DNA of 64,000 bases from Candidatus Aldehydirespiratoraceae bacterium. Its GTDB lineage: Bacteria > Actinomycetota > Acidimicrobiia > Acidimicrobiales > Aldehydirespiratoraceae. The stretch is taken from contig OZ241886.1 of assembly GCA_965203375.1 (NCBI GenBank), positions 2,431,249 through 2,495,248 on the forward strand, read 5' to 3'. The notes under the pieces are model-generated. The model did not search any database, was not told where the DNA came from, and was given only the letters and a program-made list of their open reading frames with translations. This document shows, in pieces, positions 1 to 64,000 of the stretch. The position numbers were made by a program, and so were the translations under genes. Each line of letters starts with the position of its first letter. Position 1 is the first letter of the stretch.

Positions 1-1
1 C

Positions 2-1162
2 TTGGAGATGAGCGTGGCCCTCACCGGGCCTCTGGCGGTGGCCATGCTGGTGGACCAGGGTGCGGCGGCGGTCAAGGTGGAGACGCCCGGCTTCGGCGAC
101 CAGGGCCGCTACATGGGGGTGGGCGCGGGCGGAATGTCGGCCATGTTCCAGATCTGCAACCGGGGCAAGCGGGCGGTGGCGGTGGACTGCGGCGACCCCC
201 GGGGCCGCGACATCGTGATGGACCTGGCCGCCGGCGCCGACGTGTTCGTCCAGAACATGCGGCCCGGCGCGGTCGAGCGGCTCGGCCTCGGCTATGAGGC
301 GGTGGCCGAGCGCAACCCCGACATCGTCTACGCCTCCATCACCGGCTTCGGGCCCGACGGCCCCTACGCCCACCGCCGGGCCTACGACTCGGTGCTGCAG
401 GCCCAGGCCGGCCTGGCCGCCAACCAGACCGGGCTCAGCGACGACCGGCCCAAGTTCCTCCGCCAGGCCGCGGCCGACAAGATCACCGCCCACACCGCCT
501 GCCAGGCCATCACCGCCGCCCTGTTCGCCCGGGCCCGGGGGGCGGGCGGCCAGCATGTGGAGCTGTCCATGCTCGACGCGACGGTGGCCTATCTGTTCCC
601 CGACTCGGCCGGCCATGAGGTGGCCCTGGACAACGAGCAGCCTCACCTGGGCCAGTCGATCGTGGCCAACCAGAGGGCCATGGCCTTCACCGACGGCCAC
701 GCGGTGATCGCCGCCGTGACCGACTCCGAGTTCCACGGCATGGGCCGGGCCTTCGGGGTGGACACCTCCGCCCCGGCCCTGGCCACCATGACCGACCGCT
801 GGAAGAACAAGGAGGCCTACAGCCGGGCGGTGCGGGCCGCCCACGCCGCGGCCGCGTCGATGACGCTGGCCGAGGGGGTGGAGGCCATGGAGCGCGAGGA
901 CGTGCCCTACGGGGTGGTGCTGGCCGTGGAGGACCTGGCCGACGACGCCCAGGTGATGCACAACGCCCTGCTGGAGGAGCACGACCACCCGGCGATGGGC
1001 CGGGTCCGCCAGCCCCGGGTCCCGGCCCGCTTCGGCGGCACCCCGGCCTCGTTGCGGAACCCCTCGGCGCCGACGGTGGGCCAGCACACCGACGAGGTGC
1101 TGACCGAGCTGGGCTGGGGTCACCGCCTGGCCGAGCTGCGGGCCGACAAGGTGGTGGCCTGA
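2..1162 (+). CDS. CoA-transferase family III (CaiB/BaiF-like), 5'-partial at window edge
   Basis: ORF open to position 2; family-III CoA-transferase sequence pattern (GPLAV..LVDQGA.V.KVE.PG.GD, ..ASITGFGPDGPY..). Confidence 0.8.
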   Translation: MEMSVALTGPLAVAMLVDQGAAAVKVETPGFGDQGRYMGVGAGGMSAMFQICNRGKRAVAVDCGDPRGRDIVMDLAAGADVFVQNMRPGAVERLGLGYEAVAERNPDIVYASITGFGPDGPYAHRRAYDSVLQAQAGLAANQTGLSDDRPKFLRQAAADKITAHTACQAITAALFARARGAGGQHVELSMLDATVAYLFPDSAGHEVALDNEQPHLGQSIVANQRAMAFTDGHAVIAAVTDSEFHGMGRAFGVDTSAPALATMTDRWKNKEAYSRAVRAAHAAAASMTLAEGVEAMEREDVPYGVVLAVEDLADDAQVMHNALLEEHDHPAMGRVRQPRVPARFGGTPASLRNPSAPTVGQHTDEVLTELGWGHRLAELRADKVVA

Positions 1163-1167
1163 CCCCC

Positions 1168-2040
1168 GTGACCGACCCGGCACCGGCCGATCGCGGGTCC
1201 GACTTGGCGGTGGCCGCTTCCAGGCCCGGACCAGCGGCATCCGACTCCCGGCCCGGCTCGGCGTCGGCCGCCTCTCAGACCGACCCGGCCGCCGGGTTGA
1301 TGAGCGCATCGGGGCGGCGGTGGCTCGATGTCGTCCGGATGGGGGAATGGGAGCGGCACTTCGAGAGCCGCGGCGAGGCACCGCCCATACCGGCGGCCAC
1401 GGTGGTGCTGCTGCGGGACGGCCCCTCGGGGCTGGAGACCCTGATGCTGCGCCGCAATACCGGGATCGACTTCGGCGGGATGTGGGTGTTCCCCGGGGGC
1501 CGGATCGACCCCGCCGACCAGGACCCGACCGGCGACGCCATCCGGGCCGCCCGCAACGCCGCCGTCCGGGAGGCCCGCGAGGAGGCGGACGCGGCGGTGG
1601 ACCCGCAATCCCTGGTCTACTTCGCCTTCTGGCTGCCGCCCCCCATCGCCCCCCGCCGCTACGCCACCTGGTTCTTCGCCGCCCGGGCCGCCGATGCCGC
1701 CGTGGTGGTGGACTCCGGCGAGATCGTGCGCCACGAGTGGATGGCCCCGGCCGAGGCCATGGACCGGGCGGAGGTGGAGCTGGCCCCGCCCACCTGGGTC
1801 ACGCTGCACACCCTGGGCCGGTTCGCCACCACCGAAGCGGCCCTGGAGGGGCTGGCCCGCCGCCGGCCCCGGCGCTATGAGACCAGCATCGGCGAGGGCC
1901 CCGACGGGCCGGTGGCCATGTGGTTCGGCGACGCCGGCTACGAGACGGCCGACCCGGCCGCGCCCGGCCCCCGCCACCGGCTGACCATGGCGCCCGGCGC
2001 CGGCTACCGCTTCGACGAGTCCGGCTACCGGGACCCTTAG
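1168..2040 (+). CDS. NUDIX hydrolase
   Basis: Nudix box GGMWVFPGGRIDP...AAVREAREEAD; alternative ATG start at 1300 in the same frame. Confidence 0.75.
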   Translation: MTDPAPADRGSDLAVAASRPGPAASDSRPGSASAASQTDPAAGLMSASGRRWLDVVRMGEWERHFESRGEAPPIPAATVVLLRDGPSGLETLMLRRNTGIDFGGMWVFPGGRIDPADQDPTGDAIRAARNAAVREAREEADAAVDPQSLVYFAFWLPPPIAPRRYATWFFAARAADAAVVVDSGEIVRHEWMAPAEAMDRAEVELAPPTWVTLHTLGRFATTEAALEGLARRRPRRYETSIGEGPDGPVAMWFGDAGYETADPAAPGPRHRLTMAPGAGYRFDESGYRDP

Positions 2041-2047
2041 GACCCGG

Positions 2048-3034
2048 TCAGGCCGGGCGGGCCAGGAGGTCCTCGATCAGCCCGGCCAGCTCCAGGGGCC
2101 GGTCGCCCTGGATGGAGTGGCCGGCGCCGTCGACCACCGCGTGGGTCGTCTGCGGACAGCGCCGCATCCACTCGGCCACGTCGGCGTCGTCCACCACGCT
2201 CCAGCGGCCCCCCTGCCACAGGGCCACCGGCATCCCCAGCCTGCCGACCATGTCCCACATGGTCCCGAAGGGCGAATCCCCGCCCACGTCGGTGCCGCCG
2301 TCCGAGCCTCCGCTGTCACCCGAGCCGCCGCCGTCGGCCGAGCCGGAGTACTCACCGCCGGAGCCGGTGCTGCCGGTGTCCTCCCAGTTGCGGATGCGGT
2401 CGTAGTTCCACCGCCAGCGGCCGTCGGGGCCCTCGTGGGCATTGTGGAGCACCCCCCGGCGCAGGGACTGCTCGCTGCGGCCCGGGTTGTGCTCGACGGT
2501 GCGGGCCAGGATGGCCTCGAAGCTGTCGAAGTCGTCGGGGCCGTCGATGAAGGCGACGATGGGGCCGGTCTTGGAGCCGTCCACCCCGGGGGTCACGTCC
2601 ACCACCCCGAGGCGGCGGACCAGGCCGGGGTGCTCGGCGGCCAAGGCGATGGCGGTAAGACCTCCCAGCGACATGCCCACCACCGCCTCGGCCTCGGGGG
2701 CCAGGGCGGCTGCGGCCGCGGCCACGTCGGCGGCCATGCTCGCAGGGCCGTAGCGGTGGTCGGGCCGGTGGTCGGAGTGGCCGTGCCCGGGGAGGTCCAC
2801 CGCCACCAGGGGCCGGTCGAGGGCCAGGGCCACCGTGTCCCAGGTGTGGGCGTTCTGGGCCCCGCCGTGGATGAGCACCAGCTCGGGCGGCCCGACGCCC
2901 CACACCAGCGCCGACAGGCTCAGCCCGCTGTCCAGCGGGACCGAAGCCCGGCGCACCTCCGGCGGGCCGCTCCAGTCGATGGAGTACTCGGCCGCGTTCT
3001 CGGCCAGCATCCCGAACTCGTCGTAGCCGGCCAT
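2048..3034 (-). CDS. alpha/beta-fold hydrolase (with Gly/Ser-rich insertion)
   Basis: LVLIHGG.QNAHTWD...DLPGHGHS...GMSLGG nucleophile elbow. Confidence 0.7.
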   Translation of the reverse strand: MAGYDEFGMLAENAAEYSIDWSGPPEVRRASVPLDSGLSLSALVWGVGPPELVLIHGGAQNAHTWDTVALALDRPLVAVDLPGHGHSDHRPDHRYGPASMAADVAAAAAALAPEAEAVVGMSLGGLTAIALAAEHPGLVRRLGVVDVTPGVDGSKTGPIVAFIDGPDDFDSFEAILARTVEHNPGRSEQSLRRGVLHNAHEGPDGRWRWNYDRIRNWEDTGSTGSGGEYSGSADGGGSGDSGGSDGGTDVGGDSPFGTMWDMVGRLGMPVALWQGGRWSVVDDADVAEWMRRCPQTTHAVVDGAGHSIQGDRPLELAGLIEDLLARPA

Positions 3035-3038
3035 CGCC

Positions 3039-3968
3039 TCAGCCTAGATTTGACCGGGGCGGACCCGGCGCGGCCGACTCGCTCGGACCGGCCCCGGCTG
3101 GCTCGGGTCCCGACGACTCGGGCCCGCTTTGGCCGGACCCGGAGCGGCCGGCTCGGGTCCGCCGGCCGACCACGCCCTCGTCCTGCGAACCCGCCGGCGC
3201 CCAGCGGAACCGGCGGGCTGCCACCAGCGCGGCGGCGGCCAGCCAGGCCCCCATGACGGCGAGATGGCCCCACTCGAAGGCGGGGGCGTCCGAGAAGGGC
3301 GACATGGCCTCCCCGAAGGCGGATGCGAAGTGCTTGAGGGGGAAGAAGTCGCCGATCACCTCCAGCCACCGGGGCGGGTCGCCGGCCGCGCCCAGCGAGA
3401 TGAAGACGTTGGACACGAAGCCCAGGGGTATGAGGGTGGCGTTGGTGATGGACTGGGCCGCGCCCATGGTCTTGGCCAGGGCCGAGACGGCCACGCCGGC
3501 GGTGGCGAAGGCGGCCGAGCCGACGACGAAGGCCAGGACCAGGGCCGGCAGCTTGGCCGCCTCAATGTTCACCCCGTAGGCCAGCACCCCCAGCGCCACC
3601 ATGACCGCCACGGACACCAGGGCGATCCACACCGCCGATCCCACCACCCCGGCCAGGTAGACCCACGGCGGCAGCGGCGTGCCCCGAACCCGCTTGAGGA
3701 TGCCCAGCTCGCGGCGGCTGGTGAGGTTGATGCCGATGTTGGTGTAGGTGGCCGAGGCGGCTGCGAACACGGCCAGGCCCGGGGTGTAGAACTGGCTGGT
3801 GGTGACCGTCCCGTAGGGGGTGTCGAAGCTCTCGTTGCCGAAGAGGGCGATGAACAGCACCAGCAGCATCACCGGGAAGATCAGGGTGAAGAAGGCGCCG
3901 ATCGGCACCCGCCAGAAGATCCGGTTCTGGCTGCGGATCTGCGACAGCACCAGGCCGAGCGTCCTCAC
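3039..3968 (-). CDS. ABC-2 family transporter permease
   Basis: 6 predicted TM segments, ABC-2 type; start overlaps upstream ATPase stop by 4 bp. Confidence 0.7.
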   Translation of the reverse strand: MRTLGLVLSQIRSQNRIFWRVPIGAFFTLIFPVMLLVLFIALFGNESFDTPYGTVTTSQFYTPGLAVFAAASATYTNIGINLTSRRELGILKRVRGTPLPPWVYLAGVVGSAVWIALVSVAVMVALGVLAYGVNIEAAKLPALVLAFVVGSAAFATAGVAVSALAKTMGAAQSITNATLIPLGFVSNVFISLGAAGDPPRWLEVIGDFFPLKHFASAFGEAMSPFSDAPAFEWGHLAVMGAWLAAAALVAARRFRWAPAGSQDEGVVGRRTRAGRSGSGQSGPESSGPEPAGAGPSESAAPGPPRSNLG

Positions 3969-5026
3969 TGCGGCCCCTCCCCGCCCCCGTTTTCGTTGCC
4001 GGCAGCGCTCCCGCCGCGGCTTCCGGCCCTGCCGCCGGTCCCGCCGGTCTCGCCGTCGCCGGCCCTGTCCTCGTCGTTGCCGTCGTCGTCATCGTCATCG
4101 TCGTCGCTTACCAGGGCCAGGTAGGCCTCTTCGAGGGTGGGGCTGGTGACGGTCAGCTCGGCCAGCTCGATCCCCCGGTGGAGGGCCCATCCGGTGAGGT
4201 GGGCCAGATCGGCGGTGGGGGTCTCGGTGGCCACTTCCAGGTGGCGGCCCCGGCCCTTGGCCCGGCCGGCCAGCGGGCCCACCAGCGACTCCACCGAGTC
4301 CGCCCGCTCGGGCAGCCGGAAGCGGATCAGGGTGGTGCCCGAGGCGTCGGCCCGGAGCCGGGCCGGGGTGCCCTCGGCCGCGATCCGGCCCCGGGCCAGC
4401 ACCGCCACCCGGTCGGCCAAGTGCTCGGCCTCCTCCAGGTAGTGGGTGGTCAGCAGCACGGTCCGGCCCCGGGCGGTGAGGGTCTTCACCAAGTCCCAGC
4501 TCCGGCGGCGGGCGGCCGGGTCGAAGCCGGTGGTCGGCTCGTCCAAGAAGATCAGCTCCGGGTCCCCCACCAGCCCCAGGGCCAGGTCGACCCGGCGCTG
4601 CTGGCCGCCCGACAGCGATGTCACCCGGGCCGAGGCCTTCTCGGTGAGCTCCACCATCTCGATCATCTCGTCGGTGGGGCGGGGCCGCCGGTAGACCCGG
4701 CGGTACAGGTCGATGACCTCGCGCACGGTCAGCTCGGGGTCGATCCCCGAGGACTGCAGCACGATGCCGATCCGGTCCCGGAACCAGCGGGGGGCCGAGC
4801 CGGGATCGACGCCCAGCACCTCCACCGACCCGGCGCTGCGGCGGCGGTGGCCCTCCAGGATCTCGACGATGGTGGACTTGCCAGCCCCGTTGGGGCCCAG
4901 CAGGGCCACCACCTCCCCCTCCCCCACCTCGAACGACACGCCGTCCACCGCCCGGACGGCCCCGTAGTCCTTGACCAGGCCGTCCACGGCGATCACGGCG
5001 CTCACGGCGGGCCACCCTACCGACAC
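3965..5026 (-). CDS. ABC transporter ATP-binding protein with poly-Asp C-terminal tail
   Basis: Walker A GPNGAGKST, ABC signature LSGGQQRRV, Walker B IFLDEPT; tail SDDDDDDDDGNDED; true start may be an internal GTG near 4990. Confidence 0.85.
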   Translation of the reverse strand: MSVGWPAVSAVIAVDGLVKDYGAVRAVDGVSFEVGEGEVVALLGPNGAGKSTIVEILEGHRRRSAGSVEVLGVDPGSAPRWFRDRIGIVLQSSGIDPELTVREVIDLYRRVYRRPRPTDEMIEMVELTEKASARVTSLSGGQQRRVDLALGLVGDPELIFLDEPTTGFDPAARRRSWDLVKTLTARGRTVLLTTHYLEEAEHLADRVAVLARGRIAAEGTPARLRADASGTTLIRFRLPERADSVESLVGPLAGRAKGRGRHLEVATETPTADLAHLTGWALHRGIELAELTVTSPTLEEAYLALVSDDDDDDDDGNDEDRAGDGETGGTGGRAGSRGGSAAGNENGGGEGPQ

Positions 5027-5042
5027 CGCGTACCATGGGACG

Positions 5043-5432
5043 ATGAGGCCGATGCGGGGGACGGTGGTGATCGCCGAGTACGCCGACCATCTGGAGGCGA
5101 AGGTGGCCGCGGCCCGCCTGACCGAGGCCGGGTTCGAGTCGACCGTGCTGATCGACCCGGCCGCCGGCGTGGCCCCCCATCACGTGACCGACCCGATGGC
5201 GGCCGTGGTCGTGGCCGAGGGGGCGGCCGAGGAGGCCGCGGCCGTTCTGGCCGAGGTGCCCGCCGACGAGGAGGCCGAGCGGCTCGACGCCGCCTTCCAC
5301 CACCGCCGATTCTCGGACCGCCCGGCCTGGGTCCGCTACGCCACCTGGGCCCTCATCCTGGCCATACCCGGCCCCGTCGCCCTCGCCGCCCTGTGGGTGC
5401 TGTGGCGGCTGCTGCAGGGCCTTTTCCCCTGA
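5043..5432 (+). CDS. hypothetical protein, DUF2007-like N-terminus plus C-terminal TM helix
   Basis: MRPMRGTVVIAEYADHLEAKVAAARLTEAGFESTV resembles putative signal-transducing DUF2007; divergent from ABC operon. Confidence 0.45.
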   Translation: MRPMRGTVVIAEYADHLEAKVAAARLTEAGFESTVLIDPAAGVAPHHVTDPMAAVVVAEGAAEEAAAVLAEVPADEEAERLDAAFHHRRFSDRPAWVRYATWALILAIPGPVALAALWVLWRLLQGLFP

Positions 5433-5464
5433 TCCGCCTCCGTCATCGAAGGGACCCAAGCCCC

Positions 5465-6400
5465 ATGTCCAAGCCAATAGCCGAGAGTCCGCCTGCCGAT
5501 TACTTGCAAATAGACCCACCTCCGCTCGACTCGGTACCGAACCCGTCAACGCCCGGTCCCGGCCCGGCGGCGCCGGCCGGCGGGCTGGCCGATCTGGTCG
5601 GCTACGCGGGCAAGAAGGTGGTGCTCACCGGCGGGGCCAGCGGGCTGGGGGCGGCCGCGGTCGAGCTGTTGGCCGCCTCGGGCTGCACCGACCTGACCGT
5701 GCTGGACGTGAAGGAGCCGACCGGGCCGGCCACCCGCTTCATACCCGCCGACATGAGCGACCCCGACTCGATAGACGCGGCCGCGGCCGAGGTCGGCGGC
5801 GGCACCGACGTGCTGTTCAACAACGCCGGAGTGGCCGGGGTCCACGCCGGCGACTTCGTGCTGCGGGTCAACTACCTGGGCCTGCGCCGCCTCAGCGAGA
5901 GCCTGCTGCCCACCATGAACTCGGGCGGGGCCATAGTCAACACCGCCTCCATCTACGGCTCTCGCTGGCCCGACCGGCTGGACGTGCTCAAAGAGCTGAT
6001 CGCCGTCGAGGGCTGGGACAAGGCGGTGGCGTGGATTCTGGACCGCGCCGAGATGGTGGAGGCCGACTCCTACGCCTTGTCCAAGGAGCTGGTGCAGGTG
6101 TGGACCATGCACAGCTCCCACCGCAGCCTCACCCGGTTCGGGGTGCGGACCAACAGCCTTTGCCCGGGCCCCATTGACACCCCGCTGATGGCCGACTTCC
6201 GCCGCCAGGCCACCGAGAAGGTGATCGACTGGGCCATCGAGCAGTCGGGCGGGATCATCAGCCCCGAGCACATGGCCCGGCTGCTGCTGGTGCTGGGCAG
6301 CGACGCGGCCGCGGCCGTCAACGGCGCCAACCTGGTGGCCGACCGGGGCTTCAGCGCCTGGATGGTCACCGACCACGTGGACTTCTCGGCCCTGGCCTGA
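5465..6400 (+). CDS. SDR family oxidoreductase
   Basis: TGGASGLG Rossmann motif, NNAG, YxxxK-type region; only the C-terminal part of the long 4178..6400 ORF is credible. Confidence 0.75.
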   Translation: MSKPIAESPPADYLQIDPPPLDSVPNPSTPGPGPAAPAGGLADLVGYAGKKVVLTGGASGLGAAAVELLAASGCTDLTVLDVKEPTGPATRFIPADMSDPDSIDAAAAEVGGGTDVLFNNAGVAGVHAGDFVLRVNYLGLRRLSESLLPTMNSGGAIVNTASIYGSRWPDRLDVLKELIAVEGWDKAVAWILDRAEMVEADSYALSKELVQVWTMHSSHRSLTRFGVRTNSLCPGPIDTPLMADFRRQATEKVIDWAIEQSGGIISPEHMARLLLVLGSDAAAAVNGANLVADRGFSAWMVTDHVDFSALA

Positions 6401-6466
6401 GATCAGGCTCGGAGCGCCGGACCGCCGTGAACGCCGCGGCCCCGGCGCTGTGAACCCCCCGGTGCC

Positions 6467-9076
6467 GTGACCACTCCGGCGCTGGGCGAGCGGATGCCGC
6501 CCGGCGGCGGCCCCGACGAGCTGCTGGAGGCCTTCGAGCAGTGGGCGGCCGACGCCGGCTTCGAGCTCTACGAGCATCAGCAGGAGGCGATGCTGCACCT
6601 GCTGGCCGACGACAACGTGGTGCTGGCCACCCCCACCGGGTCGGGCAAGTCGCTGGTGGCGATGGCCGGGATCTTCGCGGCGCTGGCCCGGGGCCGGCGG
6701 GCGGTCTACACCGCGCCGGTCAAGGCGCTGGTGAGCGAGAAGTTCTTCGAGCTGACCGCGGCCTTCGGCGCCGACCGGGTGGGCATGGTCACCGGCGACG
6801 CCACCGTCAACGGCAGCGCCCCGGTGATCGCCTGCACGGCCGAGATCCTGGCCAACCGGACCCTGCGGGCCGGGGCCGCCGCCGGCGCCGACTTCGTGGT
6901 GATGGACGAGATCCACTACTACGGCGACCGGGACCGGGGCTGGGCCTGGCAGGTGCCGCTGCTGGAGCTGCGCCGGGCCCAGTTCCTGCTCATGTCGGCC
7001 ACCCTGGGCGACACCGCCCGGATGCGGGACGACCTGGCCGCCCGGACCGGGCGGGACGCCGCCCTGGTGGCCGCGGCGGAGCGGCCGGTGCCCCTGGACT
7101 TCGAGTACCGCGAGACCCCGCTGCACGTGTCGGTGGAGAAGCTGCTGGAGCAGGGCAAGGCGCCGGTCTACATCGTCCACTTCACCCAGAAGGAGGCCTC
7201 GGCCCGGGCCCAGAGCCTCACCAGCCTCGACGTGCTGGACGCGGCCGGCAAGGCGGCGGTGCGGGAGGCGGTGGGCGGGTTCCGCTTCGACACCCCCGTC
7301 GGCAAGGACCTGAGGCGCTTCGTGACCGCCGGCATCGGCGTCCACCACGCCGGCCTGCTCCCCAAGTACCGGCTGCTGGTGGAGAAGCTGGCCCAGCAGG
7401 GCCACCTGCGTCTGATATGCGGCACCGACACCTTGGGGGTGGGGGTGAACATGCCGGTCCGCACCGTGCTGTTCACCCAGCTCTTCAAGTACGACGGGCG
7501 CCGCACCCGGGTGCTGTCGGTGCGGGACTTCCAGCAGATCGCGGGACGGGCCGGCCGCCGGGGCTTCGACGACGCCGGGAGCGTGTGGGTGCAGGCCCCC
7601 GAGCACGTCGTCGAGAACAAGCGGGCCGAGGTCAAGGCGGCGGCCGCGGCGGCGGCCGGCGGGGGCGGCAAGCGCCGCAAGCCGGTCCGCAAGAAGCCGC
7701 CCGAGCGGGGCTACGCCCACTACGACGGCGACACCCTGGTCCGCCTGGCCGGCGGGGCGCCCGAGACCCTGGAGTCGAGCTTCCGGGTGACCCATGCCAT
7801 GATGCTCAACGTCTTGGACCGGCCCGGCGACGGCTGCGCGGCCATGAAGAAGCTGCTGGTGGACAACCACGAGCCCCGGCCCCGCCAGCGCGACCACATC
7901 CGCCGGGCGGTGAGCGTGTTCCGGTCGCTGACCGACGCCGGGATCGTCGAGGTGCTGGACGAGCCCGACGAGCTGGGCCGCCCGGTGCGGGTCGGCCTCG
8001 ACCTCCAGGACGAGTTCCGGCTCAACCAGCCCCTGTCGCTGTTCGCGGTGGAGGCGGTGGCGGTGCTGGACCGGTCCGCGGCCGACTACCACCTGCAGGC
8101 GCTCAGCCTGGTGGAGTCGATCGTCGAGGACCCGACGGTGGTGCTGATGGCCCAGCTCGACCGGATCAAGGACGGGTTGATTACCCGGATGAAGGCCGAG
8201 GGGATCGAGTACGAGGAACGGATGAGCCGCCTGGCCGAGGTCACCTGGCCCCGGCCCGAGGCCGACTTCATCGAGGGGTCGTTCGAGGTGTTCGCCCGCC
8301 ACCACCCCTGGGTGGAGCGGGACCGGCCCAGCCCCAAGTCGGTGGTGCGGGACATGCTCGAGTGCGCCGACACCTTCAACCAGTACGTGGCCCGCTACGG
8401 CCTGAAGCGCTCGGAGGGGGTGCTGCTGCGCTACCTGTCGGACTGCTACCGGACGCTGACCCAGACCGTGCCGGCCGAGGCGGTCACCGACGAGTTGGAC
8501 GACGTCATCGCCTGGCTGGGGGCGGTCGTCCGCCACGTCGACTCCAGCCTGCTGGACGAGTGGGAGCGGCTCCGCCATCCCGAGGCGCCCGCGGCCTCCG
8601 CGCCGTCCCCCGGCGGCGAAGGAGACGACAGGGGCGAGGGTGGCGAGGAGGGCGACGGCGGCGAGAGCGGCAGGGGTGACGGGGGCGAGGAGGGCCAAGC
8701 CGACATCACCGCCGACCGGCGGGCCTTCGAGGTGATGGTCCGCAACGAGATGTTCGGCTGGGTGCAGTTGCTGGCCCGGCGGGCCCACGGCGAGCTGGCG
8801 GCCCGGCTGGCCGGCGGAGAGTCGAAGACCTGGACCGAGGCCGACCTCGACTCGGCCATGGCCCCGTACTGGGCCGAGCACGACGCCATCGGGATCGACG
8901 GCGAGGCCCGGTCCCGGAACTGGGTCGACATCGACCACGGCACCGGCCGAGTCGCCCAGCGACTGCTCGACCCGGCCGGTCACTGCGAATGGACAGTCGA
9001 GGCCCGCATCGACCGGGCCGCATCTCGGGCCCGCCAGCGGGCAGTGCTGGAGCTAGTCGGGATCAGCCGCCTCTAG
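6467..9076 (+). CDS. Ski2-like SF2 DEAD/DEAH-box helicase (DUF3516-type architecture)
   Basis: Walker A TPTGSGKS, DEIH box VMDEIHYY, helicase C motifs; ~870 aa with acidic low-complexity insert near the C-terminus. Confidence 0.8.
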   Translation: MTTPALGERMPPGGGPDELLEAFEQWAADAGFELYEHQQEAMLHLLADDNVVLATPTGSGKSLVAMAGIFAALARGRRAVYTAPVKALVSEKFFELTAAFGADRVGMVTGDATVNGSAPVIACTAEILANRTLRAGAAAGADFVVMDEIHYYGDRDRGWAWQVPLLELRRAQFLLMSATLGDTARMRDDLAARTGRDAALVAAAERPVPLDFEYRETPLHVSVEKLLEQGKAPVYIVHFTQKEASARAQSLTSLDVLDAAGKAAVREAVGGFRFDTPVGKDLRRFVTAGIGVHHAGLLPKYRLLVEKLAQQGHLRLICGTDTLGVGVNMPVRTVLFTQLFKYDGRRTRVLSVRDFQQIAGRAGRRGFDDAGSVWVQAPEHVVENKRAEVKAAAAAAAGGGGKRRKPVRKKPPERGYAHYDGDTLVRLAGGAPETLESSFRVTHAMMLNVLDRPGDGCAAMKKLLVDNHEPRPRQRDHIRRAVSVFRSLTDAGIVEVLDEPDELGRPVRVGLDLQDEFRLNQPLSLFAVEAVAVLDRSAADYHLQALSLVESIVEDPTVVLMAQLDRIKDGLITRMKAEGIEYEERMSRLAEVTWPRPEADFIEGSFEVFARHHPWVERDRPSPKSVVRDMLECADTFNQYVARYGLKRSEGVLLRYLSDCYRTLTQTVPAEAVTDELDDVIAWLGAVVRHVDSSLLDEWERLRHPEAPAASAPSPGGEGDDRGEGGEEGDGGESGRGDGGEEGQADITADRRAFEVMVRNEMFGWVQLLARRAHGELAARLAGGESKTWTEADLDSAMAPYWAEHDAIGIDGEARSRNWVDIDHGTGRVAQRLLDPAGHCEWTVEARIDRAASRARQRAVLELVGISRL

Positions 9077-9097
9077 CCCCGTTCAGCCCCCCTCCCC

Positions 9098-9153
9098 CGG
9101 GTTTTCTGAGCAAAAATCGTCGCTATACGCCAACTATTTGCTCAGAAAAACAG
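9098..9153. terminator. long AT-rich inverted repeat, putative bidirectional terminator between convergent genes
   Basis: GTTTTCTGAGCAAA ... TTTGCTCAGAAAAAC perfect 14-bp stems (extended imperfectly by CCCCTCCCCC / GAGGGGG), in the only AT-rich patch locally. Confidence 0.4.
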
Positions 9154-9162
9154 AAGAGGGGG

Positions 9163-9894
9163 TCAGCCGGACTCGGCGTCGTCGCCCTCGGTGTCGACAT
9201 CGGCGGCGTCGTCGCCCTCGGTGTCGACATCGGCGGCGTCGTCGCCCTCGGTGTCGACATCGGCGGCGTCGTCGCCCTCGGTGTCGACATCGGCGGCGTC
9301 GTCGCCCTCGGTGTCGACATCGGCGGCGTCGTCGCCCTCGGTGTCGACATCGGCGGCGTCGTCGCCCTCGGTGTCGACATCGGCGGCGTCGTCGCCCTCG
9401 GTGTCGACATCGGCGGCGTCGTCGCCCTCGGTGTCGACATCGGCGGCGTCGTCGCCCTCGGTGTCGACATCGGCGGCGTCGTCGCCCTCGGTGTCGACAT
9501 CGGCGGCGTCGTCGCCCTCGGTGTCGACATCGGCGGCGTCGTCGGACGAGGAGTCAGCGTCGGCGGCTTCGTCCGTGTCGGTTGAGCCGGCGGCTTCACC
9601 TGCGTCGTCGGCGTCGTCGGCGTCGTCGGTCCGGTCGACCGCCCGGCGCACGACATCGGGGACCCGGCCGCCGGTGAGGTCGTCGATCTTGTCGACCACG
9701 GCCTCGGCCACATCGCCGGCCTTGTGGGCGGCCTTGCCCGCCACATCGCCGGCCTTGTCCCAGACATCACCGGCCACGTCGCCGGCCTTGCCGACCAGGT
9801 CCCCCGCCTTGTCGCGAGCCTTGCTGGCCAGATCGCCCATCACGCCTTTGGCCTTGTCGGCAAAATCCTTGTCGTCCATGTCGTCCTCTCCCAT
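9163..9894 (-). CDS. acidic repeat protein: N-terminal KAGD-repeat (CsbD/LEA-like) region + (DDAADVDTEG)x12 C-terminus
   Basis: ATG at 9894 preceded by GGAGAG RBS; N-term DKAKGVMGDLASKARDKAGDLVGKAGDVAGD...; plus-strand ORFs over the same DNA are mirror frames. Confidence 0.65.
   Translation of the reverse strand: MGEDDMDDKDFADKAKGVMGDLASKARDKAGDLVGKAGDVAGDVWDKAGDVAGKAAHKAGDVAEAVVDKIDDLTGGRVPDVVRRAVDRTDDADDADDAGEAAGSTDTDEAADADSSSDDAADVDTEGDDAADVDTEGDDAADVDTEGDDAADVDTEGDDAADVDTEGDDAADVDTEGDDAADVDTEGDDAADVDTEGDDAADVDTEGDDAADVDTEGDDAADVDTEGDDAADVDTEGDDAESG
9184..9543. repeat. perfect tandem repeat, 30 bp x 12 (coding, in-frame)
   Basis: gccctcggtgtcgacatcggcggcgtcgtc repeated 12 times with no mismatches. 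Confidence 0.95.
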
Positions 9895-9971
9895 CGTCGA
9901 TTCTCTCCTGCCGGGCAAAGCTAACGGGCCCGGAGCCCGATCAGTTCCCCTCGATGCGGCGAGGGCCGAAC

Positions 9972-12884
9972 TCACTCGTCGGGGCTCTCCGCGGACGCCG
10001 GAGGGGGAACGGGGGCGAAGTATCCGACGATCAGCAGAAGGACGCCCACCCCTATGAACGAGACCACCCGGCCGAGGGCGTTCTGATCGCTGAGCTCGAC
10101 GAGAAACAGCTTGAGCACCACCACGCCCATGAACGAGGCGCCCGCCACCCACACGGCCCGGCGGGCGGAGCGCACGCCGACGACCATGCCCGCCAGGGCG
10201 ATCGCCGCCCAGAGGATGGACAGCGAAACCTGCAGCGCGGTGGAGTCGAACAGCGATTCGCCGTCGAAGGGAACGCCCAGCCAGTGGTGGACGGTGCGGG
10301 CCGCCGACATGGTGGCGAGGACGGTGCCCGCCGCGGCCATCGCCGGGGCCCACGGGGCCTCGACGAGGTCTTTGAACGGGTGGTCCCCCTCTTCGAACGC
10401 GGCCAGCCTCCTCCACCCGAGCGCCACCGCCAGCAGCAGGGCGGCGAGCAGCCCCAGCGGGTTAAGCAGGGGCAGGTGGGGCAGCGGCGAGAAGTCCCCG
10501 TCGGAGAGAACTGCCGCCAAGAACACCAGGGTGGCCAGCAGCACCAGCACCGGGCCGGCGCAGGCGGTGACGTAGCGGCGCCGATGCGCCCCCAGCGGCC
10601 ACGCGGATGAGCGCAGGCCCCCGAGGGTTCCCCCCACCAGGGCCAGCACCGCGGCCAGCGCGGCGACGGGCGGCCAGGCGCCGTCGGCGATCTGGTCCGT
10701 CTGCCAAAGCACTTCGACGCCGATCAACACGGCCATCACCCAGTAGCCGCCCGCGTGCAGCGCGGTCTGGAGCTTGGGGAACTCGCCCTCCCGCAGCCGC
10801 AGGAACGCGTAGTAGGCGGCGACGGACACGGGCCATGCGGCCCATCCGTAGTCACCGAGCGGATGGGTCTGCCCGACGACCGAGGCGTAGAGCGCCACGA
10901 CCATGGTCGGGAGGATCAGGGGCCCCAAGGCGCCGAGGTGCGGCCACCGGAGCCGCCGGGCCGACAGGCCCGCCGCGGCGAAGGAGAGCGCGGCGAAGGC
11001 GAGCGAGGCCGACAGCGTCCCGGCCGAGGCCTGGTAGCCGATCTCCATGAGCCCGCCCGCGAGCCACCAGAGGACCCCCCAGGCCAGCGCCAGCCAACAG
11101 ACCGATTCATCGGCGCCGATGCGGTCCCCGGACCGGTGCAGCAGCCAGCCCGACACCAGGCCCGCGCCGGCCAGCACGACGGCGCCCAAGAAGTACTCGT
11201 TGACGATCACCGGCGCGTCGGGCGGATACGGGAGGGACTCGCTCAGATGCGAGCCGAGCGAGGAGCCGGCCAGCGCCTGCAGCACGCCGCCGGCGACGAC
11301 GGCGAGCAGACGGGATCGGCGGAGGCCGAACCAAACCAGCAGTAGGCCCTGCAGCGCCCAGACGGTGGCGGTGTAGTAGGCGTCCAGCGCGAACGGGACG
11401 GCGATGACGGCGAACGCCGCGCCCAGGCCGACGTATGACTCCGTCAGCGCCCGTCCCCCTCCGCCCAGCTTGCGGGCGACCGCGGCCAAGCCGCCGTGGA
11501 CCAAGGCCAGCGCCAGCGCGCTCGCGGCCAGGCCGTACTCGGTGTGGCCGATCAGGATGGCCTGAAGGCCGAACCCGATGAACGGCGTGCCGAAGACGAG
11601 CGGCGCCGTCCGCACGTCCTTCAGGTCGGGGGCCGCCCGAGCGGCGAACAGCACCGGTATCGCCGCGTACATCAGCACGAACAGGGCGATGAACGGCTGG
11701 ATGGAGGCCCAGTCGTCAGACGTGTGGCGGTCCAGGAGCCAATAGGCGGAGATGGCGAACGTGAAGCCGAGGCCGGCCAGGTTGAGCTCGGGCCAGACCT
11801 TGAACCAGGCGACTCCGACGATGGCGGCGTTCAGCACCGCGTAGAAGCTGAAGACCCAGATGTGGTCCTCGGGCCGCGAGTAGGCCAGCACCGGGGCGAG
11901 GAATCCGCCGACGATGCCGAGAAGGGCCAGGGTCCGCGAGTCTTGGGTGACGGCGAGGACTCCCGCGCCGACCGTGACCGCCACGACGGCCGCCGCCGCG
12001 GGGGCGGGCGCCAGGACGTCGTACACCGCGAAGGCGGCGTACGTCGTCAGGTACAGCACGGCGATGCCCCCGCCTTGGAGGCTCAGGCCGTACACGGGGC
12101 GCCGGGCGCGGAGGCGCCAGCCCACGACGAGCAGCGCCAGGCCGAACATCGTGACGGCGGCCAGGATCATCTCGACGGTCAACTCGATGAGGCCGCGCTC
12201 GTTGGCCTCCCGAATCAAAAAACCCAGCCCTATGAGCGAGATCAGGACGCCGACCTTCACGGGCACGTTGCCGGTCAAGGCCCACGTCTTGACCGCGTCG
12301 GCGAACCGCGTCAGGGGATCGGCGAGTGCGGCCGGAGAGACGGAGGGCACCGGGGCGGGTTCGGCCGCGGGGCGGAACGTCCGCACCGCCTCCGCGGGCT
12401 TCTCCGAAGAGGCGGCCGGCGCCGGGGCGGGTTCGGCCGCGGCCGGCTCGGCCTGAGGGGAGGCAGGCGCCGACTGAGCCTCCTCCGACACCCAGGGAGA
12501 GACAGTCGGCTGAGCCTCCTCCGAAACCCACGGTGACACAGGCGACAACGCCTCCGGGGCCGGCCTTGAAATATCTGCAGGGCCGGCCGCCTCCGCCGGT
12601 GCGGCCTCAGCCTCCTCGCCCCCTTCGCGGGGGTCGGCGGCGGCCGGCTGCTCAACGGTCACCGGCGGCCGGGCCTGAGCCTCTTCAAACCAGGCCTGAG
12701 CGCTTCCGAACCAAGACTGGGCCCTTTCGAACCAGGCCTGAGATTGTTCGAACTCGTCGAGTCGTCGCCGCAAATCCCGGCACCGGCTTAAGAGAAAGCC
12801 GATGGCGCCGCCGAAGAAGACGCCCGGGAACTGATCGATGATCCCGCCCAGCACCGCGCCGACGACAACGAACAGGCCGGTCAA
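9972..12884 (-). CDS. DUF2339-family polytopic membrane protein
   Basis: N-terminal TM, AWFE repeats and Pro/Ala-rich linker, then ~20 TM helices; ~970 aa typical of actinobacterial DUF2339. Confidence 0.7.
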   Translation of the reverse strand: MTGLFVVVGAVLGGIIDQFPGVFFGGAIGFLLSRCRDLRRRLDEFEQSQAWFERAQSWFGSAQAWFEEAQARPPVTVEQPAAADPREGGEEAEAAPAEAAGPADISRPAPEALSPVSPWVSEEAQPTVSPWVSEEAQSAPASPQAEPAAAEPAPAPAASSEKPAEAVRTFRPAAEPAPVPSVSPAALADPLTRFADAVKTWALTGNVPVKVGVLISLIGLGFLIREANERGLIELTVEMILAAVTMFGLALLVVGWRLRARRPVYGLSLQGGGIAVLYLTTYAAFAVYDVLAPAPAAAAVVAVTVGAGVLAVTQDSRTLALLGIVGGFLAPVLAYSRPEDHIWVFSFYAVLNAAIVGVAWFKVWPELNLAGLGFTFAISAYWLLDRHTSDDWASIQPFIALFVLMYAAIPVLFAARAAPDLKDVRTAPLVFGTPFIGFGLQAILIGHTEYGLAASALALALVHGGLAAVARKLGGGGRALTESYVGLGAAFAVIAVPFALDAYYTATVWALQGLLLVWFGLRRSRLLAVVAGGVLQALAGSSLGSHLSESLPYPPDAPVIVNEYFLGAVVLAGAGLVSGWLLHRSGDRIGADESVCWLALAWGVLWWLAGGLMEIGYQASAGTLSASLAFAALSFAAAGLSARRLRWPHLGALGPLILPTMVVALYASVVGQTHPLGDYGWAAWPVSVAAYYAFLRLREGEFPKLQTALHAGGYWVMAVLIGVEVLWQTDQIADGAWPPVAALAAVLALVGGTLGGLRSSAWPLGAHRRRYVTACAGPVLVLLATLVFLAAVLSDGDFSPLPHLPLLNPLGLLAALLLAVALGWRRLAAFEEGDHPFKDLVEAPWAPAMAAAGTVLATMSAARTVHHWLGVPFDGESLFDSTALQVSLSILWAAIALAGMVVGVRSARRAVWVAGASFMGVVVLKLFLVELSDQNALGRVVSFIGVGVLLLIVGYFAPVPPPASAESPDE

Positions 12885-12885
12885 G

Positions 12886-13518
12886 TCACTCCCCTTCGGC
12901 CCGCCTCCTGGGCACCGGGCCCACTCGCTCCAGCACGGCCAGCAGGCCCGGAAACCCCTCGACGGACGACAGGCGGCGGTCCATGTACAACAGCGCCCCG
13001 GCGATGAGGACGAAGGAGACGACGTAGTTCACCACCGACCGGGTGGCCAAGAAGAAGCTCACCCCCGAGTTGTTGAACAGCCAGATGTCCCACACCGACG
13101 AGCCGACCTCGTAGACCACCACCAGCCAGGTGACGTTGCGCATGACGGACCTGAACCTCTGGTCGGCCAGCACCGACTCGGGCAGGTCGGCCACCTTGCG
13201 GGCCGCCCACAGCATGAAGGGCCGGCCGACGACGATGGTGGCCGCCGCGGCCAGACCGATCAGGAACTTGGTGCCTATGCCTATCCCGAAGTACACCGCC
13301 TCGGAGCTGACCCCGAAGTCCACCAGCTCCCGCTCAGCCGCGATGGTGACGGCCGCCCTGACCAGCAGATAGGCGGTTATGGCCGGCAGCCATTTCCCTA
13401 TGGGCAGGCCCCGGGCCTTCCGGCTGTAGGCCGCCTTGACCGACCATGCGGTGGCGGCCAGCACCGCCGCCTCCGTGTTCACCAGGTTGTACAAGACGAT
13501 GAACAGCACCACCGGCAT
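12886..13518 (-). CDS. hypothetical membrane protein (4-5 TM)
   Basis: start chosen at MPVVLFIVLY; upstream 144 codons of the ORF are Arg/Pro-rich and probably not coding, though a PLPEGQ-repeat extension cannot be excluded. Confidence 0.45.
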   Translation of the reverse strand: MPVVLFIVLYNLVNTEAAVLAATAWSVKAAYSRKARGLPIGKWLPAITAYLLVRAAVTIAAERELVDFGVSSEAVYFGIGIGTKFLIGLAAAATIVVGRPFMLWAARKVADLPESVLADQRFRSVMRNVTWLVVVYEVGSSVWDIWLFNNSGVSFFLATRSVVNYVVSFVLIAGALLYMDRRLSSVEGFPGLLAVLERVGPVPRRRAEGE

Positions 13519-13766
13519 GAGCTGGTCGAGGTTGCCTCCGCCCCGCCGCCGCTTGTCCGGCCGGCGGGTCCTGTCACGGGCGCGGATTTCGCCGCGGAGG
13601 CGGCGAAATCCTTGCCCCCGTGCCACCCCCCGGCCTGGCGGATCGCCCGCGGGGGATTCGCCCTCCTGGAGCTGCTGGCCCTCTGGGAGCGGCTGGTCTT
13701 CCGTCGGCGGCTGGCCTTCTGGGAGTGGCTGATCCAGCGGTGAAGAGCCTTGTGAGGGAGGGGAGC

Positions 13767-14498
13767 TCACGGGGAGAAGTTGATCCAGCTCTGGGCTGTG
13801 GCCTCGTCGCCGAACAGCTCCAGTTCGCTCACCGGCACCCGGCCCCACATGGCCAGGCACAGGGCACCGCCGGGGCCGCGCAGGGCAGCGTCGCCTTTGG
13901 CGTGAACGTGCTCGACCGAGACGGCTCCGCCCTCGCTGGTCAGCATCCACTCCCCGGGGCCGTCGGTCCGGTGCAGGTGCAGCGAGCCGGCGGGCAGGAC
14001 CCGACCCCGGGCCAGCATGGCCGGCGCCAGCACCTCGAACAGCTCGTCGATGCCGTCTGCGCCCTGATCGCCGTCGATGGCGAAGTCACGCCCGGCCGCG
14101 GCCTCGGCGTCCCAGCGGTGTACGGCCGTCTCGTGCCACAGGCGCCGGAACCAGAACGCGGCGTCGCGCCGGGCCGTCCAAGTCCACACCGCCTCGGCCG
14201 GGTCGATACCGCCGAGAGCGTCCAACAGCGCATCGAGGGCAGCAGAAGCGTACCCCATCAGAGCACCTTCGTCTGAGGCGTCAGGCGGGTTGGGAAGCTC
14301 CGAGTCCGACACCATCTCAGTGGCCCGCCGGGACATGACGACAGCGACCCGATTGTGTATCCGACCCATGTGCGCCACCAAGTCCCCGACCGTCCAGTCG
14401 CCGCAGGCGGCCACCGGCGCGTCGAGGTTGCCCCGGGCCGCCACCAGCAGCCCTCGGCCGTCGGCGGCGATGCGGCCGATCATGTCACGCTCGTTCAT
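13767..14498 (-). CDS. maleylpyruvate-isomerase-like / mycothiol-dependent enzyme family protein (DinB/YfiT fold)
   Basis: N-terminal GDWTVGDLVAHMG...H motif characteristic of the TIGR03083 family. Confidence 0.6.
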   Translation of the reverse strand: MNERDMIGRIAADGRGLLVAARGNLDAPVAACGDWTVGDLVAHMGRIHNRVAVVMSRRATEMVSDSELPNPPDASDEGALMGYASAALDALLDALGGIDPAEAVWTWTARRDAAFWFRRLWHETAVHRWDAEAAAGRDFAIDGDQGADGIDELFEVLAPAMLARGRVLPAGSLHLHRTDGPGEWMLTSEGGAVSVEHVHAKGDAALRGPGGALCLAMWGRVPVSELELFGDEATAQSWINFSP

Positions 14499-14628
14499 AC
14501 TGAAAGGGTAAGCCGATCTCGCCTAGTTCAACCGAGTCGCGGAAAGCTCAATCCCGATCGGCCCAGAGTGGTCGCCAAAACGGCGCAGACCCAGCGTGCC
14601 GCGGTCGAAGTCGGCCTACCTCTCGCGC

Positions 14629-17037
14629 TCAGCCGCCGGTCGCGTTGAGTTCGCTTTGCCATGTCTGTCCCCGATGGGTGAACTGGCCGGTGCTGATGCT
14701 GGCAATGTCGTAGTCGGGCAGCTTGACCTCCGCTGTGCATCTTCGGCCGTCGATGGATCCGCGCTCAATGAAGGCGAAGTCGAAATTGTCGAATCCGGAT
14801 TGTCGGCGGTGGTCGGGCAAATCCATTCTGTCGACTGGGAATACGTGTACGAAGAAATCGTCGCTGATATCACCGTTGTGGCATTGCTCTCGAATGTACA
14901 TCAAGGTTCTATCGCTGGTGAGATAGACATCAAAGCGGCCGCGAACAGCCGCAGTTGTGGGGAGGTTGATGACTTGATCCGCCCGTTGGTGCAACTCGGC
15001 ATTGGCTACATGGTCAGGCCCGAAGAATCTCCCACCCCAGATAGGTCCTCCACTGCTGGACTGGCCGGTGCTGATGCTGGCAATATCATAATCAGGCAGA
15101 TCAAAAATCACAACATACCGCTCGGCATCCATAATAAGCCGATCGAGCGGAGTGAAGCCGTAAGATTCGTGATCCTGGCTGGAATCCACAGGGTGGACTA
15201 TCAAATCGATAGGGCTTGACAGCAGCAGCGGATTTTCTGTGCAGCGATTCCCTATATATATGAGTTTTCTGTCATCGGTGAGGTAGACGTCAAAATCACC
15301 CCGAACCGCTGGCCTACTCCTTTCAACAATTTTGTTTATGCGTTCCTCATATGCATGCCGATCATACAGGTACATCACCTGATTGTCCGGCGTCAACAAA
15401 CCTCGAGCATCGTTTAGCTTGGGCTGAAGAATGAAATCAACTCTGTACGAATTGATGCGACAATCACGGCTATCAAATATGAGGCCACTGCCATGCAGAT
15501 AATAGAACAAGCCGTCATACGGCCAGACATAAGGATACCAGTCCCAGCCGTGGGGGTCGTATATGGGGATATCAGGGCGAGTATAGACAAGAATATTCCT
15601 TCCGTCGGTGAACGAGCGTATCATTTCAATATCATCTGCTATCAACTCTTCTATGTCCATAAACTCGGCACTAGGATCTTCAACCTCAGCATAGGCCACC
15701 CTATAGCTAGAGGTCACAAACAACACAAATGCACCCACTGCACTTAGCGGTAACAACTCTTTACCTTTGCCCGACCATTTATATAATAACGACAGAATCA
15801 AAGTATAAAAAAACAAGACCGCACCTACATAATACAAACTTTCAAATCCGTACGGATCATGTTGATGAATATTATATCGCATTGGAATTGACCAGCAGAA
15901 CCCGGAAAGAACTGCGGTCAAAGCCAGCAAACGATGACGCCTGAGATGAACCGCCCCGACTACACACACCCCGACCATGCCGATTCCCGCCAATGCAGCC
16001 TGAGGCACCGTCCGACCCGAGCCAGACCATGAACCGAATGGCAAAGCGAAAGGGATTGCCAGATACGACAATCTCTCCAACTGTGAATAAAGAAACGCAT
16101 CCCACCGTATCCTATAATCATCTGCCAGCCACTCATCCACGCTCCGCAGGTCTATTCCGGTGCGTCTCAACGCGGAGTCGACCGACGGCAGGTTTGATAA
16201 TGCTAATTGATCGCCTGCCCTAAAGTTGAGGGCATAGTATTCATTGGCGATATTGTAGGTTAATATCAATATCCCGAACCCCAGGGCAACAAACCCTAGA
16301 GTAAAATAGCGGCTAGTCATCACTCTCGATAAATAGAGTGAGAGTGAAAATCCTTGAATCGTCTTTGCCTTCTGCGCTTGGATGATCTCCTTGGCCAAGC
16401 CGAGAAGCACGAAAGGCAATAGCAACGCCAATACATGCCAGCCCAACAACAAAGCAAGACAGGCCTTAACCACTAACTGCCGAAAACGGCCATCTTGGGA
16501 GAAGATCACCATGCCATGGAAGGTAAGGGCGAACCCGAAAAGGTCGGGCATAAGTTCTGGCATTGTCGCGGTAGAATATGTCAACACTGTAGAGGATGCA
16601 AACCCCAGTAGAACTGCCGTGGAAGCAATCCATCGGTTTGAGATAAGCCGACATAGCGACCAATAGGCTAACACCACAGTACCGGCGAAGAACGCCACCA
16701 TAAGCATTTGAACCGCGGCGATACGAGTAGACAGGCCGTCACCCACAACCAAAGTGACTAACTTCATCAGCATATAGCCACCAGGAGGGAATCTATTATA
16801 TGCCACATAATCGATACCACCAGATACGTCGTAAATCTGATTAAAAAACCCCAGGAAATAGTGACTAGGGGAAAGATTGACGGCCACCGTTAAGTGCTGA
16901 TAATTCGAACGATATCCTTCGTTTAGAGTGCCAGTTATCCTGCCGAAGAAAAAAAACGTGGACAACCCGATCAACAACAAAACAAGCGGCAACGACCTCA
17001 GCCACAAGGCCGACCGATTATGACGCAAGAGAGCCAC
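14629..17037 (-). CDS. large polytopic membrane protein, paralog A (N-terminal ~10-12 TM + C-terminal duplicated soluble domain); possible GT-C-like glycosyltransferase
   Basis: low-GC gene; GTG start after GGTAGGAGA RBS; internal duplicated motifs LPDYDIASISTGQ and RG.FDVYLT.DR.L.YI; function not recognised. Confidence 0.65.
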   Translation of the reverse strand: MALLRHNRSALWLRSLPLVLLLIGLSTFFFFGRITGTLNEGYRSNYQHLTVAVNLSPSHYFLGFFNQIYDVSGGIDYVAYNRFPPGGYMLMKLVTLVVGDGLSTRIAAVQMLMVAFFAGTVVLAYWSLCRLISNRWIASTAVLLGFASSTVLTYSTATMPELMPDLFGFALTFHGMVIFSQDGRFRQLVVKACLALLLGWHVLALLLPFVLLGLAKEIIQAQKAKTIQGFSLSLYLSRVMTSRYFTLGFVALGFGILILTYNIANEYYALNFRAGDQLALSNLPSVDSALRRTGIDLRSVDEWLADDYRIRWDAFLYSQLERLSYLAIPFALPFGSWSGSGRTVPQAALAGIGMVGVCVVGAVHLRRHRLLALTAVLSGFCWSIPMRYNIHQHDPYGFESLYYVGAVLFFYTLILSLLYKWSGKGKELLPLSAVGAFVLFVTSSYRVAYAEVEDPSAEFMDIEELIADDIEMIRSFTDGRNILVYTRPDIPIYDPHGWDWYPYVWPYDGLFYYLHGSGLIFDSRDCRINSYRVDFILQPKLNDARGLLTPDNQVMYLYDRHAYEERINKIVERSRPAVRGDFDVYLTDDRKLIYIGNRCTENPLLLSSPIDLIVHPVDSSQDHESYGFTPLDRLIMDAERYVVIFDLPDYDIASISTGQSSSGGPIWGGRFFGPDHVANAELHQRADQVINLPTTAAVRGRFDVYLTSDRTLMYIREQCHNGDISDDFFVHVFPVDRMDLPDHRRQSGFDNFDFAFIERGSIDGRRCTAEVKLPDYDIASISTGQFTHRGQTWQSELNATGG

Positions 17038-17052
17038 TGATCTCCTACCTCA

Positions 17053-19500
17053 CTAGCCGCCAGTGGGGTTGAGTTCGCTGCGCCATATTTGTCCTTGATT
17101 GGTGAACTGTCCGGTGCTGATGCTGGCGATATCATAGTCGGGCAGTTCGATCTCCCCTACGCATCTTTGGCCGTCGATGGATCCGTATTCGGTGAAGGCG
17201 AAGTCGAAATTGTCGAATCCGGATTGTCGGCGATGGTCGGGCAGGTTCATTCTGTCAACTGGGAATATATGCACGAAGAAGTCGTCGCTGATATCACCGT
17301 TGTGGCATTGCTCTCGAATGTACATCAAGGTTCTATCGCTGGTGAGATAGACATCAAAGGGGCCGCGAACAGCCTCGATCCGTGAGAGACTGATGACTTG
17401 ATCCGCCCGTTGGTGCAACTCGGCATTGGCTACATGGTCGGGCCCGAAGAATCTCCCACCCCAGATAGGTCCTTCACTGCTGGACTGGCCGGTGCTGATG
17501 CTGGCAATATCATAATCGGGCAGATCAAAAATCACAACATACCGCTCGGCATCCATAATAAGTAGCTCGTGCATAGTGAAACCGTATAATTTGTAATCCT
17601 GACTGGAATCGGAGAGAACATTAGTATCCACAGGATAGACCATCAGATGAACATGATTTGACAGCAATAACGGGTTTATTGTGCAGCGATTTCCGACATA
17701 CAGGAGCTTTCGGTCATCGGTAAGATAGACATCAAAATCACCCCGAACCGCTGGCCCGATTTTTTCGACTATTTTATCTATACGTTCCTCATAAACATGC
17801 CGGTCATACAGGTACATCACCTGATTGTCCGGCGTCAACAAGCCTTGAGCGTCGTTCTGCTTAGGCTGAAGAATGAAATCCACTCTGTACGAACTGATGC
17901 GACAATCACGGCTATCAAATATAAGTCCACTGCCATGCAGATAATAGAACAACCCGCCATACGGCCAGATATAGGGATACCAATCCCAGCCGTGAGGGTC
18001 GTATATAGGGATATCAGGGCGAGTATAGACAAGAATATTCTTTCCATCACTTAACTGTCGGATAGTTTCAACATCATCTACTATCAAACTCTCTATATCA
18101 ATAAAAGCTTTGTCATTAGGACGCTCGATTTCAGCATAGGCTACCTTGTAGCTGGAGGTCACAAACAACACAAATGCACCTACTGCACTTAGCGGTAACA
18201 ACTTTTTACCTTTGCCCGACCATTTATATAATAACGACAGAATCAAGGTATAGAAAACCAAAATTACACCTATATAGTACAAACTCTCAAAAAAGTGCGG
18301 GCCAGTATTGTATCGCATAGGAATCGACCAGCAAAACCCGGAAAGAACCGCGGTCAGAACCAACAGACGATGACGCCTGAGGTGAACCGCCCCGATCACA
18401 CATACCCCGATCATGCTGATTCCCGCCGATGCAGCCCAAGGTATTGTTTTAACCAAGACCGTCCTATCCAAGCTAGACCATGAACCGAACGGCAAGGCAA
18501 AGGGAATCGCCAAGTACGACAATCTCTCCAACTGCGAATAAAGAAAAATATACCACTGCACCTGATATTCGCTGCTCAGCCATCTCCCTATTTCATCCGG
18601 GTTCCCTATGTCTGTTCCGGTGCGTCTCAACGCGGAGTCGATCGATGGCATATCTGATAATGCCAATTGATCGCCCGCCCTAAAGTTGAGGGCATAGTAT
18701 TCATTGGCGATATTGTAAGTTAATATCAATATCCCGAACCCCAGGGTAACAAACCCCAAGGTGAAATAGCGACTAGTCACCGCTCTCGATAAATAGAGTG
18801 ACAATGAGAATCCTTGAATCGTCTTTACCTTCCGAGCTTGGATGATTTCCTTAGTCAAGCCGAGAAGTACGAAAGGCAAGAGCAACGCCAATACATGCCA
18901 ACCCAACAACAAAGCAAGACATGCCTTAACAACCAACTGCCGGAAACGACCATCCTGAACGAAAATCACCATGCCATGAAAGGTGAGCGAAAACCCGAAA
19001 AGGTCGGGCATGATTTCCGGTATCGTCGCGGTAGAATATATCAACACCGTAGAGGATGAGAACCCCAACAAAACTGCCGTCGAAGCAATCCACCGGTTTG
19101 AGATAAGCCGACATAGCGACCAATAGGCCAACACCGCGGTTCCAGCGAAGAACGCCACCATAAGCATTTGAACAGCCGCGACACGAATAGACAAGCCATC
19201 ACCTACAACCAAAGTGATCAACTTCATCAGCATATAGCCACCAGGAGGAAATTTATTGTAGGCCGCATAATCGATACTACCAGATACGTCATAAACCTGA
19301 TTCAGGAACCCCAGGAAATGGTGACTGGGAGAAAGATTGATCGCCGCTGCCATATGTTGATGAGAAAGAAAATAGTTTTCGTTTAGGGTGCCAGTTATCC
19401 TGCCGAATAAAAAAATCGTGGACAACCCGATCAACAACAAGATGAGCGGCAACAACCTCAGCCTCGAAGCCAACCGACCTTGACCTAACGGAGCCACCAA
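17053..19500 (-). CDS. large polytopic membrane protein, paralog B (same architecture as A)
   Basis: TTG start after GGTAGGGGA RBS; same TM and C-terminal motif layout as A, with near-identical nucleotides over the 3'-terminal ~450 bp. Confidence 0.65.
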   Translation of the reverse strand: MVAPLGQGRLASRLRLLPLILLLIGLSTIFLFGRITGTLNENYFLSHQHMAAAINLSPSHHFLGFLNQVYDVSGSIDYAAYNKFPPGGYMLMKLITLVVGDGLSIRVAAVQMLMVAFFAGTAVLAYWSLCRLISNRWIASTAVLLGFSSSTVLIYSTATIPEIMPDLFGFSLTFHGMVIFVQDGRFRQLVVKACLALLLGWHVLALLLPFVLLGLTKEIIQARKVKTIQGFSLSLYLSRAVTSRYFTLGFVTLGFGILILTYNIANEYYALNFRAGDQLALSDMPSIDSALRRTGTDIGNPDEIGRWLSSEYQVQWYIFLYSQLERLSYLAIPFALPFGSWSSLDRTVLVKTIPWAASAGISMIGVCVIGAVHLRRHRLLVLTAVLSGFCWSIPMRYNTGPHFFESLYYIGVILVFYTLILSLLYKWSGKGKKLLPLSAVGAFVLFVTSSYKVAYAEIERPNDKAFIDIESLIVDDVETIRQLSDGKNILVYTRPDIPIYDPHGWDWYPYIWPYGGLFYYLHGSGLIFDSRDCRISSYRVDFILQPKQNDAQGLLTPDNQVMYLYDRHVYEERIDKIVEKIGPAVRGDFDVYLTDDRKLLYVGNRCTINPLLLSNHVHLMVYPVDTNVLSDSSQDYKLYGFTMHELLIMDAERYVVIFDLPDYDIASISTGQSSSEGPIWGGRFFGPDHVANAELHQRADQVISLSRIEAVRGPFDVYLTSDRTLMYIREQCHNGDISDDFFVHIFPVDRMNLPDHRRQSGFDNFDFAFTEYGSIDGQRCVGEIELPDYDIASISTGQFTNQGQIWRSELNPTGG

Positions 19501-19541
19501 TCCCCTACCTCACTGCCTTCCCCATAGGCCAGGTCCGGCTC

Positions 19542-20078
19542 TCAACTCAGACGGTCGCGGAGTTGTGCCACCAAGTGGCGCAGATCCTGCGCGCATCGGT
19601 CGAAGTCGGCCTGCTCCCCGGCACCCGGGTCGGCCACCTCCTCCCACGGCTCGGGCCGGACCCCGGCCAAGTCCAGCGCCGCGACCCGCTCCGCCAGCGT
19701 TGAAGGGCGGGCCGGCTCGGGTCGGGGCAGGTCCCGGGCCAGCCTCCGCAGCGATCCGACGACGGCCGCCGCAGCCGGGAAACGGGATCGAATCCACGAT
19801 AGGTGGGCCGGCTCCATGACCGCGATGAGGTCGGCGCCAGCCTCGCCATCCGAGAACTGCCGGGACCGGTGGCCGGGGTCGGCCAAGCCGCAGCCGGCCA
19901 GAGCCGTCCGGGTCCTCACCCCCATGGGCTGGCCCTCCACCACATGGGTGCCGGCGCTTAGCACCTCCAGATCCGGCGCCAGGGCCCGCAGCATGGCCGC
20001 GGCCATGACCGAGCGGGCCGCGTTGCCGGTGCAGACGAAGCACACCACCGGCCTCTCCGGGGCCGAATCCGGGCTCAC
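19542..20078 (-). CDS. low-molecular-weight phosphatase family protein (LMW-PTP/ArsC-like)
   Basis: P-loop VCFVCTGNAARS (CX4-AR-S); 41 bp upstream of paralog B on the same strand. Confidence 0.75.
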   Translation of the reverse strand: MSPDSAPERPVVCFVCTGNAARSVMAAAMLRALAPDLEVLSAGTHVVEGQPMGVRTRTALAGCGLADPGHRSRQFSDGEAGADLIAVMEPAHLSWIRSRFPAAAAVVGSLRRLARDLPRPEPARPSTLAERVAALDLAGVRPEPWEEVADPGAGEQADFDRCAQDLRHLVAQLRDRLS

Positions 20079-20138
20079 CGCGGAAGCCGTCCTAACGGGG
20101 CCGAGCCCGCGGGCATCGACGTCGGGGCCGGACCGGAC

Positions 20139-20924
20139 TCACGGGCGGGAGCGGAAGTCGGCTTTGCGGGCCCCGCCGGGGTCGATCACCGACCGGATCA
20201 AACCGATCTCGGCTTCGGTGGGAAGCCGGCTGACGGGCACCTCGTCGGGCACGGCCAGCTCGAAGGGGGCGGCGGCCGCCGCCTGGTCGACGGTGACGCC
20301 GGGGTGGACCGAGCGCAGGCGCATCCCCCGATCGGGAGTCTCGAAGTCGTAGACGCCCAGATCGGTCACCACCCGGCGCACCTCATGGAAGCGCCGACTC
20401 GGCTCGGCCAAGGCCGCCACCCGGTCATACCCCGGCCCCGACACCACGTCCACCGAGGCCGCGAAGGCGCGGGGCTGGTTGGGCACCCAGTAGCTAACGG
20501 TGTGGTTGATGACGTTGCCCGGAGCGCCCCTCATGCCCAGCAACTGGGCTTTGGGTCTCCGGTAGTCGCCGATGGCGGCGATGTTCTGGTTGCCGTGCCG
20601 GTCGATCTGGCTGGCCCCCATCACCACGTGGCGGCGCCCCGACCACACCTGGTCGAACACGGTGCGGAAGGGCATGTAGCCCTCCACCGCGGCCAAGTCG
20701 GGCTCGGCCCCCCACGGCAGGGTTCCGGTGACGGCGTAGGCGATGGTGTCGGTGAGCATCAGGTCGGGCTCGAAGCTGGCCCGGGCCAGCCGGCCCGCGA
20801 TCACCGGCACCGGCCCCATGGGATGGGCCAGGATCTCGCCGTCGCCCCGGAAGGCCTCGGCCAGCGCCACCACGCAGATCTCGTCCAGGGTGGCGGCCAC
20901 ATCGCCGGCCGCGGAAGGGCTCAC
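20139..20924 (-). CDS. CoA-transferase family I, subunit B
   Basis: SQIDRHGNQN motif; GTG start overlaps subunit A stop (GTGA). Confidence 0.8.
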   Translation of the reverse strand: MSPSAAGDVAATLDEICVVALAEAFRGDGEILAHPMGPVPVIAGRLARASFEPDLMLTDTIAYAVTGTLPWGAEPDLAAVEGYMPFRTVFDQVWSGRRHVVMGASQIDRHGNQNIAAIGDYRRPKAQLLGMRGAPGNVINHTVSYWVPNQPRAFAASVDVVSGPGYDRVAALAEPSRRFHEVRRVVTDLGVYDFETPDRGMRLRSVHPGVTVDQAAAAAPFELAVPDEVPVSRLPTEAEIGLIRSVIDPGGARKADFRSRP

Positions 20925-21766
20925 GAGGCCCTCCAGCGGGCCAGCCGATGCCGATAGGCACCGTGGGACTCGAACTCCAGCCATTCGGCCCGGAACTGAT
21001 CCCAAGTTTCGGGGTCGCGGGCCGCAGCCGCGTAGGCGCGCTGGAAGGCCTCGTCCCGGCCGTAGTCGGGCGGGCACTCGGTGAAATGCGCCCCCTCGGG
21101 GGCTTCCACCACCCCGTCGACGTGAAGGCGGGGCATGCGCAGGGTGTGGACCGGCCCCTCCTCCAGCAGGCTCTCGGTGGGGACGATCCTCTCGCACGAC
21201 ATGAAGGTGCGCTCGGCGGCCATGGCGAACAGGTCGTCGAAGTACAGGTCAGGCCCAAGGAACTGGCCGTTGCCCCGGGCGTCGGCCCGGTTCATGTGGA
21301 CCAGCGAGACATCGATGTCGAAGGCGGGCACCGCCACCAGCTCCTCGCCGTCGCCATAGGGGCTCCTCACCGTCTTGAGGCCGGGGTTGACGGTCAACAT
21401 GTCGGACCCCAGCCCGGCCCGGGTCGGATAAAACGGCATGCGGTGGGAGGCGGCCAGCAGGCCCAGGTAGAAGGCGCCCTCGTCCAGCTCGAACGCCTCG
21501 ACTGCGCCGGTCTGGCGGGCGGTCCGGAAATGGGGCTCCAGCGGGATCGAATCCAACGACACGAACCCGTAGCTGACCTTGCGGACCCTGCCGGCCGCGC
21601 AGAGCAGGCCCACATCGGGCCCGCCGTAGGAGACCACATGCAAATCGTCCACCCCGCGGCGCAACAAGGCCCGCACCAAAGACATGGGCTTGCGGCGGGA
21701 CCCCCAGCCGCCGATGCCCACCGTCATGCCGCTGGCGATCTCGCCGACGACCTCGTCTTCGGTCAT
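20921..21766 (-). CDS. CoA-transferase family I, subunit A
   Basis: MTVGIGGWGSRRKPMSLVRALL; start at MTEDEVVGEIASG leaves a 92-bp divergent gap to the SDR gene. Confidence 0.8.
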   Translation of the reverse strand: MTEDEVVGEIASGMTVGIGGWGSRRKPMSLVRALLRRGVDDLHVVSYGGPDVGLLCAAGRVRKVSYGFVSLDSIPLEPHFRTARQTGAVEAFELDEGAFYLGLLAASHRMPFYPTRAGLGSDMLTVNPGLKTVRSPYGDGEELVAVPAFDIDVSLVHMNRADARGNGQFLGPDLYFDDLFAMAAERTFMSCERIVPTESLLEEGPVHTLRMPRLHVDGVVEAPEGAHFTECPPDYGRDEAFQRAYAAAARDPETWDQFRAEWLEFESHGAYRHRLARWRAS

Positions 21767-21858
21767 CACCTTGTCGGCCACGGCCCAATCGTACGCGACC
21801 GCCGGGCCGTCACGGGCCGCGCTAGCTTCAACCGGGTTGCCGACACCAGGGGGGCAGG

Positions 21859-22704
21859 GTGCAGGCCTATCCATTCGACATGACCGGGCGGACCGTGATC
21901 GTCACCGGCGGCACCGCCGGCCTGGGCCGGGCCGCGGCCGGGGCCTTCCTGGACCACGGCGCCGACGTGGTGATCTGCGCCCGCCGACCGCCGGACGGGC
22001 CGGTGACCGGGCCGGGCCGGACGGACCGGACCGCCCGCTTCGTGGCCGCCGACGTCCGAGACTCCGAGCAGATCGCGGCGGTGGTGGCCGCGGCCACCGA
22101 AGCGACCGGGCGCATCGACGTGCTGGTAAACAACGCCGGGGGCGCCCCCCCGACCGACTCGGCCGCGGTGTCGCCCCGCTTCAACGAGAAGGTCGTGGCC
22201 TTGAACCTGCTGGCCCCGCTCGCCTTCGCCCAGGCCGTGCGGCCGGTGATGGCCGCCCAGGACGACGGCGGCGTGATCGTCAACATCTCGTCGCTGTCGG
22301 GGACCCGGCCCAACCCCACCGGCGCCGCCTACGGCGCGTCCAAGTCCGGGCTGGACAACCTGACGCAGACCCTGGCCCACGAGTGGGGGCCGGCCATCCG
22401 GGTGGTCAGCGTGACGGTGGGGTTCGTGCTCACCGAGCAGGCCCGCCTCTACTACGGCGACGACGCCGGCATCGAGGCGGTGGGCCGCACGGTGGCCCTG
22501 AAGCGGCTGGCCGACCCGGCCGAGGTGGCCAATGTGGTGCTGTTCCTGGCCTCGCCGCTGGCCTCCTACGTCACCGGCGCCACCGTCCCGGTACACGGCG
22601 GCGGCGAGGTCCCGGCCTATCTGGCCGCCTCCACCGGCGCCGTCGCCCGCATCGCCCGCCGCCCTGAGCCAGGCAAGACGCCGCCAGGCGAGTCGCAAAG
22701 ATGA
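21859..22704 (+). CDS. SDR family oxidoreductase (FabG-like)
   Basis: TGGTAGLG, NNAG, S...Y..SK catalytic pattern. Confidence 0.8.
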   Translation: MQAYPFDMTGRTVIVTGGTAGLGRAAAGAFLDHGADVVICARRPPDGPVTGPGRTDRTARFVAADVRDSEQIAAVVAAATEATGRIDVLVNNAGGAPPTDSAAVSPRFNEKVVALNLLAPLAFAQAVRPVMAAQDDGGVIVNISSLSGTRPNPTGAAYGASKSGLDNLTQTLAHEWGPAIRVVSVTVGFVLTEQARLYYGDDAGIEAVGRTVALKRLADPAEVANVVLFLASPLASYVTGATVPVHGGGEVPAYLAASTGAVARIARRPEPGKTPPGESQR

Positions 22705-23210
22705 GGCGCAGCCGGGGAAGTCACAGACCAGGAAGCAGCAGCCGGGAGAATCGCAATCCAGCCAGTCGACGCCAGCTTGCCGGGCGGCGCGCGGTCAGTG
22801 CAGCCGTCGGCGCGCTCGCGGTCTGCGTCTGGCTGGCCGCGCCCGCCGGTCCAACTCAGGCGTCGGCGGGCGTCGGCGGGCCCCTCTATCACCACCCCGA
22901 CCACGACGACCTTCCCGACACCACCTTCGTGCCCCAGTCGGACGTGACCGAGGCCGACTTGGCCGATGAGGCCGAAGTCGGCGACCTCCCGCCGGGCGCG
23001 GGGCGGATCATCGGCTCGCCCGACCCCGGGCCCGAGCCCCAGCATTCGGGGGACCGGGGCGGCTGGCGCCAGCTCGCGTTGCTGGGCGCGCTGGCCGCGG
23101 CGGTGGCCGCCATCATGGTCCGGATCCTGCTGGCCGCCCGCCGCCAGCAGGACCGGGCCGGGTCGGATCAGCCTCAGCCGGCGAGAGCAGCCACCGGCAC
23201 CGAGACCTGA
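22701..23210 (+). CDS. hypothetical small membrane protein (2 TM)
   Basis: ATG overlaps SDR stop (ATGA); two hydrophobic helices; no recognisable domain. Confidence 0.35.
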   Translation: MRRSRGSHRPGSSSRENRNPASRRQLAGRRAVSAAVGALAVCVWLAAPAGPTQASAGVGGPLYHHPDHDDLPDTTFVPQSDVTEADLADEAEVGDLPPGAGRIIGSPDPGPEPQHSGDRGGWRQLALLGALAAAVAAIMVRILLAARRQQDRAGSDQPQPARAATGTET

Positions 23211-23273
23211 CCCGCGTCGCGCCCGAGTCCGACCGGCGCGACCCGATCCACGTCAGGCCCAGCGGCTGAAGCC

Positions 23274-24281
23274 TCAGCGGGCCGAGGGGGCGGCCACCGG
23301 CACCGGATGGTGACAGGCGACGAAGTGGTCGCCGTCGCCCACCCGGGCCGCGGTCGGCTCGGTGCTGCGGCACAGCTCGTCGGCCCGGGGGCAGCGGGTG
23401 TGGAACCGGCACCCCTCGGGCGGGGTCACCGGCGAGGGCAGCTCTCCGGCGATGTCGCCCTCGGCCGGGTCCACGGTGGCGGCGGGATCGGGTATTGAGG
23501 CCAGCAGTGCCCGGGTGTAGGGGTGGACCGGCCGCTCGTAGAGCTCGTCGGCCGCCCCGATCTCGCACACCTTGCCCGCGTACATGACCACGATCCGGTC
23601 GCTCACGTTCTTGACCACGGCCAAGTCGTGGGAGATGAACAGCACGGTCAGCCCGTAGCGGCGCTTCATGTCCTGGAGCAGGTTCAGGATCTGGGCCTGG
23701 ATCGACACGTCGAGGGCCGACACCGGCTCGTCGCAGATCAGCACCTCGGGGTCGAGGGCCAGGGCCCGGGCGATGCCGATGCGCTGGCACTGCCCGCCGG
23801 AGAACTGGTGGGGGTAGCGGTCGCCGAAGCGGGGGTCCACCCCCACCGCCTCCATCAGCTCGTCGATGCGGTCCCGGCTCCACGTTCCCCGGTCGTCGCC
23901 CCAGACGGCCAGGCCCTCGCCGATCACGTCCCGCACCCGGCGGCGAGGGTTGAGCGAGGAGATCGGGTCCTGGAAGATCATCTGCAGGTTGGGCCGCACC
24001 CGGCGCAGGGCCTCGCCCTCCAGCTCGGCCAGGTTCTGGCCCCGGTAGGCCACCCGCCCGGAGCGGATCGGGTTGAGCCGGATGATGGACCGGGCCACGG
24101 TCGATTTGCCGCACCCTGACTCGCCCACGATGCCCAGGGTCTCGCCCTCGGCCACGTCGAAGCTCACCGACGAGACGGCATGCACTACCTGTTTGCGCCC
24201 CGCCGGGAACTCCACCACCAGGTCCTCCACCCCCAGCAGGGCCTCGTCGCCGCGGAGCTGGGCCCGGCCCGAGCCGGCCAT
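23274..24281 (-). CDS. peptide ABC transporter ATP-binding protein (DppF/OppF-like)
   Basis: Walker A GESGCGKST, LSGGQ, C-terminal oligopeptide-ABC extension; start overlaps DppD stop. Confidence 0.85.
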   Translation of the reverse strand: MAGSGRAQLRGDEALLGVEDLVVEFPAGRKQVVHAVSSVSFDVAEGETLGIVGESGCGKSTVARSIIRLNPIRSGRVAYRGQNLAELEGEALRRVRPNLQMIFQDPISSLNPRRRVRDVIGEGLAVWGDDRGTWSRDRIDELMEAVGVDPRFGDRYPHQFSGGQCQRIGIARALALDPEVLICDEPVSALDVSIQAQILNLLQDMKRRYGLTVLFISHDLAVVKNVSDRIVVMYAGKVCEIGAADELYERPVHPYTRALLASIPDPAATVDPAEGDIAGELPSPVTPPEGCRFHTRCPRADELCRSTEPTAARVGDGDHFVACHHPVPVAAPSAR

Positions 24282-25432
24282 CAGCCCGTCACCTCGCGGG
24301 TCTCGGTCAGGGACAGGCCCATGGCGTTTTGGCCGGCGGCCTGGTTGGCGGCCAGCGCGGCCCGGCCCCGGTCGGTGCCCACCGGGTGGTAGCAGGAGAA
24401 GCGGTGCAGACCCTCCAGCCCGGTCAGCTCGGGCACCGCCTCCAGGCAGTCCCGGCGGGCGTAGCGGCAGCGGTCGGCGAAGCTGCACCGCGGGGGCGGG
24501 TCGATCAGGTCGGGGGGCCGGCCGCCGATGGGGTCGAGGCGATGGCCGCTGGGGTCGTCGATGCGGGGGATCGACCGCAGCAGGGCCTCGGTGTAGGGGT
24601 GGCGCATCTCGGTGAACAGCGAGACGGTGTCGGCCAGCTCCACGATGCGGCCGGCGTACATGACGGCCACGTCGTCGGTGCGGCCCTTGGCCACCCCCAG
24701 GTCGTGGGTGATGAGGATCATGGCCATCTCCCGCTCGGCCCGCAGCCGGTCCAGCAGGTCCAGCAGGTGCTTCTGCACGGTCACGTCCACCGCGGTGGTG
24801 GGCTCGTCGGCGATGAGCAGCCGGGGCCGGCAGGCCAGGGCCATGGCGATCACCACCCGCTGGCGGAGCCCGCCCGACAGCTCGTGGGGGTACTGGGCCA
24901 CCCGGCGGGCCGGCTCGGGCACCCCGACCTGGCCCAGCAGGTCGGCGGCCTCGGCCAGGGCCTCGCCCCGGCTCCGGCCCAGGTGGTAGCGCAGCGTCTC
25001 CGCGATCTGCTCGCCCACCTTCTTCACCGGGTTGAGCGAGGTCATGGGGTCCTGGAACACCATGGTCATCTCGACGCCCCAGAAGTGCTTGGCCCCGGCT
25101 GCGGCCAGGTCTCGCACGTCTTTGCCCTCATAGAGCACCTCGCCGCTCACCAGGGCGGTGCGGGGCAGCAGGTTCATCAGCGTGCGGGCGGTGACCGACT
25201 TGCCCGACCCCGACTCCCCCACGATGCCCAGGGTCTGGCCCGGCCGCAGGTCGAAGCTCAGCCCGTCGACGGCGTGGACGACGCCTCGGGGGGTGGGGAA
25301 GCGGACCCGCAGGTCGCGGACCTCCAGCAGCGGCCGGTCGGCCATACCGCCGTCGGACCGGCTGACGCCCGTCTGGGTCCCGGCCATCCCGCCGCCGCCG
25401 GACCGGCTGACGCCCGTCTGGGTCCCGGCCAT
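24281..25432 (-). CDS. peptide ABC transporter ATP-binding protein (DppD/OppD-like)
   Basis: Walker A GESGSGKS; ATG at 25432 overlaps permease stop (TGATG); N-terminus carries tandem MAGTQTGVSRS duplication. Confidence 0.85.
   Translation of the reverse strand: MAGTQTGVSRSGGGGMAGTQTGVSRSDGGMADRPLLEVRDLRVRFPTPRGVVHAVDGLSFDLRPGQTLGIVGESGSGKSVTARTLMNLLPRTALVSGEVLYEGKDVRDLAAAGAKHFWGVEMTMVFQDPMTSLNPVKKVGEQIAETLRYHLGRSRGEALAEAADLLGQVGVPEPARRVAQYPHELSGGLRQRVVIAMALACRPRLLIADEPTTAVDVTVQKHLLDLLDRLRAEREMAMILITHDLGVAKGRTDDVAVMYAGRIVELADTVSLFTEMRHPYTEALLRSIPRIDDPSGHRLDPIGGRPPDLIDPPPRCSFADRCRYARRDCLEAVPELTGLEGLHRFSCYHPVGTDRGRAALAANQAAGQNAMGLSLTETREVTG
25341..25432. repeat. 42-45-bp in-frame tandem duplication at the 5' end of dppD
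   Basis: encodes MAGTQTGVSRSGGGG / MAGTQTGVSRSDGG immediately before MADRPLLEV. Confidence 0.7.
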
Positions 25433-26349
25433 CAGAAGGCCAGCTCGCGCACGTCGAAGTACTCCCGGATGCGGTCGCCCACGAAATTGAGGGCCAGAAC
25501 GGTGAGAAACATGGCGGCGATCGGGAACATGGCCACGTGGGGAGACTGCTGGAGGTCGCGGAGCTGGGCCCCGTCCACGATCATCTTGCCCCACGAGATG
25601 GCCTCGTCGCCCGCCACCGACAGGCCCAGAAAGGCCAGCGCCCCCTCGGCCACCACGGTCACGGCCATGCCCAGCAGGGTCAGGGCCCCCATCGGGATCA
25701 GCACGTTGGGGAGCAGCTCCCGCACGATGATGCGGGCCCGGCGGGCGCCCAGCACCCGGGCCGCGGTCACGAACTCCCGCTCGGCGTACACCAGGGTGGT
25801 GGCCCGGGCCAGCCGCCCGACCGGGGCGATGGCCAGGATGCCGAGGGTGAGGCTCACCACCAGCAGGGTCCGGTCCAGGGTGGCGGTGATCAGGATGGCC
25901 AGCACCAGGGCCGGGAACGACAGCAGCACGAAGAAGACGAAGCCGATGAGCTGGTCGAGGCGGCCCTTGAAGAAGCCGGCCAGGATGCCCAGCCCGCCCC
26001 CGAAGACGATCCCGAAGCCGATGGCGAACCCCCCCACGGCCAGGCTGATCCGGGCCCCGTGGACGGTGCGGGCGAACACGTCCCGGCCCAGCGAGTCGGT
26101 GCCGAAGAACCAGTCTGTTGACGGCGCCAGCCGGGGGCCGCCCGCCCCCACGTCGGTGGGGTCGGTGAGCGGCAGGACCGGGGCCAGCACCGCGGCCCCC
26201 ACGACGGCCGCCACCCAGCCCGCGGCCAGCCAGAAGCCGAGCCCGAGCCGGCGTTGCTTCCCGCCGCCCGCGCCGCCCGCGCCGTCCGCCATCTCCTGAC
26301 CGGCGGAGGTCATGGCACCCGCGCCGTCGGTTGAACCGGCGGGGGTCAT
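25432..26349 (-). CDS. peptide ABC transporter permease (DppC/OppC-like)
   Basis: 6 TM, ABC transporter permease (EAA-loop-like) region; ATG overlaps DppB stop (ATGA). Confidence 0.8.
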   Translation of the reverse strand: MTPAGSTDGAGAMTSAGQEMADGAGGAGGGKQRRLGLGFWLAAGWVAAVVGAAVLAPVLPLTDPTDVGAGGPRLAPSTDWFFGTDSLGRDVFARTVHGARISLAVGGFAIGFGIVFGGGLGILAGFFKGRLDQLIGFVFFVLLSFPALVLAILITATLDRTLLVVSLTLGILAIAPVGRLARATTLVYAEREFVTAARVLGARRARIIVRELLPNVLIPMGALTLLGMAVTVVAEGALAFLGLSVAGDEAISWGKMIVDGAQLRDLQQSPHVAMFPIAAMFLTVLALNFVGDRIREYFDVRELAF

Positions 26350-27347
26350 GCCGCCCGCACCCTGGGGTCGAGCCACGAGTAGAGCAGGTCCACCACGAAG
26401 TTGACCACCACGAAGCCGACCGCGATCACCACCACCGCGGCCAGCACCACCGGGAAGTCGTCGCGGATCACCGCGGTGACGATCTCCCGGCCGATGCCGG
26501 GTATGCCGAAGATCTGCTCCACCACCAGCGAGCCCCCGATGAGGGTGCCGGTGTTGAGGCCGAACACGGTCACCATCGAGAACATGGAGGGCCGCAAGGC
26601 GTGGCGGAACATGATCCGGACCGGGGTGAGCCCCTTGGCCCGGGCCATGTGGACGAAGTCCTCTTGGAGGGTGGTGATGAGGTCGGTGCGCAGCAGCCGC
26701 TGGTAGGCGGCGGCCAGCGGCAGCCCCAGGGTGACCGCGGGCAGGATCAGCGACCGGAGCCGCACCAGCAGGCCGGCGTCGTCAAAGGCGGAGGGGAGGA
26801 CGCTCCAGCGCAGGGTGAACAGGTACAGCAGCACCACGCCCATGGCGAAGACCGGCACCGACAGCAGCCCGAAGGACCCGATGGTGGAGGCCCGGTCGAA
26901 GGAGCGGTTGGCCCGGTAGGCCGAGGCCACCCCCCAGGGGATGGATACCCCCAGCGCCACGGCCTGGGCCATGGCCATCAGCAGCAGCGACTCGGGGAAC
27001 TTCTCCCGGAGCACCTCGCCCACCGGCTGGTTGTTCTGGAACGAGGTGCCGAAGTCGCCCCGGATCAGATCGCCGAGCCACAGGAAGTAGCGGGGGGCCA
27101 GGGGTCGGTCGAGGTGGTATTCGGCCCTGGCCTCGGCGATTATCTCGCAGTCGCCCTTGGGGTTGAGCGACGTGGACCGGTCCTCGGCCGCGCCGGCGTA
27201 GACCTCGGTGCAGTCCTTCTCGGCCAGCGGGCCGACGATGTTGACCAAGGGGTCGCCCAGCACGTTCAGGGCCGCGAAGGCGGTGAAGGTGACGGCCAGA
27301 AGGACCAGCACCAGCATGGCTGCTCGCCGGGCCACGAACCCGGTCAC
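26346..27347 (-). CDS. peptide ABC transporter permease (DppB/OppB-like)
   Basis: typical DppB N-terminus and TM layout. Confidence 0.85.
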   Translation of the reverse strand: MTGFVARRAAMLVLVLLAVTFTAFAALNVLGDPLVNIVGPLAEKDCTEVYAGAAEDRSTSLNPKGDCEIIAEARAEYHLDRPLAPRYFLWLGDLIRGDFGTSFQNNQPVGEVLREKFPESLLLMAMAQAVALGVSIPWGVASAYRANRSFDRASTIGSFGLLSVPVFAMGVVLLYLFTLRWSVLPSAFDDAGLLVRLRSLILPAVTLGLPLAAAYQRLLRTDLITTLQEDFVHMARAKGLTPVRIMFRHALRPSMFSMVTVFGLNTGTLIGGSLVVEQIFGIPGIGREIVTAVIRDDFPVVLAAVVVIAVGFVVVNFVVDLLYSWLDPRVRAA

Positions 27348-27354
27348 GGCGACG

Positions 27355-27500
27355 GCCCCCGCCGGGCGAACCCGGTCCGGGCGACGAACCTGGTCACGGC
27401 GCTGACCGGGGCCGGGCGAACCCGGTCACGGCGACGGCCCCCGCCGGGCGAACCCGGTCACGGTGCTGACCCGGGCCGGGCGGACCGGGATGTGCCCGTC
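27355..27500. repeat. intergenic array of ~42-bp hairpin-containing repeats (x3.5) between SBP and permease genes
   Basis: GACCGGG-GCCGGGCGAA-CCCGGTC units at ~27362, 27404, 27446, 27478. Confidence 0.6.
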
Positions 27501-27521
27501 ACGGAGCGGCGGCGGGCGGGG

Positions 27522-29333
27522 TCACTCCTGGCTCAGCCAGACGCCCTGCAGCCAGATCCGGCCCTGGTTGTTGCAGAACAGCTCGTCGCCGTCGGGGCCC
27601 CTCTGGCCGCAGATGCCCCGGACGTTGTCGCGGGCGCCGACGGTCCAGTTGGCGTGGTTGAAGAAGATGTAGGTGTAGGAGTCCCGCATGTTCTCCTGGA
27701 CCTGGCGCCAGACCTCCACCCGCCGGTCGAGGTCGTCGCTGGACCGCTGCTCGAACATGAGCGCGTCCCGCTCCGGGTCGCAGTCGCGGGGCCAGTTGAT
27801 CGAGATGGGGCCGACGGTGGAGCACTGGAGCCACACCACGTCGTTGTCGGGGTCGGGCTCGCCGAACTGGCGCCAGGTGACCACGTTGTACTGGCCGGTG
27901 GCCACCTCGATGATGTGCTGGTCTTGGAGCAGCTCCTGTTGGGTGACGTTGAAGTAGTCCTCCCAACTGTCGCTCAGCAGGTCGGCGATGCGGGTCTGGA
28001 TCACCGAGGGGCCCGAGTACTGGAGCTCCACGTTGATCTTGCCGCCGGTGCAGTTCTCGGGGAAGTCGCCGCAGTATCCGGCCACCAGCGGGGCGGCCCT
28101 ATCTGGCTGGTTGGTCTCCTGCACCACGTCGGGGTTGTGCCAGATGAGGTCGGGGTGGAACATGGTGTCGGCGGCCGGGGCGGTGCCCTGGCGGATGAGC
28201 GACAGGTAGGCGTCCCGGTCGGTGGCGAAGGTGATGGCCTGGCGGGCCCGGATGTCGTCGAAGGGGGGCACCTGGACGTTCAGCATGGCGAACTCCTCGC
28301 TGGAGCGAAGGTTCTCGATGGTTCTCACCCCGTCGCCGCCCCTCAGGGTCAAGATGGCCTCGGAGCTGCTGGTGACCACCACGTCGAGATCGCCGGCGAT
28401 CAGGCGCTCGGAGGCCACGACCGAGTCGGTTATGGGGTAGATCTCGATGCGGTCCAGATAGGCGTCGACCATGTCGGCGGCCCAGTAGTCGGGGTTCTTC
28501 GCCAGCACCGTCGACTGGTCCTGGGTCCGGCTCTCGATCATGTAGGGCCCGGTGCCGATCGGCATCTGGTCGAGGCTGGGGTCCTCGGCCCGGAGGGCCA
28601 GCCACTCCGACGGGAGTATCTGGCCGAGCTGGCTGGTGAGGCTCTGGGGGAAGAAGGCGAAGGACCGGACGGGATTGAACTGCACCGTGTAGTCGTCGAT
28701 CTTCTCGATGGCGTCTTCCTTGAACACCCCGTCCACCGTGTAGGTGGGCCTCACCGCCAGGCTGACGACCAGGCTGGCGAGCTGGGCCTGGAAGGTGGCC
28801 ACCACGTCGTCGGCGTCGAGCTCGGTGCCGTCGTGGAAGCGGATCCCCTCCCGCAGCTTGAGCTGCCACGACGAGCCGTCGCCGATCTTGGTGAACGACT
28901 CGGCCAGGTGCGGCACCCAGTTGCCGTTGACGTCCCAGTAGGCCACCGGCTCGACGACCGGGAAGGTCATGACGTAGGCCGAGACGGCGAAGTTGTTGGC
29001 GGTGGGGTTCAGGCCGTCGGCTTCGGCCTCCACCCCCACCCGCAGGGTGCCCCCGAACTGGGGCGCCTCCTCGACCGGATCGGCCGGCTCGGCCGGCACC
29101 GTGTCGGTGGGCGCGGTCAGCTCGCCCGGGTCCTCCTCTTGGGTGGTGGTGGGTTCGGGCTCGGGTGCGGGGGCGGGGGCGGTTTCGGTGTCGCCCCCCA
29201 CTTCAGCCTGGCCCCCGCCGGGGTCGGGGGCGGTTTCGCCGTCGCCGCCGCCCCCGCAGGCCGCGGCGGCGAGCCCCAGCACGATCAGAGTGGCGGACAG
29301 CGCCGACCGGCTCGTTCGGTGAGATCGGATCAT
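27522..29333 (-). CDS. ABC transporter substrate-binding lipoprotein, family 5 (DppA/OppA-like)
   Basis: lipobox LGLAAAAC, then family-5 SBP sequence; long upstream ORF extension rejected. Confidence 0.8.
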   Translation of the reverse strand: MIRSHRTSRSALSATLIVLGLAAAACGGGGDGETAPDPGGGQAEVGGDTETAPAPAPEPEPTTTQEEDPGELTAPTDTVPAEPADPVEEAPQFGGTLRVGVEAEADGLNPTANNFAVSAYVMTFPVVEPVAYWDVNGNWVPHLAESFTKIGDGSSWQLKLREGIRFHDGTELDADDVVATFQAQLASLVVSLAVRPTYTVDGVFKEDAIEKIDDYTVQFNPVRSFAFFPQSLTSQLGQILPSEWLALRAEDPSLDQMPIGTGPYMIESRTQDQSTVLAKNPDYWAADMVDAYLDRIEIYPITDSVVASERLIAGDLDVVVTSSSEAILTLRGGDGVRTIENLRSSEEFAMLNVQVPPFDDIRARQAITFATDRDAYLSLIRQGTAPAADTMFHPDLIWHNPDVVQETNQPDRAAPLVAGYCGDFPENCTGGKINVELQYSGPSVIQTRIADLLSDSWEDYFNVTQQELLQDQHIIEVATGQYNVVTWRQFGEPDPDNDVVWLQCSTVGPISINWPRDCDPERDALMFEQRSSDDLDRRVEVWRQVQENMRDSYTYIFFNHANWTVGARDNVRGICGQRGPDGDELFCNNQGRIWLQGVWLSQE

Positions 29334-29560
29334 CGAGATGCACCCCCGAGGTGAGAGCTTCCGGGAGCGGGGCCGCGGGTCCCGAGGGGGCCGCGCCGCC
29401 GCCGCTCGCCGTTGGTGGATGCCACCACTTTGGCCGCAAAAAGCGCCGCCCGCCACTCCCACCGACCAGCTTTCTTGCGGCAGCCCTCTCCGTGGCAGCT
29501 CAGCCCGTGGCCAGAGCGAGGACTAGCACCACCGTGGACGAGGATTCGCTGGCCGTGGCG

Positions 29561-30308
29561 TCAGGGGTGCTGGCTGCTGACCGACACTGCCTCGCCGGTC
29601 ATGTAGCCGGACAGGTCGCTGGCCAAGAACACCATCACGTTGGCCACCTCCCAGGGCTCGGCCGCCCGCCCGAAGGGCTCCAGGGCGGCCAGCTCCTCCA
29701 GCTTGGCGGGGTCCATCACCCGGTCCAGGAACGGGTGGCGGGCCAGGCTGGGGGCCACGCAGTTGACCCGGACGCCGTGCTCGGCCGCCTCGGCCGCCGC
29801 GCAGCGGGTTAGGGCCATCACCCCGGCCTTGGCCGCGGCGTAGTGGGCCTGCTCGGGCTGGGCCCGCCAGCCCAGCACCGAGGCGTTGTTGACGATGGCT
29901 CCCCCGCGGCCCTGGTCGATGAGCAGGCGCAGCGCGGCCCGGGTGCAGCGCATGGTCCCCTCCAGGGTGACGCCGACCACGGCCGACCACTGCTCGTCGG
30001 TCATGTCCACCAGCCGGACCGAGCCTCCCAGCCCGGCGTTGTTGACCATCACGTCGAGGCCGCCCAGCTCGGCGGCGGCCGCGGCCATCAGCGCCTGCAC
30101 CTGGGCCTCGACCGTCACGTCGCACAGGGCGGCGGCGGGGCGCGACCCGGTGGCGGCCTCGAGCTGGTCGGCGGCTTCGTGCAGCCGGCGCTCGTGGATG
30201 TCGGAGATCAGCACCCGGGCCCCCTCCAGCAGAGCCCGGCGGGCGACGGCCGAGCCGATGCCCGCGCCGGCCGCGGCGGTGACCACCACCCGCTTGTCCT
30301 CCAGCAGG
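29561..30308 (-). CDS. SDR family oxidoreductase (start codon unresolved, no canonical start near LLEDKRVVVT)
   Basis: VVVTAAAGAGIGSAV Rossmann motif, NNAG, Y..AK; nearest in-frame candidate is a CTG. Confidence 0.6.
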
Positions 30309-30342
30309 CCCCGCCCCGGCGGCTCCGCGGGCAGTGGTTCGG

Positions 30343-31269
30343 TCAGGACCCGCCCCCGGAGGTCTCGGCCTGGGCGGACATGCGGCGCTCCAAGTCGACG
30401 ACGAAGGGGTGGGGCTCCTGGCCGACGGCGCCCGGGAGCATCTCGGCTATCTCCGCCGGGGTCCAGCGGTCGCCCGGCGCCCACATCGACCGCAGTTCGG
30501 CCGGCTGGTTCCACACCGAGATCCGCCGTCCCACCACGGTGTAGATCTGGGCGTTGACATCGCGGCCGGCGTCGCTCATCAGATAGACGGCCATGGGGGC
30601 CACGTCGGCGGGGTCGCCGGTCTCGATCTCGAAGGGCACGTTCTCGCTCATGCGGGTGCGGGCCACCGGGGCGATGCAGTTGGCGTTGATGGGCGGGCCG
30701 CCCCGCAGCCTCAGGCTGGCGGCCAGCAGGGCGGCCGAGCGGGTGAGGCTCACCACCCCGCCCTTGGCCGCGGCGTAGTTGGCCTGGGCCACCGAGGCCA
30801 CGAACGCCCCCGAGGCGAAGCCCACCAGCGACCCGCCGGCGGGCTGCTTGCGCATCCGGGCCAGCCCGGCCCGGTAGAGGTTGAAGTGGCCCTTGAGGTG
30901 GACGGCCACCACGTGGTCCCACTCCTGTTCGGCCATGTTGAACAGCATCCGCTCCCGCAGCACCCCGGCCGGGCAGGCGATCCCGTCGATGGCGCCCCAG
31001 TTGTCGCAGGCCGCGGCCACGATCTCCTCCCCCACCCCGAAGACCGAGACGTCGCCGGCCACGGCCACCGCCTCGCCCCCGGCCGCGGCGATCTCGTCGG
31101 CCACCTGCTGGGCCCGCTCACTCGACGGGTTGGACCCGTCGAGGTCCACCCCGTAGTCGGCCACCACCACGTTGGCCCCCTCGGCCGCGCAGGCCAGCGA
31201 AACGGCCCGGCCGATGCCGCTGCCGCCGCCGGTCACGGCGATGCTCTTGCCCTCGAGGTGCCCGCTCAT
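30343..31269 (-). CDS. SDR family oxidoreductase
   Basis: ATG at 31269 (MSGHLEGKSIAVTGGGSGIGRAV); Y..AK catalytic pair. Confidence 0.75.
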   Translation of the reverse strand: MSGHLEGKSIAVTGGGSGIGRAVSLACAAEGANVVVADYGVDLDGSNPSSERAQQVADEIAAAGGEAVAVAGDVSVFGVGEEIVAAACDNWGAIDGIACPAGVLRERMLFNMAEQEWDHVVAVHLKGHFNLYRAGLARMRKQPAGGSLVGFASGAFVASVAQANYAAAKGGVVSLTRSAALLAASLRLRGGPPINANCIAPVARTRMSENVPFEIETGDPADVAPMAVYLMSDAGRDVNAQIYTVVGRRISVWNQPAELRSMWAPGDRWTPAEIAEMLPGAVGQEPHPFVVDLERRMSAQAETSGGGS

Positions 31270-31316
31270 CCGAACCACCGGCGCCGTACGGCCAGCCAGC
31301 CGATCAGCGGCGGCGC

Positions 31317-32684
31317 TCAGTCGGCGGCGTCTTGGGCAACCAGATCGTCGGCCCGGGCCCCGGCCGGGTGTCGGGCGGACGCAGACCGCTGCACACCCTG
31401 GCCGGCGCCCCCTCGGTTGCGCAGGGAGGCGAGGAGGTCCACGCCGGTGGCGGCCTCGATCTGCTCGGTCATCGACACCAGCGAGGCCGGGAGCTGGCTC
31501 AGCAGCCCGGGGATGCCCCCGGCCGACCCGCCGCCGTTGCCGCCGGACGATCCGGCGCCGCTGTCCACCACCGCCACCCGGTCGATGCTCACGCCCTGCA
31601 CCGTGGCCACGATCTTGTCGACCAGCTCGGGCAGCATGTTGAGCACCAGCAGGTCGTGGCCGTCCGCGCCGGCGGCCTGGTACTGCTCGGTGAGGCGGCG
31701 GAACACCTCGACCTGGGCCTTGCCGTCCTCGACGATCCGGGCCGCGTCGGCTTGGGCCTGGAGCTGGCGGGCCTCGAGATCGGCCCGGGCGGGGATGACC
31801 ACGTCGGCCTCCACCCGGCGCTTCTCCAGCTCGATGCGCTCCTGCTCGAGCTGCTGGCTGGCCACCGCCTTGGCCGTCTCGCCGGCCACCAGCGCCTCCT
31901 CCTCCCGGGCCTTGGAGATGGCCTCCAGCTCGGCGGTGCGCACCCGCAGGGCGTTCTGCTCCTCGACGATGGCCTTGTCGGCCTCGATGGTGGCCACCTG
32001 GGCGGCCCGCCGGGCCTCGGCCTCGGCCTGCTCGGACTCGGAGGTGCGGTTGGCCTCGGCCACCCTGGCGTCCTTCACCACCTCGGCGGTGAGCCGCCGC
32101 CCCACCGACTCCAGGTAGTTCACGTCGTCGGTGACGTTCTGGATCTTCAGCACGTCCAGCTCCAGGCCCAGGGTCTTGATGTCGTCGTCGGCCTCGTCGA
32201 TGAGCTGCTGGCTGAACTTGAGCCGGTCCTCGTTCACCTCTTCGGGCGACAGGGTGGCCAGCACGCCGCGGAGGTTGGCCTCGAGGGTCTCCTTGGCGAT
32301 CTGGCCGATGGCCTGGTGCGGGACGTTCAGGAACCGCTCGGCCGCGTTCTCCAGCAGGCTCTCGGTGCTCGACACCTTCACGTTGGCGATGCCCTGGACG
32401 TTGAGTGGGATGGTGCCCCTGGAGTAGGCGTTTGACACCGAGACCTCCAGCGGGATGGTGTTGAGGTCCATCCACGAAACCTTCTCGATGATGGGGATGC
32501 GCATGGTCCGGCCCCCCCGCAGGACGCGGTAGCCGACCAGCCGACCGTCGGACAGCGCCCGCTTGCGGCCGGAGATCACCGCCACCCGGTTGGGGGGGCA
32601 GATGATGATCAGCCGCTTGATGATCAACACGATGAAGATCACGATCAGGGCCAGGATCAGCCCCAGCGTTGTTGGAGTGTTCAC
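31317..32684 (-). CDS. flotillin/SPFH (band 7) family protein
   Basis: N-terminal TM, SPFH domain, long Ala/Glu-rich coiled coil. Confidence 0.85.
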   Translation of the reverse strand: MNTPTTLGLILALIVIFIVLIIKRLIIICPPNRVAVISGRKRALSDGRLVGYRVLRGGRTMRIPIIEKVSWMDLNTIPLEVSVSNAYSRGTIPLNVQGIANVKVSSTESLLENAAERFLNVPHQAIGQIAKETLEANLRGVLATLSPEEVNEDRLKFSQQLIDEADDDIKTLGLELDVLKIQNVTDDVNYLESVGRRLTAEVVKDARVAEANRTSESEQAEAEARRAAQVATIEADKAIVEEQNALRVRTAELEAISKAREEEALVAGETAKAVASQQLEQERIELEKRRVEADVVIPARADLEARQLQAQADAARIVEDGKAQVEVFRRLTEQYQAAGADGHDLLVLNMLPELVDKIVATVQGVSIDRVAVVDSGAGSSGGNGGGSAGGIPGLLSQLPASLVSMTEQIEAATGVDLLASLRNRGGAGQGVQRSASARHPAGARADDLVAQDAAD

Positions 32685-32763
32685 GTTGATGTCCTCGCTT
32701 TCATTCCTCGAGCTCGTTGTCGGCTCTCGTTCTTCGAGCGCTTTCGAGTCCTCATTCCCCGAG

Positions 32764-33324
32764 CTATTCCTCGAGCTCGTTCATGCCCTCGAGCTCGGGG
32801 GCCAGCCGGGTCACCAGCGCGACGCCGTCCTTGACCCCCACCACGATGACCCGGGCGCCCGCCTCGATCTCGCCGCCCTCGCCCTCGTCGACGGGGGCGG
32901 CGGTCATCCGGGCCTGCGACCCGCCGACGTCGAGCACGATCCGGCCCCGGTGTACCGATGAGACGGGCAGGGCCACCCGGGCGATGGTCCCCTCCAGCTC
33001 CTTGTCGGTCACCTCGCTGGACACCTCGGTGCGGCGGAGCCAGGCGAACACGGTGCTGTTGAGGACGCCGGCCACCACCCCGACGGCCAGGGCCAGGCCC
33101 AGCGCGGTCACCGGCCCCGAGCCGGCCCAGCGGGTCAGCAGCCCGGTGACGCCGAAGAAGGTGAGCACGAAGGCCAGGGTGCTCAAGGGGATGACCGACA
33201 TGACTCCGCCGCCGTCGCCGTCGGCGTCGGCGTTGCCGCCCAGGTCGGCGTCTCCCCCGCTGAAGGCGAACCACACCAGCAGCGGGGCCCCGGCCATCAG
33301 CGCGAAGAGGAACAGCCCGTTCAC
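32764..33324 (-). CDS. NfeD-like membrane protein (flotillin partner)
   Basis: TM helices plus C-terminal OB-like domain, immediately upstream of flotillin; GTG start after AGGAGA. Confidence 0.6.
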   Translation of the reverse strand: MNGLFLFALMAGAPLLVWFAFSGGDADLGGNADADGDGGGVMSVIPLSTLAFVLTFFGVTGLLTRWAGSGPVTALGLALAVGVVAGVLNSTVFAWLRRTEVSSEVTDKELEGTIARVALPVSSVHRGRIVLDVGGSQARMTAAPVDEGEGGEIEAGARVIVVGVKDGVALVTRLAPELEGMNELEE

Positions 33325-33367
33325 TCTCCTGAAGCTAGTGTCTGGCCGTGGATTCTGCTCGCCCAGT

Positions 33368-33505
33368 GCCTGAGTTCTCTGCTGTCTTCGGACTCGCCGT
33401 CCCGAGGCGGCGCCGTGAGTTCTCCGTGAGCCCCAGCCCCGTCGTCCCGGGGCGGCGCCGTGAGTCGTCGGTGGGCTTCGGACTCGCTTACCCGGCGGCG
33501 GCGCC
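33368..33505. repeat. ~46-bp imperfect tandem repeats (x3-4) each containing GTGAGT, running into the cyclase start codon
   Basis: units at 33370, 33415, 33460, 33506. Confidence 0.6.
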
Positions 33506-33509
33506 GTGA
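33426..33509 (+). CDS. candidate upstream mini-ORF (27 codons) whose TGA overlaps the cyclase GTG
   Basis: GTG 33426 ... TGA 33507-33509; preceded by a 4-codon ORF (33415-33429) with the same GTGA overlap. Confidence 0.3.
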   Translation: MSPSPVVPGRRRESSVGFGLAYPAAAP

Positions 33510-34468
33510 GTTTCAGCCCGGCTTTCTTCGAGGTCAGGGACCGGGTCCGCAACTGGGGGCGGTGGGGGGACGACGACCGGCTCGGCACCTTGAACCTGAT
33601 CGACGACGCGGCGGTGGCCCATGCCGCCTCGCTGGTGCGGTCCGGGCGGCGGGTGTCGTGCGCCCTGGAACTGAAGCACGAGGGCGGGGTGCAGATCGGG
33701 CAGATGCACGGCCGGATCAACCCGCTGCACGCCATGGTGAAGATCGACAGCCCCGACCTCGGCGACCCCGACGGCAAGGGGCTGGTCGCCCACTTCTCCG
33801 ACGACATCGTGACCATGGCTCTGCAGGCCGCCACCCACTGGGACGGGCTGTCCCACGTGAGCTACGAGCACACCCTCTACAACGGGGTGTCGGTCGACAC
33901 CATCACCGCGGTGGGCGGGGCCACGGTGCTGGGCATCGAGAACGTCCGCTGGCTGACCGGGCGGGGCGTGCTGCTGGACGTGGCCGCGGCCCGGGGGGTG
34001 GAGCGGCTGCCCAGCGACTGCGAGGTCACCGGGGCCGACCTCGACGAGGCGGCGGAGTTCGGGGGGGTGGAGATGCGGCCGGGCGACATCGTGCTGCTGC
34101 GGACCGGGCGGATGCAGGTGTTCCGCGAGATGGGGGCCACGGAGTACGTCGCCGGCCCCGACCGCGACGGCACCAGCCCCGGGCCGGGCCTGGACGCGGT
34201 GGAGTGGTTCCACCGCCGCGACGTGGCCGCCGTGGCCAACGACACCTACATCTTCGAGGCGTTCCCCGGCCCCAGATGGGACGACGCCCTGGCCGTTCAC
34301 TGCCTGCACGTGGTGGACATGGGCATGACCCAGGGCCAGAACTGGGACCTGGAGGAGCTGTCGGCAGCCTGCGCGGCCGAGGGCCGCTACGAGTTCCTGT
34401 TGGCCGCCAACCCCGAGCCGTTCGTCGGCGGCTGCGGCTCCCCAGTCAACCCGGTGGCGATCTTCTAA
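33506..34468 (+). CDS. cyclase family protein (kynurenine-formamidase-like fold)
   Basis: cyclase family (PF04199)-like sequence with His-rich metal-site residues; GTG start. Confidence 0.75.
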   Translation: MSFSPAFFEVRDRVRNWGRWGDDDRLGTLNLIDDAAVAHAASLVRSGRRVSCALELKHEGGVQIGQMHGRINPLHAMVKIDSPDLGDPDGKGLVAHFSDDIVTMALQAATHWDGLSHVSYEHTLYNGVSVDTITAVGGATVLGIENVRWLTGRGVLLDVAAARGVERLPSDCEVTGADLDEAAEFGGVEMRPGDIVLLRTGRMQVFREMGATEYVAGPDRDGTSPGPGLDAVEWFHRRDVAAVANDTYIFEAFPGPRWDDALAVHCLHVVDMGMTQGQNWDLEELSAACAAEGRYEFLLAANPEPFVGGCGSPVNPVAIF

Positions 34469-34617
34469 CCAGAGGTTGTTTCGGCGACGGGCTCGGCCGC
34501 CGACTCGCAGCTCGACCGCAGTCTCCTCGTGTCCGACCCACAGTGTCCGCCGAGTGGTGGGCTTTGCGGTAGCCGCAGGGGTCCGCCCCGAGTGGGCCAT
34601 CGGCGAGGTGTACGCTG

Positions 34618-35844
34618 GTGACAATGGGGGGAGGAGCCATCGGTGCCCAGATCCGGGGGCTGAGGGAGGCTGTGGGTTGCGAGCGATCGGCTCTGGCTGA
34701 GGCGCTGGGGCTCGATCCCGCCGAGATGGCGGAGATGGAGTTCGGCCGCCGGGCTGTCCGGGCGGAGGATGTCGCGGCCGCTGCTGAGTTCTTGGGCGTC
34801 TCACAACTGGCGATCCTGCAGCCGGGGTCGCTGCTCGGACGGCTCGCGGTGGCTGCCCGCACGAACGGTCACGGTGAACCGGACCGGGGGGCGGTGATGC
34901 GCCTGACGGCTCTGGCGGAACTGAGCCATGTGCTGACCCAAGGCGGCCACCCCCCTCCTCTTGCCCCGTCCGGCACCGACGGGGCACCTGAGGGTAAGCC
35001 GGGCCAGTCGTGGCTGAGCCGCGCTCGCGACCTGGCCGAATGGGCCGTCGGGCAGTTCGGCTCAGGTTGGAGGCAGGGCCACCCGCTGCCCGATCTGGCC
35101 GAAGCCATAGAGGACAGCCTGAGCGTTGATGTGATGGTGGAGGGCCTCGGCGGCACCGGGGCGCCGCTAGGCGTTTCCATAACCGACGCGGATTTCCCCT
35201 TCATCATGGTCAACGCCGATCAGCCCACCCCTCGGGCGCTGTTCTCCCTGGCCCACGAGTTGGGCCACGTTTTGAGCCGAGACGGCTACGCGCTGCGAAT
35301 CGACAACCACTTTCGGGCGCCCAACGACAGCGAACGGGCAGCCAACGCCTTCGCCGCCAGCCTGCTGATGCCCGAGGACGACGTGCGCCGCACCGTCGCC
35401 CAGCACGGTCGCACTGCCGAGTCTTTGGCCCGGATGCTCATTGACTTCGGTGTGAGCTATGAGTCGCTCATCTACCGGTTGCACAATCTGAGACTCATCA
35501 ACGCCAACGGCCGAGACCGTCTCAAAGCCGTGGGCTGGGCTGGCCTCATGAACGCCGTCAACGACGCCGGTGTCACCAAAGCGTTGCTCTCTGCTCGGGG
35601 CACTCGACCGGCGCGACGGCCTCCCATCCTGCTGGCGAGGCGATGTCTGCGCGGAGCGCTGGACGGAACGGTGAGCGCGGCCCCGCTGGCAAGGCTGCTC
35701 AACGCCGACATCGACGAAATAATCGACAAGATCGACTCGATAGGACCTGAATCCGCTGCCGCGATCAACGATAACTACTCGTCGCCACCCGATCCTGACG
35801 ATGTCGCCCACTCGGCTTTAGACGACGATCCCTTAGCCGTGTAG
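34618..35844 (+). CDS. XRE-family HTH fused to ImmA/IrrE-family zinc metallopeptidase
   Basis: HTH region IRGLREAVGCERSALAEALGL...; HEXXH as LAHELGHVL. Confidence 0.8.
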   Translation: MTMGGGAIGAQIRGLREAVGCERSALAEALGLDPAEMAEMEFGRRAVRAEDVAAAAEFLGVSQLAILQPGSLLGRLAVAARTNGHGEPDRGAVMRLTALAELSHVLTQGGHPPPLAPSGTDGAPEGKPGQSWLSRARDLAEWAVGQFGSGWRQGHPLPDLAEAIEDSLSVDVMVEGLGGTGAPLGVSITDADFPFIMVNADQPTPRALFSLAHELGHVLSRDGYALRIDNHFRAPNDSERAANAFAASLLMPEDDVRRTVAQHGRTAESLARMLIDFGVSYESLIYRLHNLRLINANGRDRLKAVGWAGLMNAVNDAGVTKALLSARGTRPARRPPILLARRCLRGALDGTVSAAPLARLLNADIDEIIDKIDSIGPESAAAINDNYSSPPDPDDVAHSALDDDPLAV

Positions 35845-35860
35845 GCCCGATCGGGCTTCG

Positions 35861-36424
35861 GTGGCGACGATGAAACCGGTGCTGCACGACGCGGTCACCT
35901 TGCGCCACTTTGCCGCTGTATCTAGAATCGATATTCTAGAAGCCCGGCACGGACAACGGCCGCCGCCTCTGTGGGCAGAAGCCGTGCATGAAGAAATACG
36001 ATCTGGCGTGGAAGCGGGCAACGCATACTGTTCTGATGTGCTTGAAGCCTCATGGCTTGGGAACCCTGCGCCTGTGCAAGAAGCCGACTTAGAGCCTATC
36101 TTCTTCTTACAGGTGGGCATAAATCAAGGTATCTATCCTCCCGATATGAAGCGTAACCGAGGAGAGGCAGAAAGCATCTATTTTGCTGAAAGACACGACG
36201 GACAATTCGCCACTGACGACAACGCGGCTTACAAGTTCGCCTGTCGGCGGCCTTCACTCGGCCCTGGCAGAGTGATCGACTCCATCGACATCTTAAGAAC
36301 CGCCGTCGCCCTAGGAGAGATCACCGCGACTGACGCCTTCACCGTCGCTGAAAACATAGAAGCAGAAGGGCGATTCTTCCGACCAGAACATCGCATCCCC
36401 AGAAAACCCAGCTACTTCACCTAA
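35861..36424 (+). CDS. hypothetical protein, possible PIN-like nuclease partner of ImmA/IrrE (DUF4411-like)
   Basis: 17 bp downstream of the ImmA/IrrE gene; low GC; N-terminal VLHDAVTLRHF strand and later acidic residues are compatible with a PIN fold; fold assignment is inference. Confidence 0.5.
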   Translation: MATMKPVLHDAVTLRHFAAVSRIDILEARHGQRPPPLWAEAVHEEIRSGVEAGNAYCSDVLEASWLGNPAPVQEADLEPIFFLQVGINQGIYPPDMKRNRGEAESIYFAERHDGQFATDDNAAYKFACRRPSLGPGRVIDSIDILRTAVALGEITATDAFTVAENIEAEGRFFRPEHRIPRKPSYFT

Positions 36425-37377
36425 GAGCATGCGCGGATTGCTCAGGGGTTTGGGTTCCAGCGGTTGCGGTGGTTGATGAGTTTGGCGGTGAGGATGCAGG
36501 CGATGGCGAGGGCGAGTTGGGCTCGTCGGTGGTGGGGACGGCGGTCGGTGTTGCGTCGGAGTTGCCCGAAGTTCGACAGCCATGAGTTGGTGCGTTCGAT
36601 GCTCCAGCGCCGGCCGAGGGGCACGGGCCGGGGCCCGGCGGCGCCTGGGGAGCGTCTTTGGGGGCAGGCGACGTCGGCGATGCCCGCGTCGGCGCACAGG
36701 CGGCGCGCAGTGGCGCTGTCATAGCCGCGGTCTAGGTGCAGGGTCTCGATGCCCTGGAGCAGTCCCCGCCGGCCGGCGGCTCGCAGGGTGGGTTCCAGCA
36801 GGGTCAGGTCACAGCGGTTGGCGCCGTCGAGCGCGGCTACGGCCGGTATGCCCCAACGGTCGGTCAAAAGCGACCACTTGAACCCGAGTTTGCCCCTGTC
36901 AACAGGGCTTTTGCCGGTTCCTTCGCCTCCGCAGGGGGCCTTGTGGATTGACCCGTCGATGCAGGCTTCGGTCAGGTCCAGCCCCACGATGCGGTCATAG
37001 GCCTCGACGGCTTCGTCTTCGAGGTCCTCGAACACCCCCGCGGCGATCCATTCGTCGCGGCGGGCCCGCATGGTGGTGTCAGACACCCGGCCCCCCAACA
37101 GCTTCTCCGCGGTGACCCATGAGCAGCCGGTGACCAGCCGGGTGAGCATCCCCCAAAAACAGATCCGGTCCGGGATCCGCGGCCTGTGCCCCCGGGTTGA
37201 GGGTCTCTGTGCCCGGACCGGGACCCGGGACTTGATCGCGGCCCACACCGCATCCACCACCTCAGGAACCAACGCGCGCATGATGTAGCCGGCCTCCACG
37301 GTCGTCTTGTTGCTGACACCCCGACATACAAGCCGGGACAACCAGACGACCCGTGGATGGTCAATCCGCGCGCGCTC
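36425..37377. mobile_element. IS5-family insertion sequence (IS1031-like), intact
   Basis: 16-bp terminal inverted repeats GAGCATGCGCGGATTG / CAATCCGCGCGCGCTC with 14/16 matches; 3-bp TAA direct repeats at 36422-36424 and 37378-37380. Confidence 0.8.
36442..37281 (-). CDS. IS5-family DDE transposase
   Basis: HLDRGYDS and RWSIERTNSWL motifs; ~280 aa single ORF. Confidence 0.8.
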   Translation of the reverse strand: MRALVPEVVDAVWAAIKSRVPVRAQRPSTRGHRPRIPDRICFWGMLTRLVTGCSWVTAEKLLGGRVSDTTMRARRDEWIAAGVFEDLEDEAVEAYDRIVGLDLTEACIDGSIHKAPCGGEGTGKSPVDRGKLGFKWSLLTDRWGIPAVAALDGANRCDLTLLEPTLRAAGRRGLLQGIETLHLDRGYDSATARRLCADAGIADVACPQRRSPGAAGPRPVPLGRRWSIERTNSWLSNFGQLRRNTDRRPHHRRAQLALAIACILTAKLINHRNRWNPNP

Positions 37378-37752
37378 TAAGCCGGGCGACATCGTGCTGC
37401 CGCAGAAGGCGGAAGCAGTAGCCGTGGATCGTGCCCACGAACAGGCCCCCGATCCGTGAGATGGCCACCTCGGTGCTTGACAGCGGCCAGTGCGTCGCCC
37501 TCCAGGGTTGGCACGTCCATCCGCTCATTGTGCCGGGAGGATGCTCTACCCGCCGCAGCCTCAAAGATTTTTCCGAACGGGCGTTGTGACTGTCACAGGG
37601 GTCTGATACATTGTCGCTACCGGTCGTGGAACCTCGCAGGCGGAATCGTCAGCGGGTTCCGGCGCTTCCCCGGACCGGTGAAATCGCCAGCGCAGGCCGG
37701 CCCCAGGACCGACCCGGCTCCTTCGGGAGTTGGGCTTGCGAGGAAGCGCAAC

Positions 37753-39090
37753 ATGTTCGAAGCATTCAAGACCTTCATCGACACACTGAACGGCTCCGAT
37801 GTGGGGGCCTTGGACCGGGCCGGGCTGGACGAAGCCGCCGGCTGGACCAAGCGGGCCCGCTCGGCCCTCGACGCCTACGAAGCCCGGCTGCTGACCGCCG
37901 CCAACCGGGCCTTCGACGGCGGCGCGGCCGGCGCCGAACTGATGCGAACCGCCGCCGGATGCTCCCAGCGCGAGGCCCGCCGCCGGGCCCGCCGAGCCGA
38001 AACCCTGGCCGACATGCCCGCCGTGGCCCAAGCCCTGTCGGATGGCGCCATCACCGCCGAACACGCCGACGCGTTGGTGAAGGCCGCCGAGGCCACCTCG
38101 ACAGCGGCGGTGGACGCCGACCCGTCCCTGCTGGCCAAGGCCGAGTCGCTGCCCGCCGATTTGGCCGCCCGAGAGGTCGCGGATTGGGCTCACCGCCGCC
38201 AATCCGAACAAGACCGCGAAGCCAAGCTCCGCCGCCAGCGGGCGCTGCGCAGCCACCGAACCTGGATCGACGCCGACGGCATGTTCAACACCAGAGGCCG
38301 CTTCGACCCCGTCACCGGCGCCAGCATCCGAGCCGTCATCGACGACACCGCCAACCGCCTCTACCGAACCGACGGAGGCCGAGACGGCGGCAACAAAATC
38401 CGCACCTGGGACCAGCGCAACGCCGACGCCCTAGCCGCCGCCCTAGGAGTGATCCCCACCCCCGTGACAGGACCCGCCGGCCGGGACAACCCGCAACCCG
38501 CCAGCCGAGATGAACACCAACTTGCCATCACGAACCGGCACGGCCCCAGCCTGCGCAACCAGATCCTCGTCATCGCCCACACCGACGCCATCACCGGCGC
38601 CGACCCCGACGCCCCCTGCGAAATCCCCGGAACCGGCCCCATACCCCGCTCTGAACTCGAACGGCTTGCCTGCGAGTCGGAATTGTTCGGAATCCTCTTC
38701 GACGGCCGCGGCCTGCCCCTATGGCACGGACGACGAACCCGAACCGTCACCCCCCAGCAATGGCGAACCCTGGTAGCCCGAGACCGCGGCTGCGTCCTCT
38801 GCGGCACCAACCCCTCCTACTGCCACGCCCACCACATCGTGCCATGGACCGCCCCCGCCGAAGGCCCCACCGACATCGACAACCTCGTGCTGGTCTGCAA
38901 CCGGCACCACCACCACATCCACCAACACCACCTCACCCTCACCCGCCACCCCGACGGCCACTGGACAACGGCCGACTCCAGCCACCGAAAACCCGCCCAC
39001 AGCAACCACCACAACAACGGCACGAGACCGGCTAGCCGCGACCACACTCCGGCAGCCAAGCCGCCAACCGGTATCAGAGCCGGACCATGA
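37753..39090 (+). CDS. DUF222 + HNH endonuclease (REP13E12-family-like)
   Basis: N-terminal DUF222-like region; C-terminal HNH (CVLCGTNPSYCHAHHIVPW...DNLVLVCNRHH). Confidence 0.8.
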   Translation: MFEAFKTFIDTLNGSDVGALDRAGLDEAAGWTKRARSALDAYEARLLTAANRAFDGGAAGAELMRTAAGCSQREARRRARRAETLADMPAVAQALSDGAITAEHADALVKAAEATSTAAVDADPSLLAKAESLPADLAAREVADWAHRRQSEQDREAKLRRQRALRSHRTWIDADGMFNTRGRFDPVTGASIRAVIDDTANRLYRTDGGRDGGNKIRTWDQRNADALAAALGVIPTPVTGPAGRDNPQPASRDEHQLAITNRHGPSLRNQILVIAHTDAITGADPDAPCEIPGTGPIPRSELERLACESELFGILFDGRGLPLWHGRRTRTVTPQQWRTLVARDRGCVLCGTNPSYCHAHHIVPWTAPAEGPTDIDNLVLVCNRHHHHIHQHHLTLTRHPDGHWTTADSSHRKPAHSNHHNNGTRPASRDHTPAAKPPTGIRAGP

Positions 39091-39127
39091 CCACCGAGGC
39101 CCCGGGGCCGGGTTTGGCAGCCGATCC

Positions 39128-39225
39128 GCCAGGCCGGGGGTGGCACGGGGGCAAGGTTTTTGCCGCCCCGCGGCGAAAACCGCGCCCGTGACAGGACCCG
39201 CCGGCCGGGACGAACGGCAACGACC
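39128..39225. repeat. ~110-bp dispersed repeat, copy A
   Basis: 5' box GCCAGGCCGGGGGTGGCACGGGGG, G(T)nGCCGC...GCGGC(A)nC hairpin, 3' box CCCGTGACAGGACCCGCCGGCCGGGACGA (also present inside the HNH gene at 38462-38490). Confidence 0.6.
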
Positions 39226-39302
39226 TACACGGAACAGCCGCCTCAGCCGGGACCAGCCCCCCGGCCGGAGCGGACAGCGGCCCGGCGGTTTAGTCTTGGC
39301 CC

Positions 39303-40265
39303 GTGAGCAGCAGCGTCGTCGCGGCTCCGGTGTGCGCCGATCCGGTGGCTTTGAACCTGTGGCATCCGGTGGCGGCGGTGACCGACACCGCCCCCGGCGT
39401 CGTGCATGAGACCCGGCTGCTCGAAGAGCCCCTGTCTTATGCGGTGACCGCCGGCGGCGAGGTCTGCGCCTGGCGGCCGGTCCCGCCGCTGGCGCCGGGC
39501 TCGCCGTTCGAGGCCGCCCCGGTGGCCGAGCCGCTTCCCGCCGTCACCCGGTACGGCTACCTCTGGGCCAGCTACGGCACACCGCCCGACAACCTCTTCG
39601 ACCTGCCCGAATTCCACGAACCCGACCGCCACAACGTCTGCGGCGCCACCATCGGAGTCCGCACCTCCGCCCCCCGGGCAGTGGAGAACTTCCTGGACAT
39701 GGGCCACTTCCCCTACGTCCACACCGGCTACCTCGGCATCGAGCCCCACACCGAGGTGGCCGACTACGACGTGAACCTGAGCCCCGACGGCTCACAGATC
39801 GTGGCCACCCGCTGCCAGTTCTTCCAGCCGATGGGCGCGGTCAACTCCTCCGGCGGAATGATGGTGGGCTACGTGTACCGGGTGCCCCACCCCTACTGCG
39901 CCATCCTCTACAAGTCAAACCCCCTCGACACCTCCCGCAGCGACGTCATAGCCCTCTTCTGCCAGCCAGTCGACGAAGTGACCATCCGGGCCCACATGCT
40001 GATGTCAATGCTCGACGACAGCGACCACCGGCTCATCAAATGGTTCCAATTGCTCATCTTCGGCCAAGACAAGCCCATCCTCGAAAACCAACACCCCCAA
40101 CGCCTGCCCCTGCACCCCCGAGCAGAAACACCAATCCGCGCCGACAAAATGGCCATCGCCTACCGGCGCTGGCTGACCGACATGGGCCTCGCCTACGGCG
40201 TCATCCCGGCCGAGGTGACAGGCAACGGGCACCGCGGCACCTGGCCGTTGCCGACCCGGAAGTGA
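39303..40265 (+). CDS. ring-hydroxylating-oxygenase alpha-subunit-like protein without recognisable Rieske ligands
   Basis: catalytic-domain-like ENFLDMGHFPYVHTGYLG; no CxH...CxxH in the N-terminal region. Confidence 0.5.
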   Translation: MSSSVVAAPVCADPVALNLWHPVAAVTDTAPGVVHETRLLEEPLSYAVTAGGEVCAWRPVPPLAPGSPFEAAPVAEPLPAVTRYGYLWASYGTPPDNLFDLPEFHEPDRHNVCGATIGVRTSAPRAVENFLDMGHFPYVHTGYLGIEPHTEVADYDVNLSPDGSQIVATRCQFFQPMGAVNSSGGMMVGYVYRVPHPYCAILYKSNPLDTSRSDVIALFCQPVDEVTIRAHMLMSMLDDSDHRLIKWFQLLIFGQDKPILENQHPQRLPLHPRAETPIRADKMAIAYRRWLTDMGLAYGVIPAEVTGNGHRGTWPLPTRK

Positions 40266-40282
40266 GACCCACAGCGAAAGCC

Positions 40283-41251
40283 GTGGTGAAACCCGCAACC
40301 GCGCCAGCCGCGGCCCCCACCCCGCTCGCCGGGGGGCCGGAGGTGGCCGTGGTGGGCAGCGCCAACCTGGATCTGGTGGTGGAGGTGGAGGCCGTCCCGG
40401 TGGCGGGCCAGACGGTGATGGGCGGCGACCTGGCCCGGATTCCCGGCGGCAAGGGGGCCAACCAGGCCGTGGCCGCGGCCCGGCTGGGCCGCCGGGTGGC
40501 CATGGTCGGGCGGGTCGGCGACGACGAGGCCGGGGCCATGCTGCGGGAGGCGCTGGCCGCCGCCGGGGTGGACGTCGCCTGCCTGCGGACTGCGCCCGGC
40601 GCCCCCAGCGGGGTGGCGCTCATCGCGGTGGCCGCCGACGGTGACAACGCCATAGTGGTCAGCCCCGGCGCCAACGGCCGGGTGGCCCGCGGCGACGTGA
40701 TCTCGGCCGGGTCGGTTCTGGCCCGGGCCAAGGTGACCCTGCTGCAGCTCGAGATCCCCCTCGACGCGGTGGCCGACGCGGCCTCGGCCTCGGCCGGGAC
40801 GGTGGTGCTGAACCCGGCCCCGGCCACTCCCCTGCCCGACGGCCTGCTCGAACGGGTGGACGTGCTGGTCCCCAACCAGACCGAGCTGGCCGCGCTGGTC
40901 GGCCACGACGGGCCGGTGGACGCCGAGGCGGCCGCCGCCCTGGCCCGCCAGCTCCCGACGGCCGCCGTGGTCGTCACCCTGGGGGCCGAGGGCGCGCTGG
41001 TGGTGGCCGACGGCGACGCCACCCTGGTGCCGGCGCCGCCGGTGACCCCCAAAGACACCACCGCAGCCGGCGACGCCTTCTGCGGCGCCTTGGCCGACGC
41101 GCTGGTGGACGGCGCCGATCTGGTGGAGGCAACCCGCTGGGCCGTGCGGGTGGGCGCGGCCGCCACTCTGCGCCCCGGCGCCCAGCCCTCGCTCCCCACC
41201 CGCCCCGAAGTAGACCGCCTACTAACAGAAGCCGCCAACGACCGTGCCTGA
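40283..41251 (+). CDS. rbsK: ribokinase (PfkB family)
   Basis: VAVVGSANLDLVV..., GGKGANQA, C-terminal DTTAAGDAF; GTG start just after previous stop. Confidence 0.8.
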   Translation: MVKPATAPAAAPTPLAGGPEVAVVGSANLDLVVEVEAVPVAGQTVMGGDLARIPGGKGANQAVAAARLGRRVAMVGRVGDDEAGAMLREALAAAGVDVACLRTAPGAPSGVALIAVAADGDNAIVVSPGANGRVARGDVISAGSVLARAKVTLLQLEIPLDAVADAASASAGTVVLNPAPATPLPDGLLERVDVLVPNQTELAALVGHDGPVDAEAAAALARQLPTAAVVVTLGAEGALVVADGDATLVPAPPVTPKDTTAAGDAFCGALADALVDGADLVEATRWAVRVGAAATLRPGAQPSLPTRPEVDRLLTEAANDRA

Positions 41252-41299
41252 ATGAGCTAAACCCGAGATGCGGCGGCAGAGGTGAGCGGTACGGGCTGC

Positions 41300-41743
41300 C
41301 TACTGTCGGTTCGGGTTGCGATCGAGCCAGATCTGGAGCGTTTCGGTGGTCCAAGTAGGCACGCCAGTACCCAGGTAGTCGTTGTCGTTGGTCCAGATAC
41401 CCGCCGACAGCACCAACGCGCAGGCGACCGCGGGCCAGTCGTCGGGGTCGCGCCGTGACCGGGCGAGAGCCTCGTCCTCGGCAGCGGCGTAGACGGCCTT
41501 GTCAATCACGGTGATGTTGGCTCGGACAGTCCCGAGGCAAATGGAGGTCAACTCTTCGACGATCTCGTATCGGAGCTGCCGAGCGCGCCCGAACGCTGCG
41601 GCCCGCCGGGGCAGTTCCACGGTTGTCTCAATCCACATCTGGTCAGGCAAGAACAATTCGAGCCGGTCATCCTCTAGACGTTGACGGCCCTTGACGCGAA
41701 GCAACTCGCCGACGAGCACGCTGGTGTCGACGACCAGTCGCAT
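41300..41743 (-). CDS. vapC: type II toxin VapC (PIN domain)
   Basis: MRLVVDTSVLVGELL N-terminus; ATG overlaps antitoxin stop (TGATG). Confidence 0.75.
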   Translation of the reverse strand: MRLVVDTSVLVGELLRVKGRQRLEDDRLELFLPDQMWIETTVELPRRAAAFGRARQLRYEIVEELTSICLGTVRANITVIDKAVYAAAEDEALARSRRDPDDWPAVACALVLSAGIWTNDNDYLGTGVPTWTTETLQIWLDRNPNRQ

Positions 41744-41985
41744 CAACACCAGCCGCGGGTTACCTCTTCGACCAACTCGTCTTCGTTGAGGCCGGTCCTG
41801 GCCAGGATGTCCTCGACCACATCGCCCAAACGCTCGAGAGCTTCCCGGCCAGCGCGTCGGTCTTTCGCCGAGATGGGGACGAAGAACCCGATGGGCTCGC
41901 CGCGGCGCTCTATGACAAGCATCTCTCCCGCGCTCATCATCCGCGTCGCCCCGTCTCTGAACTCTCTCACTCCGACGGTCCTCAT
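41743..41985 (-). CDS. Phd/YefM-family antitoxin
   Basis: MRTVGVREFRDGATRMM...; 80 aa; translationally coupled to vapC. Confidence 0.7.
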   Translation of the reverse strand: MRTVGVREFRDGATRMMSAGEMLVIERRGEPIGFFVPISAKDRRAGREALERLGDVVEDILARTGLNEDELVEEVTRGWC

Positions 41986-42072
41986 AGAACACTCCTCAAC
42001 GGTTGTGGTCACCAATGTAGCCACAACATGAATGTAACAGCGATGCCGGGTGATCCCGTTACTTGAATCCCA

Positions 42073-42185
42073 TGCGCCAGGCCGGGGGGTGGCACGGGGG
42101 TTAGCGTCGGCGCCGCTCGCGGCGACGACCGCCCCCGTGACAGGACCCGCCGGCCGGGACGATCCGCAACCGCCCGCGACGGACA
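42073..42185. repeat. ~110-bp dispersed repeat, copy B
   Basis: same 5' box, hairpin and 3' box as copy A. Confidence 0.6.
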
Positions 42186-42239
42186 ATCCCAGAAGTCGAA
42201 TCTCCGAGAGATCGGCGACCCGGCACCTAGGCTCAGACC

Positions 42240-43193
42240 ATGAGCGCTGGGTCTGGCGATCGGCCCCGGATGCTGCTCGACTGCGATCCGGGGCTCGACG
42301 ACGCCGTCGCCATCCTGACCGCCGCCCATTACGGCGACTTGGTGGGTATCACCACCGTCAGCGGGAACGTGGGGCTCGACCACACCACCCGCAACGCCCT
42401 GGCCGTCGCCGAACTCGCCGGACTCGACGTGCCGGTGCATCGGGGCGCGGCCCGGCCCCTGGTGGCCCCGGCCCAGGACGCGGCCCGCGTCCACGGACCC
42501 ACCGGGCTGGGCGACGCCGTCCTGCCCGAGCCCGTCCGGTCGGCCGGCCCCGGAAGTGCCGCCGACTTCATATCCGAGACGGCCCGGACGGTCGACGGCC
42601 TTCACCTGGTGGCGATCGGCCCGTTCACCAACGTGGCGCTGGCGCTGCGCAACGACCCCGACTTGGCCGGGCATCTGGACGGGATCACCGTCATGGGCGG
42701 GTCGGCCGCCGGCGGCAATGTCACCGCGGCCGCCGAGTTCAACGTCTGGGCCGACCCCGAGGCGGCCGCCATCGTCTTCGCCGACGCCGCCCCGACCACC
42801 CCGGTCACCATGGTCGGGCTCGACGCCACCGGCCAGGTGCTGTTCGGCCCGCCCGAGGCCGACCGGATGCGGGCTTCGGGCATCCCGGCGGCCGCCTTGG
42901 CCGCCGACTTGGTGGACTACGCCCACCGGCGGTGCCTGGAGGCCGGGCGCCCGGCCACCCCCCTGCACGACGCGGTGGCCGTCATCGCCGTCACCCATCG
43001 GGGCCTGTTCACCACATCGCGCCGCCCGGTGGAGGTGGAACTGCGGGGCGAGCACACCCGGGGCATGACCGTGGTGGACGACCGTCCCGGTGCCGAGGGC
43101 ACAGGAGCCTGCGACGTGGTGCGCGAAGTTCAAGCCGACCGGGTCAAAGAACTCATAATCGAGGCGGTGACCGCAGCGCCAGCCACCCCGTAG
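42240..43193 (+). CDS. nucleoside hydrolase (IUNH family)
   Basis: LLDCDPGLDDAVAIL aspartate cluster. Confidence 0.85.
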   Translation: MSAGSGDRPRMLLDCDPGLDDAVAILTAAHYGDLVGITTVSGNVGLDHTTRNALAVAELAGLDVPVHRGAARPLVAPAQDAARVHGPTGLGDAVLPEPVRSAGPGSAADFISETARTVDGLHLVAIGPFTNVALALRNDPDLAGHLDGITVMGGSAAGGNVTAAAEFNVWADPEAAAIVFADAAPTTPVTMVGLDATGQVLFGPPEADRMRASGIPAAALAADLVDYAHRRCLEAGRPATPLHDAVAVIAVTHRGLFTTSRRPVEVELRGEHTRGMTVVDDRPGAEGTGACDVVREVQADRVKELIIEAVTAAPATP

Positions 43194-43300
43194 AGGGCAA
43201 CCGGCTATGGCATCCGATGTGATCCCCGGCGCGAGCCCGCGTTAGAGATTGCCCGTGGCGAGCTTCCCTTCAGAGGCGGTTAACCCAGAACCGCTCTCAG

Positions 43301-43723
43301 TCAGAGCGAGTCGAGCCCCGAAGGGTCGATGCGGCGGCGGGCCCGCTTGGTCTCGGACCGGCGGCGCTTCCCGTCGAGCCGCCGCCGACGGGCCCGGCCG
43401 GACGGGCGAGTAGGCCGTCTCGGCTCGGCAGAGGCGAGGCCGTCCCGCAGCCGCTGCTCCAGCCGGTCAAGGGCAATGTCGCGGTTGCGGGCCTGCGAGC
43501 GGGTGTCGTCGACTGCCACCCGCAGGTCGGGGCCGTACTGCTCGACCAGTTTGCGGCGGGTCTCGGGCGACATGGACCCAGCCTCGCCCAAGTCGATCAC
43601 CGCCTCCGCCCTGGTGCTCGAGCGGTTGGCGTGCTGCCCGCCCGGCCCGCCGGAGGGGCTGAACCGCCAGGAGACCTCCGCGGCCGACACGCTCCCGCCC
43701 GAAAAAGTGAGCACGCGTTCCAC
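43301..43723 (-). CDS. arfB: alternative ribosome-rescue factor ArfB (peptidyl-tRNA hydrolase, GGQ)
   Basis: GPGGQHANRSST motif and basic C-terminal tail. Confidence 0.8.
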   Translation of the reverse strand: MERVLTFSGGSVSAAEVSWRFSPSGGPGGQHANRSSTRAEAVIDLGEAGSMSPETRRKLVEQYGPDLRVAVDDTRSQARNRDIALDRLEQRLRDGLASAEPRRPTRPSGRARRRRLDGKRRRSETKRARRRIDPSGLDSL

Positions 43724-43756
43724 CCACCCGAACCTACCGGTGCGCTCCGACCCCAG

Positions 43757-44203
43757 TCAGCGGGGGCGGTGGATTTCGGCTAGCCAGTTGTCGTCGATCT
43801 CGATTGGGCACAGCGACCAGCAGGCGCTCACCAGCCAGGCCACCACCTCGGCGGGGCCGGTGCCGGAGGCAACTTCGGCCACGATCCCCCGCTTGGCGTG
43901 GTCCTGCACCTTCCGCCAGCCCGTGGGCAGGTCCAGTCCGGCGTCCCGCAGCCGGTCCAGGGCTTTGGGCCCGGCCCCGTGGGCGACGCCGACCACGGCC
44001 GGCGACGGCTTCCGGCCCGCCCGGCCCCCGGCGGGCTCACCGGTCTTCACCGCCGGGGTCCAGGTGCCCATGGGCACGACCGGGCCCCGGCCCGAGAACC
44101 ACCGGCCCAGCGCGGACGGCGCCGGAAGCCGGTCGATCTGGTCGTCTCGCAGCCCCGGCCCCAGGTTGATCCAGCCCCGGCCCAGGGCCTCTAGTTCGAT
44201 CAT
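43757..44203 (-). CDS. hypothetical protein (doubtful)
   Basis: ORF with ordinary composition but no recognisable domain; the listed ORF upstream of 44203 overlaps the metY leader. Confidence 0.25.
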   Translation of the reverse strand: MIELEALGRGWINLGPGLRDDQIDRLPAPSALGRWFSGRGPVVPMGTWTPAVKTGEPAGGRAGRKPSPAVVGVAHGAGPKALDRLRDAGLDLPTGWRKVQDHAKRGIVAEVASGTGPAEVVAWLVSACWSLCPIEIDDNWLAEIHRPR

Positions 44204-44297
44204 GGCCGCCTCGACCGGCCCCGGCGACGCCGAGGTGAAGGCAACCGTCTCGGTCTCGAACGATCTCACCGCCGCCGACGGTACCCTCCGACCTGCT

Positions 44298-45593
44298 ATG
44301 GCCGACCGATCCTGGGGCTTCAGGACCAGGGCCCTGCACGCCGGCGCCCCGCCCGATCCCACCACCGGGGCCCGGGCCCTGCCCATCTACCAGTCGACCA
44401 GCTTCGTGTTCGAGGACACCGCCGACGCCGCCGACCTGTTCGCCCTCCAGAAGTACGGCACCATCTACACTCGCATCTCCAACCCCACCACCGCCGCCTT
44501 CGAGGAGCGCATGGCCAGCCTGGAGGGGGGCATCGGGGCGGTGGCCACGGCCAGCGGCCAGGCCGCCGAGTTCCTCACCGCCACCGCCCTGGCCTCGGCC
44601 GGCGACCACATGGTGGCCTCAGCCGGGCTCTACGGCGGCACCTACACCCAGTTCGACGTGACCCTGCGCCGCCTCGGCATCGACACCACCTTCGTGGACG
44701 GCACCGACCCGTGCGCCTTCGCCGCCGCGGTCCGGCCCGAGACCAAGCTGCTGTACACCGAGATAATCGCCAACCCGTCGGGGGCCATCGCCGACGTGGA
44801 GGCCCTGGCCGAGGTGGCCCGGGCCCACAAGCTCCCCCTGGCCGTCGACTCCACCTTCGCCACCCCGTATCTGTGCCGGCCCCTCGATCACGGGGCCGAC
44901 ATCGCCCTGCACTCGGCCACCAAGTTCCTGGGCGGCCACGGCACTTCCATCGCCGGGGTGATCGCCGAGGCGGGCCGGTTCGACTGGGCGTCGGGCCGGT
45001 TCCCGGAGTTCACCGAGCCGATACCGAGCTACAACGGCCTGCGGTGGTGGGGCAACTTCGGCGAGTACGCCTTCTGCACCAAGGTGAGGGCCGAGCAGCT
45101 GCGGGACGTGGGGGCCTGCCTGTCGCCGTTCAACGCCTTTCTGCTCATGCAGGGGCTGGAGACGCTGGCGCTGCGCATGGACGCCCACGTGGCCAACGCC
45201 CGGGCTGTAGCCGAGTGGCTCGACGCCGACCCCAGGGTGACCTGGGTGAAGTGGGCCGGACTGGAGGACCACCCCCACCACGAGCTGGCCCGCCGCTATC
45301 TGCCCAAGGGTCCGGGGGCCGTCTTCACCTTCGGGGTGAGGGGCGGGCGGGCGGCCGGGGCGCGCTTCATCGAGTCGCTGCAGCTCATCTCTCATTTGGC
45401 CAACGTGGGCGACGCCAAGTCGCTGGTGATCCACCCGGCCTCCACCACCCATCAGCAGCTCTCCGACGACGAGCTGGCCGCGGCCGGGGTGGGCGAGGAC
45501 ATGGTGCGCATCTCAGTCGGGCTGGAGGACATCGACGACATCCTGTGGGACCTCGACCAGGCACTGACCGCCGCCGCGGCCGACCGAGGCTGA
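44298..45593 (+). CDS. metY: O-acetylhomoserine aminocarboxypropyltransferase (PLP-dependent)
   Basis: Cys/Met-metabolism PLP enzyme motifs incl. PLP-lysine context HSATKFLGGH; first ~320 codons of the long ORF rejected. Confidence 0.85.
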   Translation: MADRSWGFRTRALHAGAPPDPTTGARALPIYQSTSFVFEDTADAADLFALQKYGTIYTRISNPTTAAFEERMASLEGGIGAVATASGQAAEFLTATALASAGDHMVASAGLYGGTYTQFDVTLRRLGIDTTFVDGTDPCAFAAAVRPETKLLYTEIIANPSGAIADVEALAEVARAHKLPLAVDSTFATPYLCRPLDHGADIALHSATKFLGGHGTSIAGVIAEAGRFDWASGRFPEFTEPIPSYNGLRWWGNFGEYAFCTKVRAEQLRDVGACLSPFNAFLLMQGLETLALRMDAHVANARAVAEWLDADPRVTWVKWAGLEDHPHHELARRYLPKGPGAVFTFGVRGGRAAGARFIESLQLISHLANVGDAKSLVIHPASTTHQQLSDDELAAAGVGEDMVRISVGLEDIDDILWDLDQALTAAAADRG

Positions 45594-45668
45594 CCGTGGC
45601 TGACCAGCCCAGACGCCGGGCCGTGGCTGAGACCCGAAACAAGGCCGGAACCGCCCCGAGAGCAAACC

Positions 45669-46199
45669 ATGGCTGACCGCACCGACGAACTGCGCCCCGA
45701 GGAGGCCGAGGCCGTCGAGGGCTGGGCGCCGCCCACCGCCCAGCAGCGGCGGGCGATCCTGCGGCGGTCGAAGTCGGTGGCCATGGTGGGGGCGTCGTCG
45801 AACCCGGCCCGGGCCAGCAACTTCGTGGCCACCTACCTGCTGTCGTCCTCCACCGACTACGACGTGTACTTCGTCAACCCCCGGGAGAGCGAGATCTACG
45901 GCCGGCCGGTGTACGACTCCCTGGAGGACCTGCCGGTGACGCCCGACATCGTCGACGTGTTCCGCCGCTCCGAGGACCTGCCCGAGGCGGCCGACGCCGC
46001 CATCGCGGCCGGGGCCCGCACTTTCTGGGCCCAGCTCGGCCTGTGGAGCCCCGAGGCCGTCCGCCGGTGCGCAGCCGCCGGCCTGGACGTGGTGATGAAC
46101 CGCTGCCTGAAGATCGAGCACGCCCGCTTCGCCGGCGGGCTGAACCTGGCCGGCTTCGACACCGGAGTCATCACCTCCCGCCGCTTCGCCCGCCTCTGA
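45669..46199 (+). CDS. CoA-binding domain protein (YccU-like)
   Basis: VAMVGASSNPARASNFV Rossmann-like CoA-binding pattern. Confidence 0.65.
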   Translation: MADRTDELRPEEAEAVEGWAPPTAQQRRAILRRSKSVAMVGASSNPARASNFVATYLLSSSTDYDVYFVNPRESEIYGRPVYDSLEDLPVTPDIVDVFRRSEDLPEAADAAIAAGARTFWAQLGLWSPEAVRRCAAAGLDVVMNRCLKIEHARFAGGLNLAGFDTGVITSRRFARL

Positions 46200-46214
46200 C
46201 CGCGCCATGACGCA

Positions 46215-47219
46215 ATGACCGGCAACAAGTCGCCCGAAGACGCCCGCGACGCTGAAACTGCCGTAAGCGAAGCATCAAGCGAAGCATCAACAGATGAAGC
46301 ATCAACAGACGTTGACCGCATACAAGGCGGTGAGCATCCAAACGACCGGGTTGTCTTCAGCGACAACATGGAAGTGCTGCCCTCGCTGCCCGCCGCCTCG
46401 GCCCGGCTGATCTACATCGACCCGCCGTTCAACACCGGCACGACCCGGGTGAGGCGAACGCTGGAGACAGTGCGCAGCGACGACGGCGACCGCACCGGCT
46501 TCGGGGGCCGCAGCTACCGGTCCGCCGAACTGGGACGCACCGAGTACGGCGACAGCTTCGACAGCTTTCTCGACTTCATCGGGCCCCGCCTGCGCCAGGC
46601 CCGCCGCCTGCTAACCGACGACGGCACCCTCTACCTGCACCTCGACTACCGCGAGGCCCATTACTGCAAGGTGCTGCTCGATCAAATCTTCGGGCGGGAG
46701 TGCTTCATAAACGAGATCATCTGGGCCTACGACTACGGCGGGCGCTCCAAGCGGCGCTGGCCCGCCAAACACGACACCATCCTCATGTACGCCAAGGACC
46801 CGGACCGCTATTTCTTCGACCAAGACGCCATCGAGCGCATCCCCTACATGGCGCCGGGGCTGGTGTCGGCCGAGAAGGCCAGCCGGGGCAAGCTGCCCAC
46901 CGACGTGTGGTGGCACACCATCGTCGCCACCAACGGCTCGGAGAAGACCGGCTACGCCACCCAGAAGCCCGAAGGAGTGCTACGCCGCATAATCATGGCG
47001 TCCTCGCAGCCCGGCGACCTAGTGGTGGACTTCTTCGCCGGATCGGGAACCACCGGGGCGGTGGCCCGCCAGCTAGATCGCTCGTTCCTGCTGGTCGACA
47101 GCAACTGGACGGCGATCGAGACCATCGCCCGCCGGCTGGGCCTCGCCGGCATCGCCTACACCGACGCCGCCGGCCGCCCCATCGACGACAAACACCTTCT
47201 CTCGCTGGGAACGACTTAG
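46215..47219 (+). CDS. beta-class DNA methyltransferase (probably N6-adenine), orphan
   Basis: motif IV DPPF precedes motif I FAGSGTT; acidic Ser/Glu-rich N-terminus. Confidence 0.8.
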   Translation: MTGNKSPEDARDAETAVSEASSEASTDEASTDVDRIQGGEHPNDRVVFSDNMEVLPSLPAASARLIYIDPPFNTGTTRVRRTLETVRSDDGDRTGFGGRSYRSAELGRTEYGDSFDSFLDFIGPRLRQARRLLTDDGTLYLHLDYREAHYCKVLLDQIFGRECFINEIIWAYDYGGRSKRRWPAKHDTILMYAKDPDRYFFDQDAIERIPYMAPGLVSAEKASRGKLPTDVWWHTIVATNGSEKTGYATQKPEGVLRRIIMASSQPGDLVVDFFAGSGTTGAVARQLDRSFLLVDSNWTAIETIARRLGLAGIAYTDAAGRPIDDKHLLSLGTT

Positions 47220-47377
47220 AGCGTCACTCCGCGATCCTCGTCAAGCACATCCGCGGTGCGTCGCTTGGCCTTGCATCGAACGACCGGTTCCAAGCGATGG
47301 CGCTTCGGAGGGGTGATCCACCCCTCTTCGATTCCCCGGTCGAGTATTGAGCCGTCGGAATAGTCGATCTGCTTCAT
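47216..47377 (-). CDS. small basic ORF (53 aa) with strong Shine-Dalgarno, convergent on MTase
   Basis: GAGGTGA 6 nt upstream of ATG; the RBS overlaps the map stop codon; below the ORF-track length cutoff. Confidence 0.3.
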   Translation of the reverse strand: MKQIDYSDGSILDRGIEEGWITPPKRHRLEPVVRCKAKRRTADVLDEDRGVTL

Positions 47378-47385
47378 GGATCACC

Positions 47386-48351
47386 TCATGGAAGAGTCAA
47401 GGCATCGGCCAACATATCGTGGGCGCATTCGCCGGCGGGGGTGGCGGTGAGGATCTGGGCCCCGCCGTCGACGCAGGCCAGGGTGTGCTCGAACTGGGCG
47501 GTGCGGCGGCCGTCCCGGGTGACCGCGGTCCACTGGTCGTCCCAGATCACCACCTCGGGCGAGCCGAGGGTGAGCATGGGCTCGATGGTGAAGGTCATAC
47601 CCTCGGCCAGGGCGGTGTCGGCGAAGCGGTCGTAGTAGTGGGGTATCTGCAGGCTGGCGTGGAACTCGGTCCCGACTCCGTGGCCGATGAACTCCCGCAC
47701 CACCCCCAGGCCGGAGCGGCCGGCGCGGGTCTCGATGGCCCGGCCGATGGCCGACACCGGCGCCCCCGGCCGCACCGCCTCGATCCCGGCGTAGAGCGCG
47801 GCCCGGGTCTCGGTCACCAGCCGCCGGGAGTGCTCGTCCACGTCGCCCACCATCACCGTGACCGAGGTGTCGCCGTGAACCCCCTCGCGGTACACGGTGA
47901 CGTCGATGTTGACGATGTCGCCGTCGGCCAACTCGCGGGAGTCGGGGATGCCGTGGCAGATCACCTCGTTCACCGAGGTGCACACCGACTTGGGGAACCC
48001 CCGGTAGCCGAGCGGGCTCGGGTAGGCGCCGGCCGCCACCGCCGCGTCGTGTACGAAGCGGTCCAGCGAATCGGTGGTGACCCCCGGCGCCGCCCGCTCG
48101 CAGGCCCGGATGAGTATCTCCGCGGCCAGCGCCCCGGTGCGGGCCATGGCCTCCAGCTCCGCCGGGGTCCGCACCGGTGAAGATGTCGGCCGGCCGGGTT
48201 CGCCCGAGGGGGCCAGGGCGTAGGGGGGCCGGTCGATCCCCCGGGGAACCGGCCGGCGGGGGCTGACCAGGCCGGCCCGCACCGGCGGCTCCGACGGCGG
48301 AATGCGGGCCGCGCCCGCCGGCACTGCAGGCCGCCGCTTGCGCTTAGCCAC
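47386..48351 (-). CDS. map: methionine aminopeptidase, type Ic (N-terminal extension)
   Basis: pita-bread metal ligands (D, D, H, E, E pattern), PxxP-rich N-terminal extension. Confidence 0.85.
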   Translation of the reverse strand: MAKRKRRPAVPAGAARIPPSEPPVRAGLVSPRRPVPRGIDRPPYALAPSGEPGRPTSSPVRTPAELEAMARTGALAAEILIRACERAAPGVTTDSLDRFVHDAAVAAGAYPSPLGYRGFPKSVCTSVNEVICHGIPDSRELADGDIVNIDVTVYREGVHGDTSVTVMVGDVDEHSRRLVTETRAALYAGIEAVRPGAPVSAIGRAIETRAGRSGLGVVREFIGHGVGTEFHASLQIPHYYDRFADTALAEGMTFTIEPMLTLGSPEVVIWDDQWTAVTRDGRRTAQFEHTLACVDGGAQILTATPAGECAHDMLADALTLP

Positions 48352-48565
48352 AGCCGCTCTCAGCCACGGTTGCGCTCGCCGGTTCTATTCGGCTCCAGCC
48401 GCGCTCACGCCCGGTCAATTGATCGCGCTCCGGCTGGCATGCTCCAGCGAGTGCGTGGCGCGTCCCGGCTTGGCACGCTCCGACGTAGGCGCTCTCAGCC
48501 ACGGCCGCGCCTGGTCATTCATCGCGCTTGGCGCGGCGAACTCGGCCATGACTCAAGGGTAGGAC

Positions 48566-49072
48566 TCAGGGCAGGAACCGGCTGACCGACTCGACCACGC
48601 AGGCCGGCTTCTCCGCGCCCTCGATCTCCACGGTGATGGTGATGACCGCCTGCACTCCCCCGCCGGGCAGTTCGGATACCTCGGTGACCACGGCCGAGCC
48701 CCGAACCCTAGACCCCGCCGTCACCGGATGCGGGAACCTCACCCGGTTGACGCCGTAGTTGATCCCCATCGAGATCCCCTCCACCCGCATGACCTCCGGG
48801 AGGAAGAGGCTGGTGAGGGCCAGGGTCAGATAGCCGTGGGCGATAGTGGCCCCGAACGGCCCCTTCGCCGCGGCCTGCGGATCGACGTGGATCCACTGGT
48901 GGTCGCCGGTGGCCTCCGCGAACAGGTTTATGCGGTCCTGGTCGATGGTGATCCAGTCGCTGTTCCCGAGATGGCGGCCGACGGCGCCGAGCAGTTCCCG
49001 GGGGGAGGCGAACACGGCAGTCACCCGCCCGACGCTACCGGGCCACCGGCCGAGGTCACCGGCCGAGGTCAC
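48566..49072 (-). CDS. MaoC-like (R)-hydratase / hot-dog fold protein
   Basis: hot-dog fold, ...DHQWIHVD...GATIAHG. Confidence 0.75.
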   Translation of the reverse strand: MTSAGDLGRWPGSVGRVTAVFASPRELLGAVGRHLGNSDWITIDQDRINLFAEATGDHQWIHVDPQAAAKGPFGATIAHGYLTLALTSLFLPEVMRVEGISMGINYGVNRVRFPHPVTAGSRVRGSAVVTEVSELPGGGVQAVITITVEIEGAEKPACVVESVSRFLP

Positions 49073-49095
49073 CGGCCGAGGTCACCGGCCGCCCT
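49041..49095. repeat. 13-bp direct repeat x3.5 (ACCGGCCGAGGTC) in divergent promoter region
   Basis: four consecutive units overlapping the putative MaoC start. Confidence 0.7.
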
Positions 49096-49207
49096 GGCCC
49101 GACCAAGCGAGGCACCACCGCCGCCTAACCTCGAACAGGCGGACCGCCGCCCGGCCGCCCAGCCCGGATCACCAACGACCGAGCGGGCGGCGCTACCCTG
49201 GCCCGGC

Positions 49208-50305
49208 GTGGCGGCAGGCGGAGGCACCAAGGCGATCCTGGCCGCCCTGTTCGCCAACCTCGGGATAGCCATCGCCAAGTTCGTCGCCTTCGCCTTCACC
49301 CGGTCGTCGTCGATGCTGGCTGAGGCCATCCACAGCGTGGCCGACACCTCCAACCAGGCCCTGCTGCTGCTGGGCGGCCGCCTGGCCCGCCGGGACGCCA
49401 CCGACGAGCACCAGTTCGGGTTCGGGCGGGAGCGCTACTTCTGGTCCTTCGTGGTGGCCTTGGTGCTGTTCTCGGTGGGATCGCTGTTCGCCCTCTGGGA
49501 GGGCGTGGAGAAGATCCGCCACCCCCACGAGATCGACTCGCCCCTCTGGGCCATCTCGGTGCTGTCCATCGGCATCGTGCTGGAGGGCTTTTCCTTCAGA
49601 ACCGCCATCGTCGAGTCGAACCGCATCCGGGGCTCGGCCTCCTGGACGGCCTTCATCCGCCGATCCCGGACCCCGGAGCTGCCGGTGGTGCTGCTGGAGG
49701 ATCTCGGCGCCATGATCGGCCTGGTTTTCGCCCTGACCGCGGTGAGCATCGCCACCGTCTTCGACGCCCCGGTGTGGGACGGGATCGGCACCCTGTCCAT
49801 CGGCGTGCTGCTGGGGGCCATCGCCGTGGTGCTGATGGTGGAGATGCGCAGCCTGCTGCTGGGAGAGTCGGCCGGCAAGGCCGACGCCGCCGCCATCCGG
49901 GCCGCCATCTCCTCCACCGAGGGGGTGGAGAGGCTGATCCACCTGCGCACCCAGCACCTCGGGCCCGACGAGCTGCTGGTGGCGGCCAAGGTGCAGTTCG
50001 ACCCCGGCTACACCACCGCCGAACTGGCCGCGGCCATCGACCGGGTGGAAACCAACACCCGCCGGGCCGTGCCCATCGCCAGCCCCATGTACGTGGAACC
50101 CGGCATCGGGCAGGTCGAGGGCTCCGAGGAAGAGCACTCCGAAGGCGACGGCCCCGAAGGCGAACACTCCGAGGACGGCCAAGCCCGGGGCAGCGAAGGC
50201 AGCGGTTTCGCAAGCGAGAGCCCCGAAGGCGGCGAGGACGACGGCCCCGAAGGCGGCGAGGACGACGGCCCCGAAGGCGGCGACCGGGCCCGAGACCGGG
50301 AATGA
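49208..50305 (+). CDS. cation diffusion facilitator (CDF) transporter with acidic C-terminal tail
   Basis: 6 TM + C-terminal cytoplasmic domain; GTG start; tail EGSEEEHSEGDGPEGE... Confidence 0.8.
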   Translation: MAAGGGTKAILAALFANLGIAIAKFVAFAFTRSSSMLAEAIHSVADTSNQALLLLGGRLARRDATDEHQFGFGRERYFWSFVVALVLFSVGSLFALWEGVEKIRHPHEIDSPLWAISVLSIGIVLEGFSFRTAIVESNRIRGSASWTAFIRRSRTPELPVVLLEDLGAMIGLVFALTAVSIATVFDAPVWDGIGTLSIGVLLGAIAVVLMVEMRSLLLGESAGKADAAAIRAAISSTEGVERLIHLRTQHLGPDELLVAAKVQFDPGYTTAELAAAIDRVETNTRRAVPIASPMYVEPGIGQVEGSEEEHSEGDGPEGEHSEDGQARGSEGSGFASESPEGGEDDGPEGGEDDGPEGGDRARDRE

Positions 50306-50970
50306 CCGAGCTTCACGCCACAACCACCGGCTCGGGGCCGCCGGTGGTGCTGCTGCACGGCATGGGCGACGACTCGTCGGTGTGGGACCAGACGGTGGCC
50401 GACCTGGCCGGCGACTTCGCCTGCACCGCGGTGGACCTCCCGGGCCACGGCCGCTCCCCCGTCCCCGACGACCCCGACGCCTACCGGCGCGAGGCGGTGC
50501 TCGAAGCCCTCGACGCGGTGCTGGAGCAAACCGGCCCCGCCCTGGTGGTGGGCCACTCCCTCGGCGGCTACCTGGCCCTGGCCCACCGGATCACCCGCCA
50601 GGACGGCCCGACGGCCGCCGGTCTGGTGCTGGTCTCGACCGGCCCCGGGTTCCGGGACGCCGACTCCATGGCCCAGTGGAACGACCGGGTGAACGCCAAC
50701 GCCCCCAATCTCTCCGTGCCCCCCGCCGCGGCCATCGGCCTCCACGTCGATTCGATGGTGATCGACCGGCTGGAGGAGGTGACGGTCCCGGTGGGGCTGG
50801 TGGTGGGCGACGGCGACCGCAACTTCATGGGGGCCAACGACTACATGGAGGCCCGGCTGTCCGACGTGAGGCGGGTGACCGTCGAGGGCGGCCGCCACCG
50901 GGTGATGCTGACCCATCCCGGCGAAGTGGCGGCCATGGCCCGCCGAGTGGCCGCCGCGGCCGGCATGTGA
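50302..50970 (+). CDS. alpha/beta-fold hydrolase
   Basis: VVLLHGMGDDSSVW...GHSLGG; ATG overlaps CDF stop (ATGA). Confidence 0.65.
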   Translation: MTELHATTTGSGPPVVLLHGMGDDSSVWDQTVADLAGDFACTAVDLPGHGRSPVPDDPDAYRREAVLEALDAVLEQTGPALVVGHSLGGYLALAHRITRQDGPTAAGLVLVSTGPGFRDADSMAQWNDRVNANAPNLSVPPAAAIGLHVDSMVIDRLEEVTVPVGLVVGDGDRNFMGANDYMEARLSDVRRVTVEGGRHRVMLTHPGEVAAMARRVAAAAGM

Positions 50971-51131
50971 GCACCCGGACTGTGACATGGGACGAAGACT
51001 GACACCGGGGTGTGACAGCGCAGGCCGCGGGGCCGCCGAGAACTGACGCGAACAGGCAGGAGGCATCGGGGTGAGACATCGCAAGACCCTCATCAAAGGT
51101 TGAACACGGAGACGGACGTAACACCGACAAC

Positions 51132-52103
51132 ATGAGCACAAATGACATGGGCTTAGACACGGACACATTCGGGCCGGTAGTAGCTGCCGGCTGGCTGGCC
51201 GACAACCTCGACTCGGTGGTGGTCGCCGACGTGCGGTGGTACCTGGACGGCCGCTCGGGCCGGGACGCCTACGACCGGGGCCACCTGCCGGGGGCCCGCT
51301 TCGTGGACCTCGACACCGACCTATCCGGGCGCTCCACAACCGTCGGGGGCCGCCATCCCCTGCCCGACCCCAACCGCTTCGCCGAGGCCATGGGCCGCCT
51401 CGGCATTGGCGACGGCGACCCGGTGGTGGTCTACGACGACGCCGGCGGGGTGATCGCGGGTCGGATGTGGTGGATGCTCGACTCGCTGGGACATCCCGCG
51501 GCGGTGCTCGACGGCGGCATCGGGGCCTGGGCCGGGCCGCTGGAGACGGCCCCGGCCGCCTGGGCGCCGGCTGAGTTCACCCCCCGGCCCTGGCCCGAGA
51601 ACCGCTTCGTCGGCATCGACGAGATGGACCGCCTCCGGGACCGGCCCGGCGCCGTGGTCATCGACGCCCGCTCGCCCGAGCGCTACCGGGGCGACCCCAA
51701 CCCCATCGACCCCCGCTTCGGCCATGTGCCCGGGGCGCTGAACATGCCCGCCACCGCCAACCTGGCCGCCAACGGCAGGCTGCTGCCCGCGACCGAACTG
51801 CGGGCCCGCTACACGGCCATCGGCGCCGCCGAACCGGGCGCAGAAACACCAGGCGCCGAGGCGGAAACATCGGGCGCAGAAACACCGGGCGCAGAATCCC
51901 CCGACCCAGGGGCGTCCAACTCCTCCAACATCATCGCCTACTGCGGCAGCGGCGTGTCGGCCTGCTGCGATCTGCTGGCCCTGCGCCGGGCCGGACTGGG
52001 CAACGGGCGGCTGTTCGTGGGGTCGTGGTCGGCCTGGGGCGCCGATCCCGCCCGGCCCGTCGAAACCAGCCAGCCTGCGGTCGGCGGCAGCCACGGCGGT
52101 TGA
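51132..52103 (+). CDS. two-domain rhodanese sulfurtransferase (3-mercaptopyruvate-ST-like)
   Basis: active-site loop CGSGVSA; low-complexity PGAE insertion. Confidence 0.8.
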   Translation: MSTNDMGLDTDTFGPVVAAGWLADNLDSVVVADVRWYLDGRSGRDAYDRGHLPGARFVDLDTDLSGRSTTVGGRHPLPDPNRFAEAMGRLGIGDGDPVVVYDDAGGVIAGRMWWMLDSLGHPAAVLDGGIGAWAGPLETAPAAWAPAEFTPRPWPENRFVGIDEMDRLRDRPGAVVIDARSPERYRGDPNPIDPRFGHVPGALNMPATANLAANGRLLPATELRARYTAIGAAEPGAETPGAEAETSGAETPGAESPDPGASNSSNIIAYCGSGVSACCDLLALRRAGLGNGRLFVGSWSAWGADPARPVETSQPAVGGSHGG

Positions 52104-52159
52104 TGCCGCCAGCCGCCACCGACACCGGCGCCGACCCGCTGCGCCCAAACCCCGCCTGA
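52103..52159 (+). CDS. leader mini-ORF 1 (18 aa, MPPAATDTGADPLRPNPA), copy of the Ppx N-terminus
   Basis: ATG shares A with rhodanese TGA; its own TGA shares A with the next ATG. Confidence 0.4.
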   Translation: MPPAATDTGADPLRPNPA

Positions 52160-52215
52160 TGCCGCACCCAGCCACCGACACGGGCGCCGACCCGCTGCGC
52201 CCAAACCCCGCCTGA
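52159..52215 (+). CDS. leader mini-ORF 2 (18 aa, MPHPATDTGADPLRPNPA)
   Basis: second 56-bp tandem unit; TGA overlaps Ppx ATG (TGATG). Confidence 0.4.
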   Translation: MPHPATDTGADPLRPNPA

Positions 52216-53966
52216 TGCCGCACCCCGCCACCGACACGGGCGCCGACCCGCTGCGCCCAGACCCCAAACCGCTGGCCGCCATCGACGTGGGCACCAACTC
52301 GGTACACATGGTGGTGGCCCGGCCCGTTCCCGGCGGTCCGCCCGACTTCCTGGCCACAGAACGCATGCCGGTGCGGCTGGGCTCGGGCGGCAACGACATG
52401 AAGCGGCTCCACCCCGACGCCGTCGACCGGGCCGTGGCCGCCCTCGACGAGTGCCGCCGCATCGCCGAGGCCCACCAGGCCGACGTGGTGGCGGTGGCCA
52501 CCAGCGCGGTGCGCGAGGCGGCCAACGCCGCCGACTTCCTGCGCCGGGCCCGCACCGAGGCCGGCGTGGCGGTGGAGGTGGTGTCGGGGGTGGAGGAGGC
52601 CCGCCTGATCCACCTGGGGGCCATGAGCGCGGTGCCCATCGCGGGCCGGCCCCATCTGGTGATCGACATCGGGGGCGGGTCCACCGAGGTGATCGCCGGC
52701 ACCGGCACCGAGCCGGCCCTGGCCCGCAGCCTGAAGCTGGGCCACATCCGCCTCACCGACCGGTTCTTCCCCGGCGGAGTCGTCAAGCCCGGGGCGGTGA
52801 AGTCCTGCCGCCGCCACATCCAGTCCTTCATCGCCCCGTTCCTGCGGGAGATGCCCGAGTTCGAGACGGCGGTGGGCTGCTCGGGCACCATCGAGGCCCT
52901 GGCCCTGATGGGGGCGGCCCGCCGGGGCGCGCCCCTGCGGACGGTGGGCAACGCCGCCCTCGCCCGCGGTGACCTCGACGCGGTGGTGGCCGACCTCGTG
53001 TCCCGTCCCCGCCCGGCCGACCGGGCCGGGGCGCCCGGACTCGACCCGGGCCGGGCCGAGGTGATCGTGGCCGGCGCCGTCCTGCTCCGCCAGATGTTCA
53101 AGGCCCTGGGCATTCGCACCCTAACCGTGTCCACCGGGGCGCTGCGGGAGGGGCTGCTGCTGGACAGGTTTCACCGGAGGGACCGGTCGCCGGCCCGCGG
53201 GCTGCACCACCTCAACGACCTGCGGCGGTCCAGCGTGCTGGCCGTCGCCCGCCGCTACGACCAGGACCTCGCCCACGCCGAGCACTCCACCAACCTGGCC
53301 CTGGAGCTCTTCGACGAGACCCGGCCGATCCACGGGCTGGACGAGGCCGAGCGGGAGGTGCTGGAGGCGGCCGGGCTGCTGCACAACATCGGGCGGTTCG
53401 TGGCCCACGCCGCCCACCACCAGCACTCCTACTACCTGATCCGCCACAGCGAGCAGCTCGCCGGGTTCACCGAGAACGAGCTGGAGCTGATCGCCCAGGT
53501 GGCCCGCTACCACCGCAAGAGCGCCCCCCGCAAGTCCCACCCGAGCTTCGCCGGGCTGGACCGGGCCGATCAGCGGCGGGTCCGGCTGCTGGCCGGGATG
53601 CTGCGGGTGGGGATCGCCCTGGACCGCACCTACCGGCGTGCGGTGCGCCACGTCTCCGCCGACACCGACGACCGGGGCCTGCGGATCGCAGGTCCACACG
53701 ATCGCCGGCACCGACGCCGAGCTGGAGATGTTCACCGCCCGGGACCGCTGCGGCCTGCTGGCCGACGCCCTGGACCGCCCGGTGCGCTTCGAGATAACGC
53801 CATACGGCCTCGGGCAGTCCGGGCAAACCGAAGCCGCCGCGGCGACCGAGACCGCGCCGTCGGCCCTCAGCCGCAGAGCCGGATGACGCCACCGGACCGC
53901 CCCGGCGTGCTTTCCAGGCTGGTTCCAGGCCGGGCGCGATCCCAGCTCAGCCGCAGGGCTGGATGA
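52215..53966 (+). CDS. Ppx/GppA exopolyphosphatase with C-terminal HD domain; probable frameshift near 53687-53692
   Basis: AIDVGTNSVHMVVAR actin-like ATPase fold N-terminus, HD region HN.G..V....HH; after ~53690 the +1 frame (53638..53886) reads protein-like while frame 0 becomes Arg/Pro junk. Confidence 0.75.
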   Translation: MPHPATDTGADPLRPDPKPLAAIDVGTNSVHMVVARPVPGGPPDFLATERMPVRLGSGGNDMKRLHPDAVDRAVAALDECRRIAEAHQADVVAVATSAVREAANAADFLRRARTEAGVAVEVVSGVEEARLIHLGAMSAVPIAGRPHLVIDIGGGSTEVIAGTGTEPALARSLKLGHIRLTDRFFPGGVVKPGAVKSCRRHIQSFIAPFLREMPEFETAVGCSGTIEALALMGAARRGAPLRTVGNAALARGDLDAVVADLVSRPRPADRAGAPGLDPGRAEVIVAGAVLLRQMFKALGIRTLTVSTGALREGLLLDRFHRRDRSPARGLHHLNDLRRSSVLAVARRYDQDLAHAEHSTNLALELFDETRPIHGLDEAEREVLEAAGLLHNIGRFVAHAAHHQHSYYLIRHSEQLAGFTENELELIAQVARYHRKSAPRKSHPSFAGLDRADQRRVRLLAGMLRVGIALDRTYRRAVRHVSADTDDRGLRIAGPHDRRHRRRAGDVHRPGPLRPAGRRPGPPGALRDNAIRPRAVRANRSRRGDRDRAVGPQPQSRMTPPDRPGVLSRLVPGRARSQLSRRAG

Positions 53967-54810
53967 CCGAGCGGCCGAAGTCGGCCAGGGCCTCCTCGGT
54001 GTGGCGGAAATAGCGGAAGGCCGGCGCCAGCAGCCGGTGTACGCCCCACGACTCGGCCTCAGCCACCGCGGCGGACGGGTCGTCGCCCAGCAGCCCGGGA
54101 TGGAACGTGGTCACCTCGATCGATGCGGGGTCCCGGCCGGCCTCGGCCGCCTCGGCCCGGGCCATCTGGGCCAGGGAGGCCACGTCCCCCTCGGCCGGGA
54201 AGAAGCCGTCGCCCACCCGGCCAGCCCGGCGGGCCGAGGCCGGGCTATGGCCGCCGATGTGGACCGGCACCCGGCCCGCGGCCGGCTTGGGGTTGGAGCT
54301 GACCCGCTCGAACGACACGAACTCGCCCTCGAAGGACACGTCGTCCTCGGCCCACACCCGCCGCATCACCTCCAGGTACTCCTCGGTGCGGGCCCCCCGC
54401 CGGGCCCAGGGCACGCCCAGTGCCTCGAACTCCTCCCGCAGCCAGCCCACGCCGATCCCCAGCTCCACCCGTCCCCCCGACATGGAGTCGACGGTGGCCA
54501 CCTCCTTGGCGAAGACGAGGGGGTGGCGCTCGGCCAGCAGCGAGATGCCGGTGGCCAGCCGGATTTCGGAGGTGGCGGCGGCCACGTGGCCCAGCCAGGC
54601 CAGCGGGTCGGGGATGGGGTTGCGGCCCGACCCCGGCATCTTCCCGCTGGGCCCGTAGGGGTACACCGACTCGTACCCCTCGGGGTAGACGACGTGCTCC
54701 ACCGTCCACAGCGACTCGAACCCGGCCGCCTCGGCCGAGGCGGCCAGCTTGACGGCCCCGGGCCCGGAGGCGAAGGGCCCGGTGTTGGCGAACCCGATGC
54801 CGAACTTCAC
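53947..54810 (-). CDS. LLM-class (luciferase-like) F420-dependent oxidoreductase
   Basis: MKFGIGFANTGPFASG...; LLM fold. Confidence 0.8.
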   Translation of the reverse strand: MKFGIGFANTGPFASGPGAVKLAASAEAAGFESLWTVEHVVYPEGYESVYPYGPSGKMPGSGRNPIPDPLAWLGHVAAATSEIRLATGISLLAERHPLVFAKEVATVDSMSGGRVELGIGVGWLREEFEALGVPWARRGARTEEYLEVMRRVWAEDDVSFEGEFVSFERVSSNPKPAAGRVPVHIGGHSPASARRAGRVGDGFFPAEGDVASLAQMARAEAAEAGRDPASIEVTTFHPGLLGDDPSAAVAEAESWGVHRLLAPAFRYFRHTEEALADFGRSVIQPCG

Positions 54811-54863
54811 CGCACCCCCGCTCTATCCAATCGCCGCCAATCCGAGCGGTACCCTAACCAGCC

Positions 54864-54938
54864 GTGACCGGACCCGGCCCCCTCACCGCCTCGACCAACC
54901 ACCCCGGACCAACCTCGATCAAAGACATCGAACCGTGA
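54864..54938 (+). CDS. leader mini-ORF (24 aa, VTGPGPLTAST...) duplicating the aminotransferase start
   Basis: GTG 54864; TGA 54936-54938 overlaps GTG 54935 of the main ORF (GTGA). Confidence 0.35.
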   Translation: MTGPGPLTASTNHPGPTSIKDIEP

Positions 54939-56206
54939 CCGGACCCGGCACCCTCAACCACGTCGACACCGAAGCCGACTCGGCTGCCCTTGACCGCGGA
55001 GACAGCAGGGCCGACCCGACCGCCTTCCACCGCGCCGACGCCGGAGCCGACCCGGTCGCCTTCGATCACGTCGACGTCGGGGGCAAGCGCAGCCCCCACA
55101 ACGCCAAGTGGTCCCAATACGGCCCCGACGTTCTGCCGGCCTGGGTGGCCGAGCACGACTTCCGCCAGCCCGACTCGGTGATAGAGGCCATGCGGGCCAC
55201 GATCGACCGGGGCGAGCTGGGCTATCACCGCCGCGACTCTGAGGTGGCCGAGGCCTTCGGGGGCTGGGCCCGGTCCCGCTACGGCTGGGACCCCGACCCG
55301 GCGCTGGCCGCGGTGTGCGTGGACGCCCTCCAGGGCGTCGTCGCCGCGGTCACCGCACTGGCCGGCCCCGGCGAGGGGGTGATCCTGACGCCGCCCGTCT
55401 ACCACGTGTTCTGGCAGATCTGCCCCACCTCGGGGCGGCGGCCGGTGGAGTGGCCGATGCGGCAAGGCCCCGGCGGATGGCGCCTCGACCCCGACGACCT
55501 CGAAGCGGTGGCCGCGGCCGACCCCGGCGCCAAGGTGCTGTTGCTGTCGCACCCCCAGAACCCCACCGGCCGGGTGGCCGACCGAGACACCCTGGCCCGC
55601 ATCGTCGAGGTGGCCCGCGATCGCGGCCTCTACGTCGTGTCCGACGAGATTCACGGCGACATGGTGTACCCCCCGGCCGAATTCGTGCCCATGCTGTCGC
55701 TGGACGGCGCCGCCGACCGGGTGATAACCGTGACCTCGCCGGCCAAGACCTTCGCCCTGTCGGGGCTGCGCTGCGCCCTAACCGTCTTCGGCTGCCCGGA
55801 GCTGCGCCGCCGGGTGATCGAGGCCCACCCTCCCCTGCTGCTGGGCCACGCCTCCCGGACGGGCATCGACGCCTCGGTGGCGGCCTGGACCGAGGGCGGG
55901 GCCTGGGCCGACCGGCTGCTCGACCAGCTCCGGGCGAACCGCGACCATCTGGCCCGGCGGCTGGCGGCCGAGGCCCCGGCGGTGCGGATGCACCTGCCGG
56001 AGTCGACGTTTCTGGCCTGGCTGGACGTGTCGGCCTGCGGCCTGGGCCACCGGCCCGCCGCCGCCCTGCTGGAGCGGGCCCGGGTGGCGCTGCTGGAGGG
56101 AACCGAGTTCGGGACCGGCGGCGAAGGCTGCGTGCGGCTCAACTTCGGGACGTCTGAGGCGCTGCTAGACGCCATAATAGACCGGCTCATCCCCCATCTG
56201 CGATGA
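54935..56206 (+). CDS. MalY/PatB-family PLP-dependent C-S lyase / aminotransferase
   Basis: FDHVDVGGKRSPHNAKW (PatB-type N-terminus), PLP-lysine context; start uncertain, GTG 54935 is the only nearby candidate. Confidence 0.75.
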   Translation: MTGPGTLNHVDTEADSAALDRGDSRADPTAFHRADAGADPVAFDHVDVGGKRSPHNAKWSQYGPDVLPAWVAEHDFRQPDSVIEAMRATIDRGELGYHRRDSEVAEAFGGWARSRYGWDPDPALAAVCVDALQGVVAAVTALAGPGEGVILTPPVYHVFWQICPTSGRRPVEWPMRQGPGGWRLDPDDLEAVAAADPGAKVLLLSHPQNPTGRVADRDTLARIVEVARDRGLYVVSDEIHGDMVYPPAEFVPMLSLDGAADRVITVTSPAKTFALSGLRCALTVFGCPELRRRVIEAHPPLLLGHASRTGIDASVAAWTEGGAWADRLLDQLRANRDHLARRLAAEAPAVRMHLPESTFLAWLDVSACGLGHRPAAALLERARVALLEGTEFGTGGEGCVRLNFGTSEALLDAIIDRLIPHLR

Positions 56207-58341
56207 CCGACCACCAGGGCCGTAGGTTCGAAATGCTCTTGCAGCGGTGTCCGTGGCTGGCTTGCGCGCTGTTTGTGGGAGTCGCGCTCGTCCATAACGA
56301 TACCCCCACCCCGCAGGATACAGTCTGGACCGCCCAAGCGACGACACCGGCCGAGACGACGGTGCAAGACTCGGCTAGATTATTAGGATCTATTGCCCCA
56401 GTTGAGGACGATCAAGGTTCGGATAAGGGCTCGATAGTTTTGTCATGGCCTAATCTTGGTGATACTTCAATCACTCATTATCAGTATAGATTCAGGAGTG
56501 CATCAAAGGCAGGGTACGGTCCGTGGATAGATGTTCCCTTCAACTATGAGACCACCACTGTAAATACCATCACCAACCTTAAAACGGATATGGCCTATCA
56601 TATACGATATCGAGCCTGCAGGCCGACCAAATGCGGAATTGCGAGAGTTAAATGGCATGTAAGAGCTTGCAACACGGGCGAATGTAAAGCTAAAAAGCTT
56701 CAAATAAGGGTTCCAGTGTTTCCGTCGGATGTTCCCCCTCCACCTGGTTTCTGGTTCTTAGACGATGACGGCAGTATCCACGAGGGCGCCATTGAGGCAC
56801 TCGCGGCCGTGGGCGTCGCCCGAGGGTGCCGATACGACCTCTATTGCCCCGATGAGGAGGTGACCCGCGGCCAGTTCGCCGCGCTATTGGCGCGGGCCTT
56901 TCCCGGCTTGGTCCCCGACGACGCCGACGACTTCTTCGGCGACGACGACGGCAGCGTCCACGAGGCCGCCGTCAACGGCCTCGCCGCTGCGGGGATCGCG
57001 AGCGGCTGCGGGCCGGGCCGTTACTGCCCCGCCGAACCGATGACCCGAGCCCAGATGGCGACACTGCTGGCCCGGGCCCTCCCCGGTTTGGCTTCCCCCG
57101 ACCGGGATCATTTCTCCGATGACGACGGGACCGTCCATGAGGTCGCCATCAACGCGTTGGCCGAAAACGGCATCGTCTCCGGCTGCGGACCGGGCCGGTA
57201 CTGCCCCGACGATCCGATGCGGCGCGATCAGGCGGCGACGCTGCTGGCCCGGGCACTGGACCTGAAGCCGACCCAGCCTGAGCCGAGCCCGTGGCGGCTC
57301 GAGCCGGTGGCCGACGGCATCGACGGCGGCCCCACCGACCTCCAAGCCCCAGACGGCGACGACCGCTTGTTCCTGGCAACCAAACAGGGGGCGATCCTCA
57401 TAATCGCCGACGGCGCCCTATTGACCGAACCGTTTCTTGACTTGACCAGCGAAGTCATGTCCGCGGGCGGCGAACAAGGTCTGCTCGGGATGGCATTCCA
57501 CCCCCACTACGACACCAGCTTCAGGTTCTATGTCTTTTATACCGACTTAGACGGCCATAGCCAAATATATGAGTACCGGACCGACCCCGAGAACCCGAAC
57601 CAGGCCGACGCTTCCACCGCCCGTCACATCATCACCATCGAACAGACCAACGCTATACATATGGGCGGACAGCTTCAATTCGGCGCTGACGGCTACCTAT
57701 ACATAGCCGTCGGTGACGACCTGCTCTCTAACAACGGACAGAACCCCAGAACAGCGCCGGGAACCATCCTCCGCATAGATATAGACGACGTCGACTCCTA
57801 CTCGATTCCTGCCGACAACCCCTTCGCCGACGGCCAAGAAGGTCTACCCGAAGTCTGGGCCTACGGGCTGCGTAACCCCTGGCGATTCAGCTTCGACGGC
57901 TCCAACATCTACATCGCTGATGTAGGGCATAATGAACGAGAGGAAATCAACATCGTCGACACCTCAAGGGGTGGAATAAACTACGGCTGGCCCATCGTGG
58001 GTGATACCCAATGCATCAACTCAAACTCGAACTGCGCCGGACTGTTCACCCCTCAAATCGAATACTACCGCAACGATGGGTTTGCCGTCATCGGCGGCTA
58101 CGTATATCGAGGCACCGCCATAGGTGAGATGACCGGCCGATACTTCTACTCCGACATCAGCGGCCGATGGATCCGCACCTTCGCCTACCAAGACGGCGAG
58201 ATCACCGAGCACTATGACTGGTCCCAGGCGATCGAAGATCTCGGGCAGGTGTGGTCATTCGGCAAAGACGGCCACGGAGAGCTCTACGTGCTGACCAGCG
58301 ACGCCGTCTACAAGATCGCCCCCGCTAGCCTCAACCCATGA
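56203..58341 (+). CDS. surface protein paralog 1: TM/signal + FN3 + 3 SLH-like repeats + PQQ-type soluble sugar dehydrogenase beta-propeller
   Basis: ATG overlaps aminotransferase stop (ATGA); SLH-like FSDDDGS.HE.AI..LA..GI..GC....YCP....TR.Q.A.LLARA x3; propeller motifs GLLGMAFHP, GGQLQFGADGYLY, GLRNPWRFSFD, GGINYGWP. Confidence 0.75.
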   Translation: MTDHQGRRFEMLLQRCPWLACALFVGVALVHNDTPTPQDTVWTAQATTPAETTVQDSARLLGSIAPVEDDQGSDKGSIVLSWPNLGDTSITHYQYRFRSASKAGYGPWIDVPFNYETTTVNTITNLKTDMAYHIRYRACRPTKCGIARVKWHVRACNTGECKAKKLQIRVPVFPSDVPPPPGFWFLDDDGSIHEGAIEALAAVGVARGCRYDLYCPDEEVTRGQFAALLARAFPGLVPDDADDFFGDDDGSVHEAAVNGLAAAGIASGCGPGRYCPAEPMTRAQMATLLARALPGLASPDRDHFSDDDGTVHEVAINALAENGIVSGCGPGRYCPDDPMRRDQAATLLARALDLKPTQPEPSPWRLEPVADGIDGGPTDLQAPDGDDRLFLATKQGAILIIADGALLTEPFLDLTSEVMSAGGEQGLLGMAFHPHYDTSFRFYVFYTDLDGHSQIYEYRTDPENPNQADASTARHIITIEQTNAIHMGGQLQFGADGYLYIAVGDDLLSNNGQNPRTAPGTILRIDIDDVDSYSIPADNPFADGQEGLPEVWAYGLRNPWRFSFDGSNIYIADVGHNEREEINIVDTSRGGINYGWPIVGDTQCINSNSNCAGLFTPQIEYYRNDGFAVIGGYVYRGTAIGEMTGRYFYSDISGRWIRTFAYQDGEITEHYDWSQAIEDLGQVWSFGKDGHGELYVLTSDAVYKIAPASLNP

Positions 58342-60719
58342 CCTCCGATCGAACAGCCCACCCGTCTTGCACGCGCGTTGAAATCATGTGCATCGTTATC
58401 TGCTTCTTGATCTGTGCGCTAGTCGCCGGACTGTTACCACAAATGGTAATTCCCCGTACGGCTCATGCTCAGGCCGCGAACAATGCGGCGGTTCCAGGGG
58501 AACCGTGTGGGTTGTCGGCTGTGGGTAGGAACGGCTCGGGTTCTGGCGATGGTTCAATTGTCCTGTCATGGGATGATCCCGGCGACTCTTCAATCAATGG
58601 TTATCAGTACCGGCTGAGGACCCCTGATACGTCTGAAGAATACGGCTCGTGGATCGACATCCCTGGCAGCGGAGCCTCCACCACCGGCCACACCATCACC
58701 GGCCTTAACAACCACACGCGCTATAATGTGCGGCTGCGGGCTGGCAACACAGCCGGGTGGGGGGCCAGTCGGGTCTATTTTAGTGCTCGGACGACCACGG
58801 TTCCTGCCACCACTGCGACATATGTTCCAAGCCGGCCGGTCCTATTGGCCTCGTCTTTCTACGACGGCACCATTACCATTGCCTGGGATTGCCCGCGGAC
58901 GCAAGACCAAGTCCTCTGGTACCAATACCGATACAAGATCGGGCCCGGCATGTGGTCAGACTGGATTACATTGCCACCGACGGACCGCAGCCTTACCCTG
59001 GCCGTCCTGGACCGTGACACTCGGCACTACGTGGTTCTGCGAGCCGTCAACAGCGCGGGCTTCGGCAGCAGCATCTTAGCCTTTCCCCGGGTTCCCCCTC
59101 CACCTGGTTTTTGGTTCTCAGACGACGATGGGAGCATCCACGAGGGCGCTATTGAGGCCGTCGCCGCCGCGGGCGTCGCCCCGGGTTGCCAGCACAACCT
59201 CTATTGCCCTGCCGATTCGATGACCAGGGCCCAGTTCGCTTCCCTCTTGGTACGAGCCTTCCCCGATCTGATCCCCGAAGACGCCGAAAACTATTTCAGC
59301 GACGACGACGGGACCGTTGACGAGAGTGCCATCAACCGGCTGGCCGCCGCGGGGATAACCGCGGGCTGTGGGCCCCGGCGGTATTGCCCCGACGATTCGA
59401 TGACCCGGGCCCAGGCGGCGACGCTGCTGGCCCGGGCCCTCTCCGGCCTGGCTCCGCCCGACCGGGATCATTTCTCCGACGACGACGGGACCGTCCATGA
59501 GATCGCCATCAACGCGTTGGCCGAAAACGGCATCGTCTCCGACTGCGGGGCGGGCCGGTACTGCCCCGACGATCCGATGCGGCGCGACCAAGCGGCGACA
59601 CTGCTGGCCCGGGCCCTCAACCTGGAGCCGACCCAGCCGGCACCGAGCCCCTGGCAACTCGAGTCGGTGGCCGACGGCATCGACGGCGGCCCCACCGACC
59701 TTCAGGCCCCAGCCAGCGACGACCGCTTGTTCCTGGCAACCAAACAGGGGGCGATCCGCATAATCGCCGACGGCGCCTTATTGCTCGAACCGCTCCTCGA
59801 TTTGACCGGCAAAGTCAATTCCGAGACCGTCGAAGAAGGCCTGCTCGGGCTGGCCTTCCACCCCCACTACGCCACCAACCACAAGTTCTATGTCTTTTAT
59901 ACCGACTTAGACGGTCACAATCAGGTCTACGAGTACAGGACCGACCCCTCCGACCCCAACCGGGCCGACTCCTCCACCGCCCGCCACATCATCACCTTCA
60001 CCCAGGAATGCCTCTGGCACAATGGCGGACAGCTCCAATTCGGTGCCGACGGCTACCTATACATAGCCGTCGGCGACGGAGCATGCTTCAATCTTGGCAA
60101 CAAGCCAGAAACTTTGGACCAAACCCCCCACAACATCCTAGGGACCATCGTTCGCATAGATGTAGACAATGGTGACCCCTACTCGATTCCTGCCGATAAC
60201 CCCTTCGCCGACGGCCAAGATGGCCTGCCAGAAGTGTGGGCCTACGGACTGCGCAACCCCTGGAGATTCAGCTTCGACGGCCCCAACATTTACATCGCTG
60301 ATGTAGGGCACCACGAACGGGAGGAGATCAACATCGCCGACGTCTCAAGGGGCGGAATAAACTACGGCTGGCCCATCGTGGGTGATACCCAATGCATCAA
60401 CTCGAACTCGAACTGCGCCGGACTGTTCACCCCTCAAATCGAATACTATCGCAACGATGGGTTCGTCGTCATCGGCGGCTACGTATATCGAGGAACTGCC
60501 ATAGGTGAGATGGTCGGCCGATACTTCTACGCCGACTACACCGGATGGATACGCACCTTCGCCTACCAAGACGGCGAGATCACCGAGCACTATGACTGGT
60601 CCCAGGCGATCGAAGATCTCGGGCAGGTGTGGTCATTCGGCAAAGACGGCCACGGGGAGCTCTACGTGCTGACCAGCGACGCCGTCTACAAGATCGCCCC
60701 CACTAGCCTCAACCCATGA
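58338..60719 (+). CDS. surface protein paralog 2: signal peptide + 2 FN3 + 3 SLH-like + PQQ-type dehydrogenase propeller
   Basis: ATGA overlap with paralog 1 stop; signal peptide ending AHAQA; same domain order. Confidence 0.75.
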   Translation: MTSDRTAHPSCTRVEIMCIVICFLICALVAGLLPQMVIPRTAHAQAANNAAVPGEPCGLSAVGRNGSGSGDGSIVLSWDDPGDSSINGYQYRLRTPDTSEEYGSWIDIPGSGASTTGHTITGLNNHTRYNVRLRAGNTAGWGASRVYFSARTTTVPATTATYVPSRPVLLASSFYDGTITIAWDCPRTQDQVLWYQYRYKIGPGMWSDWITLPPTDRSLTLAVLDRDTRHYVVLRAVNSAGFGSSILAFPRVPPPPGFWFSDDDGSIHEGAIEAVAAAGVAPGCQHNLYCPADSMTRAQFASLLVRAFPDLIPEDAENYFSDDDGTVDESAINRLAAAGITAGCGPRRYCPDDSMTRAQAATLLARALSGLAPPDRDHFSDDDGTVHEIAINALAENGIVSDCGAGRYCPDDPMRRDQAATLLARALNLEPTQPAPSPWQLESVADGIDGGPTDLQAPASDDRLFLATKQGAIRIIADGALLLEPLLDLTGKVNSETVEEGLLGLAFHPHYATNHKFYVFYTDLDGHNQVYEYRTDPSDPNRADSSTARHIITFTQECLWHNGGQLQFGADGYLYIAVGDGACFNLGNKPETLDQTPHNILGTIVRIDVDNGDPYSIPADNPFADGQDGLPEVWAYGLRNPWRFSFDGPNIYIADVGHHEREEINIADVSRGGINYGWPIVGDTQCINSNSNCAGLFTPQIEYYRNDGFVVIGGYVYRGTAIGEMVGRYFYADYTGWIRTFAYQDGEITEHYDWSQAIEDLGQVWSFGKDGHGELYVLTSDAVYKIAPTSLNP

Positions 60720-60751
60720 CCTCCGATCAACCTGCTCATCCCCCACCTGCA

Positions 60752-62868
60752 ATGACCGACCACCAGAGCCGTAAATTCAAAATGCTCTTGCTGAGATGTC
60801 CGTGGCTGACTTGCGCACTGTTTGCGGGAATCGCGTTCGTCCATAACAATACCCCCCCCCGCAGGATGCGGTCCAGACCGCTCAAGCGGCGACACCGTCC
60901 AAGACGATGACACAAGATTCGGCTAAATTAGTGGGATCAGTTGCCTCAGTTGAGGATGATCAAGGTTCGAATAAGGGCTCGATAGTTTTGTCATGGTCTA
61001 ATCCTGGTAATCCTTCAATCACTCATTATCAGTATCAATTCAGAAGTGCATCAGAGGTAGGATACGGTCCGTGGATTGATATTCCTGACAGCAGAGCGTC
61101 CACTACTGAATATACCATCACCGGCCTTAGAACCAATGCAATATATAATGTAAGACTTAGAGCCTGTAAGAGATCTGTATGTTGGGATTTCAGTAGTTTA
61201 TGGCATGTAAGAGTCTGTGAAATGACCGAATCGACCAAATGTGAAGTTACTGCGATAGGCTACCCAGTGATCGCGCCAACTGTTCCCCCTCCACCTGGTT
61301 TCTGGTTCTCAGACGATGACGGCAGCCGCCATGAGGGGGCCATTGAAGCTCTCGCGGCCGCGAGAATCGCATCTGGGTGCGGACGGCACCTTTATTGCCC
61401 CGCTGAGGAGACGACCCGGGGCCAGTTCGCCTCGCTGTTGGCGCGGGCCTTCCCCGACTTGGTCCCCGACTACACCGGAGACTTCTTCGGCGACGACAAC
61501 GGCAGCGTCCACGAGGCCGACATCAACAGGCTGGCCGCAGTGGAGATCGCGGCCGGCTGCGGGCCGAGCCGGTTCTGCCCCGACGACCCGATACGGCGCG
61601 ACCAAGCGGCGACGCTGCTGGCCCGGGCCCTCCCCGGCCTGGCTCCGCCCGAACGGGATCACTTCTCCGACGACGACGGCAGCATCCACGAGATCGCCGT
61701 CAACGCCATGGCCGAAAACGGCATCCTCGCCGGCTGCGGGCCGAGCCGGTTCTGCCCCGACGACCCGATACGGCGCGACCAGGCCGCGACCCTGCTCGCC
61801 CGGGTCCTCAACCTGAATCGGGCCGAACCTCAACTAAGCCTGTGGCGGCTCGAGCTAGTGGCCGACGGGATTGTCGGCGGCGTCACCGACCTGCAGGCCC
61901 CCATCGGCGACGACCGGGCATTTCTGGCCACCAGACGAGGGATGATCCGTGTGATGGCCGACGGCGCCCTTTTACCCGGGCCATTCCTCGACTTGACCAG
62001 TAAAATCTCAGGGGGCCTGTTCGGGCTGGCCTTCCACCCCCGCTACGACACCAACGGCAAGTTCTACGTCTTCTATATTGCCTTAGACGGCAACATCCGA
62101 ATATACGAGTACCGGGCCGACTCCGAGAACCCCAACCGGGCCGATCCTTCGACCGCCCGCCACATCGTCACCATAGAGCGAGACACAAGTACTCACCACG
62201 GAGGGCAGCTCCAATTCGGTCCTGATGGCTACCTATACATCGGCATCGGTGACAACAACAACCCCGAAAGCAGTCAGAATTTGCAAACCGCGCATGGGAC
62301 CATCCTCCGCATAGATGTAGACAACGGTGAACCCTACTCCATCCCTGCCGATAACCCCTTCGCCGACGGCCAAGATGGCCTACCTGAAGTGTGGGCCTAC
62401 GGGCTGCGCCATCCTTGGCGATTCAGCTTCGACGGCCCCAATATCTACATCGCCGACGTGGGAGATGTCCACATTGAGGAGATCAACATCGCCAAGGCTT
62501 CCCAGGGTGGAATAAACTACGGCTCGCCGGTCATGGACGGCTCCATATGCGTCAGTCCAACCTCAAACTGCGCCGGGCTGTTCACTCCTCAAATCGAATA
62601 CTACCATGCCCAGGGTTTTGCCGTCATCGGCGGCTACGTATACCGAGGCACTGCCTTACCTGAAATGGTCGGCCGATACTTCTACTCCGACTACACCGGC
62701 GCATGGATCCGCACATTCCTCTACAACGACGACGGCGAGGTGACAGAGCACTACGACTGGTCCTCAGCAGTCGAAAACGTCGCGCAGATGCAGTCATTCG
62801 GCAAAGACGGCCACGGAGAGCTCTACGTGCTGACCGGCTACGCCGTCTACAAGATCGTCCCCCGCTAG
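60752..62868 (+). pseudogene. surface protein paralog 3, interrupted by a frameshift at a C9 homopolymer (60852-60860)
   Basis: N-terminal TM segment (60752-60860) and body (ATG 60907 onward) lie in different frames; a C10 tract would restore a full-length reading frame homologous to paralog 1. Confidence 0.6.
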
Positions 62869-62877
62869 CCTCAGCCC

Positions 62878-64000
62878 ATGATCTCCGATCGCCAGGCCCA
62901 CCCGTCCTGCAATCGCCTTCAAATGGGTCGGGGCATAGAAATCCCGGCCGGTTCGGCCAGCATTAGGTCCTGGCCAGCCTCTGGTATTGTCAAGATAGCC
63001 CACGGTGCATGCGATGATCGGGAACGGCGCAAGACCCATATGCCTCGTTTGACTACTTTACTGGTCTGTGCGCTGATCGCTGGACTATTGTCACAAGTGA
63101 CAACTCCCGTAGTAGTCCATGCTCAGGCGGCGAGCAATGCGGCGATTCCAAGAGAACCGTGCATGGTGTCTGCAACCACTGAAGACGTAGTTTCACGGCC
63201 AAGACGACCGGTCCTATTGGCCTCGTCTTTCTACAGCGGCACCATTACTGTCGCATGGGACTGCCCGCGGGCGCAAGACCAAGTCCTCTGGTACCAATAC
63301 CGCTACAAGATCGGGCCTGGCATGTCGTCAGGCTGGATTAAATTGCCACCGACGGCTCGTAGCCTGACCCTGACCGTCCTGGACCGTGACACCCGGCACT
63401 ACGTGGTTCTGCGAGCCGTCAACAGCGCGGGTCCAGGCAACAGTGTCTTAGCCTACCCCCGGGTTCCCCCTCCACCTGGTTTCTGGTTCTCCGACGACGG
63501 CGGGAGCGTCTACGAGGGCGCTATTGAGGCCGTCGCCGCCGCGGGCATCGCCCCCGGGTGCCGACACAACCTCTATTGCCCCGCCGATCCGATGACCAGA
63601 GGCCAGTTCGCTTCCCTCCTGGTACGAGCCTTCCCCGACCTGATCCCCGACGACGCCGAAAACTACTTCTCCGACGACAACGGGACCGTCCACGAGATCG
63701 CCATCAACCGGCTGGCCTCCGCGGGTATAACCGCGGGCTGCAAGCCGGGCCGGTACTGCCCCGCCGATCCGATGCGGCGCGACCAAGCGGCGACGCTGCT
63801 GGCCCGGGCCCTCCCCGGCCTGATTCCGCCCAACGGGGATCATTTCTCCGACGACGACGGGACCGTCCACGAGATCGCCATCAACGTGTTGGCTGAAAAC
63901 GGCATCGTCTCCGGCTGCGGGCCGGGCCGGTACTGCCCCGCCGATCCGATGCGGCGCGATCAGGCGGCGGCGCTGCTGGCCCGGGCCCTCAACCTGGAGA
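62878..64000 (+). CDS. surface protein paralog 4 (paralog-2-like, one FN3), 3'-partial at window edge
   Basis: no stop in frame from 62878 to the window end; alternative start ATG 63040 (MPRLTTLLVCALIAGLL...AQAA signal peptide). Confidence 0.6.
   Translation, partial: MISDRQAHPSCNRLQMGRGIEIPAGSASIRSWPASGIVKIAHGACDDRERRKTHMPRLTTLLVCALIAGLLSQVTTPVVVHAQAASNAAIPREPCMVSATTEDVVSRPRRPVLLASSFYSGTITVAWDCPRAQDQVLWYQYRYKIGPGMSSGWIKLPPTARSLTLTVLDRDTRHYVVLRAVNSAGPGNSVLAYPRVPPPPGFWFSDDGGSVYEGAIEAVAAAGIAPGCRHNLYCPADPMTRGQFASLLVRAFPDLIPDDAENYFSDDNGTVHEIAINRLASAGITAGCKPGRYCPADPMRRDQAATLLARALPGLIPPNGDHFSDDDGTVHEIAINVLAENGIVSGCGPGRYCPADPMRRDQAAALLARALNLE

Follow-up and report, generated by a model that had tools for sequence, protein, structure and literature searches.

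RTGA-coupled leaderless small open reading frames (ORFs) are enriched in Mycobacterium tuberculosis, where the architecture, and not the peptide, is conserved (Shell et al. 2015, PMC4633059). These ORFs are short (5-50 codons), start without a Shine-Dalgarno sequence beside a -10 element, and end on a TGA whose first two bases complete the downstream RTG, forming an RTGA tetramer; the role proposed for them is ribosome delivery to the downstream start. ORFs coupled at a spacing of -4 also occur in MIRUs (PMC12548453), the MIRU-VNTR units of M. tuberculosis (Supply et al. 1997, from the accounts in PMC12548453, PMC3184786 and PMC9392950). MIRUs are tandem units of about 40-100 bp at gene starts or operon junctions, carry a mini-ORF coupled by a 4-nt overlap, its ends overlapping the stop and start codons of the genes on either side, vary in copy number between strains, and form a single dispersed family of some 40-50 related copies that is thought to be mobile; the length of the 77-bp senX3-regX3 unit leaves a remainder of two on division by three (2 mod 3). 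Within operons, termination-reinitiation coupling at NTGA and TGATG junctions has been reviewed (PMC12548453). The origin of RTGA-coupled small ORFs and of MIRU-type mini-ORFs is not established in the literature searched, where nothing specific was found on start-region duplication as a source of upstream ORFs.

The small ORF described here belongs to an uncultured Acidimicrobiales lineage and its origin is visible: it is a frame-shifted duplicate of the first codons of the gene that follows. In the window (the whole 64-kb stretch of DNA that was analysed), this gene occupies 54935..56206 on the + strand, with a GTG start and a product of 423 aa. The protein matches Pfam Aminotran_1_2 (PF00155, E = 3.9e-40); among PDB entries, PatB (6qp3, E = 1.3e-65) matches best, and MalY (1d2f) matches with E = 2.7e-42. 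The AF2 model has a pTM of 0.80, and S268-P269-A270-K271 is invariant in a 33-sequence alignment (A3), K271 presumably being the Schiff-base lysine. The gene is predicted to encode a PLP-dependent C-S lyase of the PatB/MalY type (class I/II aminotransferase fold). On its 5' side, the intergenic region is bounded by a divergent luciferase-like oxidoreductase gene (53947..54810, - strand; Pfam Bac_luciferase, E = 3.8e-62), whose synteny is kept in all close relatives. The lyase gene is coupled to its upstream gene by GTGA in the related genome L002, and a Band_7 gene lies upstream of it in two further orthologue loci.

The earlier note had taken GTG 54935 to be the only plausible start of the lyase. 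Indeed, no further in-frame NTG occurs from 54935 to 55145, while the conserved core begins at about 55057, and the upstream in-frame NTGs (54749, 54782, 54785 and 54797) all lie inside the luciferase-like gene, which starts at 54810. A longer protein initiated at codon 54749, which reads TTG and not ATG as had been stated, or at ATG 54797, was ruled out by this overlap and by the relatives: their sequence 5' of the GTG differs by indels of 35 and 71 nt, neither of which is a multiple of three, an in-frame TAA stands two codons before the GTG in L019, L025 and L033, and an upstream in-frame NTG is entirely absent from L022. The same NTGs, indels and stops contradict the possibility, raised in the earlier note, of orthologues that start at 54749 with a conserved sequence. 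Orthologue N-termini read MTGPG..., and 54935 is therefore the true start of the lyase.

Upstream of it, a GTG at 54864 opens a frame of 24 codons (VTGPGPLTASTNHPGPTSIKDIEP*; 54864..54938, + strand; here called the uORF), the TGA of which (54936-54938) overlaps the lyase GTG as GTGA (54935-54938), just as had been claimed. An in-frame TAA at 54855-57 limits the frame upstream and, there being no other in-frame NTG, GTG 54864 is its single possible start. The head of the uORF consists of the lyase's own first codons, which read MTG[PTA]G in orthologues down to about 65% identity: the sequence CCGTGACCGGACCCGGCCCCCTCA (54862..54885, + strand) recurs with a spacing of 71 nt at 54933..54956, where it contains the real lyase start codon, and the two copies are identical at 23 of 24 positions. 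When 54700-55250 was shuffled 1000 times with its dinucleotides preserved, no match as good arose; the highest 24-mer score was 20/24. The start region is thus duplicated, as proposed. The proposed 71-bp unit does not occur twice as a whole, however: this head of about 24 nt is all that is clearly repeated, and the other 56 nt upstream show a weak alignment to the gene's next 57 nt (score 4 vs -3.8 +/- 3.7 for shuffles).

A TANNNT-type, -10-like hexamer, TACCCT (54850..54855, + strand), lies 8 nt upstream of GTG 54864 within the block GGTACCCTAACCAGCC. Positions T5, A6, C7, C8, T10, A11, A12, C13, A15, G16, C17 and C18 of this block, together with GTGACC, are invariant across 8 lineages (alignment A1); L033 has the block too, and L001 has the variant TACCAT. 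Between TACCCT and GTG 54864, no purine-rich Shine-Dalgarno motif is present. TACCCT would function as a promoter element; a distance of 8 nt is at the upper end of the usual spacing between a -10 element and the transcription start, which could sit a few nucleotides upstream of the GTG. A scan for E. coli-type promoters gave no match, which is expected at such a G+C content and uninformative for this locus.

A second repeat lies within the gene. An in-frame duplication of 33 bp had been noted there; the repeat is real and in frame, but its period is 36 bp and it is part of an array of 3.9 copies (TRF: 54942-55080, score 115), which can be written as four units of 12 codons at 54941..55084 on the + strand (GPGTLNHVDTEA / DSAALDRGDSRA / DPTAFHRADAGA / DPVAFDHVDVGG). 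The array sits at the extreme N-terminus and repeats the enzyme's first conserved motif (F-D-x-V-D-V-G). Manual reading of the 90%-identity protein cluster gives about 1, 2, 3, 4 or 6 units, in proteins of 389/391, 401, 411, 423 and 447 aa, respectively; the array is a true VNTR. It is predicted to encode a disordered N-terminal tail: residues 1-45 have an AF2 pLDDT below 50, and PDB homologues align only from residue ~50. The amino-acid tandem repeats of Borg elements (PMC9879509) are likewise of a period divisible by three, fast-evolving, copy-variable and predicted to be disordered. The units of the lyase array differ from them in being imperfect (pairwise 20-27/36 identical, 56-75%), in lying on a bacterial chromosome and in their position at the very N-terminus.

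In relatives, the uORF is found at spacings of 71 nt (window, L018 and L022), 35 nt (L023/L024 and L026/L027) or 0 nt, and the difference between the first two is one 36-nt unit. L018 and L022 have homologues of the 24-codon uORF and L023/L024 and L026/L027 have 12-codon forms, while the uORF is absent from L019-21, L025, L001 and L033; strains that are 88-95% identical in the lyase gene thus have it, lack it or have it at half-length. Every junction is RTGA: GTGA in L022, L023 and L026, and ATGA in L018, where the main GTG is replaced by ATG. L033, sister to the window and L018, is 95% nt-identical to the window in the core gene. Its intergenic region and first 18 nt are identical, at 70 of 71 positions, to the intergenic region and uORF head of the window, and the full enzyme starts there. 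Therefore, the start of the uORF is a working start. The same plain, promoter-proximal enzyme start is found in L019-21, L025 and L001. A simple deletion from the uORF head to unit 4 of the array was also considered as the origin of L033 and rejected, since it would be out of frame. Contigs of JGI metagenomes, scanned for exact occurrences of GGTACCNTAACCAGCCGTGACCGG, gave 0 matches; assemblies from ENA, Logan and NCBI seem to be the only ones that contain the lineage.

Metagenome assemblies can mishandle repeats, and an assembly or sequencing artefact might have made those described here. We give this next to no credence: the copies of the repeats show mutual divergence, independent assemblies from different sources agree on the structures (L023 from ENA vs L024 from Logan; L026 vs L027), and the N-terminus of the lyase P0245, located on a 3.74-Mb contig, is identical to that of the window's protein.

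The uORF bodies of the window and L022 are homologous (score 22 vs -4.2 +/- 3.6 for shuffles). They are 70% identical, with changes distributed 8/5/4 over the codon positions, against a third-position identity of 83% in the core gene. It is the architecture that is kept, and the uORF peptide is not conserved; there is no frame-breaking indel in the uORF, and the non-coding stretch upstream of the -10 element differs by 10 nt. The lyase gene belongs to Cys/Met metabolism, and one could suppose that the uORF is a regulatory leader peptide which senses an amino acid or a metabolite to control this sulfur-amino-acid lyase. Cys-rich leaderless small ORFs that precede Cys genes are predicted attenuators in mycobacteria (PMC4633059) and are regarded as regulatory small ORFs in PMC9094748, and the uORF is terminated by Pro-UGA in 4 of its 5 forms. 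However, its peptide shows no Cys/Met enrichment or runs, nor any enrichment in regulatory codons; its body changes at all codon positions, its length flips between 12 and 24 codons, and siblings that are 95% identical lack it altogether. Neither are there terminator/antiterminator structures: the single terminator-like match is on the minus strand, with none found on the + strand, the RNA fold of 54862-54990 is ordinary (z = -0.72), with no stable alternative structure, and Rfam matched nothing, either at the locus with E up to 1 or over the whole window at gathering thresholds. Such a sensing role is highly improbable.

The earlier note had recognized the same design in the leader of the Ppx gene, which our analysis confirms, and the leader of an ABC permease gene provides a third locus. 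The Ppx leader (52101..52217, + strand) is a 56-nt unit present in 2.9 copies at 52101-52265. It runs from the rhodanese TGA (52101-03), overlapping an ATG at 52103, through a first 18-codon ORF to TGA 52157-59 and ATG 52159, and through a second of 18 codons to TGA 52213-15 and ATG 52215, the start of Ppx, all links being TGATG. The unit is a copy of the N-terminal codons of Ppx, and its number and length vary in relatives. The permease leader (27344..27525, - strand) consists of five GTGA-linked mini-ORFs of 8, 14, 11, 11 and 17 codons, starting at 27525, 27502, 27461, 27429 and 27397, and has TRF periods of 32 and 50. This relay spans the whole 174-nt spacer from TGA 27524-22, which ends the substrate-binding-protein gene, to the permease GTG (27347). 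Among relatives, L032 has an intact chain of 8, 23 and 6 codons; in L031 the mini-ORFs are missing and a Shine-Dalgarno motif, GGGGGAG, takes their place. In L030, the chain script finds no coupled ORF, and manual reading gives 8, 12 and 8 codons followed by a TAA 13 nt before the GTG.

At all three loci, the repeats that span a start have periods of 2 mod 3: 71 and 35 nt at the lyase, 56, 56, 62 and 68 at Ppx, with a further link of 113 in L022 (from called-gene coordinates), and 23, 41, 32, 32 and 50 at the permease. The other TRF arrays of the window, in contrast, are almost all multiples of three (16 rows); a stop-free-frame test of the coding status of these arrays was uninformative at this G+C content, where many frames are open. 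The 53-bp MIRU units are 2 mod 3 as well.

The resemblance to MIRUs is considerable. It covers the tandem repetition of short units (tens of bp) where genes start or operon genes meet, the mini-ORF coupled at -4, the unit size (at the lyase a spacing of 71 nt, at Ppx 56 nt x 3 and at the permease 23-50 nt x 5, where some links fall below 40 bp) and copy numbers that vary between strains. A dispersed small repeat with its own mini-ORF could then have been inserted at the start codon, in place of a local duplication, and a dispersed element of the window, CCGTGACAGGACCCGCC (4 copies), does match the repeat head at 15 of 17 positions. Yet the head of the unit is made of the conserved codons for the N-terminus of the gene's own product, and orthologues that have no uORF possess them too. 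MIRUs are one family, whereas the units found here differ among the three loci without any relationship, and each one matches the gene that follows it. No dispersed copies were found within the 64-kb window: the 17-mer has no other copy at <=2 mismatches there, the CCGTGACAGGACCCGCC element excepted. The latter is a different, long hairpin of about 85 nt, and its match was treated as a coincidence. We regard insertion of a mobile element as very unlikely.

We consider it reasonably probable that these leaders are local, length-variable duplications of start regions, which persist because termination-reinitiation hands ribosomes over to the real start. In the ancestral form, kept in sibling strains, the lyase GTG lies 8 nt after the -10-like TACCCT and lacks a Shine-Dalgarno sequence, a context suggestive of an mRNA with no leader or almost none. 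Tandem duplication then repeated this start (GTGACCGGACCCGGC...) at a distance of 71 nt on its 3' side. As 71 is 2 mod 3 and the gene begins with GTG-A, the promoter-proximal start reads a frame of 24 codons into the TGA of GTGA. Ribosomes would enter at the old start, make a peptide without a function of its own, terminate on the UGA and begin anew on the GUG that overlaps it, a codon with no Shine-Dalgarno sequence and no 5' end of its own. Duplications that span a start would survive only if this hand-over is kept, i.e. with a period of 2 mod 3, and those within a gene only if they are in frame, such as the 36-bp x 4 array, which would merely extend a disordered tail. The copy number of both uORF and array drifts among close strains in a VNTR-like manner.

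A part of this pattern is also compatible with a neutral relic, in which the duplication is real and the uORF has no role, GTG 54935 being initiated either from a second promoter in the duplicated segment, on its own leaderless mRNA, or internally and independently of a Shine-Dalgarno sequence. The uORF peptide is not conserved, short ORFs that are not under selection are known to be translated pervasively in M. tuberculosis (PMC9094748), and L033, L019, L025 and L001 lack the uORF with no visible compensation. Since several close relatives do well without it, the uORF may be neutral rather than useful. In addition, the last link of the permease chain is apparently broken and tolerated in L030, so that the overlap is not obligatory. 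Retention of RTGA is itself trivial, its four bases being the main start codon and the first base of a Thr codon; 23 GC-rich codons would stay stop-free by chance in ~60% of cases (author's estimate), and the maintenance of the frame is drawn from about 3 independent uORF lineages. Nevertheless, the 20 nt that precede GTG 54935 contain no TANNNT and no Shine-Dalgarno motif, nor do their counterparts in L018, L022, L023 and L026. The upstream start context is intact and proven, and a non-terminating frame opened there would disturb the main start. Moreover, start-spanning repeats that are all 2 mod 3, at three loci and in several lineages, are not expected from a purely neutral process. A uORF without any role therefore seems unlikely to us, and we retain duplication followed by ribosome hand-over as the preferred reading.

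So interpreted, the lyase uORF closely resembles the ORFs of Shell et al. (PMC4633059) in its length, its start without a Shine-Dalgarno sequence beside a -10 element, its RTGA junction, the upkeep of architecture rather than peptide and the proposed delivery of ribosomes. Unlike them, it occurs outside the mycobacteria, varies in presence and length among close strains, and is known from sequence alone, from which we infer its leaderless status and its translation. The junction chemistry is identical to that of termination-reinitiation coupling within operons (PMC12548453), but in place of a functional gene the upstream partner here is one mini-ORF without conservation, or as many as five in a chain. 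The whole looks like a natural, variable device for ribosome hand-over and not like a new kind of system.

Gene callers choose the correct lyase start, and annotation of the short frames upstream as conserved peptides should be avoided. Small ORFs with RTGA coupling and mini-ORFs of the MIRU type were known already; what the locus adds is an apparent series, in close relatives, from a plain start (L033, L019, L025, L001) through a 12-codon (L023, L026) to a 24-codon uORF (window, L018, L022). The 2 mod 3 periods of the start-spanning repeats are evidence from natural variation that termination-reinitiation coupling limits which duplications survive, and the alleles at 0, 35 and 71 nt offer a ready-made test of how much a coupled mini-ORF passes to the next start. 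More speculatively, and as a tentative proposal that goes well beyond this locus, frequent short tandem duplications and a translational filter might together routinely make RTGA/TGATG mini-ORF relays, both where genes start and where operon genes join, in this Acidimicrobiales lineage, with copy number acting as a heritable, reversible dial on translation; the same process might give birth, from a gene's own start, to the coupled leaderless small ORFs of mycobacteria and perhaps to MIRU-like units.

The gene at 54935-56206 (+) encodes a 423-residue class I/II PLP enzyme (PF00155, E = 3.9e-40) whose nearest relatives of solved structure are the C-S lyases PatB (6qp3, E = 1.3e-65) and MalY (1d2f, E = 2.7e-42). 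A luciferase-like oxidoreductase gene (start 54810) diverges from it. The order rhodanese, Ppx, luciferase-like gene (-), lyase and glucose-sorbosone-dehydrogenase (GSDH) is kept in close relatives with long flanks, shorter loci revealing it for the covered parts only; the close relatives carrying this neighbourhood are uncultured Acidimicrobiales.

On several grounds, the true start of the lyase is placed at GTG 54935, in agreement with the earlier note, which had held it to be the only plausible one. Orthologues of 57-95% identity begin with MTGPG, MTGTG or MTGAG, followed by ...AFD.VDVG.KR, and no in-frame ATG, GTG or TTG was found between 54935 and 55145, a position well beyond the start of the conserved core. 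Upstream starts were rejected, as every in-frame candidate (TTG 54749, GTG 54782, TTG 54785, ATG 54797) falls within the divergent luciferase-like gene. Relatives are separated 5' of the GTG by indels of 35 nt and 71 nt; three of their loci (L019, L025, L033) carry an in-frame TAA two codons 5' of it, and L022 has no in-frame NTG 5' of its lyase start. Thus the orthologue comparison, which the earlier note had set beforehand as its test, does not reveal a conserved protein starting at 54749, where the codon is TTG and not the ATG claimed. At the other end of the gene, the stop TGA overlaps an in-frame ATG of a downstream SLH/GSDH ORF as ATGA (56203-56206); in relatives, the SLH/GSDH gene is called about 150-620 nt farther along (in one, another gene is the neighbour), so the overlap is perhaps not a genuine coupling. 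The SLH/GSDH genes contain repeats of 177-nt period (59 aa) at 57003-63990, probably repeated SLH-type domains.

Immediately 5' of the lyase lies a 24-codon mini-ORF (uORF), VTGPGPLTASTNHPGPTSIKDIEP (+), running from GTG 54864 to TGA 54936-54938, and its stop does share bases with GTG 54935 as the GTGA overlap first described. A repeat search identified a direct repeat, 54862-54885/54933-54956, which is 23/24 identical at a spacing of 71 nt; when the region 54700-55250 was shuffled 1000 times with dinucleotides preserved, 24-mers within 200 nt of each other matched at 20/24 at most, and no shuffle (0/1000) reached 23. The other 56 nt of the upstream copy match the next 57 nt of the gene weakly (score 4; shuffles -3.8 +/- 3.7). 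A clear repeat being confined to the head, the structure is best described as an old duplication in which the head has stayed conserved, and not as a 71-bp unit occurring twice; the proposed duplication of the aminotransferase start region is supported overall, with minor corrections to the observation.

In all close relatives, the block GGTACCCTAACCAGCC stands immediately 5' of the GTGACCGG... start (alignment A1). It includes a hexamer of TANNNT type at a distance of 8 nt from the GTG (TACCAT replaces TACCCT in L001), and no purine-rich Shine-Dalgarno motif was found in the start block of these relatives. In L019/20/21, L025, L001 and L033 there is no uORF and the block-proximal GTG is the enzyme start; L023/24 and L026/27 have a 35-nt uORF of 12 codons ending in GTGA; the window, L018 and L022 have a 71-nt uORF of 24 codons, the main start of L018 being ATG with the junction retained as ATGA. 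The two length classes differ by exactly one 36-nt unit between two GGACC motifs. As independent assemblies show the same structures, an assembly artefact is excluded. The most telling case is L033, sister to the window and L018, whose core gene is 95% nt-identical to that of the window. The L033 intergenic region together with the first 18 nt of the gene is identical at 70/71 positions to the stretch of the window made up of intergenic region and uORF head, and comparison of the sequences has the whole enzyme made from that start in L033. Hence the start context of the window uORF is demonstrably, at sequence level, a gene-start context in a sibling strain.

Positions 54850-54856 read TACCCTA, the reverse complement of TAGGGTA, so that one 7-bp stretch yields a TANNNT hexamer on both strands and could serve the lyase and the luciferase-like gene as an overlapping divergent -10 pair; 5' of the GTG of the luciferase-like gene is a G-rich stretch resembling a Shine-Dalgarno motif. 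Elsewhere, L028 (an orthologue of ~65% identity; 1000-1200) has the start context TAGCTT-N8-GTG and, as judged by eye, apparently a long internal duplication 5' of the gene; L004, from Ilumatobacter, has GTGACGCCGGCAC..-type starts repeated at 16- and 32-nt offsets ((-) ~782-830); and in L002 (~2990-3003) the lyase GTG shares GTGA with the TGA of an upstream ORF.

Between the window and L022, alignment score shows the uORF bodies to be homologous (22; shuffles -4.2 +/- 3.6), although the core genes are only 89% identical. On a neighbour-joining tree, uORF-bearing and uORF-free lineages are interleaved, which would mean that the uORF is old and was lost repeatedly, or that it was exchanged between strains by recombination. 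In L023, the identity of the two heads over 23 nt suggests gene conversion. Between the window and L022, 17 of the 56 body positions differ (8/5/4 by codon position), core-gene third-position identity being 83%; the peptide is not under selection, and retention is seen for the head, for the length class and for the junction. A leader peptide with a sensing role is disfavoured, there being neither conservation nor regulatory codons nor alternative structures.

Within the gene, the duplication that the earlier note had measured at 33 bp is in frame as claimed, but its period is 36 bp and it forms an array of 3.9 copies (54942-55080; TRF score 115). The array codes for four 12-residue units, GPGTLNHVDTEA, DSAALDRGDSRA, DPTAFHRADAGA and DPVAFDHVDVGG, the last continuing into the conserved KRSPHNAKW core. 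In a 90%-identity cluster built around the window's closest relative, proteins of 389/391, 401, 411, 423 and 447 aa carry about 1, 2, 3, 4 and 6 units, respectively, by manual reading of their N-termini; this variation marks the array as a genuine VNTR. P0245, a protein encoded on a 3.74-Mb contig, matches the window protein exactly at its N-terminus. Since AlphaFold2 gives pLDDT < 50 over residues 1-45 and a confident fold beyond (pTM 0.80), and solved homologues align from residue ~50 onward, the array is predicted merely to extend a disordered N-terminal tail.

The Ppx leader (52101-52217, +; 56-nt unit x 2.9) has the same design, as had been proposed: it consists of TGATG-chained copies of the first codons of Ppx. 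The rhodanese stop TGA 52101-03 overlaps ATG 52103, opening an 18-codon ORF; a second 18-codon ORF begins at TGA/ATG 52157-59/52159 and Ppx at TGA/ATG 52213-15/52215. The chain is thus rhodanese-TGATG-uORF1-TGATG-uORF2-TGATG-Ppx, and both mini-ORFs copy the Ppx N-terminus. Unit number and length vary among relatives: L018 has one unit with ATG replaced by ACG, L019 none, L022 two ATGA-linked ORFs and L001 one TGATG-linked ORF. The Ppx ORF itself (52215-53966, +) is 583 aa long versus 525-561 aa in relatives; its C-terminal tail is Arg/Pro-rich and out-of-frame in appearance, and the gene contains a 25-nt tandem match. Either a frameshift or an expanded repeat may be involved, the places of note being ~53010-53055 and the 3' end.

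At 27344-27525 (-), five mini-ORFs of 8, 14, 11, 11 and 17 codons, with GTGA at every junction, bridge the 174 nt between the stop of an SBP_bac_5 gene (27524-22) and the GTG of its ABC permease (27347), each unit carrying a CCGGG-TTCG-CCCGG hairpin motif directly after its GTG. The chain is intact in L032 (94% identical; 8-23-6). In L030 (95%), where the automated chain search detected no coupled ORFs, manual reading gives 8, 12 and 8 codons, the last TAA falling 13 nt before the GTG; L031 (82%) has a GGGGGAG Shine-Dalgarno motif in place of mini-ORFs.

All start-spanning periods (71, 35, 56, 62, 68, 113, 23, 41, 32 and 50) are 2 mod 3. Among the remaining TRF rows of the window, 16 have periods divisible by 3, and the exceptions are just a 13-nt array and the 25-nt match in Ppx. 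The rule results from the anatomy of an RTG-A start and its duplication: with a period of 2 mod 3, the frame opened upstream ends on the TGA within the RTGA of the second copy; at 0 mod 3 the protein would merely be extended, as in the 36-bp array; and at 1 mod 3 ribosomes would come into the gene out of frame. GTG 54935 has neither a Shine-Dalgarno motif nor a TANNNT and, on the coupling model, would have no 5' end of its own, so that termination-reinitiation at the end of the mini-ORF would supply its ribosomes. Promoter function, leaderless status, uORF translation and re-initiation we infer from sequence. Possibly the uORF is a neutral relic, with independent initiation at 54935; this would leave unexplained both the strict 2 mod 3 rule and the lack of an initiation signal there.

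The 13-nt array, a perfect tandem repeat of GTGACCTCGGCCG x 3.7 (49044-49091, -), lies at the 5' end of a 168-aa ORF (48566-49072); as 13 is not divisible by 3, gain or loss of a unit would shift the frame, contingency-locus-like. The most striking repeat of the window is a 30-nt tandem array at 9174-9544 (12.4 copies, 100% matches, TRF score 742). A dispersed ~85-nt element with CCGTGACAGGACCCGCC occurs at 13480-13700 (-), 39060-39280 (+), 42010-42230 (+) and, partially, at 38462 (+); it forms a long hairpin (-61.6 kcal/mol, z = -4.7) and has no Rfam match. Its 15/17-base match to the lyase start repeat is probably a coincidence.

In mycobacteria, leaderless small ORFs are RTGA-coupled, with enrichment over chance, and their architecture is conserved while the peptide is not (PMC4633059); MIRUs show -4 coupling and VNTR behaviour (PMC12548453, PMC3184786, PMC9392950). 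The lyase uORF resembles the former in its RTGA junction and in architecture prevailing over peptide, the latter in -4 coupling and VNTR behaviour, and by analogy would belong functionally with both. A MIRU-like mobile insertion is nevertheless disfavoured, because every unit traces back to the gene it precedes, and the 64-kb window shows no dispersed copies. In a scan of ~160 kb of retrieved loci, head-repeat/overlap structures occur only in close Acidimicrobiales and one Ilumatobacter locus. Unlike in those known systems, the origin from the gene's own start is directly visible here, as is strain-level polymorphism in presence, absence and length, with three loci in 64 kb. What the lyase uORF chiefly offers is a natural allelic series in which to study translational coupling and how small upstream ORFs are born.

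Follow-up and report, generated by a model that had tools for sequence, protein, structure and literature searches.

The SLH proteins of Firmicutes, among them B. anthracis Sap (3PYW), P. alvei SpaA (6CWI) and G. stearothermophilus SbsB (4AQ1), carry a tandem triplet of ~55-aa repeats that folds as a pseudo-trimer, and the features of the SLH ligand site include the Arg of a TRAE motif and the second Gly of a GIIxG motif (PMC6081394). Soluble PQQ dehydrogenases, such as E. coli YliI/Asd (2G8S), A. calcoaceticus sGDH (1C9U) and the enzymes of P. aerophilum (3A9G) and S. coelicolor (3DAS), are extracytoplasmic six-bladed propellers of family PF07995. HHIP (2WFT, 3HO3, 7PGM) is a eukaryotic (vertebrate) protein and not an enzyme; its architecture includes EGF domains but neither SLH nor FN3, and a loop mediates its binding to Hedgehog. 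Lastly, M. tuberculosis provides an established actinobacterial case of homopolymer phase variation, at the 7C tract of glpK and at other tracts (PMC10334774).

Here, we analysed a 64-kb stretch of DNA (hereafter the window) from an uncultured member of the Acidimicrobiia, a group that is abundant, barely cultured and almost unstudied with regard to its cell surface. Four tandem paralogues at 56203–64000 (+ strand) all encode exported proteins, with an N-terminal signal peptide (assigned by eye only), then one or two FN3 domains and three SLH repeats, and at the C terminus a six-bladed beta-propeller of the GSDH/HHIP type. Below, we compare these proteins with the systems above, and describe the junctions between the copies and a poly-C tract behind the signal peptide.

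Results

Four tandem paralogues follow a C-S lyase gene

The array is preceded by a + strand gene (54971–56206) for a PatB/MalY-type PLP C-S lyase with the class I/II aminotransferase fold (PF00155, 3.9e-40; TIGR04350, 4.4e-92 and 309 bits, slightly below the cut-off of 340), the counterpart of the gene call at 8256–9491 in the sister locus L001. Its stop codon and the ATG of copy 1 share the letters ATGA at 56203–56206, just as the original prediction had stated. The array holds three complete + strand ORFs, 56203–58341 (712 aa), 58338–60719 (793 aa) and 60907–62868 (653 aa), and a fourth that stays open from 62878 to the window end.

Copy 1 (56203–58341, + strand) was delineated with Pfam domains and an AF2 model into a hydrophobic N-terminal signal/anchor, an FN3 domain (~56410–56700), three SLH repeats (~56743–57267) and the propeller (~57286–58326). 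Judged by its conservation, the overlapping ATG at 56203 is the start of copy 1: the frame from this codon is preserved in relatives by two compensating 1-nt indels. An internal ATG at 56233, at which L086 hinted, was rejected as the start; this codon is absent from close relatives, and L082 and L098 are without it while keeping the frame from 56203. Copy 2 (58338–60719, + strand) has, by its ORF and Pfam, a signal peptide, two FN3 domains, three SLH repeats and the propeller. Copy 3 spans 60716–62868 (+ strand), with a signal peptide that begins at ATG 60716 or 60752 and a body ORF open from 60907; in the window the two lie in different frames, split by a C9 tract at 60852–60860. Its stop codon (TAG, 62866–62868) comes 9 nt ahead of the next ATGA. 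Only the 5' part of copy 4 (63040–64000, + strand) is present, comprising a signal peptide, one FN3 domain and three SLH repeats before the window ends. The true start of this copy is ATG 63040, and the initial 165 nt of the called 'copy 4' are a decayed fragment of a class-III aminotransferase gene (hereafter AT3). In L001, the copy-4 propeller ends ~1085 nt past the window and the true AT3 lies directly 3'. Sister assemblies likewise have exactly four copies and then AT3, with a fifth paralogue ~6.5 kb downstream. The four consecutive paralogues that had been predicted are thus present as four copies, but the third is frameshifted in the window.

The copies are 70–84% identical to each other in protein sequence and vary in FN3 number; dN/dS values of 0.30–0.41 among them indicate that all four are under purifying selection. 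The predicted order of FN3, three SLH repeats and GSDH propeller agrees with Pfam: PF07995 scored above gathering (E = 1e-35 to 4e-41), and fn3 gave 2e-13, 6.5e-9 and 0.012, the last value being that of copy 1 and below the cut-off. We noted a conserved Cys in the signal peptide, but rejected it by eye as a lipoprotein lipobox, given that positions –1 to –3 are unsuitable. A promoter/terminator scan returned nothing above shuffled controls, with no terminators at the junctions. Elsewhere in the window, a GC-poor stretch lies at 14–20 kb; an rRNA operon was considered there and rejected, since Rfam, run over the entire window, matched no RNA family.

The nearest records belong to a syntenic uncultured Acidimicrobiales MAG whose PatB is 85% identical. 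We had expected the architecture to be unusual, and in this lineage it is not: 114 of the 120 best homologue clusters share SLH+GSDH, several copies occur on many contigs, and the combination is frequent in Acidimicrobiia metagenomes. Public gene calls for the family are systematically truncated and miss the signal peptide and FN3 because of the low GC and the poly-C tract, which matters for mining these proteins.

The SLH module carries a Cys pair in each repeat

All three complete copies passed the SLH model PF00395 (E = 6e-10 to 2e-14; 51.6, 53.5 and 39.3 bits for copies 1–3, where the cut-off is 20.8). In the AF2 model, every SLH repeat comprises two helices with pLDDT > 90. Foldseek aligned the module to the B. 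anthracis Sap trimer 3pyw (1.9e-8, TM 0.77, 170 columns), and phmmer aligned it to SbsB (6.8e-8) with all three repeats covered. From the model and these matches we infer that the three repeats fold as the usual pseudo-trimer.

As in Firmicutes, the Arg of the TRAE/TRAQ motif is kept in every repeat (R222, R282 and R341, in the forms TRGQ, TRAQ and RRDQ), and so is the second Gly of GIIxG (G208, G268 and G327); each of these residues is invariant or at least 90% conserved in 20–64 homologues. By contrast, the ligand-contacting Trp13 (HWA) is replaced by Glu (H-E) in all three repeats throughout the family. Each repeat also has a conserved Cys pair (GC-x4-6-[YF]CP), which probably forms a disulfide. 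Further differences from Firmicutes are the internal position of the module, between FN3 and the propeller, and the actinobacterial host.

In the related locus L003, a homologue adjoins genes for a CsaB-like pyruvyl transferase (PF04230, 8e-34) and GT2, and the same Cys-containing SLH module is fused to YkuD, M23, M15 and SpoIID. No CsaB-type pyruvyl transferase was found in the 64-kb window, and this genome's contigs were absent among the 120 matches listed in a search with the related CsaB.

The propeller resembles both HHIP and soluble PQQ dehydrogenases

The AF2 model of copy 1 averages a pLDDT of 83, and most of its SLH and propeller parts exceed 90. Its best Foldseek match was HHIP (2e-27, 27–29% identity), and phmmer against solved structures also ranked HHIP (6.6e-37, over the whole propeller) ahead of the best PQQ enzyme (6e-18). 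PQQ aldose/glucose dehydrogenases (2ism, 3a9g, 2g8s and 3das) were matched by Foldseek at 3e-21 to 2.6e-17, with TM-scores of 0.81–0.86 for Asd-type targets. The array proteins and HHIP have a C-terminal FGxDxxGExYxL blade in common, and both lack the PQQ-binding Arg pair.

The original prediction had assigned PQQ-dehydrogenase hallmarks to this domain, which was half correct. By hhalign against sGDH and YliI, H486 corresponds to the catalytic base His144 of sGDH, and R557/N558 to the quinone-polarising Arg228/Asn229; across the family H486 and R557 never vary, and at least 90% of 64 homologues retain N558. The motifs GLLGxAFHP, DGxLY and NYGWP are shared with the enzymes as well. Equivalents of the PQQ-carboxylate-binding Lys377 and Arg406/Arg408, however, are absent: 'galK' of YliI aligns to a variable S653 and 'RIRDV' to 'DLGQV', and the R-x-R-[DE]-V motif that occurs in all five solved bacterial enzymes is not found in the array propeller. 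Without the basic PQQ-carboxylate residues, PQQ, if used, must be bound differently. The NCBIfam PQQ model TIGR03606 scored 35–57 bits, far below its cut-off of 434.55. No pqq genes, cytochrome or other electron acceptor were found in the window or in neighbouring loci. Other differences from the soluble dehydrogenases are the fusion to FN3 and three SLH repeats and the multi-copy arrangement.

Identity between the paralogues is lowest (55–74%) in the loop after DGYLYIAVGD, which aligns to the Gln168 loop of sGDH. This divergence in loops aligned with the sGDH substrate pocket suggests that the array is probably a panel of specificities.

Junctions retain fragments of the flanking genes

The motif CCCATGAYCTCCGATC occurs exactly three times (58335, 60713 and 62875) against 0.16 expected by chance. 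It had been read as part of a stop/start overlap retained at every junction. It does occur at all three, but only two are true overlaps, copy 3 stopping 9 nt early; and rather than an intrinsic stop/start signal of the family, the motif is the 5' leader and first codons of the downstream AT3, copied with every unit.

Each junction holds a relic of AT3 on the + strand. The relic between copies 1 and 2 (58324–58374) was recognised by local alignment to the true AT3 5' end in L001 and consists of the leader and the first ~38 nt; the junction motif occupies 58335–58350 within it, and its ATG at 58338 is a possible start of copy 2. At the junction between copies 2 and 3 (60703–60751), the AT3 leader and first 13 nt (60703–60728) are followed by the last 22 nt of the lyase gene (60730–60751; ACCtGCTCATCCCCCAcCTGCaATGACC vs. 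ACCgGCTCATCCCCCAtCTGCgATGACC), so that the 3' flank of a unit is joined to the 5' flank. This arrangement is a typical tandem-duplication scar, and bears out the prediction that the array grew through copying of a unit into which the upstream gene's 3' end had been taken up. The relic ahead of copy 4 (62864–63031), identified by alignment to the true AT3, is a decayed stretch of ~170 nt that runs from the leader to about codon 69; it contains the junction motif at 62875–62890 and has a better-preserved counterpart in L096.

The copies have a mosaic identity profile, which indicates gene conversion. Syntenic relatives have zero, 1+1, two or four copies: L085 has an empty site with PatB and AT3 32 bp apart, and other copy numbers were found in L086, L093, L094, L096, L097 and L099. 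Read together, the junctions and the relatives show that a single cassette originally stood between the PatB-type lyase gene and AT3. It was then duplicated in tandem, each time taking along the AT3 start and on one occasion also the lyase 3' end. Later gene conversion and unequal crossing-over produced the mosaic copies and the range of zero to four copies among related genomes.

A poly-C tract behind the signal peptide varies in length

The C9 tract of copy 3 (60852–60860, + strand) has no equal in the 64-kb window, where other G/C homopolymers reach at most 7, and over 9 kb it accounts for the sole indel relative to L001. It is out of frame: the signal peptide is joined to the body only by C7, C10 or C13. 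In L001, L082 and L098 the tract is C10 and copy 3 is an intact ORF of 705 aa. By contrast, the poly-C of copy 1 is interrupted (CCCCCACCCC, 56303–56312), which fixes this copy in frame.

The same tract lies behind the signal peptide of many paralogues, with lengths of C9, C10 or C11. Of 14 uninterrupted tracts, seven were in frame and seven out of frame, and every out-of-frame copy had an intact body ORF of 560–690 codons. For the fifth paralogue, whose in-frame length is C10, the tract was C9 in L082 and L083 and C11 in L098, and it is the only indel in 2 kb between L082 and L098. Both in-frame and out-of-frame alleles are thus found among closely related genomes. A JGI metagenome scan for the pattern of signal peptide plus poly-C gave four unrelated matches and no further tract alleles.

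Changes in tract length between near-identical strains would switch copies in and out of frame, and suggest, as a still unproven reading, slipped-strand phase variation of the surface-protein repertoire. The out-of-frame copies could also be rescued by transcriptional slippage, or be early pseudogenes. The location of the tract is reminiscent of Neisseria opa, whose phase-variable repeats lie in the signal-peptide region. The likeness to such precedents, which include M. tuberculosis (PMC10334774), lies in a slippery tract within the 5' coding region of surface-protein paralogues, in the in-frame and out-of-frame alleles among near-identical strains, and in the interrupted and hence 'locked' tracts of some copies. 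The present case differs in that the tracts are longer (C9–C11) than those of M. tuberculosis and the host is an uncultured environmental bacterium.

Discussion

Our preferred explanation, which we hold to be rather likely, is that the locus is an array of propellers, probably tethered to the cell wall by their SLH module, that expanded by duplication in place and carries a poly-C switch. The propeller probably would oxidise sugars at the cell surface, or at least bind them.

As regards the origin of the array, repeats are prone to mis-assembly and the window ends within copy 4, so the four copies might have been an assembly artefact of a repeated gene. We give this virtually no credence: the copies are too dissimilar in protein sequence and unequal in FN3 number, and the same four genes, in identical order and with identical junctions, were recovered in L001, L082 (circular, 3.66 Mb) and L098. 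With the array reproduced in four independent assemblies and no collapse in the others, it is real, as predicted. It is also improbable that the array, instead of belonging to a resident operon, arrived recently as a foreign island. Such an import would account for the low GC (0.60 in the array vs. 0.73; GC3 of 0.70 vs. at least 0.9 in the flanks) and would fit the empty site in a syntenic relative; moreover, the array is 99.7% identical to L001 while its flanks are 95.6–98% identical, and this jump, with a breakpoint near 55010–55044, suggests a recent recombinational exchange. However, family members in related genomes are equally GC-poor relative to their flanks in four different chromosomal slots, which makes the composition an old family trait rather than a sign that this strain acquired the array recently; on that ground, a recent acquisition by this strain alone was rejected. 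No integrase, transposase or attachment repeats were seen flanking the array, and the duplication scars speak for expansion in place.

The other two parts of the preferred explanation, the role of the propeller and the switch, each face a stronger rival. It is somewhat doubtful, though far from implausible, that the propellers are HHIP-like, cofactor-free ligand-binding modules on the wall rather than redox enzymes, with the His and Arg-Asn as ancestral remnants and with roles as adhesins, glycan or metal binders, or phage decoys or receptors. HHIP being the top solved match in both sequence and structure, the missing PQQ-carboxylate Lys and Arg-x-Arg, the failure to find genes for PQQ synthesis or electron-transfer partners nearby, and a variable copy number with on/off tracts, typical of surface recognition proteins, all favour such modules. 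Yet HHIP itself has lost Arg228/Asn229 (His-Asp instead), whereas the array family keeps both as well as the catalytic His; GLLGxAFHP, HxGGQLxFG, RNPWR and NYGW are conserved, and in sGDH-type enzymes these motifs form the lining of the active-site face; and fungal AA12 enzymes depend on PQQ even though several of the canonical residues for binding it are missing from them (PMC4133262, PMC6881789). The array propellers, if PQQ is their cofactor, would need a different binding mode, as in those enzymes. As for the tracts, we take it as quite possible, if short of probable, that their differences reflect no switch, but miscalled homopolymers in metagenome assemblies or the neutral decay of redundant paralogues. 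Homopolymer length is the commonest assembly error; several out-of-frame tracts are one base off the in-frame length, the window genome, L001 and L082 appear, judging by contig names, to be long-read assemblies, and none of the three assemblies seen has the fifth paralogue in frame. Against this, C9 and C11 at the fifth paralogue differ by 2 nt between ~99% identical strains; scaffold assemblies of short-read style (L084, L086, L087 and L093) contain out-of-frame tracts too; the bodies of all out-of-frame copies are intact, which neutral decay would not preserve; and the tract is kept in many paralogues despite dS of 0.4–0.6.

Going beyond the in-place array with its poly-C switch, we tentatively put forward that the locus is a contingency system of wall-anchored HHIP-like propellers, varied by unequal crossing-over, gene conversion and poly-C slippage. 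Variation might then act on three levels, namely copy number (0–4 per slot), sequence and expression, presumably driven by pressure from phages or predators or by a changing sugar supply. The propellers of such a system might bind PQQ non-canonically, or no PQQ at all.

Because fragments of the flanking genes date each junction, the array is an unusually legible example of the birth and remodelling of a tandem array. Acidimicrobiia appear to rely on an SLH-type anchor in a Cys-stapled form, which serves a large paralogous family and, as seen in a relative, enzymes that remodel peptidoglycan. Should the poly-C tracts be real switches, a free-living, high-GC environmental bacterium would provide a case of contingency loci. 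If the wider contingency system holds true, homopolymer phase variation would reach beyond pathogens to free-living Acidimicrobiia, and the propellers would form an uncharacterised bacterial sister group to that of HHIP.

Four paralogues in tandem

The forward-strand array starting at 56203 consists, as the original prediction had it, of paralogous genes combining FN3, SLH and GSDH domains. The ORFs of copy 1 (56203–58341) and copy 2 (58338–60719) and the body ORF of copy 3 (60907–62868) are complete, and the copy 4 region is open from 62878 to the window end. Each complete ORF matched GSDH (PF07995, E 1e-35 to 4e-41) and SLH (PF00395, E 6e-10 to 2e-14, exceeding the gathering score) in Pfam, and all three SLH-like repeats passed the SLH model. 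Each likewise matched fn3, copy 1 falling under the cut-off. Collapse of the array on reassembly, raised beforehand as a sign of artefact, was not seen in other assemblies. The identical set of four genes was found in three sister assemblies, namely L001 (827-kb contig, 99.66% identity to 55010–64000), L082 (circular 3.66-Mb contig, 98.9%) and L098 (scaffold from a different sample, 98.9%), followed directly by AT3 (a class-III aminotransferase gene), adenine glycosylase, CopD and amidohydrolase, with a fifth SLH+GSDH paralogue ~6.5 kb beyond. Since the copies share 70–84% protein identity and differ in FN3 number, the array is neither a collapsed nor an inflated repeat, and an assembly artefact of that kind was ruled out. 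We also noted that identity to L001 rises at 55010–55044, inside the upstream lyase gene, from ~96% to 99.66% over the whole array, which looks like a recent recombination tract moving the array between strains.

In this window copy 3 is disrupted: the signal peptide, starting at ATG 60716 or 60752, is out of frame with the body, and a run of nine cytosines (C9, 60852–60860) lies between the two, where the homologous place in copy 1 reads CCCCCACCCC. The initial 165 nt of "copy 4" do not code for that protein, the real start being the ATG at 63040. Public gene calls of these proteins (541, 548 and 640 aa) are without the signal peptide and FN3; across the array and related loci such calls begin 100–170 codons late (e.g., 541 aa versus 712 aa), probably as a result of poly-C frameshifts and of 5' parts that are very poor in GC.

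The array is GC-poor relative to its flanks (0.60 versus 0.73; FN3 0.42–0.53), as is its GC3 (0.70 versus 0.9 or more). Family members in related genomes are all GC-poor as well; low GC is thus a trait of the whole family and no sign of recent import. A second GC-poor island (14629–19509, minus strand, ~0.50 versus 0.72) contains a tandem pair of paralogous ORFs, 802 and 815 aa long; in both, the N-terminal half is a multi-pass membrane region and the C-terminal half is repeated. Neither ORF had a significant Pfam or NCBIfam match, and the island may be another variable cell-envelope locus. The remainder of the window encodes ordinary metabolism and transport, plus one small mobile-element patch of slightly lower GC (34573–39090) with an HTH and IrrE/M78 regulator, an IS4/5-type transposase remnant (DUF4096/DDE) and a DUF222-HNH endonuclease.

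Origin of the array

The upstream gene encodes a PatB/MalY-type PLP C-S lyase (TIGR04350, 309 bits; cut-off 340), and its TGA overlaps the copy 1 ATG, as had been claimed. The predicted stop/start overlap at every junction held for the ends of copies 1 and 2, but copy 3 ends at a consensus TAG. The family-consensus C-terminus, ...KIVPR-TAG, closes copies 3 and 4. In copies 1 and 2 a single base immediately 5' of this stop has been lost, and they run four extra codons to the TGA of ATGA; the overlap is thus secondary and confined to two junctions.

The shared junction motif, CCCATGAYCTCCGATC, occurred exactly three times, once per junction, with 0.16 occurrences expected by chance. It is not intrinsic to the family: beyond copy 4 in L001 it runs on as ATGACCTCCCATCGCCCGGCCCACCCGTTCCTGCAC..., which is the AT3 start (MTSHRPAHPFLH), so that the motif represents the AT3 leader and start. 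Local alignment placed three AT3 fragments inside the window, at 58324–58374 (AT3 –13 to +38), 60703–60728 (–12 to +13) and, decayed, 62864–63031 (–13 to about +206). In the related locus L096 the matching junction remains translatable as PFLHAFACPAKPEADFVNIVRGRG...VVYDDAGKDY. The syntenic Acidimicrobiales genome L085, whose PatB is 85% identical, has no propeller gene, and 32 bp lie between its lyase gene and AT3; the bases right before the AT3 ATG (GGTAGCCTGCGCCCATGACC) match the terminal bases of every window unit (GCTAGCCTCAaCCCATGACC). The AT3 fragments and this empty site show that the array began as a single cassette flanked by the lyase gene and AT3. Every duplication carried the cassette plus the beginning of AT3, and duplication of a two-gene unit left the AT3 start abutting the lyase end at 60703–60751. 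The predicted copy of the lyase 3' end ahead of copy 3 is present and 22 nt long, and this scar confirms growth by duplication of a unit that took in the upstream gene's end, a proposal that we extend to the AT3 start.

Copy number varies accordingly among syntenic regions: none in L085, one on each side of AT3 in L086, two downstream of AT3 in L093, two upstream in L094, L096, L097 and L099, and four upstream in the window and its three sister assemblies. Propeller genes occupy an additional slot behind DUF5317, and L092 carries another pair between tgt and queA. The first gene of L096 and L097 fuses the copy 1 start to the copy 2 leader, the expected product of unequal crossing-over. Sliding identity across the window copies is mosaic, and this indicates gene conversion: the first SLH repeats group copies 1/3 and copies 2/4, the stretch running from SLH3 into the propeller is 90–93% identical among copies 1, 2 and 4, and at the 3' ends copies 1/2 share 92–96% and copies 3/4 87–94%. 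Pairwise dN/dS between copies was 0.30–0.41, which places all four bodies under purifying selection.

A poly-C tract behind the signal peptide

No other G/C homopolymer in the window is as long as the C9 at 60852 (runner-up, 7), and only C7, C10 or C13 could join the copy 3 signal peptide to its body. All three sister assemblies have C10 and an intact gene of 705 aa; over 9 kb, the window and L001 differ by no other indel than this tract. Many paralogues share the tract, immediately after the signal peptide's hydrophobic core. In the fifth paralogue, where C10 would be in frame, it is out of frame in L082 (19940, C9), L083 (19948, C9) and L098 (19920, C11); the downstream ORF is intact in each, and the tract is the sole indel in 2 kb between assemblies ~99% identical. 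Among related loci, L086 combines an out-of-frame C9 with an in-frame C10, L093 has two C11 tracts of which one is in frame and one is not, both C10 tracts of L094 are in frame (one in a copy 1 orthologue whose tract is uninterrupted), and L084 carries an out-of-frame C10 and two interrupted tracts. Overall, uninterrupted tracts were split evenly (7/14 in frame, 7/14 out of frame), and every out-of-frame copy kept an open body of 560–690 codons.

The pattern bears the signature of slipped-strand phase variation but does not prove it. Homopolymer-tract phase variation by this mechanism is documented in M. tuberculosis (PMC10334774, 10.1101/717272). The differences in tract length could instead be assembly error, of which homopolymers are a classic case, and transcriptional slippage could rescue expression of the out-of-frame copies. 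Elsewhere, a G8 run lies in the propeller-coding part of copy 4 (L001 17969, L082 13462; ~680 nt past the window end), and an unrelated C11 run lies in an apparently intergenic or short-ORF region of a 3.27-Mb Acidimicrobiales MAG (L002 15483), so long poly-C tracts may not be exclusive to the SLH+GSDH family.

SLH module and propeller

The SLH repeats align full-length to SbsB (6.8e-8) and Sap (3e-7), each is modelled as two helices with pLDDT above 90, and superposition of the module onto the Sap trimer gives a TM of 0.77. Ligand binding by SLH domains is defined by the TRAE Arg, the second Gly of GIIxG and a Trp (PMC6081394). The array module shares the fold, the Arg and the Gly (3/3 repeats) with Sap and SbsB, but has Glu in place of the Trp; a Cys pair, GC-x4-6-[YF]CP, is also conserved in every repeat. 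No csaB, pqq or cytochrome genes were found in the window, and a related CsaB used as query gave no match on this genome's contigs among the 120 hits listed. In L003, an Actinomycetota MAG with a 44% identical homologue, the SLH+GSDH gene adjoins GT2 genes and a CsaB-like pyruvyl transferase gene (PF04230, 8e-34), and the same Cys-containing module is fused to YkuD, M23, M15 and SpoIID enzymes, which suggests a general wall-targeting device in the lineage. The L003 cell-wall cluster spans 3559–20087, with the CsaB-like gene, two GT2 genes and SLH fusions to YkuD, GSDH, M23, M15+FG-GAP and SpoIID.

Human HHIP is the top solved relative of the propeller by sequence (6.6e-37), a far stronger match than the PQQ sugar dehydrogenases (3A9G 6e-18, 2G8S 9e-17, sGDH 4e-11), and Foldseek likewise favours HHIP. 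The predicted PQQ-dehydrogenase hallmarks were only partly borne out by profile alignments to sGDH and E. coli YliI. H486 (equivalent to sGDH His144) and R557 (Arg228) are invariant across the family, and N558 (Asn229) is found in at least 90% of 64 homologues. By contrast, the positions of the YliI "gaLK" Lys and of both Arg in "RIRDV" are taken by a non-conserved Ser and by Asp-Leu-Gly. R-x-R-[DE]-V is present in 5/5 solved bacterial enzymes. HHIP lacks both residue sets, which places the array family between PQQ enzymes and HHIP. PQQ dependence survives loss of canonical binding residues in fungal AA12 dehydrogenases (PMC4133262, PMC6881789). Given this precedent and the intermediate residue set, the propeller is most likely a surface sugar dehydrogenase, in near balance with a cofactor-free binding role. 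The most divergent segment among paralogues, after DGYLYIAVGD, lines up with the Gln168 substrate loop of sGDH; that equivalent to Gln76 is variable too and missing from copy 3. Both would fit divergent specificities.

Place of the family

An SLH-anchored propeller family had been considered unusual; it is in fact numerous in public data, with 853 of the scored candidates reaching E ≤ 1e-10 and the SLH+GSDH architecture common to 114/120 best clusters. Some of these proteins carry the JGI label "glucose/arabinose dehydrogenase". Our literature search found no paper connecting SLH with the GSDH dehydrogenase family or with Acidimicrobiia. SLH-anchored surface protein, GSDH/HHIP-type propeller and tandem duplication are each known kinds; further interest lies in the poly-C tracts, which may be phase-variable, and in the absence of PQQ-binding residues.

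Follow-up and report, generated by a model that had tools for sequence, protein, structure and literature searches.

Does a strongly AT-rich domain inside the genes of a high-GC bacterium mark DNA of foreign origin? The window, a stretch of 64,000 nucleotides from an uncultured Acidimicrobiia bacterium of high GC (73%), contains a tandem array of paralogs, p1 to p4, built from a leader, FN3, three SLH repeats and a PQQ-dehydrogenase-like propeller (Table 1). In p1 and p3 the stretch that encodes FN3 is AT-rich, and the first-pass annotation interpreted it as a foreign module grafted in frame onto resident genes.

The aminotransferase gene at the left edge of the array has genome-typical composition and is given as 423 aa in public gene calls; its stop codon is overlapped by the ATG of p1. 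The array extends beyond the window, and the full p4 protein in public data, P0288, is called at 640 aa. Pfam matches in p1 are to GSDH (E = 3.7e-41) and SLH (E = 9.3e-14). Across p1-p3, SLH (PF00395) scores 39.3-53.5 bits against a Pfam gathering threshold of 20.8, and the PF07995 propeller scores 124-142 bits against a cut-off of 25, with model positions 9-326 of 332 covered. In passing both gathering thresholds, the paralogs resemble SLH proteins and soluble PQQ-dependent aldose/sorbosone dehydrogenases. They differ from the usual SLH-GSDH proteins in carrying, in this clade, an additional one or two FN3 domains at the N-terminus, with a four-Cys tail on one type, and in forming tandem arrays with a three-tier base composition. 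From its sequence, the propeller is predicted to be PQQ-dehydrogenase-like and six-bladed. The p1 leader, which contains an interrupted C-run (CCCCCACCCC at 56303-56312), is taken as a putative signal peptide or signal anchor that would serve secretion, and the array proteins are probably secreted and cell-wall-anchored.

Table 1. Features of the array and of its left flank, in window coordinates.
Feature	Position	Strand	Basis or remark	GC	GC3
Class I/II aminotransferase, flanking core gene	54749..56206	+	Pfam match	0.73	0.90
p1, A-type paralog, 712 aa: leader, AT-rich FN3, three SLH repeats, GSDH propeller	56203..58341	+	ORF		
p1 leader: basic N-terminus, then hydrophobic segment	56203..56373	+	translation	0.64	0.77
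p1 AT-rich FN3 module, residues 58-176, four-Cys tail included	56374..56730	+		0.45	0.40
p1 PPPP linker and three SLH repeats	56731..57282	+	Pfam SLH	0.70	0.82-0.83
p1 GSDH (PQQ-dependent sugar dehydrogenase-like) beta-propeller	57283..58338	+	PF07995, residues 385-701	0.59	0.74
p2, B-type paralog, 793 aa: different leader, FN3a, FN3b, three SLH repeats, propeller	58338..60719	+			
p2 FN3a	58500-58805	+		0.595	0.64
p2 FN3b	58806-59090	+		0.607	0.74
p3 leader reading frame, homologous to p1 leader	60752..60906	+	out of frame with rest of p3 here		
C9 homopolymer between p3 leader and p3 FN3	60852..60860	+			
p3, A-type paralog, 653 aa ORF as read: AT-rich FN3, three SLH repeats, propeller	60907..62868	+			
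p3 AT-rich FN3 module	60913..61281	+		0.43	0.34
p4, B-type paralog, single FN3b-like domain	63040..64000	+	runs past window end		

Both AT-rich stretches encode FN3, the fold of the p1 module being supported by a predicted structure. The Pfam fn3 model (cut-off 25) scores 36.3 bits in p3 (E = 6.5e-9) and 50.8 bits in p2 FN3a, while the p1 module gave no Pfam match at E <= 0.01. A phmmer search with p1 matched 1511 FN3-repeat proteins; Pfam fn3 is present in those that were looked up. AlphaFold2 gave a model of the p1 module (pLDDT 75.5, pTM 0.68) with six assigned strands. When it was compared to PDB by Foldseek, nearly all of the best 50 matches were FN3 domains, with probability ~1.00 for nearly all of them, E-values of only ~5e-3 and TM-scores of 0.4-0.65. 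The A-type FN3 carries a Cys-rich tail with four Cys.

The first-pass estimate of ~45% GC for these stretches held on measurement. GC is 0.440 (44.0%) for 56380-56720 in p1, the gene that contains the sequence string quoted in that annotation, and 0.423 (42.3%) for 60940-61270, against a background of 71.5%. Background 340-bp windows have mean GC of 0.715 (sd 0.041, minimum 0.529), giving z scores of -6.8 and -7.2; both stretches fall below the background minimum. A maximum-likelihood two-breakpoint fit places the p1 patch at 56376-56777 (GC 0.453, flanks 0.68 and 0.72) and the p3 patch at 60901-61257 (GC 0.415, flanks 0.60 and 0.69). GC3 is 0.41 and 0.34 in the FN3 parts of p1 and p3 and ~0.93 in core genes; GC at four-fold-degenerate sites is 0.41 and 0.38. 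The codon adaptation index computed domain by domain against the core genes of the window is 0.16 for p1 FN3 and 0.13 for p3 FN3, compared to 0.58-0.81 for the core genes themselves, and the patches are 15- to 50-fold enriched in codons rare for the host genome. The FN3 module is thus sharply bounded and an outlier in composition. The low GC3 and four-fold GC, together with GC-rich related FN3 repeats elsewhere, rule out amino-acid composition as the cause. Site-wise selection for codon accuracy is ruled out as the sole cause, since codons for invariant FN3 residues also tend to end in A or T (GC3 0.46, against 0.73-0.79 for variable SLH and propeller residues). Because even these invariant codons have such a GC3, the AT-richness covers the whole FN3 module.

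The remainder of the array is not at the high GC of the genome, as had been assumed. SLH parts have GC of 0.68-0.70 and GC3 of 0.81-0.84, but the propeller reaches a GC of only ~0.59 and a GC3 of 0.74-0.76; core genes have GC3 of 0.84-0.98. The FN3 domains of p2, likewise described as high-GC, measured 0.595 and 0.607. For the whole array, GC3 is ~0.70 and the codon adaptation index 0.43-0.55. The array as a whole is compositionally atypical, and the genes that host the patches are not ordinary resident genes.

On the graft explanation, a low-GC organism supplied FN3, which became fused in frame and would still show the AT-richness of its donor because it has yet to drift toward host composition. 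The extreme composition and codon usage and the sharp boundaries favor this, and so does the distribution of the domain. Orthologues made up of a signal peptide, the three SLH repeats and GSDH occur widely among Acidimicrobiia. The nearest outgroup orthologues (~60% identical, from sponge-associated Acidimicrobiia MAGs) have the signal peptide, three SLH repeats and propeller only, and an A-type FN3 is encoded in none of 60 related genome loci. Since it is missing from the nearest outgroup orthologues, FN3 is an add-on.

Within the clade, by contrast, homologues as little as 59% identical keep the patch. L068, a conspecific strain that comes from a different sample and assembly, is 98.9% identical over window positions 53946-64000, and the reading frames of its two AT-rich FN3 modules are intact. 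Four further homologues (L070, L073, L071 and L072) are 59-77% identical to p1. In these, GC and GC3 are 0.46-0.53 and 0.40-0.55 for FN3, 0.70-0.72 and 0.82-0.86 for SLH, and 0.59-0.64 and 0.77-0.84 for the propeller; at least L072 and L073 have high-GC flanks. The three-tier composition of FN3, SLH and propeller is thus shared by a second strain and by homologues to 59% identity.

A search for relatives of the FN3 module alone, as proposed in the first-pass annotation, returned relatives but no low-GC donor. The best match overall to the AT-rich FN3 is FN3a of p2, and copies of the module within the window are confined to the paralogs, two of them A-type. Among external sequences, it is repeats of giant multi-FN3 proteins that match best. 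Those related repeats have GC of 0.59-0.72 and GC3 of 0.67-0.88, and the four carrier contigs that were checked are all 59-72% GC, so low GC is not intrinsic to this type of FN3. A word-indexed protein search with the module alone gave no matches, because public gene calls are truncated. HMMER over 1.84 billion representatives found no low-GC FN3 relative; neither did scans of metagenome DNA by FN3 patterns and by full-length alignment, and viral contigs, plasmids and phages contained no relatives of the module. Predicted-protein databases under-sample AT-rich FN3 modules, since gene callers truncate them, and a donor could be missed for that reason. The reading frame runs through both patch borders, which fall past the leader on one side and at the conserved PPPP linker on the other, and of the mobility signatures expected of transferred DNA, a tRNA gene is absent from the 64-kb window.

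Comparison of the paralogs dates the junction. The p1 and p3 stretches had been called nearly identical; they are in fact 75-78% identical over 500-600 nt, with the FN3 core at 82-86% and the Cys-rich tail at ~53%. Between p1 and p3, the leader has dS of 0.18, the FN3 core 0.23-0.25 and SLH1-2 ~0.3. The junction of AT-rich FN3 with GC-rich SLH is therefore older than the p1/p3 duplication. The FN3 domain has dN/dS of 0.7-1.1 and is fast-evolving. A variable region of a diversity-generating retroelement is rejected, as the window has no template repeat and the differences show no adenine-specific pattern; all four bases are involved about equally in the differences between p1 and p3.

Other parts of the same genes are subject to gene conversion. 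The C-terminal part of the p1 propeller is 95-99% identical to p2, and from this we deduce conversion between the two genes; in SLH3 and at the C-terminus of the propeller, p1 and p2 differ at dS of 0.12-0.19, and one conversion tract differs between strains (97.4% vs 92.5% identity to p2). A-type and B-type FN3, with dS of ~1.9, stand apart: gene conversion is active in SLH and propeller, not in FN3. To see whether GC3 rises with conversion, as GC-biased gene conversion would have it, segments were compared: GC3 is 0.75-0.93 where conversion has occurred (SLH3, the propeller C-terminus and prop_a, the first segment of the propeller), 0.67-0.69 in the propeller segment with the least conversion and 0.34-0.64 in FN3, which is unconverted. 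This comparison comes from one locus, and its divergence measure is confounded by composition.

The direction of substitution was assessed from third-position singletons polarised among p1, p3, L070 and L073. In FN3, S>W changes were found at 20 of 37 S sites (0.54 per site) and W>S changes at 15 of 63 W sites (0.24 per site). The implied GC3 is 0.31, close to the 0.34-0.41 observed, while implied values are 0.77 for SLH and 0.70 for the propeller. Elsewhere in the same genes W>S runs at 0.57-0.63 per W site, and both rates differ between FN3 and the rest of the genes (Fisher p ~1e-4). These FN3 counts are small, 35 polarised third-position changes with 6 at strictly synonymous four-fold sites, where the trend is the same; parsimony polarisation is biased in a known direction that makes the contrast conservative, and the figures are still approximate. 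In the core control of three flanking genes and three strains, S>W was counted at 14 of 1161 sites and W>S at 17 of 88, for an implied GC3 of 0.94 and an observed GC3 of 0.93. Per site, core genes thus fix W>S changes ~16 times as readily as S>W changes, and in FN3 the ratio is reversed, with the control made at strain level and the array comparison at paralog and species level. The FN3 module is at a compositional steady state, with no drift back to host composition. Imports from AT-rich FN3 copies that were not sampled may account for some of the FN3 "substitutions", given that p1 and p3 differ far more in the FN3 tail than in its core. With only moderate divergence in the clade (dS 0.3-1.2), a very slow return of FN3 to host composition is possible on time alone. 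The window has a second low-GC island (14.6-19.5 kb), where polarised changes number 4 vs 5, too few for a conclusion.

These results allow the patch to be compared with horizontally acquired DNA, for which Lawrence and Ochman reportedly proposed the amelioration model in 1997. The resemblance lies in sharply bounded, atypical composition and codon usage (GC 0.42-0.45 vs 0.715) and in absence from more distant orthologues. The differences are that FN3 is one domain inside an ORF, that its composition is conserved across diverged homologues, FN3 being present in the conspecific strain and the 59-77% identical homologues where recent transfer would have it absent from close relatives, and that donor-like relatives were found in none of the protein, metagenome, viral, plasmid and phage searches. 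Under amelioration substitutions should run toward host composition; FN3 shows no W>S excess and is stationary at low GC. Of the graft proposed in the first-pass annotation, the outlier composition, the sharp boundaries and the addition of FN3 stand; given the want of a low-GC donor, the old junction, the conserved pattern, the steady-state substitutions and the atypical host genes, the graft is supported in part only. Low GC here is poor evidence of foreign origin because no donor was found, the junction is old and conserved and the substitutions are at steady state, and we regard a low-GC donor as unlikely.

The explanation we favor, at slightly better than even chances, is that FN3 was added once, evolves fast and escapes a genome-wide force that raises GC, so that its AT-richness is long-standing and self-maintaining. 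FN3 would have been inserted between signal peptide and SLH repeats in the ancestor of the clade, and its low GC would be a module-specific steady state and not the fading imprint of a donor. Silent changes in FN3 run toward A/T and imply an equilibrium GC3 of ~0.3, compared to 0.70-0.77 in SLH and propeller and 0.94 in core genes. Most likely, the force that holds GC high across the genome would not act on the module; candidates for that force are selection for GC-ending codons and GC-biased repair in homologous recombination or gene conversion. As a domain that is fast-evolving, too divergent for conversion between paralogs and possibly switched off part of the time, FN3 would therefore sit near an AT-biased mutational equilibrium. 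We observe that the composition is AT-rich and conserved, that the junction is old, that substitution is asymmetric and that other parts of the genes undergo conversion; the cause of the asymmetry is what we infer.

It is established that bacterial mutation is biased toward AT and is countered by selection or by biased conversion (Hershberg and Petrov 2010, PMC2936535; Hildebrand et al. 2010, PMC2936529), and the implied FN3 GC3 of ~0.3 resembles such an AT-biased mutational equilibrium. Where those studies compared genomes or genes, three equilibria here lie side by side within single genes, and their borders are domain borders. We tentatively suggest, at clearly less than even chances, that the FN3 patch is a read-out of the neutral mutational equilibrium (GC3 ~0.3), with three equilibria per gene aligned with the domain borders and with the reach of conversion.

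AT-richness might instead be selected for itself, as a run of rare codons (AGA, TTA, ATA, AAA) directly past the signal anchor that slows translation and so helps membrane targeting or folding, or as DNA that a silencing nucleoid protein binds in order to regulate a gene needed only at times. This would predict the stationary low GC3 that is seen, and it is compatible with the enrichment of rare codons, with the start of the patch ~25-28 codons past the hydrophobic leader and with a mild 5' dip in GC3 also present in B-type genes and outgroup orthologues. Against it, the patch spans ~120 codons and known translation ramps are much shorter, B-type paralogs of the same architecture have no comparable dip, and silent sites are not unusually conserved, the dS of the FN3 core being like that of its flanks. 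An internal promoter is unsupported, as the promoter/terminator scan found 1 promoter-like site where 2.5 were expected, and Rfam identified no RNA family in 55500-64000. We judge selection for AT-richness improbable.

A pool of interchangeable AT-rich FN3 cassettes, in the genome or the population, could also keep the module AT-rich by gene conversion and not by point substitution. The p1 and p3 tails differ at dS of 0.94-1.19 against 0.25 for the core, and the p1 tail is nearer to L070 (dS 0.34), which indicates replacement of segments; conversion is clearly active in the array, and the array continues past the window. However, a pool leaves its own AT-richness unexplained and only moves the question, and just two A-type copies occur in the window. 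Such a pool, which we consider very improbable as the answer, is compatible with escape from a GC-raising force and not exclusive of it.

An artefact has a vanishingly small chance: the p3 C9 homopolymer could be a sequencing error and the composition is otherwise merely odd, but the reading frame crosses both boundaries in two diverged copies, and the same patches in independent assemblies from other samples (L068, L070, L073, L071 and L072) rule out an assembly chimera.

Escape of FN3 from a GC-raising force, our preferred explanation, allows for part-time expression, and a feature of p3 bears on this. The poly-C tract of p3, which stands clear of the edge of the AT-rich patch by ~50-60 nt on its upstream side, is C9 in the window (out of frame) and C10 in L068 (in frame), and adding one C to the window tract gives a full-length, p1-like protein. 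C10 tracts also occur in L073, out of frame, and in L070, in frame. The tract shares with phase-variable contingency loci a homopolymer of at least 8 nt, 5' in the coding region, with strain-variable length that changes the frame. It may be an on/off switch of a surface protein; the C9 of p3 may also be a homopolymer sequencing error. Phase-variable surface genes with poly-G or poly-C tracts are known from Neisseria, Campylobacter and Haemophilus, and glpK of Mycobacterium tuberculosis is a further case. The array resembles such contingency genes in its 5' tract, where a one-base difference between strains switches the frame, and in being a tandem surface-protein family with variable N-terminal modules and gene conversion. 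It differs in its host, an uncultured member of the Acidimicrobiia, and in that the tract differences seen here are between assemblies of different strains.

FN3 and PQQ "eukaryote-like" domain proteins are enriched in sponge microbiomes (PMC9531527). The array proteins share FN3 and PQQ-type domains with these, and their closest SLH-propeller genome relatives are the sponge-associated MAGs; that study concerns enrichment of domain classes, while the present result concerns composition within a gene. The window may come from a sponge symbiont.

Public gene calls start after the AT-rich part, giving 541 aa for p1 and 548 aa for p3 in place of ~712 and 705, and exact-sequence look-ups of p1 and p2 found no match because the public start codons differ. 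Owing to these truncated calls, protein databases largely lack the FN3 variant, and the surface proteins are mis-annotated in their architecture.

Atypical composition is routinely read as horizontal transfer. The patch described here, the size of one domain, does not pass the remaining tests for foreign DNA; its composition behaves as a stable property of the module. In 2015, Lassalle et al. are said to have set GC-biased gene conversion or selection against AT-biased mutation in bacteria. If escape from GC-biased conversion or codon selection is the true cause, FN3 would offer a direct internal estimate of how high the genome stands above mutational equilibrium, bearing on a long-running debate in bacterial genome evolution; should the mutational-equilibrium reading be correct as well, the evidence on what maintains high GC in bacteria would be unusually direct. 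Domain-sized AT-rich patches in high-GC genomes would then be systematically mis-read as transferred DNA and cut by gene callers. The array itself looks like a variable surface-protein system of an uncultured Acidimicrobiia lineage: its N-terminal modules vary, gene conversion is ongoing, and one tract may act as an on/off switch.

The first-pass annotation had described the FN3-encoding stretches of two tandem paralogs, p1 and p3, as AT-rich DNA of foreign origin, and the AT-richness is borne out. GC in both stretches (coordinates below) lies far under that of background 340-bp windows (mean 0.715, sd 0.041, minimum 0.529). The low GC falls at silent sites: third-position GC (GC3) is 0.41 in the p1 FN3 and 0.34 in the p3 FN3, four-fold-degenerate GC is 0.41 and 0.38, and adjoining core genes have GC3 of 0.84-0.98. 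The codons AGA, TTA, ATA, AAA and AAT, which core genes hardly use, are enriched 15- to 50-fold, and the codon adaptation index, a check that the annotation had proposed, is 0.13-0.16 in FN3 versus 0.58-0.81 in core genes. Other parts of that description need correction. The two stretches, reported as nearly identical, match at 82-86% identity across the FN3 core and at about 53% across the tail. Neither the rest of these genes nor the FN3 region of paralog p2 reaches the high GC of the genome, as had been supposed: SLH parts come nearest but are still somewhat lower (GC 0.68-0.70, GC3 0.81-0.84), propeller parts have GC 0.59 and GC3 0.74-0.76, and the p2 FN3 domains have GC 0.595 and 0.607. 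The entire array is atypical for the genome (GC 0.59-0.61, GC3 0.69-0.74), and the picture of a module grafted onto ordinary resident genes does not hold.

The array is head-to-tail, contains at least four paralogs, and lies directly 3' of a core aminotransferase gene whose stop codon overlaps the p1 ATG. A leader and a PPPP linker occur in every paralog, along with three SLH repeats (PF00395) and a PQQ-dehydrogenase-like propeller (PF07995). Leaders differ between A-type and B-type paralogs, as do FN3 domains. Pfam scores fn3 in p3 and p2 and gives no match for the p1 module. The p1 module nevertheless has the FN3 fold in its AlphaFold model (pLDDT 75.5), for which almost all of the Foldseek PDB matches listed are FN3 domains, with modest E-values near 5e-3. 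The FN3, SLH and GSDH (propeller) domains here are ordinary members of their families. A four-cysteine pattern, RAC-x4-C-x(9-12)-C-x(4-7)-C, ends the A-type FN3 in place of the usual last strand region and is also found in public proteins P0281, P0282, P0284 and P0289. This tail is the fastest-diverging part of the A-type FN3 (dN 0.4-0.9), and its cysteines may be disulfide-bonded within a variable loop. One short motif recurs at every gene junction of the array and forms the 3' terminus of the aminotransferase gene upstream; at the p2-p3 junction, a start of p2 type is joined to one of p1 type. These junction sequences suggest that a two-gene unit, A-type plus B-type, may have been duplicated via recombination at the microhomology.

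Features of the array and of other low-GC or repetitive regions in the window
Feature	Coordinates	Description
p1	56203-58341	A-type; AT-rich FN3 with four-Cys tail
p2	58338-60719	B-type; FN3a and FN3b
p3	60907-62868	A-type; leader from 60752
p4	63040 to window end	B-type; FN3b only
p1 FN3 stretch	56380-56720	GC 0.440; z = -6.8 against 340-bp background
p3 FN3 stretch	60940-61270	GC 0.423; z = -7.2 against 340-bp background
p1 patch, two-breakpoint likelihood fit	56376-56777	GC 0.453; flanks 0.68 and 0.72
p3 patch, two-breakpoint likelihood fit	60901-61257	GC 0.415; flanks 0.60 and 0.69
Four-cysteine tails	56560-56730, 61120-61281
Junction motif GCTCATCCC(C/T)CA	56185-56206, 58338-58375, 60716-60755, 62869-62920
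Parts 5' of public gene calls	56203-56742, 60752-61290	p1 and p3
C run, p3	60852-60860	C9, between leader and FN3
C run, p1	56303-56312	interrupted, C5-A-C4
Indel pair in strain contig L068	56396-56422	p1; 26 nt apart
Conversion tract	57900-58250	350 nt of p1, compared with p2
3-nt indel between strains	58163-58165
Low-GC island	14629-19509	minus strand; GC 0.48-0.50, GC3 ~0.55
Tandem repeat	9174-9544	30-nt unit, 12.4 copies, 100% match
Tandem repeat	52101-52265	imperfect; 56 nt, 2.9 copies
Tandem repeat	54942-55080	imperfect; 36 nt, 3.9 copies

Part of L067, a circular metagenomic contig of 3.66 Mb, matches the window at about 98% identity, and positions 53946-64000 of the window are 98.9% identical to L068, a conspecific strain contig from another sample and another assembly, on which the protein of the flanking LLM-type oxidoreductase is unchanged. 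Two single-nucleotide indels in the L068 copy of p1, one a deletion and the other an insertion, recode nine residues immediately 5' of the FN3 core (PVEDDQGSD to QLRTIKVRN), and the gene stays open. The C9 run leaves the p3 leader (ATG 60752) out of frame; the corresponding C10 is in frame in L068 and in L070, DNA of an A-type homologue, and a C10 in another such contig, L073, is out of frame. The tract looks like a candidate slipped-strand on/off switch, and a homopolymer sequencing error is a possible source of the length difference. Public gene calls begin p1 and p3 3' of the AT-rich part, at 541 and 548 aa (P0280 and P0296) or, in L068, 540 and 533 aa, rather than about 712 and 705 aa, so that signal peptide and FN3 are missing from protein databases.

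A full-length p1 query retrieves five A-type relatives with FN3 and Cys tail (P0281, P0282, P0284, P0289 and P0294) at 59-77% identity. The three-tier composition of p1 recurs in the homologous DNA of L070, L073, L071 and L072, with FN3 at GC 0.46-0.53 (GC3 0.40-0.55), SLH at 0.70-0.72 (0.82-0.86) and propeller at 0.59-0.64 (0.77-0.84); flanks in L072 have 0.69-0.74 GC, and L073, adjoining an aminotransferase gene, carries the positional orthologue of p1. The next-nearest orthologues, with about 60% identity across SLH repeats and propeller, come from sponge-associated Acidimicrobiia MAGs. The organism of the window may itself be sponge-associated, judging from nearest genome matches only; FN3 and PQQ domains are enriched in sponge microbiomes (PMC9531527). 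In the next-nearest orthologues nothing but a signal peptide precedes the SLH repeats, and base composition is flat, which places the gain of FN3 in the clade ancestor, with the compositional pattern kept since. Between p1 and p3, dS is similar in leader (0.18), FN3 core (0.23-0.25) and SLH1-2 (about 0.3), and the junction of AT-rich and GC-rich DNA is thus older than the p1/p3 duplication.

Third-position changes were polarised as singletons among p1, p3, L070 and L073, which gives small counts. The FN3 module is at its own compositional equilibrium, with a per-site ratio opposite to the strongly GC-ward regime of the host. FN3 departs from the remainder of the gene in both its S>W and its W>S rate (each Fisher p ~1e-4), and strictly synonymous four-fold sites show the same trend, again with small counts. 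Parsimony overcounts changes from the common to the rare state, which makes the contrast between FN3 and host conservative. FN3 core and tail have dN/dS of 0.7-1.1; SLH and propeller, 0.3-0.6. Invariant FN3 residues, too, use AT-ending codons (GC3 0.46), against a GC3 of 0.73-0.79 for the variable residues of SLH and propeller, a comparison of non-independent sequences whose p-values are optimistic; low GC3 even at invariant FN3 residues argues that the cause acts module-wide rather than site by site.

Third-position changes between G/C (S) and A/T (W); the control, three adjacent core genes across three strains, covers a different timescale from the array comparison
Region	S>W	W>S	Implied equilibrium GC3	Observed GC3
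FN3	20/37	15/63	0.31	0.34-0.41
SLH	28/149	12/19	0.77	0.82-0.86
Propeller	63/252	28/49	0.70	0.74-0.84
Core genes (control)	14/1161	17/88	0.94	0.93

Exchange among paralogs has treated the regions differently. The p1 and p2 sequences hardly differ between SLH3 and the C-terminus (dS 0.12-0.19). The conversion tract of p1 matches p2 at 97.4% in L068 (no gaps) and at 92.5% in the window (3 gaps), so that the two strains differ in this conversion event, which accounts for 17 clustered strain differences and the 3-nt indel. FN3 and leaders, at dS of about 1.9-2.9, have evidently not been exchanged between A-type and B-type. In the FN3 tail, dS between p1 and p3 is 0.94-1.19, far above the core, which suggests that the tail was replaced from another AT-rich copy.

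Strain differences also cluster in the repeat at the start of the aminotransferase reading frame (54942-55080); the 56-nt repeat lies at the start of the Ppx/GppA frame. The perfect 30-nt repeat sits between DUF3516 helicase and DUF2339 membrane-protein genes and is also repeated in L067. The second low-GC island, flanked by high-GC genes and shared with L067 with few strain differences, comprises two tandem paralogous genes, about 85% identical, for multi-pass membrane proteins of about 800 aa, neither with a Pfam match.

The best-supported reading is that the FN3 domain was added once, evolves quickly, and is kept at low GC by a module-specific substitution regime. In bacteria, mutations as a rule run toward AT, and it is selection or GC-biased conversion that keeps GC high (PMC2936535, PMC2936529); the most economical cause would therefore be that this GC-raising force misses the module. 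By inference, the module may escape because it is not convertible by paralogs, is weakly constrained and is perhaps often switched off. Exchange within an unseen pool of AT-rich cassettes is compatible with this reading, but leaves unexplained why the pool should be AT-rich. Selection for AT or rare codons, whether to pause translation 3' of the signal anchor or to provide a silencing handle, is hypothetical; conservation of FN3 silent sites is not exceptional, and the locus shows no promoter signal and no RNA signal.

A relic of a low-GC donor would fit both the composition and the gain of a domain. Against it stand the conservation of the patch across homologues, the stationary substitution pattern and the results of the donor search. 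A word-indexed protein search with the FN3 module alone found no relative, because public gene calls truncate p1 and p3, and the resulting under-representation of AT-rich modules in protein databases qualifies the donor search. Two metagenome DNA scans gave nothing useful, and viral contigs, plasmids and phages held no relative. HMMER against 1.84 billion representative proteins matched only repeats inside giant multi-FN3 proteins, with an overall identity of 30-42%, rising to 48-58% in the best single repeats. The four contigs with such repeats that were examined have 59-72% GC, and GC3 of 0.67-0.88 in those genes indicates that AT-rich coding is not required for this type of FN3. The best match to the A-type FN3 is p2 FN3a (59% identity over 73 residues). 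The nearest relatives that the annotation had proposed to seek are thus p2 FN3a and multi-FN3 repeats, and no low-GC source is visible across proteins, metagenomes, viral contigs, plasmids and phages. That the patches are an artefact is refuted, since both FN3 modules are intact open reading frames in the independent L068 assembly.

Within the 64-kb window and a few short related contigs, three of the five tests applied for recent foreign origin go against the patch (distribution, donor and direction of substitution), and no mobility signatures were seen at its borders. Several compositional equilibria within one gene, aligned with domain borders, are to our knowledge not commonly described, and no such case was found in the literature searched. 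The patch resembles transferred DNA in composition but differs from recently transferred DNA in distribution, lack of a donor and substitution direction, and its behaviour is closer to that of a locally exposed AT-biased mutational equilibrium than to that of transferred DNA.
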